This document shows positions 1-64,000 of a stretch of 64,000 nucleotides of DNA, piece after piece (within the stretch, counting starts at the first letter, position 1; every line of letters begins with the position of its first letter). Source of the DNA: Antedon mediterranea (lineage: Eukaryota; Animalia; Echinodermata); assembly GCF_964355755.1 (NCBI RefSeq), contig NC_092678.1:25251365-25315364 (forward strand). The letters are read 5' to 3'. Below the pieces are notes generated by a model. The model saw only the letters and a program-made list of their open reading frames with translations. It made no database searches and was not told the DNA's origin. Position numbers and translations under genes: made by a program.

Positions 1-535
1 TTTATAAATACATTATTCATTTCAGAATTTTACGACAGTATAATAAGGAATGTTGTTATCTATCTTTCTACAGAGCCATGATTTTTTCACAATCATCCAT
101 TTTGCTACAAAATACAATGTTTTATGAAATCTGTGAAGGTGGCGCTGCAACACGTCCGTCATTTGGTAAACATTTTTGTTATACTACTACCAGGATTTGT
201 CTTATGACCAATTAGCACATACTTAAAACTCAAAAGAATGTTTAGTTTATCGTCCTGTATTTGGTGGGTTACTGTAGGTACTCACACTGTTAGTGTTAAA
301 ATAAGTGTAATGCTAACTTAAAGAATGTCTTCTAAAAGCTAGCATTTCTAAAGTTGGATCGTATATCTATAAACTTTGACATATACTTCATAAAATGGGA
401 CATTATTATAACTGTTATTATTATCATTAAGCTTTAAAATATGCTAACGGTTGTTAAGTTCAATAATTGTTTATCCCACTGCCTTGTAGCGATTTTTGAA
501 ATAATAAACATGTCTGGAGATTTGTTCTTTTGCAG

Positions 536-3500
536 CTACGATCGATTCCGCTGGTGTTATTTTACGAGACGATTTTGAAGCAGACCCGAACTCTGCCCTC
601 GATTATATTTGGTAGGTGTTTGTAGACAGTAGTCTTCCATTGCCCAGAGGTGATTTTACTTTTGGTTGACCCCTTATTCGTGTCACAGGGAAGAGACAAA
701 GTATTCTACTTTCCCCCAGGGTATGTCTCTAGCTTATAGATGTTGTTTTTCCACGGTTCAGATGCTGCATGTAATCTATATGTAAATTCATTTTAAAGAA
801 CTGCCTTTTAAAATCATTAGTCAATCAAAAGTAAACAATAGTTCATTCTCTTCTCTTTTCATGAAGTTTCAATGTATAGTCACATTGAACATTGATCAGC
901 TTTGTAAAGCTCTGTCTGTACACTATCAAACTAGTTTGACAAAAAAAGTGTGATGTGCCCAAATATGGTAGTGATATGGTTGAATATGGTAGTGATATGA
1001 CATCATCATGTCCATATATGGGCACATCACATTTTTTTTGTCACATAAAGTTTGATAGTGTGGACAGAGCTTAAAGGCAACCTAAATCTATCACTCATGT
1101 AGCAGTTGTTTGCAATATTATTGTTAAAGTGGCATACTTAAGCAGCGATAGACAACCCTGGTGAAACAAACTTTTTTATTTTTTAACAAAATTATTAATG
1201 TTATTTTTGATTTAACAAATGCTTGTGGAGACATCAACTATTAGATTGAAAAGAGAATTCTGAATTTTTTTACCAATAATGAAACACTTAGGTATGAAAC
1301 GTCACTATCTGTACTCGACAAACTGCACTTATAATGTGTCTGCTTATAATGTGTCTGCTAGAATGCTATGTAATTCATATCAAATGTTTCCATTTAGTAC
1401 ATCTAACACAATCTTGTTGAACTAGAACTTCTGACAGACTTTTTTCTGTGGTTTCCAGGCATGTATTGGAAATTGTATATAGAGGTTGATGACCTTCAAG
1501 AATTGCTTGAGGGTCCTCATCTCCCTGGAGTATAATACAATATGTCTATATCTGGCTCAAGTTTTAAAACTAGTTACAATGCTGACACAAAATAGGCAAT
1601 TGTGCATTGAAGTAATCTGTCTTAAAGATTGAAAATAATTTAAAAAGGAATTTTTTATCAAATTATTATTCAGTTGCAATGTCATAAAATCCATCAGTGA
1701 TATTCTGATTTATTTACTTCAATTTAAAGTCAACAACAATCAACAAAAAACATGTGACCCAGGTTTTAAACAACTATATAGAAAGCACATAATGTGACAA
1801 ACCAAACCAAACAGAAAATACAGGTAACTCTCCCAATACAGGTAACTCTCCCAATACAGGTAACTCTCCCAATACAGGTAACTCTCCCAATACAGGTAAC
1901 TCTCCCAATACAGGTAACTCTCCCAATACAGGTAACTCTCCCAATACAGGTAACTCTCCCAATACAGGTAACTCTCCCAATACAGGTAACTCTCCCAATA
2001 CAGGTAACTCTCCCAATACAGGTAACTCTCCCAATACAGGTAACTCTCCCAATACAGGTAACTCTCCCAATACAGGTAACTCTCCCAATACAGGTAACTC
2101 TCCCAATACAGGTAACTCTCCCAATACAGGTAACTCTCCCAATACAGGTAACTCTCCCAATACTGTACAGGTAACACTCCCAATACAGGTAACTCTCCCA
2201 ATACAGGTAACTCTCCCAATACAGGTAACTCTCCCAATACAGGTAACTCTCCCAATACAGGTAACTCTCCCAATACAGGTAACTCTCCCAATACCAGACA
2301 CCTTTGGACTGGCCATATATGTCTGGTTTTGAAGAAGAAATTCTGCTATTGGGAATGTGTTTCTAACAGTGAAAATAATTTTGTCTGGTTTTGGGAGAGT
2401 CTCCGGTTTTCATAGAGTCCGGTATTTGGAGAGTCCATTGTTGATATCAATGTTGCATTTATTAACAGGTCAGAGGTTAATGGTGGAGAGGTAGACGATA
2501 CATGTGGTACCATTATGCATGGTAAATCTATGGTGTTCTGTAAAGATCACGGGCCAAGAGAACTGAGTACTGTTCACTTGAACACCAGCACGGCATCTAC
2601 ACTACAGTTTGTCATTGGTGAGTATACTCAAAATACACACTGATTAACACCAGCACGGCATCTACACTACAGTTTGTCATTGGTGAGTATACTCAAAATA
2701 CACACTGATTCACTACAGTTTGCCATTGGTGAGTATACTCAAAATACACACTGATTATGTCATGAGCAAATGTACACCAGCACGGCATCTACACTACAGT
2801 TTGTCATTGGTGAGTTTACTCAAAATACACACTGATTATGTCATGAGCAAATGTACACCAGCACGGCATCTACACTACAGTTTGTCATTGGTGAGTTTAC
2901 TCAAAATACACACTGATTATGTCATGAGGAAATGTCCACCAGCACGGCATCTACACTACAGTTTGTCATTGGTGAGTATACTCAAAATACACACTGATTA
3001 TGTCATGAGGAAATGTCCCGCATGATCGCAATAGCATTCCTGTTCCCAAAAGTCATCCATTCTTAGAAGCACTGATGAAGAAAGTCTATCCGTGGTGACT
3101 AATAGAGTGTGATCCCGGGACATGACTATACTTCGGCTTTAGTTGATAGAACATTGAAATGTTTTGTTAGAGTATACAATGTTTAATTATATCAGTGTAA
3201 ATAGTTGGATGTAATGTATGTGTTAGTATAAAAATAATAATTTAACATTTTCCTCATGACGTTCCTAAAATAGAAGTTTCTTGATAAACAGTGGTTAATA
3301 TATGTCACTAGATTATAAATTACAGAGATCTGGAACCAAAATCCTCATTCCATCCGTTACACTCCATCCCCTTTTCAATTCAAATCTCTCCTGAAACTCA
3401 CCTATTTCAATAGTTATTCTTTTCATGTTGCGCTTTGAGACAATGTTCGATATTAATATTATAGTAGAATGCTCTGTCTCCAGATTGTTATGTTTTCATC

Positions 3501-6500
3501 ATTTTGACAAATTTAATTAATTTGCATATTCTTTTTTACAGGTGTTGGAACGTGTCGACCAGGTGTGAATGACTATAGCATTACAGTGTCTTACGCAATT
3601 AATGATCAGAGAGATTGGAGAATCATATCTAGAATACCGTAAGTTTTTAAAAATCAACTTAATTTTAAAGAATTTCTTTTTTTGACAGTCAACTTTCCTG
3701 AAACTAAAATTTGTCTAAAGAATAGAGTGCATAATATTGATGTGTTGTGGACAGAAGAACGTGTGCCCTTTATTGGCAGCACTCAACACGAAGGGTCATT
3801 GTGTCATTCACATCAATTCAGCCCAGTTAGGCTGCAAGTCACAGGTTATTCATTTCATTTCTTTATTCGAATTCAAAACAATATAACATTAACAGTATAG
3901 GAATGAATTCAGGGTAGCACAAAATAGTAACCAATTGTCAAACATATTTCCATTGTGGCATGAAATAGGTATATATAGAATATTGTTATATAAAATTATT
4001 AGACAATTACAATTAACTGTAACATATGTAATAAATAATGTTACAATATGTTACAGTGCTCAGAAACCTTCCAGCATACCTCTCTGAGGTGATTCCCCCA
4101 CATTTACACTTTTTTTATAGAGTACCTATAAATACAAGCGAGGCGATCATGCATATCATTCATCTGCCAAAGGAAGCGCGGCAAGACGACATCTGTCTTC
4201 GCTTCAACCAAGACCTAGCGATGGACGCTGTAACGTACGAAGGCTGCTGGGCTCTGGACAACGTCCTTGTGATTAATGCTGCTAACCCACCACGTCACCT
4301 CGAAGCGAACTTTGATCCGGTCAATCCAGATGATTGGTTGTTCTTACCAAATGGTGTGATTAAGGTAAATACTAGACGTACAATTATTTATGATTACTAT
4401 GTGTTTTATACACTAAACTTGCATGTTTTGTTTGTTGTATCTAGTACCCTAACAATTTGGTTGTCCACTCTTTGACTCCTGAAGGCTCCTGCTGATGCAG
4501 AGGAACTTGATAACTTGTTTATAAAATAAAGCTCTGTCTGCACTATCAAACTTCACTACCATATTTGGGCATCACAAACTAGACCTAGTTTGATAGTGTA
4601 GACATTCCCTTCTAGAGAGAGCCATAGCTAAAATCGCCTAGTTGTTTTTTTTAATATTCATTTATTGTGAATTTTCTTTTTGTAGAGTGAATGCAATTCC
4701 GAAGGGAATGCTTTGGTATTCCGTGGCATATCTGAGTCTCTAACTCAATCTGACGATCTGACTCAGTCTGGCTCTCTGACTCAGTTTGATGTTCTGACTC
4801 AATCTGTAACAACCAGAGATTTAAATCTGTATGTTGAAGGTACTGAGCCTATTCTGCAACAGAGTTTTGATTACAACTTTCCAGATGGGTAAGTTCTCTC
4901 ATTTTGATAACAAATATTACTACAGCTTGACTACTTAAACTGCTATCCTCTGCAAAATCTTACACCAGTGGCCAACATCACACATATTGTAAATTCTCTT
5001 CATAAAGTATTTCACTTAAATCAATAAATAATCAAGAATTTCCCTAGTGTTATTTTAAGTTAATCATTTCACTGTAGTATAAGTGTAAATGGAAGGCCAC
5101 CTGGCTCTTATGATCAAATACAGTAAATGTAAGTCAGTAAATGTGCATTACATAAAAAAACCACAGTCCTAGGTTCAACTCCTGTCTGCTTTCATGATTT
5201 ATCATAGCTACTCCCAATTAAATTGTTGATATAGCATAATTATATGTTATACAGTAAATCCAGTAGGCAAATAATGACAAATGCTGTTTTATATAATATG
5301 TTATGTTGCCCTATACAAGCACTTCAACCACTCCTGGTTTGTTCTCAACCCGTTGTAGGTGGGTAGTGACTGGTGCTGAGATTAGCAATGTGTGTGGTAG
5401 AGTGTATGGAGCTAAGGCTGCAGTGTTTAATGGTCCAGTTAATAGATCACTCTGTACACCATTCATGAATGCAACAGAGGTTGGCAACTTTAGATTCTAT
5501 TTTACTTTAGGTAAGTGACGTTCCTGTACTTACAGTACTTACTTAATTACGTACTTATTTACTTACTTACAGTACTTACTTACTTACTTACAGTACTTAC
5601 TTAATTACTTACTTATTTACTTGCTTACTAAGAGTACGTACGCACTTACTTACTTACGTACGTCAGTGATATACTTACTAATACTTATTTTAGTGATATA
5701 CTTACTAATACTTACTTTAGTGATATACTTACTTACTAATACTTATGTTAGTGATATACTTACTTACTAATACTTACTTACTTTAGTGATATACTTACTT
5801 ACTTTAGTTATATACTGACTTACTTATGTTAGAGATATACTTACTAATACTTACTTACTTAATAGTGATATACTTACTTACTTTAGTTATATACTGACTT
5901 ACTAATACTTATGTTAGAGATATACTTACTAATACTTACTTTAGTGATATACTTACTAATACTTATTTTAGTGATATACTTACTAATACTTACTTTAGTG
6001 ATATACTTACTTACTTTAGTTATATACTGACTTACTAATACTTATGTTAGAGATATACTTACTAATACTTACTTACTTTAGTGATATACTTACTTACTTT
6101 AGTGATATACTTACTTACTTTAGTGATATACTTACTTACTTTAGTTATATACTGACTTACTAATACTTATGTTAGAGATATACTTACTAATACTTACTTA
6201 CTTTAGTGATATACTTACTTACTTTAGTTATATACTTACTTGCTTACTAATACTTACTTTAATGATATACTGACGCAGGACTATAAAGTTCTGTACATCT
6301 GATCCAATTGGTCCAATCCTGTGTTTTGTATTCTTGACTTGTGATCATAAATTACTGGTAGATTCAACCAGAATTTATTGCACAACAAGTAAACAAACCA
6401 ATCATGTGTTTCTTTCTTAACTTTGATGAATTCTTATATTGAGCTAGTGATTCTGGTCATAATCAAGAATTCCCTTCCTCATATACCATAGGTGGTGGTT

Positions 6501-9500
6501 CATGCGATCCTGCAGACTCCTCTGACGTTAGTGTGTCTGTGTTTGCTGATGTCTCTGGTCAGGTTACTTCTTCTGTGGAACTTTCTAGATTAGCTCATAA
6601 TACTTACAAGGCAAGTTCACTCTCATTATTAAAATTGTAGATTTAGGAAAACTTAAAAGTACAGTGTTGTGTATAGCTCTGTCCACACTATCAAACTTGA
6701 TGTGATGTGCCCATATATGGACATGATGATGGTATATCACGACCAATATTTTGGCACATCACACCTTTTTTGTCAAACTAGTTTGATAGTGTAGACAGAG
6801 CTTTATGATTGCCATGTGTTAATCCTTTATTTATATGTACTGAATATTGAAATACTTTATTGGTTCATTATCATAATCAATCAATTAATCAATCAATAAT
6901 AATTTATTTCTCAAATAAAAACAAAATACAGTTAACATTTTCTAAAATAATAATAAAAAATGAGAAAATGGGTACCCCACTGGAAGCTAAGCTTTAAAAT
7001 TGTGGGGTCCGGGCAACATATTTAAGTAAGGTAAGGAACATGATAATGAACAAAAAAGGCATTTAACCTAAACGAATGCAGTTATAATTTAACTTAAGAC
7101 AGATATATTATTAACTTAAACAATAATATTAGAAACAAGGTATTCATGTAATTTAGACTTAAAACGATCAGATATAAAATTAATAATTTTGAGTTATTCT
7201 GGTAAAGTATTCCATATTTTGGGTCCTGGAAAATAATATCATGCAATAGAAATTCTTCTTAAAGATTGGCAAATATTAGTACGATAAAAAACAGATAGAT
7301 ATATAAGATATAAAAAAAAATTATTATATAGAATACACACACATTATTGCACAAAACTTAAGTTTATAATGCGGTGACAATTTGGAATTCATAAAACGCT
7401 TAAAAAGTTAAACATTAATACAAAATTGTTTAAAAATGTTCAATTACATAGTTCTAACTACAATACAGTTTAACCTGACCTTTATTTTCAGGTCCCTAAA
7501 TTAATATCGGTCGTAGTACCTCCCAGCGTCCGAACAACATCAACACGTTTTTGTATTGCGCAACAACATCATGAGGGCATAAACAGAAACGTCTGGGCTG
7601 TTGACAACATTCATCTGCTGCCAACTGAGCCAAGCAAGGTTACCCATTTGCTTCAATTTAACGTGCACGCAGGCTGTGGAGAGCTGCATGATCCCAGTGA
7701 AATACATGTTGAGTTCTCCACTAACCATGGGTTAAGCTGGTCTTATGTTCGGGCAGACTGTCTACCTGGTCGTTGTTATACAGAACCATCGCCAGATCGC
7801 TCAGTTTTTGTCTCTAAGGATACGGAACAAACGTATGTACAGTTGTTTAAATTTTATGTTTTATATTATCTTATCAGTAAATCTGACAGGATGGTCATTT
7901 TCTTTTCTCTGTGTTAAGCTCTGTCTACACTATCAAATTTGGGTGACAAAAAGATATGATGTGTACGTATATGGACATGGTGATGTCATCACTACCATAA
8001 TTGGGAAAATCATTTATCAAACTAGTTTTGTAGTCTAGACAGAACTTTACTGTTCTTCTTTTTAGGTGGAAGCGAATCACATTACCATTGCCATATGCAG
8101 CATTAACCAGTTCAACCCGGTTCAGATGGAAGGAGGTGGCTGACAACCAAGGCTCCAATTGGGCTATTGATGATGGTAAGATTACTCACATCACTCAATA
8201 ATTGAAGTTTCCTTATAATAAACATATCTCAAAATAACTTGGCTCTCATAGAGAGAACACCTGGATTATAATCTGAAATATAATTTTGATAAATTTTGCC
8301 AAATTTGTTTTTTTATAACTTCTAAATATTGTCTATACCCTTTTATTGTTCATGTATTTTAAACTGTATTAAAATGTTCTGATTTTTATTTTTATATAAA
8401 TTAGACCAATAAAAGAAGAATTGAATTGAATCACTCATATGAATTCCAGTTATAGTTCCAAGCTGTGCCCTTCATTTTTCTACTATTGTCATTTTCTTTC
8501 CCCATAATTTTGTTGCAGTATATATTGGTGCCACCTGTCCAAAGATGTGTTCTGGACATGGCAAGTGCAGCTCCACCGGTCAATGCCAATGTGACACCAA
8601 CTTTGCTGGCACAGACTGTAGTGCGCCACTAAACCGTAGACTGGACAGCCTAGAGCAGTACTTCAATAGTGTGTACAGAATGGGTGTTACTCGTTATTCT
8701 GGAGCTGTTGTAGGCTTTGAGTGTGGTTTGATAGGGAGTGGTAAGGCGTTGGTGTTCAACCAACATGGGCCTAGAGAGCTGGTTACTGTGGAGATGAACA
8801 GTACTGATGCACAGTGAGTATGCAAACTTGTTTTGAGTTCAACTTAATTTCTCTTTGAGTAAATGACAAAGAGGCCAAGTTAAACTGCACAGTCATTTTA
8901 AATACTAGTACTATACATTATTTGGATCATGTAGATCCACTGCATGATTTATTTGCAAACCAAAACATATTACAATCCAACATTTTTATTTGTTTTTTCA
9001 TAGAATTTTGTTTAGGTTACTGCAGGTTTTCTTGTTAGATCACAGTAGTTTACCACTAATAAGTGTCTTAAGAAGACACTTAAAATACAACTGAGTCTAC
9101 ACTTAGTCCTCTACAAATATTTATTTTAAGTTGTTTAATTTTCACTTAAATTCTTGGTTTGATATTCTAGCTACTTGAAGTTCACAGTACGTGTTGGATC
9201 ACATTCAACTGTTGGTACATGCAATCCCCCTGATCACCCAACAGAGGGTGTCCTACTACACTACTCGTGTAACAATGGCATTTCGTGGTCGTTCTTGAAG
9301 CATGTTTTGTACAATGAAAACAGGACCCCGAGGTACAGTAGTATATCAAAGCTTTTAAAATTATCTTTGAAAGCAGGAGGTCAAAGTTCATATATGATGG
9401 AATACCAATGTCTTAGGAGAATGTACTATTCTATTTATGTTACAGTTTTAAAAAAACACAACAGGTAAAGATGTAGCACATGTTTTACATATGGTCCTGT

Positions 9501-12500
9501 TTTTAGAAATAAAAGGTTAAAACATGTATAAAAACTAAACATATTAAAATAACTATTCTGTTTTACTTTTCCAGAATAGAGCTTCTACATTTACCCGACA
9601 GTGCCAAACACCTATTCTGTCGTTTCCGCTGGACACAACCGAGGCATTCTGGGCAAAATCTAGATGTGTGGGCCATCGATGACATCAGTATCACTTCCGT
9701 TTTACGCAACACGATCAACACAGATTTCAGTGATAATGAAAATGTGGCGAGTGCCCTTACGTTTCACCTTGGACAAGTTAAACCTGTGTGTGACCATGAT
9801 CAAGCACTAAGGTAACGGTTAAATCTTGGCATAAACTTTAAAGCTCTGTCTACACTATCACACATTTAACATGTGATGTGCCCATATGGACATGATGATG
9901 TCATCTTGTATTTGGGCACATCACTACCATATTTGGGCAAATCCCATTTTTGTCTACTAATTTGATAGTGTTTCCATGTCGTTGTCGTTTCCACTGGATA
10001 CCAAACAGTATCAATATGAGTCATTGATATGAAGATGAGAAAAACACTAATTCTGCATGTGGACATTAAACAGAAACTATATCAAATTTTTCTTTCAGTT
10101 TTAATGGATCTTCTGAGGCTGGTGGTTGGCGCTATGTTGAAACTCAGTCTATAGCAATTGGAGCCACGTATATGATCCAGTTTGAACTGGTTGTAGACTG
10201 CCATAAAAACCGACTTATTAAAAATGGTAAGACATGTCCATTTTGTCACGTTTTTAACTTTTGTGAAATTAAGAGTATACAACTTTATTTTCTTAAATCT
10301 ATCCTGTTTTTCAGAAAGGAAAATTTGTCTAGAATTTTCAACAAATCATGGATTAACCTGGCAATTAGTGACAACTGAATGTCTCCCTGGGCAACCAGGT
10401 TGTGATAACTACCACAGTGCTAGTTGCTATGACAACACTGCATTCAATGAATGGACTAGGGTTACCATTCCACTGCCACCTAATATGAGGTAATATCTTT
10501 GTTTATTTTTATATATTAATAAATTTTTTAATATTAATTTTTTTGCTTGTTTTTCCATTTTGCTTTATTTAAATTCTGTATTTAATTAATCATTGATTAA
10601 AAATCTGTTTTAGATCTCCTTCAACCCGTTTCCGTTGGCGACAGCAAGACTTTTTACAATTAGACACGTGGGCGATTGATAACATTTACATTGGTGAACA
10701 GTGCCCTCGCATGTGTAGCGGCCATGGGACATGTGACAGAGGTGTTTGTAGGTAAATAATGACGACCATATTCTATAAATTTAATCGAAATAATCTATTT
10801 TTTAAGTTATTCCGCAACATCTGATATTCCTAATTTAATGTGTATGATGATGGCTTCTTATTGTTAATTGTTGCAATGTATTTTCATTTTATTAAAGAGG
10901 GCCCTGAATACCAGTTAACCCACTGGGCTAAACTTGAAGGGCCTCTTTAAAGATGGTTGAAATAAAAACAAAATTTACCTTGAGTGTAGCCTATCGTGAC
11001 TATCAATAAACGTAAATGTTATCACCAATTTTAGGTGTGATGGTCTGTACAGTGGGCCATTTTGTACCCCAAGCCACCAGCTACAGGTGTCGTTTGATTA
11101 CAACTTTGAAGAGGAGGGCTCATTGAAATCAGATTGGTACATGATCAATGGAGGGGTTATATCAAATGGCCTGAATGGACCAAGTTGTGGCATCATAGCA
11201 TCTGGTCAATCTATATATTTCTCACAGGTATGTTTATTCTTTCAAGTTTCTGTTTAATTTAATTGCTGTCATATTCAGTAGAGGTGTGCATTATTTAGAG
11301 TGAGTGAGTGAGTGGTTAAGACAGTTGAACCAAAATTACATAACATTGGCAAAGATTCAAGGCTCACTCGCTCCATGGCTCTGGTGGTAGAACGAGTCTT
11401 CCCGGCTAATGACTATAAACCGTAGGTCCAGTGTACACATATAGCTCATTACCTAGTAAATCCTTTGAGAGAAGTAGGGGTTAACCCGGTATACTAGAAG
11501 TAGTACACACAGCCACTGTCACTTACTCACTCATACTGGGCACTGTGGGAGAACAGTAGTTTACTACTGAACAGGCTTCCCAAAATAATAAATAAATAAA
11601 TATTAAATTTTTCAAAAACTTTTCAGATTGGCGTTCGTCAGTTAGTGAGTCATGATATAAACACATTGTCAGTCGACTTTGTACAGTTCACTATCAAGCT
11701 AGGGGGCAGTACAACAAACTGTCACGGCGTTAATAGAAGAGAAGAGGGCGTCCTACTTCAGTATTCAAATAATGGGGGAATCAATTGGGAACTGTTGTTA
11801 GAGATTCATTATGAGGAATATAAAAATGCCAAGTAAGCACTGATATTTGTACAAATTTATTTTGGTCTTACTTTTTAAGCTCTGTCCACACTATCAAACT
11901 AGCTTGACAAAAAAGTGCCCAAATTTGGTGGTGATGTGCCCAAATATGGTAGTGATATGCCCAAATATGGTCGACATCATCATGTCCATATATGGACACA
12001 TCACATTTGTAAAATTTGATAGTGTGGACAGAGCTTTAGGTTCTCATGCAATAGTTAAAGAATTTGAATGTTCATTTTTATTATAAGTTGAATAATATCA
12101 TACTATTTATTTCCTCACCATACAAACGTAAATAATAGTGATAATATTAATTTGAGTGTAATTTAAGTTGAATAATTGATAACTGTAAATGTACTGTAGG
12201 CCACCAACCTTTTACATAAATACAGTATTAGTGATAATATTAATTGAAATGTATTTTACTGTACTGTAGGTTTGTTCACCAACCTTTACCTGATAAAGCC
12301 AAGACAGTCAGCAGCAGGTTCAGATGGTGGCAACCGGTGCATTCTGGAGCAGGTCAAGACCAGTGGGCACTAGATGATGTGTACATTGGCAATGACCAAG
12401 GAATTCAAAATAACCAGGTAACAGATCACTCGATATAGCATTCTAATTTCCTTATCTTTTGTCCTCTTTATTAGGTATACCTGCACTAGAACCCCTCCAT

Positions 12501-15500
12501 TGAAACATCATTATTCAAGGAAAACCTAATAAGGAGACACTTTGCTGTGAAATAAATAAGAGGCAATATATGTTTAAGACTATAGCCAAGCAGGCAGGTT
12601 ACACCTTTATTAAAGAAACATGGTTATGATGATTATTTATTGATATTTATCTTTGCACTAGAATGATCAAGCCATGATGAGTATAAGTAATGGTGAGGTG
12701 GAGACAGATTATTGCTCAGAAAATGTACCAGCTTTGGTGTTCAGAGGAACAGAGGGGGACAGATCAGCTGTTACAACAGCCGTGGATATTGGCACTGGTG
12801 ATGTTATTCAGTTTAGAGTAAGTTACTTTGTCTTCTGTAATTTCACATGATAAGATTTATTGTCCCAAATACTGAATAAATTACTGATTTAAATTACGTA
12901 AATTATCTACATTGTTGTCTTTATAGATTGTCGTTGGATGCCTGTCAAAATTTGCATATATAGCACCTGTATATTTGCAATATTCACACGACAATGGCAT
13001 GAAATGGGAACTAGTTACACCTGTATGTAAACCGTCTGACCAAGGAGATGGTTTGTGTGGAAAAGTTGCATCAAAGGGCACCCAAGAGGGCAGTATTTAT
13101 CACATGGGTCAATTCAGCATGTGGCATCTGATTGTCATTGAACTTCCAGAGAATGTGGTTGGAAGGTATGTTTTTTAATTTTTATGCAAATAAATAAAAT
13201 GTAGATATTACTGACCACTGGATACTGCACATGAAAAGGACATGAGGATGCGGACTTGAATGAGGATGTGAACTTGAATGAGGATGCGGACTTGAATGAG
13301 GATGTGGACTTGAATGAGGATGCGGACTTGAATGAGGATGCGGACTTGAATGAGGATGCGGACTTGAATGAGGATGCGGACTTGAATGAGGATGCGAACT
13401 TGAATGAGGATGCGGACTCAAATGAGGATGCGGACTTAAATGAAACTGATTCTTTTGAAAACAATAGAAATATGTATGTAGGCAAACAATTATTGGAAGG
13501 CTATTTTGTTATGTTAAGTAGGTTACGTTGCGTCGCTAAGGGCAACAAAGCTTATGTTATTTTCAACATTTGTTTCCGTTATCATTGTTCAGATTTAAGT
13601 TCACATAATTGTCATTTGTATTAGGAAAACCCAGTTCCGATGGCACCAAGATTTTGATAGAAATGCTCCAGCATTTGCTCTTAGAGAAGTGTACATTGGA
13701 ACTCCTTGCCCTCAGAATTGCAAGGGGCATGGTGTATGCACTGAACAAGGTTGTGTGTGTGACATAGGCTACTCAGGTTAGTAATCTGTTCATTAATCAA
13801 ATGGTCTTCAAAAACAATGCCATTTTCATGAATTGTCTTAAATACCATTTATTTCTCTTTCTCCTCCTTTTCCTTTTTATTTTGTGTTTTTTCTTTGGGA
13901 TATGTTTGTACCTTTTCTTTGCTGTGTAACATGTACATCAGTGTTCCTGTGATGTTTATGCTGTGATACTGAAAACACAAAAGTAAATAAATTAAAACAA
14001 TAGCAGCAATTACATTTAAATTCAATATTATTTTCATAAAATACATCATTATGTAATAACACAAAAATGAGAGTTTTTTTTAAAAAAAGGTAGAATTCAC
14101 TTATGCTGGAGAAACTTAAATAAGCCCAGGGGCTTTAAGGCTAGTTCCACCAGAAAAAAAGGATTCAAAAGTATATATAAAAAATAAATATATAAATATA
14201 TATAGATAGTCAACAAATAAATACATAAATAAAAAATGGGGAAAAAAGAATAAAAAGGAAAGCAGTCACTGTCTATTAAAGCAATGAAATACAACAATTT
14301 GCAGTTAATAATTTCTTTTTTTCCTAAGCATATCACTACCATATTTGGGCATATCACTACCATATTTGGGCACATAACTACCATATTTGGGCACATCACT
14401 ACCATATTTGGGCACATCACTACCATATTTGGGCACATCACTACCATATTTGGACACATTTTTTTGTCACATAAGGTTTGATAGTGTAGACAGAGCTTTA
14501 TACATTTCTTCGTTTGCTTTGTATGCTCTTAGGAGAAAGTTGTAATCCATATACGAGTATCCTTCCTGGTCTAAATGATCCGTTTGACACACACAATCAT
14601 AATTTCTGGGATAAGACCGTCGGAACTGAATTAAATCAAAATTGTGGACAAATAAAAATGGGAAATTCACTTTATTTTGGATCACACGGGCCAAGAGAAG
14701 CGGTCACTGCTAGTGTGAACACTACAACTATAAAGTAAGTACATTATTGAACAGGAACATAGGGACATTTGGTAGCCATTAATGCTACTTTAAGTGTACA
14801 CAATATTTGTTTGTTTTTTTAGGGTGACTTAGGCCTACCACAGACATTGCACATAATTACAAAAAGTAGTCAGTAATATATATAGGTTGGAATGCATAGA
14901 CTTTTATTGAAGCTGGCCCTGATGTAGTTGGACAAAAAAACATCAATGTGAAAGGCTTACCAATTGCAATAAATAAGTAAATATTGCAATAAGTACCCTT
15001 CATGTTGGACAAAACACAGAACATTAAAAAAAAGAAAATGGAAGCAAATAAATGAAAAAAAAATGTACTAGTCCACAGTCTAGTCAGTCAAATTATCTTG
15101 TGTGTTTGTTGTGTTAAACCGGTCTTTCCATGACTTTTAGGATTCTGCAGTTTTACATACGAATTGGAAACGCAGACGTAGGTTTTAAATGCAACGAACC
15201 AACGTCTATAGATGAATCTGTAATTGTACAGTACACAAATGACAATGGTATACATTGGAACACATTACGAGAGTTGAACCCATTCATGTTAAAGGATGAC
15301 CCCCAACAGGTCACCATTGAACTGCCGCAGACTGCTAAGACAGAGGACACTAAGTTCAGATGGTGGCAGCCTACATCCACTCTTGGAGGTATGTAGTTTA
15401 ATCAGTTCGTTACATTTTATTGTTACTCTTGCAAATATATATAACTTTCGTTGTTGGTAATAATTCTTGTTGATATAAAGTTTGCAGTACACCACATGTA

Positions 15501-18500
15501 TATAGGTCTGAAAAGAACTGTTTAAACTGTTCAACAGAACTGTTTACACGTGGTGCTAAACTTTCTATCAAAAAATTGATTTCACCATGCAAACATTTAT
15601 TAAACAATAATGGTTCTTGCTTATTTACTTAGGTCACAGTAAGAGAGCGCAATGGGCGCTTGACAATGTGTTAATTGGTGCTAATGATACCAAAATATCC
15701 GGCTTCCAGGATGATTTGAACCCCAAGACAGATAAGTGGTACATGATTATGGGAGGCCTCAGCCAGGTTGCATGTCACTCTGATGGCTTAGCACAAATAT
15801 TCCTAGGAGAAAAAGGTGAGATTTTATTTGTTTTACCTTTCATCGTGTTTTAATGATTTGTCGTCTTTTCATTTTTGGTGCATATATTTAAGCAATAGAA
15901 CATAATAACAATTTTAATACAATATGTAATATCAATTTGAAGAGGATATATAAAGGAATTGATTCATTGAAATGGCAGTTTACTCTAAAATCTCCCAACT
16001 TTAAATTGTATCTGCATTTGTTCTGTCTGTATGACACACACGATACCTACGTTTTTTATATTGATAATAATAATAATACATTTTGTTAACTTGTATTAGC
16101 TGTTCCAAGGTATGCTGAGACATGGGACTTTGAGGTCAAGGAATCCACCTTCTTGCAGTTTGACCTTTTGATGGGATGTAACGAGCAGCTTACTCTGCCA
16201 AATGATAATGATGTTCGCTTAGAGTTCTCGGTAAACATGGGGAGGACATGGAGTCTGGTAACGCAGGAGTGTTTACCTCCTGATATGGGGTGTGGTCAGT
16301 ACAAGTCTGCGAGTGTCTACACTGCTCAGCTTTACAAGAACTGGAAACGAGTTACCATTGAACTCCCAAAAACTGCCTTGTAAGATATTATGATTTTTAA
16401 ATCAACTTAAAAGTTGACTCTCTTAAAATCAAACACACTGAATGAAGTTGAATAGTTAAAACAAATTTTGTACCTTAAGAAATTTCTTCTTTGTTCTTTG
16501 GTGGTTTTCAGAGAGTTTGGTTACTATTTTTACATTTAGATACGTATGTATAATTTTTTTAAAAGATCTTTCTAATATAACCTACCATAAAAATTATCTT
16601 TCTAATGTTTTTTTTTTCAAGATCTCCAGCCACACGATTTCGCTGGTCTCAACCTCAGTTTCGATCAAACAGAGATAACTGGGCATTGGATAATGTTTAC
16701 CTTGGCAATGGTTGCCCATGGGTTTGCTCTGGTCACGGCAAGTGTGATAATGGAAAATGCGAGTGAGAAAAAAAATGTCAAATGTTTCCAAAGAATTTTT
16801 CTTTCAGATTTGAAATAATACAGATAATGTAGCAGTATGTTGTTAATAGCATAGTTGAGCTGTAGCTTGGTGGTTAACTTACTTCCAATCCTATGGTTCA
16901 ATCCTGACCAAGTTGTAACATACGACTCCTTCTACTCCACTCCCTAAGCCTCAAATGAGACTTAGTTTATAAAATAGTTTATTCATCCTGTAATTGGCGT
17001 GTTTGTGACGGTTGGATGCACATGAGATTTTTTTTAATATAGTTGTGTTTCTGATAGGTGTGATACTGGTTATGGCGGTAAGGGGTGTTTACCAGTTAAA
17101 AGTTTAGAAAAAGTGTTAAAAGATAATTTTGATAAAGAGTTGCAGCCCTCAAATTGGACAGAGCAGCATGGATTTGAAATCAACAATACATGTGGGCTTT
17201 TGGTTTCTGGTAACGCTGCTGTCTTTAACAAGGTGAGTTTAATCAAACAATTCTCTACTGTATCTCCACATCTCCAGTATCATAGGCAAATTCTGTAATA
17301 CAGTCTCACATATGTATCACATGTGATGCCTGTACTATGCTAAGGTTAGGTTGGACCTATGGCCTATGATACAGGCATAATATGTGACACTGTGTCACCA
17401 AATATGACTATATACTTGGCAAATTATATATACAGTACCAAGAATTAGCTATTTGTTCAGTAAAGTACAGCATCACATGTTTGTCTAAACCAAATACATT
17501 TTTATTCCATAAAACTTAAAAAACATAACGTACGATTATATGTACACAACATTACCAATTATGTTATCGAAAAGAAAACTCAAATTAAGCAATTAAAAAC
17601 ATTAAATTATAAGAAATAATAAAGATTTGTTTGATATTAACTTGCATGAAGTATTCTATATCTGTATTCTGTATTTTCTGTTATAGGATGGTTTAAGAAT
17701 GCTTACAACAACAGACTTAAATGCCTGGATGATGGAGTACATTCAGTTTACTATGAGGTTTGGTTGTGTAGATGATGTCAAAGATGCACTTGGTAGTCAC
17801 AGTGTTCTCGTCCAGTATTCTAATAACGGTGGTGTCGATTGGAAAACCATCAAAGAAATTTATTCCAGAACACCAGAGGGGCCGAAATTTTATAACTTTC
17901 AACTGCCTGCAGATGCGTTGCATAATGGGACACGATTCAGATTCTGGCAACCAAATCATAATGGTAAGAAATACAAGCTAGAATTTGTTATGGGAAATCC
18001 CCCTATGATGTAATGAGGTTAACTTCCTTTCTTACCAATTCTTGTGTACAAATCCTTTCCTCTAACTCGCATCCGGATGAAGGATTCTTTCTTAAGCTTG
18101 GTCCCGACAAGAAACAAATTAGATATACGCTGAAAATTTACGTTATAAATCCCACCCACCTAGAACATGAATTTGGGCCGACTTTGGGGGTCGGGACTAT
18201 AGCCAGGGAAACCCTGGTTCAGGAAAAATGTGATGGTAAGCATTTCTTGTAAAAACTCATCTGAACTGGCTAGAAACAGACCTACATCCAGACCAATACT
18301 GGGACTATATCCAGGGGGTGGGATTAGACTCAAGGACCCAGAGATATATGTTATATATTACATATGTAAGTCAATGTCTTGTAGGTGCCAACAAACAGAT
18401 GTGGGCGCTTGATGACGTGGTTGTAGGTGGCAACCTCCAAGCACCAGTTGTACTTAGTGATGACTTTCAACAATCTGAGCATGTTAGTTCCAACTGGTTG

Positions 18501-21500
18501 TTTCATCCGGGAGGTTCATTCTCTCTGCCTTATTGCTCGTCAAACAATGATAAAACAGATGCGTCCTCTAGTGCTGCTAATGCACAATCGTAAGTCGTTT
18601 AAAGTTGTGTTTCATTTATAATAGTGAGCATTCGATTTGTGAAAACCTAGATGCTAGGAACCGGTTACATCGTTTGATTTATTTTGCGTAGGCATGGTAC
18701 ATTGGTACATACGTGATTATCTTAAGTGATGCTTACCTTAAGTGATGCTTACTTTAAGTCATGCTTACCTTAGGTCATGCTTACCTTAAGTAATGCTTAC
18801 CTTAAGTCATGCTTACCGTAAGTCATGCTTACCTTAAGTCATGCTTACCTTAAGTCAAGCTTACCTTAAGTCATGTTTACCTTAAGTGTTGCTTACCTTA
18901 AGTGATGCTTACCTTAAGTGAGGCTTACCTTAAGTGATGCTTACCTTAAGTCATGCTTACCGTAAGTCATGCTTACCTTAAGTCATGCTTACCTTAAGTC
19001 ATGCTTACCTTAAGTCATGTTTACCTTAAGTGTTGCTTACCTTAAGTGATGCTTACCTTAAGTGATGCTTACCTTAAGTGATGCTTACCTTAAGTGATGC
19101 TTACCTTAAGTGATGCTTACCTTAAGTGTTGCTTACCTAAAGTGATGCTTACCTAAAGTGAAATAAGAAGGCAAAGAGTATTACTCGTATAGGCTGCCTC
19201 CTTTCATAGTTTGTATGTGTAAGTCATGTCAGTTTAAAAGTGTTGAGTATTGGGCTTGAAACAATGTGATAAGGTAATGAATTCCTTGTGTTTATGATAC
19301 GAATATCAAAGAAGGAACCTCTTCTAGGTATTAAACCAAGATTTACACAACCTAAAAGGATGTTATTGATTCTAGATTGAGATGCCAACCAACAGAATAT
19401 GCATAGTTGAGTCCTAGTTAGAGGTCAAATGTCATGTCTGTTGATGAATATGTATGTTTGATTGTTATTTCAGATTTTCAGACAGAAAAGCTTTGGTGTT
19501 CCATCGCAGTGAAGGTGAGCGTTATGCCATGACTACAGATGTACATGTGAATGATTTCTCATTGATACAATTTGAAGTAAGTAGGTCAAATGTCAGGTCA
19601 AATGTCATTTATGTTGATGAATCTGAATGTGTGTATGTAAGTTATGATTTGTATAGCAATGTTAGAGAGAAAGCTGTTTATTTTGATTATTTAATAACAA
19701 TGACAAATTGCTTTTAATATTATAACTCTACCTTATTTAGAAGACATAATTAATTGTTTTTGAAAGTTCTGATGTTTATTTGTTTGTTTTGTTGCTAATT
19801 TTATCAAATTTGTTGTGATGTATAAATAATGGATTTTAAAGAATATTGTAACTTTTTATAAAAATTATTTATAACAGATAACTTTGTTGAATGTGTGTTG
19901 AAAAACAAATACACAAATTTGTTTTCTTGTATTTTTGTAGATTAACATAGGATGCACGTCAGACTCCTCGGAAGATGATCCTGTTCGCCTCGAGTACAGT
20001 CGTGATCACGGTACAAATTGGGATTTAGTTCGTCCAAATTGTTACGTAACAAACTTCACATCCGCTGCCTGTTCTCGTAATCTACACATGCCCAGTATTT
20101 ACTACAGCGGTGAATCACCTGACTGGCAAAGAATAAGTATTCGCCTGTTAGGTCTTCATATCTGTGGGTAAGCTATCAAGTTTGTCATATTATTGGAAAT
20201 ATTAGTTAATAATAGTTATAATAATGTACATTTAAATATTTTAACTTCAGTTTACAATAGAGTGTAAAGCTCTGTCTACGCTATAACATTTTATGTGACA
20301 AAACAAATGTGATTTGCTCATAACATATAGACATGGTGATATCATATTCATATTTGGGCATATCACTACCATATTTGGGCACATCACTACCATACAAAAA
20401 AACGAAGCTATAGCTTTTTTATGCAGGATCCCTGTTCTCAGTTGTACTGTAATTATGATGTACTGTAATTGATGACTAAATATTTGGGCACATCACACTA
20501 GTTTGATAGTGTAGACAGTGTAATACAATGTATTCTTTATACAGTTTTCACTATACAAACTTATATATGTATGTAGGTACTATGTTTTGTTACTTAATGT
20601 TGGAATATCACATCTAGCCCATTCATATTCACATTTATTTCGACAATAATTGTTACGCTTAAGAAAGCTCACTGTTTTTCCTTTTCCCATAAAATTGGAA
20701 AAAATGCTTCTGCAATTTCATGCCAAAAAAATCTTTAATAGGCAAATATGTATGTACTAAGATCAGTTGTCCTTTCTTTAAGTATTAATAAATTGTTTAA
20801 ATTTGTTTTTACCTAAAATCTGTAAGGTCTGTACGGTTCAGGTGGGTGCAAGGCTTCTACAGCAGAGGTGCAGCGAGTCCAAAGCCCTGGGGACTGGACA
20901 CAGTGTACATAGGTCACATGTGTCCTTGTAGTGGACATGGTTTCTGTTTGGATGACGTGACTTGTTTGTGCGATGAGGGGTATTCTGGCAAACAATGCCA
21001 ACTTACCAGAAAAAACCCAGTCTTCTTAACAGAATCATTTGAAGGTATTGAAATAAAATTTTAAATACATTTTTTGTAAATTTCGTTTGATATTTCAGTT
21101 TCAATTTATTTACCATTTCAAATATTGTACATAAAAGGTTGATGTGGATAACTGTAAGAGAAAAACTTGTTTACCTGTCACCTATTAGTGCAATACATAA
21201 CAAAACATGTATTTCAAATAAGTTTTTTTCTCTGACTTACTAGGTCCATTATCAAAACAAAAGTTTATACAATGGAGTAGCGGAGAAAGGACAGAAAAGT
21301 GTGGAATCCTGATAACGGGCAAAAGTATGCATTTTCCAAATAATGGCCGTCGAATCCTCGTGACGACTGACATGGACCTAACTACTGCTACGTAAGTATT
21401 CTAAACGATCATCATCTTTGCTATACTATACACAATTATAAAGTTCTGTCTACACTATCAAACTTTATGTGACAAAAGAGTGTGATGTGGCAAAATATAG

Positions 21501-24500
21501 TAGTGATATGATATCATCATGTCCATATATGGGAAAATCAAATTTGTTGATAGTGTAGACAGAGCTTAAGGTATTTTCTAAGGTGACATATATTTCTTTG
21601 AATTACTTTTTATATCAGTGTTGTACAATTCTACATCAAACTTGGCTGCCAGCTAACCACTAAAGGTAAGGCAGACCATCCTGTATTGTTACAATACTCG
21701 ACTGATGGCGGCTTATCTTGGATTCTCATTGAGGAGTTGCGGTTCAACAAAAAGAACAACTCTGTGATGTACATGGCGTTGGAGCTGCCACATAAGGCAA
21801 AGCGTAATGCCTCTCGTATCAGGTGGTGGCAGCCATCGACTAATGGAACATTCCGGCAGGATTGGGCCATTGATCAGGTTAGTTTCCTTGGCAACAGAAA
21901 ATCAGGTCAACCAACTGACCTGACATTAAGTACTGTACTATATTCAAATGAGGTTCGTCTGCACAGTATATGAAGATGATGATGAATTATTGTGTTTTTT
22001 GCCTGATTTTTACGAGTTTAGTTTTTTTTGTTCTTTTGTTTAGATCTATATTGGTGGTCATATCCATGGCAAGAGATCCCTGACAGAGGACTTCCAATAT
22101 GGCGTACAAAACGATGATAATGGACTACCTGTTGAAACGGATCCTAATTGGATGATTTCACCTGGGAGTTCCAGGGAATATGCAAGTACAGCATTACAGT
22201 GCTTTCCTTCTGAATGATTAAAGCTCTGTCCACACTATCAAACTTTATGTGACAGAAAATTATGATTTGAGCACATCACACTTTTTTTGTGAAACTAATT
22301 GTAGACAGAGCTTTAGGCTTTTGTCAGAAAATATAAAATTAAAATGTTATTTGTGCAATTTGCAGGTGTGTGGTTCAGAGAGACGTGTACTTAGCTTTGC
22401 AGACAACACTTTGAAACGCTACACCATCACATCAGATGTTTTAGTTAATGAGTTGACATATCTGCAGTTTGAACTTGCTATGGGGTGTGATGAGACCCAA
22501 CATTGCTATTGTAAGTACCCATAGTTAGAAGTAGCAAGTATCCAATGTTAATATATAATACAAAATGATGCTAATAAGGCTGATTGGCTATAAGTAGGTG
22601 ACTGTTTCTACAGCAATAATGCTAATAAGGCTTATTGGCGAGTAGGTAACTGTTTCTACAGCTACTGTATGCAAAATGTGGTGATGTCACAACTCTTGAG
22701 TGTAAAGCTCTGTCTACACTATCAAGCTAGTTAGACAAGGGTAGAAGCAGAATGTATTCAATGGCAGCAGTCATTTTGTTAATAATTATTAATACAAAAT
22801 AATGCTTGTGTACTATTCCAATAAGGCTGATTGGCTATAAGTAGGTGACTGGTTCCACAGCTAATGTGTGCAAAATGTGGTGATGACACTGTAGCAAAAT
22901 GAGTGTAAAGCTCTGTTTACACTATCAAACTAGTTTGACAAAAACAGTGTGATGTGCCCAAATATGGTAGTGATATGACATCATTATTTTTGTCACATTT
23001 TAGAAAATATTGGTTACATTTTAGTGAAATTCGTTTGAAGGGTTTGATTAGTTATCATTCTATATTGGACAAGTATCCATCGACGAGAGGTAATAATCTA
23101 CCCTCATCTAACATTGGCATTCAACAACTCGTAAGCCAACTGGAGCAGGCACGCAAAGATTTGCGTGAAACCGAAACAAAACTGGCTACTTTGCAAACAC
23201 GATTCGATACGATGTTAACAGAATTTCAAAACCATATCGCCAAATCTGAGCAAAGAGAAATTAAAAAGTGTGATTTTCGTTTTCTTGTTTTTTTTAATGG
23301 AATTGTGTTTTTCTGAATTTACTTTGCAGCCATCAATCTTGAGTTTTCAATTGATATGGGTAAGACATGGAACCTGCTTCAGAAGGAATGCATGTCAAAT
23401 CAAGTGGATTGCGTGAAATATCAACAGGGTACAATATACACAGCTGATGAATATTATGGGTGGAATAGAATAGTTATTCACCTACCTGCTCATTCAAGGC
23501 AAGTTCTCTTACATGTTGTAAATATCTAAAGTTATAGCATAATAATAATATTATTAATAATACGTCAATCTTATTTGGCACTTATTGCACAAAGTCTTTT
23601 AACACTTCACATTATTACCCCAGTAAATTTTTGGATCAAACACGTCTGGAAACATACTCCCATAATGTTGCGCAGTTGTGTTTTGACCTATACCAGGTAC
23701 CCACTTATACAACTGGGTAGAGAGAGGCAAACGTAAGTAAAGTATCTTGCCAAAGGATACAAGCAAAGTAACAAGCTTTTGGATTTTAACTTGCGATCTC
23801 ACAATCAATAATCTAACCTCCAACACACTGCGCCACACGCATATAAGCAAGTGTCATATCATGTCATCAAAGTACTTGATGTTTAAAGTTTTATTTGTCA
23901 TTAAACAGGTCTAAGTCAACCCGCTTCCGATGGCTGCAACCAGGTGGATTTTCCACAGGTGAATCATGGGCGTTAGGGTATGTGTACATAGGACCTGATT
24001 GCCCAAATATGTGCTCCGGACATGGAACCTGTAATATTGCTAGCTGCATGTGAGTATAATTTATTCATTCAGTGCAAAATTATTTCCATTTATTGTTATT
24101 TTAATATACAGTACATATAAATTATGTTTGCTCTGAGATATACAAAAACAGTAAAAAGAAAAACAAACAAAAAGTGTCACATCACTCTCATACTGACAAG
24201 CATTCAATGGCAGTTGGATAAAAGCTGTTACGAAACCTATTTGTGCGAGAAAGGATTGACCGGTAACGTCTACCGCTACATAACACCTTAAATACATTAT
24301 GCATGGGATGAGTAGAATCTTGATAAATGGAATGTGTTTTCTTAATTATGTTGTACAAGAGAGTTTTTGATTGTTTCATAATTTATACATAGTCATACAT
24401 AAATGAATTCAGTTTGTCTACAAATGCACAGGCATTGTATTCATACAAAAATGTTTTCTTTCAGTTGTGATGATGGTTGGAAGGGCAAACAGTGTAATGC

Positions 24501-27500
24501 ACCCAAGTCTGCTCTCCCCACTCAACTTAGGGAAACCTTCTCCGACGAAACATATCTGAAAACTAATTGGTTGAAAATAAATGGTGCTCAAGTGGACAAT
24601 GAGTGTGGACCTGTGGCCTCTGGACAATCTCTTCATTTTGTTAAAGTGAGTCATTGTTTTGTTTGGTTTAACATTTCATGATGTACAGTCAACTATTTGA
24701 AAAACAATTCAAACTATAAGAAAATTCTGTTTTAGGATGTATCGTCTCTTAAAAAGAAATTCTGTTGTAATCTTTGTAAAATTTGAATTCTGAAAACTTA
24801 TTTAGTGAAAGGGTCAGAGGTCAACTGTTAACTTATTTATCTACTGTTTATACATTCATTTATCTGTATCTTATTAAAGGCCTGCATTCGGCAATTGGTG
24901 ACCAATGACCTTGACCTCGTACAAGCGGAACATGTTCAGTTTTACTTCAAATATGGTTGTTTATCTCGGCCAAGCATCCGTGATCAAGGAGTGCTCGTGG
25001 AGTACTCTACAAATGGAGGAATCGGGTGGAACCCTTTGATGGAGCTCCTCTATGATCAGTATAAATATCCTACGTAAGTTGTTGTCTGCAAGTCGTTTTG
25101 TTTCGTAATTTATTCGACCAAGAAGAAGAAAAAAATGCATATTAGTGCATAACTAAAATAATAGCATTTCTAACATTTTTCCCTTTTTTTGGTTAGGATC
25201 TATGGGTATTAGTGCCTGGATCTCAATGGAGATAAAAAATAAAATAAGCACTGATAAAATGACAATGCTGTGGATATCAGTGCCTGGATCTCAATGGAGA
25301 TAAAAAATAAAATAAGTACTGATAAAATGACAATGCTGTGGGTATTAGTGGCTGGATCTCAATGGAGATAAAAAATAAAATAAGCACTGACAAAATGACA
25401 ATGCTGTGGGTATTAGTGGCTGGATCTCAATGGAGATAAAAAATAAAATAAGTACTGATAAAATGACAATGCTGTGGGTATTAGTGGCTGGATCTCAATG
25501 GAGATAAAAAATAAAATAAGCAAAAAGCTAAATCAAAACGATAAAGTAAAACAGCCAGAAAAATATATAATATAGGGAAGGAACAGTACATTTACTCATG
25601 ATATTTAGACAAATAATAATACTATATTATACATTTTTTTTAAAATTAAGGTTAGTTTACTTCATAACATACAAGGATTTAATGTTAGTAAGGTGAGCTT
25701 ATCTGGAAGTCTTGAATGCAAACAATATAATTAAACTCAACTAACTTTGTTATTGCAGGTTTGTATCCATACCGCTAGTTTCTGAAGCCAAGTTCAACGG
25801 AACGCGCATTCGTTGGCATCAACCAAAGCATGAAGGTCACGGGCAGACTGACTGGGTCATTGATAATATATTCATTGGAGGGTCAAACGTGTTACCAAGT
25901 TCGCATGTTGACAACTTTGAAGAGGGCGTGGTCAGTAAACAATGGCTGTTCCATGGCAACACTATGCTTGCACCTTATTGCGTTGCTGATTGGCTAGTCA
26001 ATCCTATATCTGATGGCAGGCCTAATAGCTGGTCACTGATTGGTGGAGTGAATCCTCTTCATAATACACTAATAACCACTACAGATATCCATCTTCAGAA
26101 AGGTTCAGTTTTAGAATTTAAGGTATTTTTTTTTTTTTATTGTTAAAATGAATAAAAAAGTTTAATTGATTATAAATTTTCTTATATTAAGGTTTATTTA
26201 TATTATATTTTCCAAAAATTTCCTTTTTAAGTTAAGTGTAGGTTGTGATGCATCCTGGGATAGTGTCATGACACCAATTGACCTTCTTTATTCTACTGAT
26301 TATGGAATCACTTGGCAACACCTAGTCAGGAATTGCCTACCATCTCACCCAGAGTGTAACGGTGAAGTCACTCCTTCCAGCACGTACTATGCAAACCCAG
26401 GCTGGAGAAGAGTTGTTATACCAATCCCAGACCGAGCTATTACTAGGTAAGTAAGTACTTACTATGAAGTAAACTGAATGTGTTATATTGAATTGTAGTG
26501 TGTAGCTCCATTGAAGTGACCTTCAATATTTTAAACTCACTTAAACCAGCCACACTACGTTGTACTTATATTAGCAACCGTTTTTTTCTCATTCTGGTTA
26601 TATTTGTATATGAACTTGCTGTTAAGCACTGTCTACACTATCAAACTTTATGGGACAAAAAACGTGATATGTCTATATATGGACATGATGATGTCACATC
26701 ACTACTAGTTTGATATTGTAGACCTTGAGTTTTACATGTGTGCCTATGTTAATATACCTTTAGAGCAACAAGAATACGATGGGCTCAACAACATTTCTTC
26801 ACCAACAACACCATCAACCAACAGTGGGCATTGGATGATGTTAGGATTGGGCCTAGTTGCTATGCAATGTGCAGTGGTCATGGGTCCTGCCATTACCCAG
26901 TATGCATCTGTGATACAGGATTTTATGGCAGCTTTTGTGAGAGTAGTTCTACATTGAAGGTATTTCATTTTATTGTTTGAAAGTGGAGTTGAGTTTTGGA
27001 GTGGAGTTGTGAATTGGTGGTTGTGATGCTCGTCTACCAATCCAAGGGTCCTGGTTCAAGTCATGTCATGTCAGGATTTTTTCTAATGACAATTTACAAC
27101 TCCATTCCCAAAAACTTGTAATAAGACTTTGTTTATGTTGAGCATCTTGTGTAGATGTCTTGTGAACAGGATTGCCACCTGTAAGAAGGATATTGAATGA
27201 ATTCGCTTATGGTTATGGTTGGAGATTTGCCGAAATATTTTTTTTTTAAAGAAAGAAAAGAAAAATGTACTTACTTTTTATTACATACACAAACTATTAC
27301 ATCCTGATTGATAAGTAACAATATACAATAGATAATATTATTCTAGTTCTGTTTTATTTTAGACAATATTGAAAGACAGGTTTCAGAGGCATCAGATTGA
27401 CTATGACAATTGGGCATTCATCCAAGGTGGAAGAACTATCGCTAGCCAGCATAAAAGTTGCGGCATTTTGTCTGAAGGTCGCTCACTGTACTTCAACCAG

Positions 27501-30500
27501 CCAGTATTGCGACTTGCAGAAACTATAGATCTTGATTTGCGTAACGCACGTTTCTTGAAGTATTACGCGATGATAGGTAGCGAGTTTTCTACGCCACACT
27601 GCCTGACGCCACAGAGTCGTCATGATAGTGTTATTTTACAGTATTCAATCAATTCAGGTACATTTTTGTTTTATTTTGTTTTATTCAGGCAAATTGCCAA
27701 GGATAACCATAAGCGAATTCATTCACTATCCTTCTTAAAGGTGGTAATCCTGTTCACAAGACAAACATATACACAAGATGCTTTACATAAAGTCTTATTA
27801 CAAGTCTTTGGGAGTAGAGTTGTAATTTGTCATTAGAAAAAATCCTGCCATATTTCAGGCTTGAACCCAGAACCCTTAAATTGGTAGCCAAGCATCATAA
27901 TCACCAAGCCACAACCCTTATTTTTTTATTTCATAATAGCATGATAACAAATATGAAAAAAAATAATGTTCAAAATCAATCAATTTTATTAAGCTTATTA
28001 AATTGTTTAAACTTTAGGAATAACCTGGCAACTACTCCATGAGCTGGATTACAATAATTATCAGGTACCAAGACAAGATTACATTCCACTTCCAGTCAGC
28101 GCACGAACCAGGTCAACACGGTTTAGATGGTGGGCACCAATGTCACCAGCCACGCCTCAGCCACAGTGGGCATTGGACGATGTTTATATTGGTACAGTAT
28201 TTCATCTTTTTCTTTGGTTTATGGAATTGCCTTTCTGTTACATTGATATACTGTAACCTAGTGTTGTTTTTCTACTCTAGATTGTCTCTTTCACCCAGGT
28301 GTATAAATGGGTACTGACAATATATAATTAAGTTGAGGTGCTTTATAAACTTTGACCTTCTTTTGATCAATTCTCTACTCTTTTTTCTATTGTTAAAATT
28401 GTACACAGTACCTAATAAAATTAACTTTTAACTTTATTTAGGTGGATCTGAAATTAACAACATCAACTTATTTGCGGATTTTAATGATAATACGATCGAA
28501 GAAACAAAGTGGGATTTTTACCCATATGGACAGCTACGTGCAGGAGTTTGTGGTAACTTTGGTAACTCAATTGGATGGGATCACATATCAGCTGATGATC
28601 GTCATGTTAGTCTCACAACCAGACAGTTGATTGTTGATGCTGAATATATGATTCAGTTTAAGGTACTGATTTGGCCCAATTCCAGAAAGTTTGGTGACAA
28701 CACACCCCAACATTTTCACACCTTTTTCATTGCCACTTCCGCACTCAATATTGTTTAGAATACCATCAATAAGTATTTGGAGTGGACTCTTGTGGTAGTT
28801 AAGTGTGGACTCTTGTGGTAGTTAAGTGTGGACTCTTGTGGTAGTTAAGTGTGGACTCTTGTGGTAGTTAAGTGTGGACTCTTGTGGTAGTTAAGTGTGG
28901 ACTCTTGTGGTAGTTAAGTGTGGACTCTTGTGGTAGTTAAGTGTGGACTCTTGTGGTAGTTAAGTGGTCTGGTCAACTGTGAAATGGTTCTATGTTTTGC
29001 TTGTGTTCCATTCCACATTGCTGTTCTTCTGGTCATTTTAACCATTCTTATATACAATTGAATAATAATTTATATTTCCATACTTTTTATTTATTTAGTT
29101 TATATATTTTAAAACGTAAATATACAGGATAAAAACATATCAGGTATAGATATTGCACCTGTTTTACATATGGTCCTGATACTTAAGTTTATACTTAATA
29201 CTTTCTAGATTGCAGTAGGCTGCTCAAGCCAATCAAATTCATGTCAAACAACTTATCCTGTCTTGTTGCTATTCAACACTGACCCCAGTCATCCAAATTG
29301 GCAGCTTGTAGAACGACAGTGCCTTCCAGGATCAGCCAATCCGCTGTGTCCACCATCGCAGTACCATCCAGGCAGCGTATACTCCGCTAATGACCACAAA
29401 CAGTGGACAATGGTCACTTTAAAACTACCTGCAGAAACGGTCTCAAGGTAAAGTTCGGTCTGCACTCAAATCAAACTACTTTACCATATTTAAGCATATT
29501 ACTACCATATTTGGGTACATCACACTTTTTTGACTTGTATTTTCTTTTATTCTAGTACAACCCAGTTTCGATGGATTCAGCTGTCTGGAAATTCTAGACG
29601 TAGAGCACCTCGATGGTCATTAGATGACATTTACATTGGAGAGGCCTGCCCCTCATTGTGTCATGGTCATGGAACGTGCTTACCTGAAGGATTCTGTGTT
29701 TGTGATGAAGGATATGGAGGTATTGTAGACTGCACATTTTAATTAGGCAATGCTACAGCAGTCTAGAAAACCTACCAAATAGTACATTCTCAATAAAAAT
29801 CAGAATGTCTCCCAAGGCACAAAATTCCAAATTATTTTCTACCATTAAAACATATTCAGAATACCAGACTTTCTGACATATTATGTCAACCAAGGAGTGT
29901 CTGGTATTGAGTTGACTGTATTAGATTCAGATGTTTAAATGCCCTTAGACACCTGCTTGTATAAAATATAATATTCAAATGATTTTAGGGATTGTAGACA
30001 TCATTAAATCATTGTAGACACTCTTTTCTCTGTCTGCATGTACAGTGTATTTTTCAATAGTAATGGATTTAATTATTATTACTACCTTCGTTAATCCTCT
30101 CTAGATGAGTCCTGTACCCCAATCAAGATCTTGCAACAAGATTTCCTTGATAACTTTGAAGGTAGTCTTCTAGCGTCTCGTTGGAGTCGTGTTAGAGGAG
30201 GGCGCTTAGGTGTTGGATGCGGTTCACTTGTTCCGCACGCTCACGGCAAGTCGCTTTACTTTAGTAGCTGTGGATTGCGAGAGGCTATTACTGTGGAGTA
30301 TGACACCAGAAATACAAGGTACTAAGTTCCACTGAATGGTTTCACAATACTTGGCTGATCTGGGAATGGCACAGGGGCCAGTATCTGTAGTGTTAATGCA
30401 GTAAATTCGTTAAAATTAATTCAACAAACATTTATTTCATCAAATGCCTTACAATTTAAACAAAGCATACAATGAGGACCAACCAAGAAGTAAAACTTGT

Positions 30501-32151
30501 CTCAGTTGGCCCTTGTAACATGGTTACAAAAAATAACAAGAACAAGTGAGAATATGAATAAATTAATTAAATTAATTAAGTAGAATTTGTTTTATGTTTT
30601 CATTTTAGGGAAATTATATTTGTTATTCAAATTGGAAGTGCACGACCATCCCCATCATGCAACATACATCAGGCGTCTGGGGCAACCACAAATAAGTCAG
30701 TTCTGTTTCAATACACGAATGATAATGGCACAAATTGGAACGTGATTGCGGAACATCACCCACAGTCTTATAACCGTGCGACAAAAGTGAAGTATGAGCT
30801 ACCGATCCAAGCCAAAGCAAATGGCGTGAGGTTCAGGTGGTGGCAGCCATTCCATATGGGGGCAGGATATGATCAGTGGGCTATAGACCATGTTGAACTT
30901 GTGTTGTGAGTAATGATTTTAAAAATCTATTTTGACAAACTAAAATTAGTTTTAAAATAGATTTTTAAAATATCGTATCTTCAAACCAGATGGAACATTT
31001 TCAATCATAATAATTGTTACTGTTTACAGGTTTTAAAGTAATTAGAGAAACTTTTGGTGAAGACAATTAATATTTTTGTTTTATTAATTTTGGCAGCGTA
31101 TCGGGTATAAACGGATGCATGAGCATTAATGTACCTATTGTGATTTCAATTGAAAGAATTTGTATTGCCTTCCGTTATAAAAAAATAAAACAAGTCGGTC
31201 GTAGTAACGAGTATCGTAGATAGCCTAGGATGATAAGCACTTTAAATAGACCTGTATGCATGGCCAAATGGGTATCAAAGAAGATGGATGAAGATAGGAC
31301 TACAGCAACAGTAATTGAAAAGTAGGCTAGTTTAGCTAGAGTAAACATCTAGATATATATATAAGTGAATATATTATAACATTTTAGTAGAAAGTTCAAT
31401 TAGGCCAAACCAAGGCCTACCAACCCATGTTGATCAACACCTACAGTTACCAAGGCCTACCAACCCATGTTGATCAACACCTACAGTTACCAAGGCCAAC
31501 CAACCCATGTTGATCAACACCTACAGTTACCAAGGCCTACCAACCCATGTTGATCAACACCTACAGTTACCAAGGCCTACCAACCCATGTTGATCAACAC
31601 CTACAGTTACCAAGGCCTACCAACCCATGTTGATCAACACCTACAGTTACCAAGGCCTACCAACCCATGTTGATCAACACCTACAGTTACCAAGGCCTAC
31701 CAACCCATGTTGATCAACACCTACAGTTACCAAGGCCTACCAACCCATGTTGATCAACACCTACAGTTACCAAGGCCTACCAACCCATGTTGATCAACAC
31801 CTACAGTTGTTTTTTTAAACATTCTTAGACTAGGCCTACATCTACGATATGCATTTATAGATGCGATATGCGTGATAGACACATAGGATAATAATGGTGA
31901 AGTTCAAATGGACGTCTTCCACCAAAATCTCTCTATCTCTAAACTTTATCTTTTAATTAATAGTTTTTTGTTTTTTCTAATTTGCCTTTTGAAAATATAA
32001 ACTAATAATATAATTTCTATTTATATTGTTTTATTAAACAAGAATTCCATACATTTTTGTTTATATTTCATGGATTGACTTTATTAATTTCAGAAATCGA
32101 AGGCTCCCCATTGGTCAAAGTCAACCACGTAGAACACTGCAATATGGATAA
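536..32151 (+). CDS. RELN: Reelin (5'-partial; 51 exons, 8 reelin repeats with EGF modules, basic C-terminal exon)
   Basis: Hand-spliced exons in continuous frame: 536-611, 2469-2617, 3542-3638, 4121-4364, 4686-4888, 5359-5510, 6492-6610, 7492-7832, 8066-8175, 8519-8813, 9171-9332, 9575-9811, 10099-10226, 10315-10489, 10614-10751, 11035-11227, 11627-11832, 12270-12417, 12662-12817, 12927-13165, 13625-13776, 14533-14734, 15141-15388, 15633-15815, 16100-16379, 16622-16762, 17058-17232, 17687-17963, 18385-18589, 19474-19576, 19941-20167, 20827-21044, 21244-21391, 21619-21877, 22044-22181, 22366-22510, 23330-23498, 23909-24049, 24465-24645, 24880-25073, 25759-26122, 26232-26446, 26764-26959, 27363-27657, 28018-28191, 28442-28662, 29209-29447, 29556-29719, 30105-30318, 30609-30905, 32094-32151. 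Translation gives ILRDDF, CGTIMHG...[16 protein letters not shown], repeated Asp-box motifs ([20 protein letters not shown]), RFRWWQP / WALDDVYIG, and eight C..CxGHG EGF modules (about 8537, 10702, 13708, 16713, 20921, 24000, 26858, 29646), collinear with vertebrate Reelin. Signal peptide and Reeler domain lie upstream of the window. Confidence 0.96.
908..1071. mobile_element. MITE family 1 (PIF/Harbinger-like), complete copy
   Basis: TIR AGCTCTGTC(T/C)ACACTATCAAACT ... AGTTTGATAGTGT(A/G)GACAGAGCT flanked by TAA...TAA. Internal 20-bp subrepeat CATCACTACCATATTTGGGCA. No coding capacity. Confidence 0.88.
1817..2440. repeat. 18-bp minisatellite (about 26 copies) fused to a Tc1/pogo-like MITE
   Basis: (aatacaggtaactctccc)n 1817-2294 continues into actctcccaataccagacacct ... 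tccggtatttggagagtccattgt, an imperfect inverted copy of the unit plus adjacent bases. Confidence 0.85.
2581..3020 (+). repeat. 65-81-bp tandem repeat derived from a Reelin exon end plus splice donor
   Basis: Unit acaccagcacggcatctacactacagtttgtcattg|gtgagt(a/t)tactcaaaatacacactgatt(atgtcatgagcaaatgt), about 6 copies; first copy is the real exon end at 2617. Confidence 0.92.
4530..4604. mobile_element. MITE family 1, internally deleted copy
   Basis: agctctgtctgcactatcaaact ... agtttgatagtgtagaca with one internal subrepeat. Confidence 0.75.
5525..6270. repeat. Compound TACT/AGTGATATACTTACT low-complexity satellite
   Basis: Visible iterated tactt / agtgatatacttact units. Confidence 0.9.
6675..6802. 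mobile_element. MITE family 1 copy
   Basis: Both TIRs present. Confidence 0.85.
6880..7265 (-). mobile_element. LINE (CR1/L2-type) 3' end remnant
   Basis: Minus strand encodes [11 protein letters not shown]; hairpin gggtacccca...tggggtcc and (attg)n tail. Confidence 0.55.
7917..8046. mobile_element. MITE family 1 copy
   Basis: Both TIRs (right one diverged), TTA...TTA flanks; ends about 20 nt before the Reelin acceptor at 8066. Confidence 0.8.
9842..9971. mobile_element. MITE family 1 copy, right end truncated
   Basis: Left TIR, internal subrepeats, partial tttgatagtgt. Confidence 0.78.
11300..11600 (+). mobile_element. Probable degenerate SINE
   Basis: gagtggttaagac (A-box-like), gattcaag (B-box-like), GC-richer body and (aataa)n tail. 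Confidence 0.45.
11878..12035. mobile_element. MITE family 1 complete copy
   Basis: Both TIRs, TTA...TTA flanks, three internal 20-bp subrepeats. Confidence 0.88.
13242..13445. repeat. 18-bp minisatellite, about 11 copies
   Basis: (tgaggatgcggacttgaa)n, intronic. Confidence 0.92.
14328..14496. mobile_element. MITE family 1, left-truncated, internal 20-bp unit expanded about 6 times
   Basis: (catcactaccatatttgggca)n followed by right TIR tttgatagtgtagacagagct. Confidence 0.82.
18720..19160. repeat. About 16-bp minisatellite
   Basis: (cttaagt[g/c]atgcttac)n. Confidence 0.92.
20268..20519. mobile_element. MITE family 1 copy with internal insertion
   Basis: Left TIR at 20268, subrepeats, about 85-bp unrelated insert, right TIR ending about 20519. 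Confidence 0.75.
21442..21566. mobile_element. MITE family 1 copy
   Basis: Both TIRs, TAA...TAA flanks. Confidence 0.85.
22222..22312. mobile_element. MITE family 1 short copy
   Basis: Both TIR ends; occupies half of the small GC-AG intron 22182-22365. Confidence 0.8.
22570..23000. repeat. Local duplication including two MITE family 1 left ends
   Basis: aataaggctgattggctataagtaggtgactg at about 22572, 22623 and 22820; tgcaaaatgtggtgatg...gagtgtaaagctctgt twice (MITE ends at about 22706 and 22909). Confidence 0.75.
23690..23842 (-). mobile_element. tRNA-derived SINE with central conserved domain
   Basis: Minus strand: TGGCGCAGTG (A box) ... GTTAAAATCC (B-box-like) ... tgtatcctttggcaagatactttac ... 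ctctacccagttgtataagtgggtacc. A related fragment (cacccaggtgtataaatgggtact) is at about 28292-28316. Confidence 0.62.
24180..24380 (-). mobile_element. LINE (Rex-Babar/L2-like) ORF2 3' fragment
   Basis: [38 protein letters not shown] is the typical Rex1/Babar C-terminal motif. Confidence 0.75.
25203..25520. repeat. About 68-bp tandem repeat, 4-5 copies
   Basis: tgggtattagtggctggatctcaatggagataaaaaataaaataagcactgataaaatgacaatgctg repeated. Confidence 0.9.
26625..26722. mobile_element. MITE family 1 copy (diverged)
   Basis: agcactgtctacactatcaaact ... agtttgatattgtagac. Confidence 0.75.
28782..28967. repeat. 23-bp minisatellite, 8 copies
   Basis: (gtggactcttgtggtagttaagt)n. Confidence 0.92.
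31410..31808. repeat. 40-bp minisatellite, 10 copies
   Basis: (ccaaggcctaccaacccatgttgatcaacacctacagtta)n in the last Reelin intron. Confidence 0.93.
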
Positions 32152-32489
32152 CATTTCAAGACAATCTTTAACTGGACTTTAACTGGACTTTAACTGGACT
32201 TTAACTGGAATTTCTACTATATTTTGCTGTAAATTTAAACTGTATATTATCAAAGTTTTTAAAATTAATAGTATAAACAAATTGTAGTGTAGTAATCAAT
32301 TCCTGTAAAAATTATGTTTAAATTAAATATAAAAACTGTTTTATAGCTAGTTTTTCATTATATTAGATCCATGTTGTATTAATGTCTTATTGTGTGAATA
32401 TTATTATTACATATGCCTATAATTAAAAAACGATTGTTGTACAGTAAGCTATTGGACCATTTAATTAAGCATCACTGTTGTTTGATAGC

Positions 32490-32772
32490 TGTCCTAGCAA
32501 CAGCAGGTCATGTCAACATACATGTCATTGCCAATGGCGCTGTCCTAACAACAACAGGTCATGTTGTCTCGTTGCCAATGACACTGTCCCAGCAACAGCA
32601 GGTCATGTCATGTCGTTGCCAATGACACTGTCCCAGCAACAGCAGGTCATGTCGTGTCGTTGCCAATGACACTGTCCCAGCAACAGCAGGTCATGTTGTG
32701 TCGTTGCCAATGACACTGTCCTAGCAACAGCAGGTCATGTCAACACCAACCTGTGTCAACACCAACCTGTGT
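32490..32772. repeat. About 44-bp tandem repeat in the Reelin 3' region
   Basis: ctgtcc[c/t]agcaacagcaggtcatgt...gtcgttgccaatgaca, about 5-6 copies. Confidence 0.88.
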
Positions 32773-34033
32773 CATAATGGTTAAAACATTCTTATTATGC
32801 CACTCTCAACTTCAGTGGTTTAAAAGACAGATTAAAAAAAAACATGCAACTAAATTCAATTATATTATATTTTATTTTTTACAATTGTATGAATTAACTA
32901 CAAAAGTAAAAACCATTTACACTTAAAAACCTTTGCTACTATAAACTATTGAGTGCTTTAAAAGAAAAATGAGAAACGATGTAATTAGTTAAATATATAT
33001 TATTTTACATTTGACAAGTGTAATTAATCCCAGGGGCAAAAAATTGCTTATATATACTTAAAGATGTATTGTCCCCCAAAAACATGAAAAATGAAGATTA
33101 ATTAAATCCGACTTTGAATATGTTATTTTGTAGTTTTAAAGTTAATCACAATTCCATAAAAAAAAAAAATTTAACAAATAATGTTTTCACTTATAAATTG
33201 ACAAAGTAAATGGTTAAATTCATCCAAAAACCCACTGGCTGGCAGCCAATTTGACCATTTTTTGCTTTAAATTACAGTTTTTCAGGTCAATACTTTTTTT
33301 TTTCGATCCAATTGTGTTACATTAAAATGGCATATTCAATATTTTTTCAAGGGACAATATATCTTTAAAATGAAGTTTATGTCATTGAATAAATAAATGA
33401 ATGATTGCCAAGACTAATAATTCATTCAAACATAGATTCGGTAGTACATTGAACAAATTGTCAAATAATATGGCAAATATATACTTACAAAATGTTTTTG
33501 CTTTGATGTCTTTAAAAGTTTGCTCATGACATGTTTAAATAAATACTGCAGTATACCTTAATTATACTGCAGTAATACTAATAAGTATACTGTATAATAT
33601 GTCCTAAATTTATTCTACTTTATTACAAGTAGAGGTAATAGTACAATTTGTTTCACTTACTCATTTTGAACCTTATTGACTAAAAATGTCATTATAACTG
33701 TAATTTTACACTGTAATTTGATATAATCTAACACTTATTTACCTTGTTTTAATTAAGTACTATATTTTAAATCCAATTTTTTTCTTCCAAAAATGTCTAA
33801 TATTAAAGACCGTAGACTTGTTACAACTCTATAGTTATTGTTTTTTTATAACATAGCGGCACAAATTATTCTACCTCAAGGTATAACACGCTATGTGTGC
33901 CAAAATGTTTTCTTAAATCTTCATCTGGACAGAAATCCATCATTAAATTATATTAATAATAATAAAAAAGTTTATTTTATCCCATTACTATATATTTACA
34001 TATACTTTTATAACAAAGAACAATTTGAACCAA

Positions 34034-36555
34034 TCACCATGAAGGTAAAAAGGATGTTATATGAGGTCCTCCGCACCATCGGTAACACCGGTAACACCCG
34101 AACATAACGGTACCTAATACAGATGCTCGTATTGACAAACGAAAAATTGTCCCAACTAAGGTTCGACCTGGTACCCTGTACAAAAAAAAAACATATTTTT
34201 ATTTTATTTCTTATTTTATTCAATCAAAACCAACAGCAATAATTACCGCCACTAACTAACAGATATAAATATGTAAAAACATAGATCAGCATGCCATAAA
34301 GAATTCAATACAGCAGGTATAACAAACTTAGTTGGTACTTACTTCATTATCTCTTGAATTTGGCTAGTATTTGGTGGGTTATTCCAGTTTTCTACGATAC
34401 CAGGTGTATGGCCAATGCCAACCACGCCCACAACTACAGGTGCCACATATGCTGTAAGAGAAAAAACATTGAACAAAAATAGAATTGAACCATAAAGGCC
34501 AATGGCTTTTATTGTAATCAAATAATAATGGTAGTCTTATATAATGATCTCTCACCATTTTTATGTTCCGAGTAGAATGGCTGTGCACACATTCGTAAAG
34601 AATTTGCTAAGAACATGTCACGTTCTGTTACAAACACTCGACTTAGCGCTGGGAATTCTCCCGTCATTTCTTCCAACATTTCTTCTAACAAATCTTTCTG
34701 TTTACACTTCTCAACATCCTCTTTTCTGTTGAAAGATATTAGTTATTTATTAAGTACCATTTCACACTAAAAGTGTGTACTTAAGTAATTGTAATATCCG
34801 CATCCAACTTACGTAATAGGGTCCTTAGATGTGATCATGAACCAAGCTAGCCTCATCTTTTGCCAAACTGAAAGCTTAGCCATTGCTCTGTTTAAGGTGA
34901 TCTGAATAGGTCTGTCGCCAAGGTTTAATTTACAGCCTGGAATTTGCTGGGCCTAGAAAGAAAACAAAATTATTATTATAGACGGCATGAACCTTCTAAT
35001 ATTGATCCTAATAATTGTTTTTTATTTATTTTTGTTCTTTATTTCATTCTACTTTGTTTGCTTTGTTTTTCTGTTATTTCAACTATTATTTTGTTAATAT
35101 TAATATAAATATATTATCTTTATTACCATTATTGAAGAAAAGTTTTAATGAACTGAAAAAAAAAACAAGACGGCATAAAAACAAGATAGTAATTTCCTGC
35201 ATAAGGTGTTGAAACACCAAAAATCTTACCTCTCTGAAAGCTCTTCGGAACTCACCCCCAGGGGCCATCCCTAGCTCCTTTGTCAGGTGGGCTGATAGAC
35301 TTAGTAACAGAACTTGCATTAACCCGCTTACAACACCACTCTGGTAAAGAAACAAACACATTACGAATCATTTTAGTGAATATCATAAATATTGGTGTAA
35401 TCATTAGAGGTGTAACGCAGAGGCCTGAGGCCCCTGGTTTAGGAACCGTAATTGGTCCTCCAATGCAGGAGGCCCTTGGGCGTTTGAATGCCTGTTTTTT
35501 CCTCTGAGCACTGCTCAGTTGGCCCCATAAGCTCCAGGGCCGCTGGGTTTAGCCAGTGAACACTCATAGCCGTTACGCCACTAGTATTCATTAATCTTTG
35601 CTATTTGATATGCTTCTTTGATATTGATATACTATACCTGCTTTATAGATAATCTTAATTTTTCCATGTTGATATTTTTAGCTTCTTCTAATAATGTTTC
35701 TTCGTCAAGCTGCATAATACTAAGGCGGCTTTTACACAATTCTACCATTACAATGTCTGGCTGCACTGCTTGTATCGTCTAAAAATTAATAAAAAAAGGT
35801 TTTAAAATAATATTTTGAGACTATTTAATAATAAATTATTATTATGCAAACTATTATGCAAATTAATTACTTATGCAAATTAATTACTTATTAGGTTAAC
35901 ACACCTGGGCAACATCATTCTGACTTTCTATACTGAAATGTGCGGTTCCAATAACATAAACTTTAGCCCCTTGTTCAGTTTCCAACACAGACACAGTCGA
36001 CGGGAGAACAGGGTTCTCTTGTCTTTTGAGGAATTTCAATCGTAATAATTCAACATCATCCATATTATCCTCCAGATCACTCTCCTCTCCGCTGCTGATG
36101 TCATACTCCATATCACTCTGATCCGATGGCAGCATACGGTCGTCTTCATCCATGTTCTCATTCACGTGGTAACTCCCAATTTCACTATCACTATCGTCAC
36201 ACATCCCTGGAGCATCGTCCCCGCCAGCATCCACTACATCAACCGGCATATTCGGTTGGCTGATTTTACGATACGTTCCTTGCTCTAAGACGTCGGTGTC
36301 CATTTGTTGGGTTGCGGCATTTAACGTATAGCTTCCGTCTTCACTGATACTGTCGCATTGACTGTCTTTCTCGCTGTTCATCTCGTAACATCCTTGTTTG
36401 CTCCCTCCTTCATCATCGCTCATGTCAAGCTTTTCACTGAATCCATTTTCTAGGCCGGTGGATGTCGTAAGACCATCATCAACATCATCATTATCATCTT
36501 GTTCATTATTTTTTACCAAGAACTCCTCCTGAAGTTTAATGACATCGGAAGACAT
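34034..36555 (-). CDS. TRABD: TraB domain-containing protein with long acidic N-terminal extension and C-terminal hydrophobic anchor
   Basis: Exons (minus): 36555-35905, 35778-35638, 35340-35230, 34952-34813, 34725-34556, 34451-34343, 34175-34034. Motifs VYVIGTAHFS.ES, VQPDIVMVELC..R, LGMAPGGEFRRAF, LGDRPIQITL.R, ERD.FLA..L, VVVGVVGIGHTPGI..NW are characteristic of the TraB/PrgY family and match metazoan TRABD. All junctions GT-AG. Start ATG is the first in the exon, but the frame is open upstream to an acceptor near 36587. Confidence 0.93.
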
Positions 36556-36859
36556 CACTACGTCACCCTTTTGGTTACCTTCACTCTATATGAATATGAA
36601 TAGATATTACGAAATTATGATAATATATAAACAGTAAAATATACTTAATCCTAGGCCTGCACATGGGGAGCTGTGACCTATACCATCGCAGTAGACAACA
36701 CCACTTTTAGCCTATCCTTAGGCCTATCTTTATGTTGCCCTGCTGGTGGTGGTGGTGGGCCTAGCCTAACTAACCACATAATATGTAACTAGGAAATACC
36801 TAAAAGGTCATTTAGAATAATCAGCAAGTCCTAATTAGTATGACAAACAAAACAAAAAT

Positions 36860-37070
36860 CATATTACCAAATAATGTGAGAATTTAATGTTAAGCAGCTG
36901 TGATTAACAGACCAATTAAACCGAGTTGATGACAAAACAAAAACACATTATTATAACACAACGTTACACACCACTGATCACAATCTGACCTTTGACCATC
37001 AACATATGGATGATGACATCCCATCAACAGAAGCTCCAGGAAAGAAGTTTTTAAAAGAAGGTATAAACAT
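36860..37070. promoter_or_regulatory. Probable bidirectional promoter between TRABD (-) and LRR-ARH (+)
   Basis: Start codons diverge less than 1 kb apart (36555 and 37501). Candidate non-coding-exon donors at about 36867 (minus, GTAATA) and about 37062 (plus, GTATAA), with acceptors just upstream of each coding exon. TSS positions are inferred only. Confidence 0.5.
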
Positions 37071-37264
37071 CAAAAAGTAGTTTAATTTTTGTCTGTTTTG
37101 AATAAATTTGTCATGCATTCTTTTTATAGTATTCAAGTGCATTTAATTATGATAATAATTGTAATAAAACCTGATGCTAATAGCAAATTTAAGCTTGCCT
37201 CTACTACTACTTTACTAGTCTAGTGCAGTGTAGTACTACCACCTAGCTAGGCCTTGCAGTTGCC

Positions 37265-37438
37265 TTGCACACACTCACTCAGAGCAGCACTGCACAGGCA
37301 CAGCATATCCTAGATAGAGTAGAGTAGAAGTTAGCTAGACCTAGCTAGACTTTGCACACACTCACTCAGAGCAGCACTGCACAGGCACAGCATATCCTAG
37401 ATAGAGTAGAGTAGAAGTTAGCTAGACCTAGCTAGACT
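37265..37438. repeat. Exact 87-bp tandem duplication upstream of the LRR-ARH start
   Basis: ttgcacacactcactcagagcagc...gctagacctagctagact occurs twice. Confidence 0.9.
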
Positions 37439-37500
37439 TTTTTTAATATAAAATTATTATGCACTTTTCTTCACACCAGATGCCGTAAACATTAAGCATC

Positions 37501-40500
37501 ATGGGAAATGTACAAGTGCAAGATTTTGCGCCTGTGCGTCAGGATGAACGGCGCGAACTGAACCTTGCGTGTCGAGTTACACCGCAATCATATCAGCAGG
37601 TACTTATGGAAAGTTTCTATATTTTACAAAATATGTGCATTTAGATTTATCAATATAAATTGATAATTATAACGTCATACCTTGAATTACCTTTCAAGGT
37701 AATTCAAGGTATGACGTGACTATGATTCAAATATTACAAAATATTAGTGGTATGACTGTTATTATTGATAAGAATGAAGTATACACTATTTTGTGTTTTT
37801 TCTATGAATTTCTATGTTTAATGAAAACTAATAATATTCTTTCTTTCAGCATGTAGATGGTGTTGCTGTAGAGGGTGCTCTAACTGAGCTTCCGTGGTCA
37901 ATCGTTGACTCTGTCTCTCTCTTTGAGGAAATGGATGCATCGTTCAACGAACTCACAAAAATACCACCAGAGATTCCGCTCCGTTTACCGCACCTCAACA
38001 CGCTGAACTTAAGTCACAATCGTCTGACGTCACTCCCCGATAGCTTTGCTCTCCTTTTTCATCTTAAAAGCGTGCTACTCCATCACAATCAACTTCAAAA
38101 TCTTCCGAAAACTTTCATTCATCTTGTTAAACTACAAAAACTAGATCTGTCGTTTAATAATCTGTTAACTTTACCAGAAAATATCGGTCAAATGGAGTCT
38201 TTAACGAAACTGAATGTGTCGGACAATCAACTGCATCGGATTCCTATTTCACTCGGTGGACCAAATAAAATGAAGGTTCTTCTGGCACTTAACAATCAAT
38301 GTCTGCTGCCACCACAGACAGTTTGTAATGAAGGCTCAGAGGCTTTGTTGAACTTTATTCGTCTTCAGTTTCACAATGGCAACCTGCCAAAAGTTCTGTT
38401 GCCAGGCAATATATTCCCGAGAGTGCGAGGTAAATAAAATGTTTCTCGTTCCTCAAATCATGTACATAAAATACTGTACTTTAAATATGGCAGCCTTCTC
38501 TAAACCACCCAATTACCCAGTATATTCCTCGTCGTATTGTATATTTATATTTATAGCATTCTCGTCTGTTTTAAACATCTCGCTACAGCCTTAGATATTA
38601 CTAATAAAAATGTCTTTATTTTCATGTAATTTACAGGTGATGTACTGAACTCATCTGTTGGTAACCCACACTCAGCTCGTGCTCAGTATTTACAGGAACA
38701 GACACAAACAACTAACACCACCAGCAGAATAAGAACACCGCTTAGACCCACACTTGGTGCTACCACCCTTGACGCTGATGAGCTTAGAGACAAGATTATT
38801 GGTAGATGCTTTGTATTCTTATTCACCACTTTGACTTAATGTGAAATGCATGAAACTTAAGTTAGTTAAGTTAGTTTAAACATAATTTAAAGACCAAATA
38901 GAATACATATAAAGTTGTTGCATGAATATTCATTCAATCTTTCTTTTTTTTGGAATCTCTTGACTGACTACAAGACAACGCCCTCTCCTCTCAGGAGGGC
39001 ATTCCACCTGGAGAGCATCTTTGACTTATATAAAACGTTGTCTATAATTGTTGAGAGAATATTGTGTCATAGGTTAAAGTTCAAGCTTAAGCTTATGTGA
39101 CCCTAAAATTCCTTTTTTTTTTCTATGTAGGGTTGATGTATGGAGCGGCAATTGGTGATGCACTTGGTCTCTGTACAGAGAATCTTACACAAGATGAATG
39201 CCAGTTTTATTATGAAGAAGATGATTTAATTTACAAGAACTCAATAAATGACAAACATCGGCTGCAGTGGGATAAAGGAGACTGGACTGCAGACTTTGAC
39301 CAGATGGTAATTTAAGTTAGCAACTGCTATTGGTTTATCACTCCTAATGAGCCCTCCAACGCTGCGTAGCCATTGTGTTCAATAGTAGGAAGAATGTAAA
39401 ACAAAGAAACTATTGATTTGATTTTTTTTTAATGTATTTTTGTGTCTCGTTTTGCTTGTTTGTGTTTGTTAGATTGTGTTTTACTTTATTTTAATTTTTA
39501 AAAAGTTTGTCAAAACTATAATTTAAAATTTGTGATATTTTTTTCTTGTCAGGTGCTTTTATTGGATTCCATTCTTCATTGGGCTGGAGTAGTGGATGAA
39601 CTGGATTTTGCGAAGCGTCTGTTTCTATGGAGTAAACATGGCTTTCCAGATCTTGGCGACACAAAAGGTTATGAGGAGTTTAGCAATTCTGTCGCAAAGG
39701 TAAAGTGACATCATATTGATATTAGGGACTTTGATGGTCTGTTGGCAGCCCTCCTAAAGCTCTGTCTACACTCTCAAACTAGTTTGACAAGAAAAAAGGT
39801 TGATGTACCCAAATATTGTAGTAATGTCATCGTGTCCATGGGCACATACCATTTTTTTTGTCACATAGTTTTATAGTGTAGACAGAGCTTTAGTTTTTAA
39901 AAAAGAATTGAAGTGTGAAAAGAAAAACACTCCTTTGTCTGTGGCTAGTTGGAAATAAACTTTGAATTTATTAAATAGATTTTTTTATATTTTGTGTAAT
40001 ATATAATATAGAGTTTTGGGTGCACAATGTATGTATAGAAGAACTGTTGAACTCCTTATATGTACCTCAAACTTTATATCTATAAATTGTTTTGTTATTC
40101 TATTTTGAAACTTTATTTTTAGGCTGTACATCACAAAGAATTTACCAAAAAACCGCACGATGTATCGCAAGAAATCTGGCAGAAAGCTTTTGACGAGGAC
40201 GACCCAGAGTCATGTGACCACCTAGCAGACAACGGTGCATTAGTGCGAACCGCGTTACTTGGAATTCCGCATTTTCACGATCTTAAAGAAGTGTCTAGCA
40301 ACGCTATCAGGATATGCAAGGCTACCCATTTTGATCCAAGGTATTATTACAAGATGACAGTAAACGTGTTTGCTACATGATAAAACCTATCTGTAGGTGT
40401 ATTTAGTCTTTTTATTGGAGGCGATAGACAGTGTAGATATTTTTATTACTCCTTTATAAGACTTGGGATTATATAAACAAGTATTAATATGCTTGCTGAA

Positions 40501-43500
40501 AGTAATTACAATGTCTGCCATTCAATCTTGGGTGTTAATAGAATGTAATAATAAGTCTGGTTTACAAACTACAGCTATCATTATATTTGGGCGGATTTGC
40601 TTTAAAAAAAATATACTTTGCAGAGAATAATATGTCCTTATAGATCCTGACTCTGAAAAACTATAAATTTAAATTGCAAATGTTTTTATTTAAAAAAAAA
40701 ATAATTATGGAAGACCTCAAAAGTAATTATTTTTACTATTTAATGGTTCTATATCATGGTTCTATTGCATGCTCATTTTTTGTAAGCATTTAAAGAATTA
40801 TTTGGGAGATTAATGACTTCGTTGAAAACAACCTGTAGTGTGTGCTGTCTATAACTGCCAGTTCTCCTCAGCTAACAAACAGAATATTAAGGTGTGATAG
40901 AAAACAAATAATAATCAATTTTTCCTCTCTTTTCAGATGCCGAGCCAGCTGTGTAATAGTGTCAGCCCTCATTGCGAGTATACTTCAAAATTCTCACCCA
41001 CTTTCAAACAAAAAGCACTTGGATGCTATGATATCTGGCGCCGTGGATTTAGGCAAAGAACAACTAAAAAGTTCAAATCACAAGAAACAACTTGCTAATT
41101 ACTGCAGTAAACAGTCTGTTGAACAGTATGTGCTTTTAGTTTCCTTGCATTCACAATAGTATTATGTAGTTTTTATTTAATAGGATAGCCTAAAGAATTT
41201 TAATAGTAATTAAAAATTAAAGCTCTGACTACACTATCAAACCTTATGTGACAACAAATTGTGATGTGCCCATATATGGACATGATGATGTCATACCATT
41301 ATCATATTTAAGCATATCACTACCACATTTGGTCATATCACTACCATTTTTGGCACATCACACTTTTTTTTGTCTGTTTTTTTTTTTTTTTTATTCAATT
41401 CACATTTATTCAGCAATATAAATAGTTACATTACAGGGATTTTACAGAGACAAGTAATTGTCTGTAGTCGTAAGACCCTTTAGAACAAAACAAGTATTAT
41501 CACAAAGAAAAAAAAAAAGTTTGATAATGTAGACATAGTTTAATATACTGTAAATGAAACGAAAACAGAAGAATAAACATCTCTAGTTTCTGATTGCGTA
41601 ATTCATTTATATCGTTCTTACCATAGAGTGGTCTACTAAAGAATGTACTTACTTGTTGATAGTAAGTTTTAAAAAGGTACCGGTAATTTTTGCAGTGAGC
41701 AGTTCACCTCATGACACAGAAACATGAGCTTTATTCTACAATGATTATTTTCTATTGTCTCGCTCCATGAAACACCTGACCCAGCGTGTCCTTAGTAAAC
41801 CTTTGGAAATGCTTTGAACTGTTTTGATACATTTGATCATTACATTGTGCGCACTAGTCCATTAAATAGTATTTATCACTGATTACCGCCATTCTTTGCT
41901 AAGAATGCGATGCAGGTGTGTCAATTATAACTTCCTTTAGCAGTATTTATATTCTCCTTACCTCCATCTTTCATGATATTGCCACCACAATGTATCACAA
42001 TTTGTGAAGTAATACATAATACAGGTGCTATGGCGTCACACCACAGTACAACGGTAAACAAACTCTATGGTTATCCACACCAGTTTGTTGTTTATGTTCA
42101 GTATTTGAAATGGTACATAAATTGTGTATGCACACAGCCACTGTCACACTCCTTTTTTTTCTTTTTTTTTTATATGTGAACTTTATTCAATCAATCGTAC
42201 ATTTGTTATAATGGTAACCACAATAAGGTATAATATTACAGTAGATTTTTACAAACAAAAAAAACAAGACCAATATAAATATAAATTATAAAATATATAC
42301 AATGATTATTTACAGTAATGATAAAAATAAAAATTAATTGTTTATATTGACTATTATTGGAAACAGAAGTTGAATAATAAAATACTGGAAAGTTTAGTTA
42401 GAGGTTTACAATCAATGGAAAAGATGAAAACATATAATATTGTAAGTATTAAAAGTAGCATTGTTTAGAGAGATTACTGTATATTGGCAACGGCCAACTC
42501 ATCAAGAGAACCCCTTGATTGTCAGCATACACTGTTTATGGTTCCCTTCTATAAATAAGGTGAAATAAATATATAAAAAATAAAACTGAAGTATCACAAG
42601 AAATTGAAACTAAAACAAACAAAAAATTCTCTAGTCTATGGCAACAAATGCATTTTTAAAAAGATTTTCGCCTATTTGTTCGATTTGGAACTTCCAAAAC
42701 TTACTTTCTTACGAACCTAGTATTGTGTGTATAATATTACATGTAGTATCACAGTAATATCACAGTAAGTTAAACATTAAAATTAGGTTTTTTATGTAAC
42801 ATTTTTCACCTGTAAGTATCAGTGAACGCAAAGTGCACGCTTAACAAGTTCTTAGATTAATATTCATATCATGCTGATGATCTATATTTGGTGTTTGACG
42901 AAAATATCAGATAATGCAAACATGTATACGACATTCACGTATCAGTGACCAGTGAACGTGATTTCTTTATATCAATGTTGTGTGAAGAAATCCCGATACG
43001 GGTCCATCCTTAATTGAAAATATTACCGACTTGTTTTTGTTTTCCCTGTTGATTGTAATGCGAGATATAAAGTAGTAGTATGCCTAGATCATTTGCATAT
43101 CTTAATTACATATTTGTTATTTTATCATTATATCTGCTGATGACATAATGTTGAAATATGGGATGCTAACTTGATTGCTTGGATTATGTAAAGAGACCAT
43201 GTCAAAATGGTTCTACTGCAGTTACTGTTTAAGTATTATTATTTTTTGGGGTAATCATACACACACCATGACTACAAAAAAAATCATGTTATTGCAGTAA
43301 CAATTACTGCAGTAGATTAATATTGAGATGATTTATTCTCATGAAGGGCTGACTGACATAATTAGTTCACTAAAAATAAATTTGCGGTATTTCCACCACC
43401 CACAAAGTAATCTTGTTGTGCATGCATGTCGCTTTCAAAATAAACTTTGGTTTACTTGGAGTATTCTCTATTTATGGTGTATGTCCTTTAATTCTGATTC

Positions 43501-44566
43501 TCAATTTCTAATTTCTGCTCTGAATTTAATCAAAGTGTTCCAAATATGGTCACACCTTGTTCTTTTTTTAGTAAAGCTCTGTCTACACTATCAAACTAGT
43601 TTGACAATAGTGTGATGTGTCCAAATATGGTAGTGGCTGATATGCTTTAATATGGTAGTGATATGACATCATCATGTCCATATGGGCACATCACATTTTT
43701 TGTCACAAAGTTTGATAGTTTGGACAGAGCTTTATAGTCCAAACATTTGGTGCACTCTTGATTTCTGTTTTTTTAAATGTTTTATGAATTTCTTTTTTCT
43801 TTTTTTTAGAGTTGTTAATTGTGATCAGAATAAACCTAGCCTCACGTTTAAACCAGTTGGAGTCACCTTAGCTGCCCTTCGTTCGCAATTAGATTTTAAG
43901 TAAGTAATCGCTTTCTCCCTTAAATAGAATATATATATATATTGTACATCATTTAAATTTTATATAAGAGCAGTATTACACTTACAGTATAATTTGGATC
44001 CTGTGTGTTATGTGACCATCTATGACACATAGTATTCGCATACAGTAATTACGCAACACATTTTACAATACCGTAGATTCTATAGAGTCGCTATCCAATT
44101 AAATTTGAACCATACCATAAAAGCCCCAGTGGTCTAATGGCAGACTGCCTGCATATCAAGCAGAAGGTTCCAGGTTCAAATCCTGGTTAGGGTGGCTTTT
44201 TCTCATTCTCAAAAGTTTCCTCATCTTAAATGTTTGTTACATAATTCTTTTCAGTATGCCACTGGGCGGTTTAGAAACAAATGTAAATTTATAAATCTCA
44301 AGTTAAATGTGTGGGCTTGTTATTATGATAAAGTGTACAATGGTACAACATGATGAATATCTTTATTTTGCAGGACAGCTTTAAGTAAAATTATAATGTT
44401 GGGAGCAGATAGCAATAGTAATGCATGTGTGACAGGAGCCGTACTTGGATGCATGTATGGGTACCATGCATTACCTAAAGAATGGGTACAAGATCTCCAA
44501 CAAAAAAACTCTAAATGGCTCGACGTCAAAATCAATGCATTTCTAGATTTGATGGCATTGCCATAG
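37501..44566 (+). CDS. Leucine-rich repeat + ADP-ribosylglycohydrolase (ARH/DraG-fold) fusion protein, probable pseudoenzyme
   Basis: Exons 37501-37599, 37850-38429, 38637-38801, 39131-39306, 39553-39699, 40123-40340, 40937-41125, 43810-43899, 44374-44566, all GT-AG and in frame. Exon 2 has 5-6 LxxLxLxxNxLxxLP repeats plus a PPxxVCxxG cap. C-terminal half has DKIIGLMYGAAIGDALG, WTADFDQM, FAKRL..W...GF, ADNGALVRT, ATHFDPRC and GADSNSNACVTGAVLG..YG...LPKEW, all hallmark ADP-ribosylglycohydrolase motifs. Confidence 0.9.
37672..37717. other. Perfect 22-bp inverted repeat with 2-nt loop
   Basis: acgtcataccttgaattacctt-tc-aaggtaattcaaggtatgacgt. Confidence 0.9.
39758..39889. mobile_element. MITE family 1 copy
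   Basis: Both TIRs, in an LRR-ARH intron. Confidence 0.83.
41221..41539. mobile_element. MITE family 1 copy interrupted by a poly(T)-headed insert
   Basis: Left TIR at 41221, subrepeats, T-run and unrelated sequence about 41377-41518, right TIR agtttgataatgtagaca. Confidence 0.72.
43575..43731. mobile_element. MITE family 1 copy
   Basis: Both TIRs. Confidence 0.85.
44121..44300 (+). mobile_element. tRNA-derived SINE
   Basis: Pol III A box TGGTCTAATGG and B box GGTTCAAATCC at tRNA spacing; acceptor stem does not pair, so not a tRNA gene. 3' boundary approximate. Confidence 0.65.
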
Positions 44567-45439
44567 CAAAGCATTTTGGGATTGATAGTTGTACATATCC
44601 AAGGTAATTCATACAACAAGGCATTGCCATAGCAAAGCATTTTGGGAATGATAATTCATACAAAAATGCTATAACACCTTTAAATCTTCAAATTCTGTCT
44701 CTGAGGATGTCACTTCTGCACAATGCACAATGTTACCACCAGTTCTTCTTTCAACACCTGTTCCTTTCAACACTACTTCACTGTTATTTGTCTTCACCAT
44801 GGAAAATCACATTGACTTCAACTGCCTACTGGTGCGATGCTCTCATACCGTATGTGTGCTAATGTAAAGAGTGTGGTGATGAAGCTAGTGATGTTTGGCT
44901 ACAATAATACATGGGTTTAACCAATAAGATCAGTAAAAAATCAGTAACCATTAATTTTAATACACATTAATTTATATATTTTTTTTTATTTATATATATA
45001 TATATATATATTCTTTACAAAGATTAGTACAAAACTGATTAATATATTTTATATTGATTTGTATTGATTAATTTATTAATTTATTCTTGTTTACTCAGCT
45101 TATTATTTTATTTGATGGAAGTATGTATGGTGTAGTGTGTATGATGAATCGCAAACACTGTCTATAGATACGGCATGATAATGATGAATACTTATTTTAA
45201 AAATATATTTAAAAGATAATTAATAATCAGGAATTTTATTATTGATTAAAATAACAATGATAATGTGTTGTTGCTTTTGTTGTTGACATATTCCCTGTCA
45301 GGAGTATGTTTATTGTATGCTGCAGTTTTAACATATTAATTATTATTGTGTATTGATTGATTGATATTGCACTATTTATACTGTTTTGATACGCTCTTCT
45401 TGCTGAACACCAGATACCATTCTTACTCTTCTTGACTTA

Positions 45440-45731
45440 GGGGTCTTTCACACCTGTTCCGGCACGGTCCCAGTCCGACGAATCAAACATAAAATGTTCA
45501 ATGCGTTTATGCGCCTATCGATATGCGCGTAGTAGCCGCGTATCGATATGCGCGTAGTAGCCGCGTATCGATATGCGCGTAGTAGCCGCCTATCGATATG
45601 CGCGTAGTAGCCGCCTATCGATATGCGCGTAGTAGCCGCCTATCGATATGCGCGTAGTAGCCGCCTATCGATATGCGCGTAGTAGCCGCGTGAAAACGAA
45701 GCATTAACGTCATGTGCAAGGTGTGAACGCC
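45440..45731. mobile_element. MITE family 3 (Harbinger-like TIRs) containing a 24-bp CpG-rich tandem array
   Basis: gggtctttcacacct ... aggtgtgaacgccc terminal inverted repeats; internal (tatcgatatgcgcgtagtagccgc[c/g])x7 at about 45512-45692. Confidence 0.72.
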
Positions 45732-46067
45732 CCTTTGCTCCTTTATTCTAAACAAGCATTTTGTTTCAATCACTTCTACAAACTGTTTTAAATTTATGTT
45801 TATGTCTAATACATCCGATTATACATGTTTATGAGGCATCTATATTATGAACACAAGGGTATTCCCCTTTTCTTAAACATTACGATCTTAAAAAACTGTT
45901 ATAATTCGACACAATAATCTTTCTTTAAAGTAGTACTTTGCTTATTCCTCCCCAGAAAAATGTAGTAAACCAAGTAAAGAAAGAAAAACGCCAGTTAATA
46001 ATATATAATATAATCACCAATAAAACAATAAGTCAAACAGTGACTGACAGACCCCACAATCCCACCA

Positions 46068-46210
46068 AATTTCCGCAACTACCGGTCCGACCAGAATTCC
46101 GCAACTATCAGTCAGCCAGAATTCTTCAACTACCGGTCCAACCAAAATTCCGCAATTATCGTTCCAACCAGAATTCCGCAACTACCGTTCCAACCAGAAT
46201 TCCGCAACTT
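46068..46210. repeat. Degenerate about 26-bp tandem repeat
   Basis: aattccgcaactaccg[g/t]tccaaccag-like units, about 5 copies. Confidence 0.8.
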
Positions 46211-47054
46211 TCGTCAAACCGAGGTAAGTTTACTTTATAGATTTCGTAGATATAAAGGATCATGTCTTAATCTACTACAGTTATTATTATTAGATATGTA
46301 ACTTATAATTATAATTATTAGAATCATAGGCGACAAGTTTTAACTTTAAAAAGGTTTAAGAAATCTCTATAATTATTTCTAAGTTCAGTGTTAGTGTCAT
46401 CTCATTATGACCCAACAAATGCAAGGTAGATAATGTATTATTCGTTTCTACGTTGGTGATATAAGACGACGAAAAAAAAGAAACCAATTAGTTGTCACGT
46501 TTACTTCAACATTATCAAATGTAACATTTGAAAATATATATTCTTTCGGATTTTGTCGCTAGTGGTGATTTTGAGACGAAATTGTACCAAGTGCGTGTAG
46601 ATTGATCAAAGTATTCTTGTCTGATTCTGAAATTAAAAACTGTGCTTTAGGTGAGCGTGACCGTACAGTTTAAATACATGACATCATGTGATATCATGTG
46701 TGTTGGCTAAGTGTCATCCTGGATACAATTCGTGCTTTATCAATAATTATTGTAACAGTTAATGGCCGGACATTAGTGGTTACGTAAATCGAGTCAAAAC
46801 TGTAACATGACGTGTTTAAACCGTCTAACCTAAATGAAAACCCATCTTTTGCCGCAAAGTAGGGGTAATGTGCACATTTTAAAGTGATGATAATACTTCT
46901 TTCTTCCCAACACATTCGGTGAAAAAAAAAGAGTAACAAAATCGGGCTGTTTTTGTGCACGTTTTGTGTTTGTAGTACTGGGTTGTTACTGTACACATTT
47001 AATCTTAAAAAGGATGAATGAAACAGAATACTAGGCCTACCGATGAAAATTCTC

Positions 47055-47282
47055 GTCAAGCACGTATTCGTCGTCAAGTACACATTCGTCGTCAAGTACG
47101 CATTCGTCGTCAAGTACTCATTCTTCGTCAAGTACGCATTCGTCGTCAAGTACTCATTCGTCGTCAAGTACTCATTCTTCGTCAAGTACGCATTCATCGT
47201 CAAGAACGCATTCGTCGTCAAGTACGCATTCGTCGTCAATTACGTATTCGTCGTCAAGTACGCGCCGCATTCGTCGTCAAGT
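47055..47282. repeat. 18-bp minisatellite, about 12 copies
   Basis: (gcattcgtcgtcaagtac)n. Confidence 0.9.
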
Positions 47283-47994
47283 AGGCCTACGGCCTACGAT
47301 GATACAACAAAAACCAACAGACACAGAAAATGTCACAAAATAAACAGAATATTATATATATTGCATCAATTTATTATTTTACCTTATCGATAATTATTCT
47401 TTTGTAACATTATATTTTGTTTAACTTTTTACATTTCATAAATTAGGCGACATAATTATAATGATTAAGAAAGAATGCAAACATAGTAATTTCATCATTT
47501 CGTTGATTTTGTCTACCATTACAATGATGTTTATTACTTTCGTTTGTGTTTAAATGCGCATTCTAGGAACTATGCGGTCAAAGTACACTTAGAATTAGAT
47601 CATTGTTTGTCTTTGTAGAATTGTGTTTATATGAGGATAACAAGATGTGTGCGGTTTGCAGGAAAAGACATTTAAATTGTAGTGTGATGGTACGTCCGTA
47701 CCATGATGAAGACGTGCGCGCTCAAAAACTGATAGAATCAGTACGGTTATGTTGTAAGCGCGAGTCACATTTATGATGTCACTGACGTGTGTTGAAGCAG
47801 ATTCGCAATACCTGTTGCAGGATATTGTTCCAGCAGCACATCCCTGGGCCTAGATGGGAGCAGGAACGCTAGTAGACCAAACCCAGTACCGTTTGGATCA
47901 TTTAGGGAATTACACACGTACCCGGGTATAATTATGTGTGCCTTTAAAGGCGTTCCATTACACCAGTCGACGATCGGTGGAGACTCGTGGCTTA

Positions 47995-48150
47995 AGCTTG
48001 GTTCCCACTAGTGACGAAACGCAAGAACGTAACGCAACGTAAGTGATTTGACCAATCACAAGCGATGGATTATAACACTGGCATGTCATTGGTCAAGTCG
48101 CTTGCGTTGCGCGTACGTCCTATGGTTGCGTCTCTAGTGGGAACCACGCT
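47995..48150. mobile_element. MITE family 2 (Harbinger-like)
   Basis: TTA-AGCTTGGTTCCCACTAG ... CTAGTGGGAACCACGCT-TTA, with internal inverted repeat gcaacgtaagtgatttgaccaat / attggtcaagtcgcttgcgttgc. Related internal sequence at about 52420-52630 and 61545-61637. Confidence 0.8.
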
Positions 48151-48274
48151 TTATTCGTCACAGGTTGCACACAACATTTCAGGCAAAAATGAAACTCGCT
48201 TTTGAAGCAAAATTAATCTTGTCAGTGACGATGGCAAAACGTACATGTCTTAGTTACTGAATCTGTCGCTATTT

Positions 48275-50691
48275 TCATTCACATGAACCTAATCTCATAG
48301 TCTTTCGAGCACACCTCAATTGTCCACCACACGGACATAATTGACCACTTCTTTGACCAATCCATGGATGTTGAAAACTGTGTACGTTACAGGTTGAGCC
48401 GATTGTTCCAAGGGGAGAGCACTCGCGGTATTGACCGCCTCTACTCACTACACAACAGGATCCTGAAGCCCTTTGTGTTGCGCAATCTAAATCTGTTTGG
48501 CAGGTCTGTTTAAAAATAAAGCAAAAATTCACCGTCAGTTTTATTTTACAATTGAATGGCAAATTCTGTGATTGGAATTTTAAAACTGCAGATAATAAAA
48601 TCTGAATATACAATCTAAATAATATTTGGCAAGAAGTGAATCTGCTAAAATATAAATGTCAGGTTATCTTAAATTGAATGAATGATAATAAATCATTGTA
48701 ATAAAGATAGAGCGTTCAAAAGATGATGAAGTAATTTATATTTATATCAACTTTGAATCTTGTTGATGAAACCTTAATGAACATGATCTTTATTATTTAA
48801 ATAGAAATTGAAAACCATTTAAAAATTAGTTTTGCTGGACTCGGAGCTTAATTGTTAGTAGAGTTCATTTTATCTGTCACTTTAGCAAAAATAACCATTA
48901 TTTGTAGTTTCTTCCATCACTAACTTTAAATGTCAAATTTATCAATTTTCGGTGCTTATTTTTACTCAAGGTTGTGAATCTTTATACTGACATTTTATAA
49001 GAATTTTATTGTACTGAATCTCCACATTATGGATGTATGTCCAGTACTATAGGCACATTTATTTATTTATTTCATTTCATTTATTTATTTATTTCACTTT
49101 ACAAATATATAAATATAAAGTGGAGGAGCCTAAAAGAAAGCAAAGCTTGTGGTGAATAGGCTCCTCAAAACAAACAAAAATTAAATATAAATAATATAAC
49201 ACAATTAGAAACTCCAAAAAAACAATTAAACTAATATCTTTTCTCTAACACATAAGTTTAACATGTTTAAAACTAAAAAAACAAGTAAAAATAGATTATA
49301 TAAATTATTTAAGAAATATCCAAATATATCAATAATAAAAGAATTTACCAAGAACCTTCAACCAATAATAGTTTAAATTGACGTTTAAATAAAGCACAGT
49401 TATGAGATTTTTTTAAGAGATAAAGGAAGAGAATTCCAGAGTTTAGGTCCAGTGTATACAAGGGTATTCATTTTAAGACTAGTTCGAGTAAATGGCAGGT
49501 GATACTGAAAAAAATTATTTAATGATACAAATTGTTGCCTATCAGAAAGGTAACTTCTAAACCATTTTTGAGCCACCCCTCTAATTCCATAGTTTGATAA
49601 TTTATGCAGTAAGATTTCATGATTAACTGTATCGAAAGCTTTGGAGTAATACAGAGTCACATTGTATCACACGTGGTGCCTGTATATCATGTTAAGGTTG
49701 ATTAATTGCCTATACATCAAACAAGCGACACCGTTTTCCGTTCCGTGAAACGGAACAAGTGTGATGATATTGCTTTACGAGAACGTTCGATAAAGTCGAA
49801 GCCGACATTTTAAGCAAAAATTTCATAGAATTCAATTTATTGACATCATTTCCGGTCAGTGTATAATACTTATTGGTTGTTACTAGGTCAGTGATATAAA
49901 AATTATTATGGGTAATGAATGGGGGCGTTGTACGCAAGATAGGTAATTAGCCAGGTACTTATTATTTGTCGTTCTGCGCTCTTTAAATGAAGACCAAACA
50001 TTTTACGTGCAATATTTTCTATTTTAATTACTAACTATACCTAATAAACTTCCTTATATGAGCATAATATAATTTCGTTTAAATTGAAAAAAAAATGTAA
50101 GCGGGCAGTTACCTTTTAATACGTTTGTTAAAAGACAAATTGATCGAAAAACCAATAACTTGTATTGCTATATTCTTGTATAGTAAGTATACATATTTAA
50201 TAGACAAATTACCGCAGTAATACCGAAGTATACATATTCAATAGACAAATTACAGCAGTAATACCAAAGATATGGTGAAACATACAAGATGAAATTCTTT
50301 GAATCATAGTTGTAATGGAGACTCGATCTATGTAGGCCCTACCTAGGCACCCATTGTGCCTTATTTTGATCAAATGTTATACTAACGTATTTAAATCCAG
50401 TCGAATTTAATTTAGTAAATTTAAATTTAAAATTTGTTGGTCGCGTTTAGCCCAGAATATTACCTCGCTGTCGAAAGAACACATCCCTATAGCCGCTAAC
50501 ATGCATACTCTTTATTAGATTAGATAAAATAATTGATAAAAGTTAGGCCTACTTACCAAAATAGATGGAAAACGTTTTTCTTTCCTCATATAATCGTCGT
50601 CGTCGTCGATATAATCAGATATATACATAGCACAAATTACTGTTGGAAGTAAAGTCAATAATACAAATAGTAGATTTGTATTTGGCATCAT
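48275..50691 (-). CDS. Secreted 10-Cys prokineticin/colipase-fold peptide precursor (paralog A)
   Basis: Exon 1 50691-50557 = MMPNTNLLFVLLTLLPTVICAMYISDYIDDDDDYMRKEKRFPSIL, followed by GTAAGT. Exon 2 48505-48275 (phase 0 after ttttaaacag) = TCQTDLDCATQRASGSCCVVSRGGQYRECSPLGTIGSTCNVHSFQHPWIGQRSGQLCPCGGQLRCARKTMRLGSCE*. Cys pattern C-x5-C-CC-C-C-CPC-C-C as in prokineticin/MIT1/astakine. Confidence 0.85.
49065..49660 (-). mobile_element. LINE (CR1/L2-type) reverse transcriptase fragment with internal deletion and 3' UTR
   Basis: SKAFDTVNHEILLHKLSNYGIRG...WFRSYLSDRQQFV joined to GPKLWNSLP; 3' hairpin gaggagccta...taggctcctc and (aaata)n tail. Lies in the intron of peptide paralog A. Confidence 0.82.
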
Positions 50692-52419
50692 TTCTAAGTT
50701 TCGTCTAAGTTCTCTTCTTTTTTACGTTAAGTACACACTTCTTTTTCTATTTATCCCGTTTGATCTACGCCGAACCGTGACGCCTAGAATAAATGTCTGC
50801 TGACGTGCCCAGTTGAGAAATACATCATATTCTGGTCAATATTCCTAAGTAACAACCTTACCTTCGCCGTACAACTTAAATTATAATTGTCTAACTTTTG
50901 GAACGAATCCTGGCGGTTTTTAACGATATCTGCAACAGTTTTTATAACAACATTTAGTCTTGATTGGATGATAATATAAGTGACGGATCCAATAGGAAAG
51001 CACCGCTTATTACCTTATACGAACTGCTTTCGTTATTTTCTTCTTACGTTCATCGATAATTGACGTTCCACAAATATATCGAACCATTCAACTCCTACTT
51101 TATTTCGTTAATTATATCAGTTTTTATCCGTACATTTGAGCATGATCTTAGTAATATTAAAATCGATCTATTTATCGATCTATCTTGGCTAGGTCAATAT
51201 CAAACAATACAAACAGAGAACCCATCCCTACAATAATTAATATTTTAAACAATAGTTCATAGAGCCAAAGCGACAGAGTGATATTGTTGTAATTTTTATT
51301 TCATTGTTATTAGGCCTACATCCTTGTTATTGTACAGTAATGTTGTAAATGCAACGTTTTTAGCCTTGCGGCTACGGGGCGGCCGTATGCGGCTACTTGT
51401 TGTGAATGTTATACCCGAATAAATAAATATTCTTTTTCTCTCTAACCAGTGTCATAAGAGTTCACAGCAGAAGTATTTGAGGCTCGGGTTGGGGGCGACG
51501 TCGGTGGTTATTTCAGCATTATATGTACGTTATAAGGATTCTTTTATTACTAATCTCTCTATCTAAACATTTTTTTTTCGCAGATGTCGTGATAGAGCAT
51601 TATATTTTACTAGCTTGGTTTCCTATCATACTCTTAAAAACCAATCTTTTTTCTATTTTTTTCTCTCAGCGCTTTGGGACAATCTTTTGATTGTATAAGC
51701 GCTATATAAATCGAACAACATTACATTATGGAACACTGATCAAAAATGATGATCCAAGCTATCGCTTGTAATTGGTCAGATTACCTGCGCCGACCTCTTG
51801 CCTTACGCACCAACTTATTTCGTTACGCACAAACGTATTGCGTTGCGTCTAAGTTTGAACCATTTGTATAATATATTATTTGCGTTGCATTCATTTGTTT
51901 TGATAAATTTTCCTACTTAAAAACGCGTCATCTGATATAATAACATTTTATTCAATATTTAAAATTATTTATTGACACTATTCCGGTATATTTAAAATTA
52001 AATTCAATAGAAATATTGAACGATTATTGAATACCGTATAATATGTAGACTATTCTATAAAGTACACATTACTTTTGAGATGGCTATCTTGAATGTTAAA
52101 ACTAATAATAACGAAAGACTATAACGTTGTGACCTTAAACGATCATTACTGTAGTAGGATGTGTATTATGCCAAGCATTCTAGTAATCTCAATGTCATTA
52201 CGATATGTATAGATACACTGTGTTTAGTTATTGAATAATAATCACCAATAATCATATATTCAAATTGCATGCATCGGATGGTGTTAATGTGTCTTACCGT
52301 TATATCTTATCATTATTGTAATACCGTTATTAGTTTTAAAGGAGTTGGATAGTGACGTTGATGATGACGTTGTTGTGCGCCATACAAGTAAGGGCGTATA
52401 TTGAACCAAAGTATTAACC

Positions 52420-52630
52420 AATCATAAGCGACAGTTCGGATGGTCCATCGTGACGCGATTGGTAAAAGTACGCGTTGCGCGCTTACGTACGCCCTTGCAT
52501 TGCGTCCCATTAGGACGCAACGTACGGACCTAAGCCGCAACGCAACGAATTGACCAATCAAAAGCGACAGTTCGAATAATCCATCGCTTTTGATTGGTCA
52601 ATTTGTTTGCGTTGTGTGGCTTAAGTCCCT
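52420..52630. mobile_element. MITE family 2-related fragments
   Basis: ttgaccaatcaaaagcga-cagttcgaataatcca-tcgcttttgattggtcaa hairpin, near-identical to 61569-61620. Confidence 0.7.
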
Positions 52631-53949
52631 GCGCGGCATCATAGGAAGTAAGTTGTTGTTTTGTTGGTTGAGCATTGAGAAACATAACTTGTAGGTCTAT
52701 CGTTGAATAATCAATTACTTTTTTTTAGTTTATGAGCTTATCCATTTAATAACAATATGAATTGCTTTGATTAACTGTGTGGTAATCAGCATATATTAGG
52801 TTTAAAGGTGTCAGAAATGCAAATGAGATGTTTGCATCACCATTATGTCCATCGTCATCATTATTATCCAATCTATCTCCTTCCTTCAGTAAAAGGTCTT
52901 AACTCAAAAACTGTTCTTACCTTTTATTAGAAGCATTTTGGTCACATTCGCTACCATGCAATATTCAGCCATTCTCAGTAAACGCAGACTACATTGCATT
53001 ATGTCATTTTTGTTGTGGCTCAAATCGAATATTATAATATTAATAATATACTATGTTTTAGCAGACACAGTAAAAGTTTGCTGAAATAGACTGATCATTT
53101 TAAAAAGTAAAATAATTATGTAATAATGCTATAAGGGCCCTATAATATAGTATTGGCATTATTTTGTCTGGCTGGAAGGGCTCCCTCTATATATCAAACA
53201 TAACTTTCTTAAACATTAATGTATACTGTGATTACGACTGATAAATTAAATGATTATAACTTGTATATATCCATCCATTGGTACGGTGTGGTATTGAACT
53301 TAAGAAATGCAAAGATCAACTTCAGGAACTTAATGTACGGTAGTTGTAAACGATCTTTCAGTAATTGAGAAAAATTGTTTGGACATTATCCCGAGGAGCT
53401 AAATCTATAGTAGGAAATGTCATAAAGTATGCGAAATCATAGTTTGTCACGGAATAGGCTATAATGAAGAATATATCTCGGCGGCATAGTAATGGAATAG
53501 GATGACGTCACTGCTCACCTTCTGTAAAAAAATGTTTCGTAATGTGTTGTGTTCATGTTATGTAAATTATTTCAATTCTATGTGTTTCTCTGTGTTTACA
53601 GTATATACGGTAATAATATATTTACCGGGCGGTTTCATTCCGTGCCTGTTAATTTAAATATCAATAATATATTGTTCAAAAACCACGCACAATTATATAA
53701 CATTATGTTATGACGTCAGCAATTGATGGAATCGTCCATAATGTTTAAATTACTTAAGTAACAAGTTGTCATGAATCCTGAAATAAATTCGTACCACCCA
53801 CCGCCATTTTGATAATAGATGAATACATTTTAATGCGGCGCGCACGCCACCTACATTTTTAGCCGGAGGCTTACATTATAACCGATCACTTACTTGGTAC
53901 CTTTTTTGTTTACTCTGTACACTGACGTCAGACTTTGGGTCGGTATCCC

Positions 53950-54560
53950 TGAGTTTTCCAATGATAAAATTTGCGGACGACTCGGCTATGGTTGGACTTA
54001 TTAATAATAACAATTCTTCTCTATACCTTTCTGAATAGTTAAGAAGTTAAATACAATTAGGCTGTACTGCCTGAGGAAACTCGGTTCGTTTGGAGTAAAG
54101 CAGGATATTTGTAAAATGTTTTACTCATCAGTGATGTTATCTATTTGGGGTTATTGTATGTTGGGCTGGGCTGGAAATATCAGTAAAGGGGATAAAGACC
54201 GAATTGAAAAGGTGCTGGGTAGAGCGGGGAAATTAATTGGTTCGTCTGTGCAAACGCTTTACTCTTTCTACAGCGAACGTCTTGCCGATGTGTTCCATGC
54301 TATATTGGAAGACACCAACCATCCTCTTCATAACGACATTATCGGCTCCGTTATCGTTAGAAGTGGTAGAATGAGGACGGTGAATGCACAGACGGACCGG
54401 TACAAGTACTCGTTCTACCCAGTTTGGATAAGGCATTATAACAAAACATTTGTTAGATAGTCCCATTTATATTTATTTATTTAGGCAAGCCAAGGTTTAT
54501 GAGCACTGTAATTTCCATTAATTTTTTGGACAATAAATGAATCTGTATCTGTATCTGTAC
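53950..54560 (+). mobile_element. LINE (Rex-Babar-like) RT fragment
   Basis: KFADDSAMVGLI (RT catalytic-type motif), RLYCLRKLGSFGV..MFYSSV, NHPLH...SGR...T.RYKYSFYP; (tgtatc)n tail at about 54541-54560. Confidence 0.82.
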
Positions 54561-55038
54561 AGATTATTATATAAGATAGTATTATCTCTAAGGAGAAAAC
54601 ATGATATGATAAGTTCATTTACAATTTTGTTTTAGAATTCCTTAATGAATGTACGCGTGCATGCTTTTCAGTGCATATCACCATGGTATCACCTACATCA
54701 TCATTTATATCAATCAATGTTATCTATGATGTTATTTTATATTATTTATATTACACAATATTTATAAACGCATGACTGCGATATTTTATCAGTTATGATT
54801 TCAGCTGATAACCTTTATTTCATTTATTAATATTTCAGTTAAATATGGTTTTATATTGAAGTTCAAATACAATTTTTTTTACTTTAACCATATTTAATGA
54901 GGGTGATCCATCCAGCATTTGCTGATCATTTGGGACCCCCAGAACAGATACAATATACAAAATACAACAAAAACAGAAAAGTAAAAGGAAAACAAAAAAA
55001 AATAAAATTAATTACATAAGACTAAAAATCCTTGACAA

Positions 55039-55072
<34 letters not shown>

Positions 55073-55340
55073 TTAGATCTACTATTTTACAATTAAAATC
55101 TGGAAAAGGATTACATAGTTTTGAGAAAAGTCATAAGTCTAGTTTTGAAAGAGGAAAAGGATGAGGAATTGCGGATAGATAGAGGATACATATATAATAA
55201 TTCATTTCCGGTTATTTTATTTATTTTTTTATTAGTCAAAAACGTCTTTTTTGCCAATTGATCGGAATATGTTCACCTCCTCTTCGCCTCCGTTCTTTCC
55301 TGTCTTATTACTTGTGTTGAATAAGGTGTTAGTTCCTGAT

Positions 55341-55475
55341 ATATATGTGTGTCCCCTTAATATATGTGTGTCCCCTTAATATATGGGTGTCCCCTTAATA
55401 TATGGGTGTCCCCTTAATATATGGGTGTCCCCTTAATATATGGGTGTCCCCTTAATATATGGGTGTCCCCTTAAT
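55341..55475. repeat. About 19-bp minisatellite
   Basis: (aatatatgggtgtcccctt)n, 6-7 copies. Confidence 0.88.
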
Positions 55476-56091
55476 ACGATACGATAGTATTTATTGTCAT
55501 TTTAACAACAATCAGGTACAAATGGCATTTGGTTGGTTTGTTTACATTTTGATTTACAGTACAGTACAATGAATACAAAAGAAGCGTGTAGCCAATGAAT
55601 GCTGCGTAAACGGCCTTCCATAGTAACCAATAAATAGGTGGTGTTTCCAAAGGAAAGGGAACGATATACTATATCCTGTATTAGGATTTCTGTATTTTGG
55701 TTTTATTCATAGATGGAACTTTTAGTTAGGAAGTATGAATTACGTCATAATACTATACTAAATCTTGTGTATTCACAATATTATATTAGTGATTCCAATC
55801 AAAGTGTATCAGGTTGGCCGGCAAGATTATGAGGGCAGCAAACACTATCTTTGCCATTGTGTGTTGATTGGCGAGATTACGATATAAAGTAGTTTTGTTG
55901 GCAGACTTCATGTGTAACTCCAGATTTTAATATTTACCTTTAAATTGTATTATTTACCTTTAAATTGTATTTAGAGGGCAGTCTAACGGAGACAGCATCT
56001 TGGAACCCATTTTAATTGCTGCAATTGTCCAGCGATGCGTCTATATTTTCTGTTTTTAGAAATGCGACAACCTGAAGATTTTTATAAATAG

Positions 56092-56190
56092 GCCTATAGA
56101 CTTGACGATGTCATATCACTAACAAATTTGAGCACAACCATATTTTGACAAACTTTTTTTGTCAAACTAGTTTGATAGTGTAGACAGAGC
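56092..56190. mobile_element. MITE family 1 right half
   Basis: gatgtcatatcacta ... gtcaaactagtttgatagtgtagacagagc. Confidence 0.72.
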
Positions 56191-57747
56191 ACTAGGGGGA
56201 TTTTAATTATTACCTCGATTTTTTATAAAGCATTTATTCGATTCAATATTTACGTATTACATTTTTAAGATAAACACGTTGATATATTTCAGTCTGGCTC
56301 CTTAAATATAAATTTGTACTTTTCATTAATCAGAGATAAATATAACTCTTACATAGGACGCCCTCTAAACGTTCTGTTGAATTCGTATTTATGAGTTTAA
56401 TATTTGTTTAGGTAGTATTGTGAAATTAATTTAAATGCCTATCAAATGTTTTTTTAAACACATACAATATTGAAAAGCGTATCGTTCACTCATTACGTCA
56501 TTCCGTCAAAATGACGTCATTCAGTCGTATATATCGACTAGATTAATTAAATTGTAGAGTATAGTTACAGTGTATATTGTAATTAATATGAAATAAATAT
56601 TTACCTGTCGTATGCCGTCAATCAGTCGTTTGATTATGGCCAACTTACTACCATACTTAGACCTTCCGGATGTCCTAATATGGAACATTAAGTATACTAC
56701 TATAGTATCAATTATAAATGTTAGGGTATTTCCCATAGAAAATAAAGGAAATATTCTTAGCATGATGTTTCTTTCTTTAAAAAAAAACAAAAATGTAATT
56801 TATTGGAACATTAAAATGTAAACATGATTGTGTTTCCATTAATGGGTTGACTAAAAGTGTGTTGGCCTATTACTCTAATTTGTGTTTAAATTATACATTA
56901 TTTTGTTTTATAATGTTCTCTTTTTTTTACAATATTTCGAATTGTTATGAATTAAATCAAACTCAAAATTCTTGCTCGATTTAATACGAAATATCTAAAA
57001 GAACCGCAACTTTACCCAGCGGCCATTTTGCAATATTTCCAAACAGCTTTTAAAATTGACTTTTATTAAATATAATGATATAATGAAAGCTGAAAGTGAA
57101 CTTTTTAGTCCACCCCCTTCTTTTTCTAACAAATGATAAATTTAATAATTTAAGATGACAATTCTGTTCATGTTTCTATGAATTAGCAGTTAGTTGTGTT
57201 GTTCTTGATTTGTACAACTGCTGATCGAGATAAATGTGCAATCATTTGAGAAGGCGTACATGTCTCATTTTGTCGTCTTCTGGTTCAAATTAAATTCCGT
57301 TATTTCCTTAGAGATCTGCCTTGGTCAATTTTCTTTCTAGAAACTGTTTACCCCGAAATCATTATTTTTGCCGCATGCAAAGATATTTAATAATAATAAT
57401 AATATATACTTATGCTATAGGCCTACACTTTTTTTAAAGCACATGGTAGATTTCTTAATGTTCTTTAGCCGCTCCGTTGTTCTCTGTCCCTCATTATTTG
57501 AACGCGCACGCGCGCGTTACATATGTGATATATGAACGCGCGCGCACATGTAGCAGTAGTATTAATTACTATGGCATTGTTTTAATTGTAGAGTGCATTA
57601 TCAACACTCATAGTTTTTTTTCTTTTGTATGAATAAAGTTATCTTATCTTCATATCTTATCATATACTATTTCTGTCAATATTTAGATATATTTTCTTAG
57701 TTTCTCATAGTTCAGTATATACAGTGGTTCAAATGAGAGAGTATTAA

Positions 57748-57902
57748 GCTCTGTCTACACTATCAAACCAGTTTGACAAAAAAGTATGATGTGCCCATAT
57801 ATGGTAGTGATATGCTTAGATATGGTAGTGATATGACATCATCATGTCCATATATGATTCACATTTTTTTGTCACTTAAAGTTTGATAGTGTAGACAGAA
57901 CT
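57748..57902. mobile_element. MITE family 1 copy
   Basis: Both TIRs. Confidence 0.85.
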
Positions 57903-60229
57903 TGAGGTAGGTTTGTTAATTTTTAACGTAAATCATATTTTCACATTTTTTAACTTTCTTGGTATGCGTAATTTAGCTATATATTTTGACGATATTTTAT
58001 TAATTTAATACCTGCAAACGACTTGATGTCTCCACTGTTAGAATGTACGTTCATTCATCATCTACAGTAGACCTAAGATCCGGTTCTACCTCAACTCAAG
58101 AATCTTACTTATAATGTTGCCTCTCCAATCACATTCTAATCACTAATCACATTGTCCTTTTGGCCTGTTGTTTACACCAAATTTAATTAAATTATCCATT
58201 CTTAATGTCATTTAGACGACATTAGAGACGGCTGAGCCCAAACGTGATTTCTTTACCAACGCGTGTATTTGTGGGTGCGGTTTGTGGCCAATGCCCCTGG
58301 CGCTGACCAAAATAAACTAGTATGTTACGACTCAGCTATGTACTGCATTCATATATTTTGGATAACAACACGTACGTGTACCTGTTGATATGAACTTCGA
58401 AGTCCTATTTACACATTCTTTTTAAATGTTATATAAGGTCCAAAAAATGTTACAAAACAAACATAAATCGGACATAATTATGATGATATAAGGCAAATGT
58501 TATAGGCCCTATATATCATTTTTAGTTAACTTAAAGTGCGCCGTTTACTGTCAATATATGTGTTGTTATAACTCATAATAGTGTAAATATAGGATATAAT
58601 AACTCTTTTTTATAATAGTTCTTAACAAATATTAATAATCTTTTAAACTAAATCGGATTCATGCTTACTTTCTCTCCCCTGTTGTACGTTGTGCGTCTCA
58701 CTTGTATATTTCTCGTCATCGTTTTATCAAACAGTCACAGTATCATCCTCTCATCATAACACATCCGCGTATATTCGTATTTTTATCAGTGTTTGTGCGC
58801 GCTCACCACAATTCAGTCGTTATATCATACAAAGTAAATCAAAATAGACACAATTTTCCATTCAAAATTCAATAATTTATTTTAACGTGTTCGTTGACAA
58901 ACAATAAATACAGTTTTTGTCCAATTTGTTTGACAAATACTGGACATACTATTAAATGACACTGTGGGTCATTTTTATCTCAATAACCTGACCCCGTAAG
59001 GCCAGACATGGAATTAATATTTAAATAAATAACCCCCTAGAAGTTGGCATTGGATGTGACACCTACTCATCACATAGTTTGGATTCCATACTATTGTATG
59101 TTGAGGTGTACATCACACAATCACAGTTAGTTTATGATATGTTGTAAAATATCACTGGCCGCATTGTTTACTGTTGTTTTAAACTGATAACAATTCTCAT
59201 TAATCATTAAAAAAATATTTTAAAGTAATAAATTCTGTAATAAAACAATCAAACAACTTCCTATTAATAATAATTATTCAATAAAAAATAGTTCAAGGTT
59301 GTTAAAAATATAACTTATTATTTGAACGCGCACGCGCGCGATACATATGTGATATGTGAACGCACACGCACGAGATAGATATGTGGCAGTAGCTTTTTAT
59401 TAATTACTATGTGTTTAATTAGCACCGTGTAGGATGTGGATTAGTAACCCATGGGGGGAAGCAGTCTTAATACCGTCTACATTACACATTTAAACGCAAC
59501 TCTTTATAAGGATATCGGTAGAAGAATAACATAAATGACGTCAAAATCTCGACGTTCCCATGTTAAAATTGAAATTGATAAATGAATTTGGTTTCGGTAT
59601 CAAACATAAAAGGAAACATTGTACGTGATACGTTAATATTTGTCTTTGGGGATTAAATACAATATTAAAAGTCAGTGCAATAAGGATTAAAATGTTAAAC
59701 TGTATAGGCTTAATAGCCCCTCCATGGTCAACTTATGACGTCATTTAAATAATTATCACTTTTACAATCGTAATTAAACAAACATGAGTGTACACATTTC
59801 AATAGTCTGCCTTTGAGAATAATTATTGTGCAAAATATCCTTCAACATATTCCAAACAAATGTCCACTTGAAATATCTTGTATTGCTACTTTTTCTTCTT
59901 AACTAATTTGTTACATAATTTATGTATAAAAATAAACATTTTGTGTATTGCACTTTATGTTACAAGGCGCCTTAATAAATAATGGCTATTAACAGTTTTT
60001 CACAACTTCTGTCCCATGACACAGCAGTTTCGTATCGGTGAGCTTCTTCAAATGGGAAACCTGCCCATTGCGCGTATTATAATTGTTCCGTTTGTACGCC
60101 GCCAGTTTGACTGAACGTACGCGCGCGGCTAATTCTTCATCTGGCACATAAGTACTGAAGTTTTACTATCTTCTTGTACCCTGCTTCTGATGAGGCTATT
60201 TCAGTATTCATTTCATTTTCGTACAATGT

Positions 60230-60820
60230 TCAGCCAGTAGCACATACACCCTTCCTCCGTCCGTTCGGTATCGAACAGTGTAAGCCCGATGAGCAGGGGC
60301 ATCTTGTAAATAGTTGGTCTGGTTGTATAGGGTTCGGCCTATTGACGCAAGTGTGCCCAACACCAGGCCGCCTTCGACATACTTGACGACCAAAATGCAT
60401 AGCACAACAGTGGCTGCTGGGACAGCCCGAGTTTGAATCACACATTGTTCCCATTGGCTACAAAAAGAAAATCAATCATTTAGAATACATAAATGAAGTA
60501 ATATACAAACGAATTTGAATGCATTTTTAGTCACAACATTTCGAATTATTTCGATGGCTCGAAAATAAAATAAATCGGCTGCAAATTAGGTACTGATGAT
60601 ACCGTACTATGTTTAAATTGTTCAATTAAACAGTAAAGAAGGCTTGATTTAAAGATATAAAATATAAACATGTGATAAAACTTACAACTTTAGGAAACCT
60701 CTTTTCTCTGTGATGCTCTTCTGTTTCTTCAATATCAATCACAGGACTGCCATTACACATGCAGGCCATACAGACAAACAGACAGAATAATACTGAAGTA
60801 TGTATCATAATAACTTCCAT
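60230..60820 (-). CDS. Secreted 10-Cys prokineticin/colipase-fold peptide precursor (paralog B)
   Basis: Exon 1 60820-60686 = MEVIMIHTSVLFCLFVCMACMCNGSPVIDIEETEEHHREKRFPKV, followed by GTAAGT. Exon 2 60457-60230 (phase 0) = PMGTMCDSNSGCPSSHCCAMHFGRQVCRRRPGVGHTCVNRPNPIQPDQLFTRCPCSSGLHCSIPNGRRKGVCATG*. Same 10-Cys pattern and exon structure as paralog A. Confidence 0.88.
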
Positions 60821-61544
60821 AATAAACCGTAGATAAAGATCCTTAAAACAATTCAAAGATATAGTTAAACAATATTGAGTTTTTTCGAATTCGAGCAGCT
60901 TGTCTTACTAAGCCTTGTTGCGTTGTTAAGTAAGTTGTCAGAATTTATGAATTTAAAATATGTTGATATGTCTTTATACTATCCAATCGGAAGTATAGAA
61001 ATTCCTCAAACCGCCGTATAATAGGTGCAATGCTATTGGCCAATGTAAACACGCCTACTTTTTAGAATAGCTTGGATCGCGCGACGCCCACTGTCTATTG
61101 TGACTTCCCATACCGATGCGTTACATCCGGGCTAGCTTGTTGCTAGGATGTTTTTATAGCCTTGTACAGTTTTAAAAATACTGTAGTGGTTTCATGTATA
61201 ATGAACTTTGAATGAATTATACATAAATGGCCATTATTATCATTTTATAAATTAAATATTTGTTTCAATTTGTGCACTATGCTGGAATTAAGATTATGAT
61301 TTACATTAACTAAATGCTAAAAATATGTTTCCATACTATAGCCAAATTCATTCTTTATTTCGGATATCATAATCCATATCAAATACTCAATTGTACTAAT
61401 AAAATAAAGAACCGATAGGAAAATATTTTTTGAATGAAGGACGGTAAAAAATAACAAAATAGCATTACACTAAATGTATTTTATTTCATACACAAAAAGC
61501 CGTCAGTTCTAGGGGTTACGTCACCAACAGGGCACCATTTTTAG

Positions 61545-61637
61545 GACGTAAGCGCAACGCAAGTGAGTTGACCAATCACAAGTGACAGTTCGAATAATCC
61601 ATCGCTTGTGATTGGTTAAATTACTTGCAAGTTGCGC
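61545..61637. mobile_element. MITE family 2-related fragment
   Basis: gcaacgcaagtgagttgaccaatcacaagtgacagttcgaataatccatcgcttgtgattggttaaattacttgc. Confidence 0.7.
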
Positions 61638-64000
61638 AAAATGTATATAGAGAAATGTTCTAACCTAGCCTTATTGCGCATCGCCAACGAATTCTAACTT
61701 TCTCTACAACCCAATAGATAGATACCCTACTACTACGTCAAAATCGAAATATTTTTTACTGTTATTGGCCTAACATAAATTTAAATATTTTCAGTCATTG
61801 TTTAAAAACATGTGAGCTTTATGGAACGTGATGAATGGCAGACTTTCGGTGGTAAACTGTTTCACACTGTTTCGAAGAAATATCAAGAAGAAGAAACACA
61901 TTTACGCGTATACTATCAACGTTTGAACGCGCGCGCGCGTTAAAGTTTATTCTCTTTCTTGATGACACTGCCTGACGATACTGTAATTGAAATCTATTTG
62001 TAGAATGTAATTAGTGATAGTAATTACAATACACACACATTCCAGCCCAAGTGCTGTATTCACTCGTGCACGTCAGCCATCAAATTGATTTTTTTTTTTT
62101 GATTTATTAGGGAAAAAACTGTCTAAATTCAGTTCAACAATTTTACAATGCGATGGTACTCGCGTTCAAAAACTTATAAAATATAATTTTGTGTATACGC
62201 ATGCTCTTACCCATTTATGCTCATAGGTGACGAAAGGCAAAGTATTATCATGGACAGATGGAATGATATTATTGCATAACATTTAGAAATACGTTTTAAA
62301 TAAATGATACAATAATTCTAAATCGATTTCGAGGAAAGACAAACATTTATCTGAAAAATGATACTGAATAGCATTACATTGGTGGCTTGTATATTGGTCT
62401 CACCTGGTTACCACTTAAGCATACGGTTTTATCAATCAAACAGATATTTACTGATAGCTTTACGTTACACGCCTAGGGCGATGAGTTAGGCCTGCTAAGT
62501 CTCACCTGAGGAACTAGGCCTATAAGTCGTTAAAGAAATACACCTGGTGTGAACAGGTAGCTAAGTCTAGACATAATATGTACATAATTATGAGCTGAAA
62601 TATTCCCATCGTTAAAGATGATTCACACGGCTTTTAGACCAATTGATTGATCAATTAATTACGTTTTGTCTTTAAAATAGCAAACGATGTCATTCTAATT
62701 AAAATCCATTCAAAATCTATGTTAGGGTTGTTGACAGTAATCAATAATAAACGGAATGTTCTTTATTAATAAAACGTCATTTTGTGTCCGCCCGTTTAAC
62801 AAGATTCAAATAAATGTAGCGATGGGTCTGGGTATAGTGTGTGCATGCCTGCCTGGTGCAGCAGTAAATGGACTGAAATAGTGCATATTATCATTTAATT
62901 TTTAAAAGGTTCTTTTGTCCAAAGACTTAATAGAATTAACGGTATATGTGACTTCGAATTGATATCTACTGTACCCCATGGACCAAACGCGTTATATGTG
63001 TCCATTTTGCGTTACATATTTTAGACCTAAACACACATTTGTAGGCCTACTAGTACTACTACTGGCCTTACATTTTTTTTTCAATTGACAACGGTGTCGC
63101 GCAATTGACAACGGTGTCGCGCAATTATTACACAATTTTTTCATTTTTAATTGATTTCTCAAATGCGTTGAAATAATCACAGAAGTTGAATTTATTAACA
63201 AACGTGCGTTGTTCATAATAACGTGGAGGGAATTTGTCGAAAATGAGCTAGAACTCATAAACTACGATGGAGAAAAGAAAAGAGCAGTCTTTTCAAACAC
63301 TGGAATCATTATGTAAATTTGATAAATTATCAATTGCATTCCTTCTGAATATGTTTTTACAAAACAAGCTAAATATACCTGCATTAACTATCGAAACTCT
63401 ACAAGGACGGGTTAACTGATATGAAGATAAGGAGCTAGCTACAAAATATGTGTTTACTTTGAAGAGGTCATGTATTTGTTATGGACATAAATTATAATAT
63501 TACTATTTATATACTGTTAATTGGGGTATTTTTACGGTGCTATTTTTGGTATGGTTTCCGTAAATCAACCTATGTTTATTTTTAATTTTATTAACATTTT
63601 TATAGGTTAATACTTGAAAATCAAACAATTACAACTCGAATGCTATTTGTTTAGCGATGTAAACAAAGCGTTTTATGTAATGTATTTTAGATAAAATAAA
63701 GCAAAATCTGTCCCTACAAAAAGAAAAGTAGTTTATTCTGCTTTATTAGAAAGTGAAATAATAATAATAACCTTATTGATTGTGAAGAATACGAAAACAA
63801 TTGTATTTCACAAGTTAGGTGAAAATTCCAGACAAGATAAGCCCGACGTTGTGGTATGTGATAATATGAATTTAAATTAGATATTAGCCTCAATTAGCCT
63901 ATCTTGAAATCTTTCCTGCACTGCACATTCCAACAATCTTTAGCTTTTAATTGTGTGGTTTGGGGACACTTTGGCCTTCATTGTTACTCGTCTAGATTCT

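What the first reader, a model, noticed from the sequence alone, without database searches (positions are those of the whole stretch)
48275..60820. Tandem pair of prokineticin-fold prohormone-like genes with a shared EKR/FP mature N-terminus instead of AVIT
Seen: two same-strand genes about 10 kb apart share one design: signal peptide, acidic spacer (DYIDDDDDY / DIEETEE), (R/K)EKR, then FP (FPSIL / FPKV), a phase-0 intron right after, and a 10-Cys C-x5-C-CC-C-C-CPC-C-C domain. The Cys domains are otherwise very divergent, yet EKRFP is identical. Established: prokineticin/Bv8/MIT1 need the N-terminal AVITGA, exposed directly by signal peptidase, to activate PKRs, and arthropod astakines lack it. 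Signal + acidic propeptide + KR is the typical layout of neuropeptide and venom-toxin precursors, and REKR fits the furin R-X-K-R consensus. Inference: a lineage-specific family of convertase-activated colipase-fold ligands or toxins in which the unmasked FP terminus may take the role of AVIT. The ORF track misses exon 1 of paralog A, so automated annotation could overlook the pattern.
Basis: partly seen in the sequence, partly recalled or inferred. Interest (0 to 1): 0.8.

Follow-up and report, generated by a model that had tools for sequence, protein, structure and literature searches.

The report
Two prokineticin-like prohormones, one Dickkopf-like
Two neighbouring spliced genes, likely from an echinoderm, encode predicted secreted hormone precursors that carry an already published "RFP" signature; they are likely cut inside it to free a start that would do the job of the active end of vertebrate prokineticin, and one of the two looks more like the Wnt blocker Dickkopf than like prokineticin.

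Summary
Both genes have two exons, a phase-0 GT-AG intron and ten cysteines. One run's contigs join both predicted junctions. The shared EKRFP uses different codons at 3 of 5 positions, so it is kept at protein level. The motif is not new: eLife 2024 (PMC11521371) reports a 'K/R-RFP-K/R' signature in ambulacrarian and Xenoturbella prokineticin-like ligands at the AVIT position. Gene A is an ordinary member: Pfam Prokineticin above cut-off, MIT1-like model, groups with sea star and acorn worm proteins. Two points go beyond the section I read. First, in 5 of 7 precursors the basic site lies six residues before Cys1, as the signal-peptidase site does in prokineticins, and gene A's intron matches PROK2 intron 1; this supports cleavage that frees the arm. 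Second, gene B is not A's sister (AU p 0.0001 and 0.0096). It belongs to an unnamed class with Dickkopf-CRD2 cysteine spacing, yet carries the prokineticin-type leader. LRP6-contact residues are not kept across that class. Cleavage, receptor and function are untested, and a toxin role has no support.

The parts
50557..50937 (-). Gene A exon 1: 5' UTR (to at least 50937) and coding part 50691-50557 = predicted signal peptide (about residues 1-21), acidic spacer, KEKR site, first five predicted mature residues FPSIL
   Evidence: X1 contig piece 50557-50937
50566..50580 (-). Gene A EKRFP motif (KRFPS; four of five positions of the published K/R-RFP-K/R signature)
   Evidence: PMC11521371
48506..50556 (-). 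Gene A intron, phase 0, GT..AG, 2051 nt; holds a decayed reverse-transcriptase fragment near 49400-49666
48124..48505 (-). Gene A exon 2: prokineticin-class 10-Cys domain (48505-48275, 76 aa + TGA) and 3' UTR to at least 48124; AATAAA at 48155
   Evidence: Pfam PF06607 33.4 bits > 21.6; MIT1 E 1.2e-8; model pLDDT 89.8, TM 0.82 to MIT1
60686..60892 (-). Gene B exon 1: 5' UTR (to at least 60892) and coding part 60820 (or 60808)-60686 = predicted signal peptide (to about residue 24), acidic spacer, REKR site, four predicted mature residues FPKV
   Evidence: X1 contig piece 60686-60892
60689..60706 (-). Gene B EKRFPK motif, full match to the published K/R-RFP-K/R signature
   Evidence: PMC11521371
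60458..60685 (-). Gene B intron, phase 0, GT..AG, 228 nt
   Evidence: joint 60457/60686 in X1, absent from X2-X4
59457..60457 (-). Gene B exon 2: 10-Cys domain with Dickkopf-CRD2-type spacing (60457-60230, 75 aa + TGA) and 3' UTR; a second X1 contig (58857-59455, similar depth) suggests the UTR runs on to about 58857
   Evidence: DKK1/2 E about 1e-6 versus Bv8 0.05
60973..61039 (-). Putative core promoter of gene B (CCAAT at 61039, TATAAA at 60978); consensus match only
   Evidence: function inferred

Best explanation
Both genes encode spliced precursors that are likely secreted and likely cut by a prohormone convertase after the basic site, which would free a short hydrophobic arm starting Phe-Pro on a ten-cysteine colipase-fold body; gene A is the ambulacrarian prokineticin and likely acts like vertebrate prokineticin, its freed arm entering a GPCR pocket. 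Shown: gene structure, splicing, motif, domain class. Inferred: signal-peptide removal, convertase cleavage (KR for A, R-X-K-R for B), and that the acidic spacer keeps the ligand silent until cut, by analogy with prokineticin, where one added N-terminal residue makes an antagonist. Gene B is an old, separately evolving member of the same locus with a Dickkopf-like body; it likely uses the same leader and activation step, but its receptor is open (its arm is three residues longer). Odds: cleavage at this site about 0.75; A acts through a PKR-type GPCR about 0.55; B does too about 0.35.
For: Published signature at the AVIT position (PMC11521371 section 14). Register: Cys1 is residue 7 after the basic site in gene A, Patiria P0002 and Glandiceps P0005, and in X. 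bocki PK2 and the Meara precursor (counted by eye from supplement passages); 8 in X. bocki PK1; 10 in gene B: 5 of 7 equal the chordate value of 7. Arg at P1 in 7 of 7, dibasic in 6 of 7, R-X-X-R in the seventh, while spacer length and sequence vary. [quoted passage not shown] The N-terminal arm inserts in the receptor pocket and an added Met gives an antagonist (PMC8877203 passages). A: Pfam Prokineticin above cut-off, MIT1/Bv8 best by sequence and fold, groups with Patiria and Glandiceps at 94/90. Synonymous differences at K, R and P codons of the motif. X. bocki has three PKR homologues.
Against: No peptide or receptor data exist here. FP is kept in only 4 of 7 precursors. Trp24, crucial for PKR binding, has no Trp counterpart in A in the MIT1 alignment. 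I could not establish that echinoderms have a PKR: in the text of the eLife receptor tree two sea urchin sequences only border the PKR group. Protostome astakines lack a PKR and a different receptor was proposed (PMC8398477 passages). The A group loses its own branch in two of three trees, where vertebrate prokineticins sit inside the open fork. B fails Pfam Prokineticin altogether, and no exon 1 was found for any B relative, so its leader is shown in this genome only. A Nemertoderma fragment shows no basic site, but it lacks its 5' end and was not counted.
Confidence: 0.6

Rival explanations
1. Gene B is a one-domain Dickkopf: after cleavage its CRD2-type body binds LRP5/6 and dampens Wnt signalling, as the CRD1-less Hydra Dkk1/2/4 proteins do.
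For: Best PDB sequence hits DKK1/DKK2 at E about 1e-6 versus 0.05 for Bv8; class profiles give 1e-6 to 3e-6 versus 1e-3 to 2e-4; spacing 5-4-0-8-9 equals DKK1 and occurs in 5 of 5 B-class rows and 0 of 20 prokineticin-class rows; B class joins the one Dkk fragment at 92/97 and 100/98; B keeps H204, F205, F234, R236 equivalents; Hydra Dkk1/2/4 lack CRD1 (PMC6425005 passages).
Against: W206 is Gly in 5 of 5; H204 is Lys and R236 is lost in 4 of 4 relatives; V219, T221 and K222 are not kept (residue list from PMC9532339 passage, a secondary source). Pfam DIKK subdomain 17.4 bits < 27. By structure Dkk2 (Z 7.1, rmsd 3.1, 74 aligned) and MIT1 (Z 6.9, rmsd 3.6, 68 aligned) are tied on a weak model (pLDDT 64). 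Only one, long-branched Dkk was in the trees, with a long-branch warning. One B relative's best Pfam match is Prokineticin, below cut-off.
Confidence: 0.15
2. The proteins are processed as proposed but act like astakines, as blood-cell (coelomocyte) or gut cytokines through a receptor that is not a PKR.
For: Protostome prokineticin-like proteins lack AVITGA and a PKR and promote haematopoiesis (PMC8398477 passages; PMC8557429 passage). No Trp24 equivalent in A. Echinoderm PKR not established. The crinoid neuropeptide survey never mentions prokineticin (PMC9793003, term search, 0 hits).
Against: The conserved six-residue distance from basic site to Cys1 (5 of 7) fits a receptor that reads a free N-terminus; PKR homologues exist in Xenoturbella, which shares the signature.
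Confidence: 0.15
3. RFP is a surface motif of an uncut protein; the basic residues bind a partner or glycans and the spacer stays on.
For: The eLife section describes K/R-RFP-K/R as a signature and does not call it a cleavage site. A lacks the P4 Arg; X. bocki PK1 lacks the dibasic pair.
Against: P1 Arg in 7 of 7 with a dibasic or R-X-X-R context, variable spacers, and the conserved register after the site.
Confidence: 0.07
4. The pair are defensive toxins of the MIT1/Bv8/atracotoxin kind.
For: MIT1, Bv8 and a spider peptide are fold relatives; colipase-fold venom peptides from precursors with dibasic sites exist in an octocoral (PMC11896702 passages).
Against: Orthologue-like sequences run from Xenoturbella to acorn worm and sea star; only two copies in the window; PF17556 below cut-off; MIT1 and Bv8 act on vertebrate PKRs through AVITG, which is absent. 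That feather stars have no known venom system is recalled, not from a call.
Confidence: 0.03

Closest known systems
Ambulacrarian / Xenoturbella prokineticin-like ligands with the K/R-RFP-K/R signature (PMC11521371, Fig. 8 legend and section 14; X. bocki Prokineticin 1; RefSeq XP_077977878.1 Glandiceps, XP_038062132.1 Patiria)
   Same: Signal peptide, spacer, basic-RFP motif next to a 10-Cys domain, no AVIT; gene A's domain is 41-46% identical to the two named proteins and groups with them.
   Different: A ends the motif in Ser, not K/R. The section read does not discuss cleavage, intron position or a Dickkopf-like second class; I could not see the figure or the Zenodo alignments, which may already include B-type sequences.
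Chordate prokineticins / AVIT family (PROK1, PROK2, Bv8, MIT1; PDB 1imt, 2kra; Pfam PF06607)
   Same: Fold (TM 0.82 to MIT1), CPC motif, five mature residues at the end of exon 1, Cys1 at mature position 7 (gene A).
   Different: No AVITG, no Trp24 equivalent; the arm is predicted to be freed by a convertase, not by signal peptidase; the whole domain lies in one exon whereas PROK2 splits it.
Dickkopf 1/2/4 CRD2 (PDB 3s2k, 3s8v, 5fww, 2jtk), including CRD1-less Hydra Dkk1/2/4
   Same: Gene B: cysteine spacing 5-4-0-8-9, CCA-x-HF and F-x-R-C motifs, best sequence match.
   Different: No CRD1 in the spliced contig; W206 replaced by Gly; H204 and R236 not kept in relatives; CPC as in prokineticins; prokineticin-type RFP leader.
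Protostome astakines and spiralian prokineticin-like precursors (oyster, Platynereis)
   Same: AVIT-less colipase-fold secreted proteins; the Platynereis precursor also carries processed peptides between signal and domain (PMC3890597 passage).
   Different: They are reported to lack the RFP signature and a PKR.

Membership tests
Ambulacrarian RFP-type prokineticin-like ligands | K/R-RFP-K/R signature | tested here: met
   B: KRFPK, full match; A: KRFPS, four of five positions
Ambulacrarian RFP-type prokineticin-like ligands | Signature adjacent to the N-terminus of a 10-Cys domain, AVIT absent | tested here: met
   Both genes
Ambulacrarian RFP-type prokineticin-like ligands | Domain of the prokineticin class (gene A) | tested here: met
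   PF06607 33.4 > 21.6 bits; groups with Patiria and Glandiceps 94/90, open fork
Ambulacrarian RFP-type prokineticin-like ligands | Domain of the prokineticin class (gene B) | tested here: not met
   No PF06607 match at E <= 1; separate branch; A class + B class as one clade neither shown nor rejected (p-AU 0.144, 0.104)
Chordate AVIT family (PROK1/2, Bv8, MIT1) | N-terminal AVITG exposed by signal peptidase | tested here: not met
   Absent in both; acidic spacer follows the signal peptide
Chordate AVIT family (PROK1/2, Bv8, MIT1) | Ten cysteines, colipase fold | tested here: met
   A model pLDDT 89.8, TM 0.82 to 1imt; B model pLDDT 64, colipase-fold hits
Chordate AVIT family (PROK1/2, Bv8, MIT1) | Trp at mature position 24 | tested here: not met
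   No Trp in that loop of A or B (alignments)
Chordate AVIT family (PROK1/2, Bv8, MIT1) | Exon 1 = leader + first five mature residues | tested here: met
   Gene A five residues, gene B four versus PROK2
Chordate AVIT family (PROK1/2, Bv8, MIT1) | Activates PKR1/2-type GPCR | not testable with these tools
   No genome held; no assay
Dickkopf 1/2/4 (gene B) | Two Cys-rich domains (CRD1 + CRD2) | tested here: not met
   X1 contig joins the leader exon straight to the single domain; no further colipase-type exon in the window. Hydra orthologues also lack CRD1
Dickkopf 1/2/4 (gene B) | CRD2 cysteine spacing 5-4-0-8-9 | tested here: met
   5 of 5 B-class rows; DKK1 read; table
Dickkopf 1/2/4 (gene B) | Pfam DIKK1-2-4 C-subdomains above cut-off | tested here: not met
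   PF21481 17.4 < 27 bits, PF21479 no match; relatives 13.9, 14.3 or none
Dickkopf 1/2/4 (gene B) | LRP6-contact residues (H204, W206, V219, T221, K222, R236 and others) | tested here: inconclusive
   B keeps H204, R236, has I209V and K211R, loses W206, V219, T221, K222; 4 of 4 relatives lose H204 and R236
Dickkopf 1/2/4 (gene B) | Binds LRP5/6 and inhibits Wnt signalling | not testable with these tools
Colipase-fold venom peptides (MIT-like atracotoxins, octocoral colipases) | Pfam PF17556 above cut-off | tested here: not met
   B 20.5 < 27.5 bits; A no match
Colipase-fold venom peptides (MIT-like atracotoxins, octocoral colipases) | Expression in a venom or defence tissue | not testable with these tools
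   One run of unknown library type, contigs only

The most novel reading that the evidence does not exclude
Gene B is a Dickkopf-derived CRD2 domain placed under the prokineticin prohormone leader, or a surviving intermediate between the two families, sitting next to the true prokineticin gene. Deuterostome ancestors would then have had a convertase-activated, modular 'RFP leader + exchangeable colipase body' system, from which chordates derived AVIT by dropping the pro-segment. L001, where two B-type last exons lie 127 nt apart, would be the same modularity used through alternative splicing.
Probability: 0.25. Interest if true: 0.65.

Novelty: new variant of a known kind. Interest (0 to 1): 0.38.

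Why it matters
Prokineticin signalling has, in the papers I searched, no tested ligand-receptor pair outside chordates. The register and intron evidence name a precise mature peptide to make and test, and suggest how the AVIT terminus arose: same arm, different protease. Gene B points to an unnamed class that sits between prokineticins and Dickkopf CRD2 and is missed by both Pfam cut-offs. The core motif is already in print, so the gain is incremental unless B proves to be a real Dickkopf-prokineticin link.

Tried and rejected
No whole genome is held, so no search for further copies, for a canonical Dkk1/Dkk3 or for a PKR was possible. Word-based homologue searches found nothing for either exon 2 and only the input P0023 for the B-class alignment (1 of 15 candidates); these cover limited lengths and show no absence. 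The profile search returned 24 proteins at E <= 0.001; names were looked up for all but none of the B class carried one. The Atlas did not hold gene B, P0023 or P0005; for P0002 all feature scores were under 0.9, a lead only. No listed run is on record as RNA. No DNA similarity between the two genes beyond chance (best blastn E 0.006 over 26 nt); no third colipase-type exon among 2,900 six-frame fragments (next best E 0.19-0.82). Structure does not separate Dkk from MIT1 for B. L001 holds no basic-RFP motif in the 488 nt before its first exon, so conservation of the leader in class B is untested. Trees: 79-80 columns only; P0008 (same domain as P0007) and cluster members P0025-P0055 were left out of all trees, and P0012 was dropped after as a long branch; long-branch warnings were given in all three. 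Literature: ten searches turned up no functional study of RFP-type ligands and no description of a one-domain Dkk-like echinoderm class; Mirabeau and Joly 2013 and the Dkk1-LRP6 structure paper were not held, and the eLife Figure 8 image and Zenodo alignments could not be seen. Rejected: chance motif, pseudogenes, recent duplication, toxin.
Full report
Observation. Gene A (minus strand) has a coding exon 1 at 50691-50557, a 2051-nt GT..AG intron and exon 2 at 48505-48275; gene B has 60820 (or 60808)-60686, a 228-nt intron and 60457-60230. Both introns are phase 0, both second exons hold ten cysteines, both first exons give a hydrophobic stretch, an acidic spacer and EKRFP. Predicted precursors are 121 and 120 (or 116) residues. 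In run X1 one contig covers 48124-48505 and 50557-50937 with nothing between, and another joins 60457 to 60686; three DNA-like runs run through that intron. This is one run whose RNA status the tool only guesses, but the joints fall on the GT-AG ends. EKRFP occurs twice in the six frames of the window, both here, and shuffles give a shared 5-mer in 21 of 200,000 trials. Three of its five codons differ silently between the genes and the genes share no DNA similarity, so the motif is kept by selection on the protein.

Organism. No genome is held. The nearest named relatives of A are from the sea star Patiria and the acorn worm Glandiceps. Unreviewed notes on other pieces of this genome call it a feather star; my data fit an ambulacrarian but do not test the class.

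The motif is known. [quoted passage not shown] Gene B matches it fully (KRFPK), gene A at four of five positions (KRFPS). That section does not call it a cleavage site. I could not see Figure 8 or the Zenodo alignments.

Gene A. Exon 2 passes Pfam Prokineticin (33.4 bits, cut-off 21.6), hits MIT1 and Bv8 at about 1e-8, and its model (pLDDT 89.8, 22-sequence alignment) matches MIT1 at TM 0.82, rmsd 1.5. It is 41-53% identical to six ambulacrarian or unnamed domains and groups with them at 94/90; in the two later trees that group is an open fork that also holds the vertebrate prokineticins.

Evidence for cleavage. Counting from the basic site, Cys1 is residue 7 in gene A, Patiria and Glandiceps and, by eye from supplement passages, in X. 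bocki PK2 and the Meara precursor; it is 8 in X. bocki PK1 and 10 in gene B. Five of seven thus equal the chordate arm (AVITG-x-C). A 5'-incomplete Nemertoderma fragment without a basic site was not counted. Arg stands at P1 in 7 of 7, in a dibasic pair in 6 and as R-X-X-R in the seventh, while FP follows in only 4 of 7. [quoted passage not shown] Four unnamed relatives show Gln just before the domain, as a phase-0 CAG acceptor would give (inference), and L001 shows such acceptors directly. In prokineticins the arm enters the receptor pocket and one added Met gives an antagonist (PMC8877203 passages), so a pro-segment would have to be removed. The step itself is inferred; no peptide data were available. 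Against a PKR: no Trp24 counterpart, and an echinoderm PKR could not be established from the text of the eLife receptor tree, though X. bocki has three.

Gene B. It does not match Pfam Prokineticin and stays below cut-off for the Dickkopf, colipase and MIT-like models. Its best PDB sequence hits are DKK1 and DKK2 CRD2 (E about 1e-6; Bv8 0.05), and profiles of its class agree. Four unnamed relatives at 40-49% identity were found: P0004, P0023 and two exons in L001. All five have eight residues between Cys4 and Cys5, as DKK1 does; 0 of 20 prokineticin-class rows do (10, 11 or 14). In trees the class joins the single Dkk fragment (77/73 with a further long row, then 92/97 and 100/98), with long-branch warnings. 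A and B as sisters is rejected (p-AU 0.00013, 0.0096); the two classes as one clade is not rejected (0.144, 0.104). Structure does not decide: Foldseek ranks Dkk2 and Dkk1 first, but VIA gives Dkk2 Z 7.1 and MIT1 Z 6.9 on a pLDDT-64 model. Of DKK1 residues listed as LRP6 contacts (PMC9532339 passage), B keeps H204 and R236 but not W206, V219, T221 or K222, and all four relatives lose H204 and R236. So B's body is Dickkopf-like in build, but Wnt antagonism is not a conserved property of the class on this evidence. CRD1-less Dkk1/2/4 are known from Hydra (PMC6425005 passages). No leader exon was recovered for any relative, so the RFP leader on a B body is shown in this genome only.

Mechanism. 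Most likely both precursors enter the secretory pathway, lose the signal peptide, and are cut after KR (A) or R-X-K-R (B), which frees a Phe-Pro arm on a disulfide-locked body. A would then act as the ambulacrarian prokineticin on a PKR-type GPCR; B would share the activation step with an unknown receptor. Rivals are a one-domain Dickkopf role for B (0.15), an astakine-like non-PKR cytokine (0.15), an uncut motif (0.07) and a toxin (0.03). Processed pro-segments before colipase-fold domains also occur in Platynereis and an octocoral (PMC3890597; PMC11896702; passages), so the layout is not unique.

Papers seen: PMC11521371 (section 14, passages, supplement passages of files 1, 2, 8); PMC6188537 (passages, supplement passages); passages only of PMC8398477, PMC8876856, PMC6425005, PMC11896702, PMC8877203, PMC9532339, 10.1101/265579, PMC8557429, PMC3890597, PMC5818035; term search with no hit in PMC9793003. 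Ten literature searches showed no functional test of RFP-type ligands and no description of the B class; the library lacks most subscription journals.

Verdict. Real, spliced and conserved, but the headline motif is published and gene A is an ordinary member. What is added is the register and intron argument for convertase activation, and gene B as an unnamed Dickkopf-like variant under the prokineticin leader. New variant of a known kind; interest 0.38.

Noticed in passing
L001:489-719 and L001:846-1076: Two B-class exons in tandem, each with its own phase-0 acceptor and stop codon, about 127 nt apart, and no leader exon in the 488 nt upstream: likely alternative last exons on one shared leader. 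No RNA evidence.
   Followed up: partly
window about 2400-31000, + strand: Many-exon reelin-like gene (Reelin_subrepeat-B E 1.8e-12 for one exon, 25745-26146).
   Followed up: partly
window 22939-23316, + strand: 125-codon open frame with a coiled-coil-like stretch among the reelin exons; only weak Pfam hits (CEP63 E 0.006). Could be an inserted exon or a repeat remnant.
   Followed up: partly
window about 34000-36700, - strand: Likely TraB-domain (TRABD-like) gene; weak Pfam TraB hit E 0.034 for one exon.
   Followed up: partly
window about 37800-43000, + strand: Exons for leucine-rich repeats followed by ADP-ribosylglycohydrolase exons on the same strand: possibly one LRR-ADPRH fusion gene; splicing not checked.
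   Followed up: partly
window 47994-48151, 51756, 52400-52620, 61540-61630: Palindromic MITE-like repeat family, very high depth in all runs; one copy bounds gene A's 3' UTR.
   Followed up: partly
window 49400-49666 (-) and 53823-54460 (+): Decayed reverse-transcriptase/LINE-like fragments in gene A's intron (RVT_1 E 0.0015) and between the genes (no Pfam hit; read from the ORF text).
   Followed up: partly
window 60426: Run X2 carries a change that turns Gly11 of gene B's exon 2 into Asp, the residue DKK1 has at that place (D194); other listed coding variants of B are silent.
   Followed up: partly
window 1740-2415, 13135-13624, 47017-47297, 55322-55495: Short tandem repeats (18-19-nt units) that give long spurious ORFs.
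   Followed up: no
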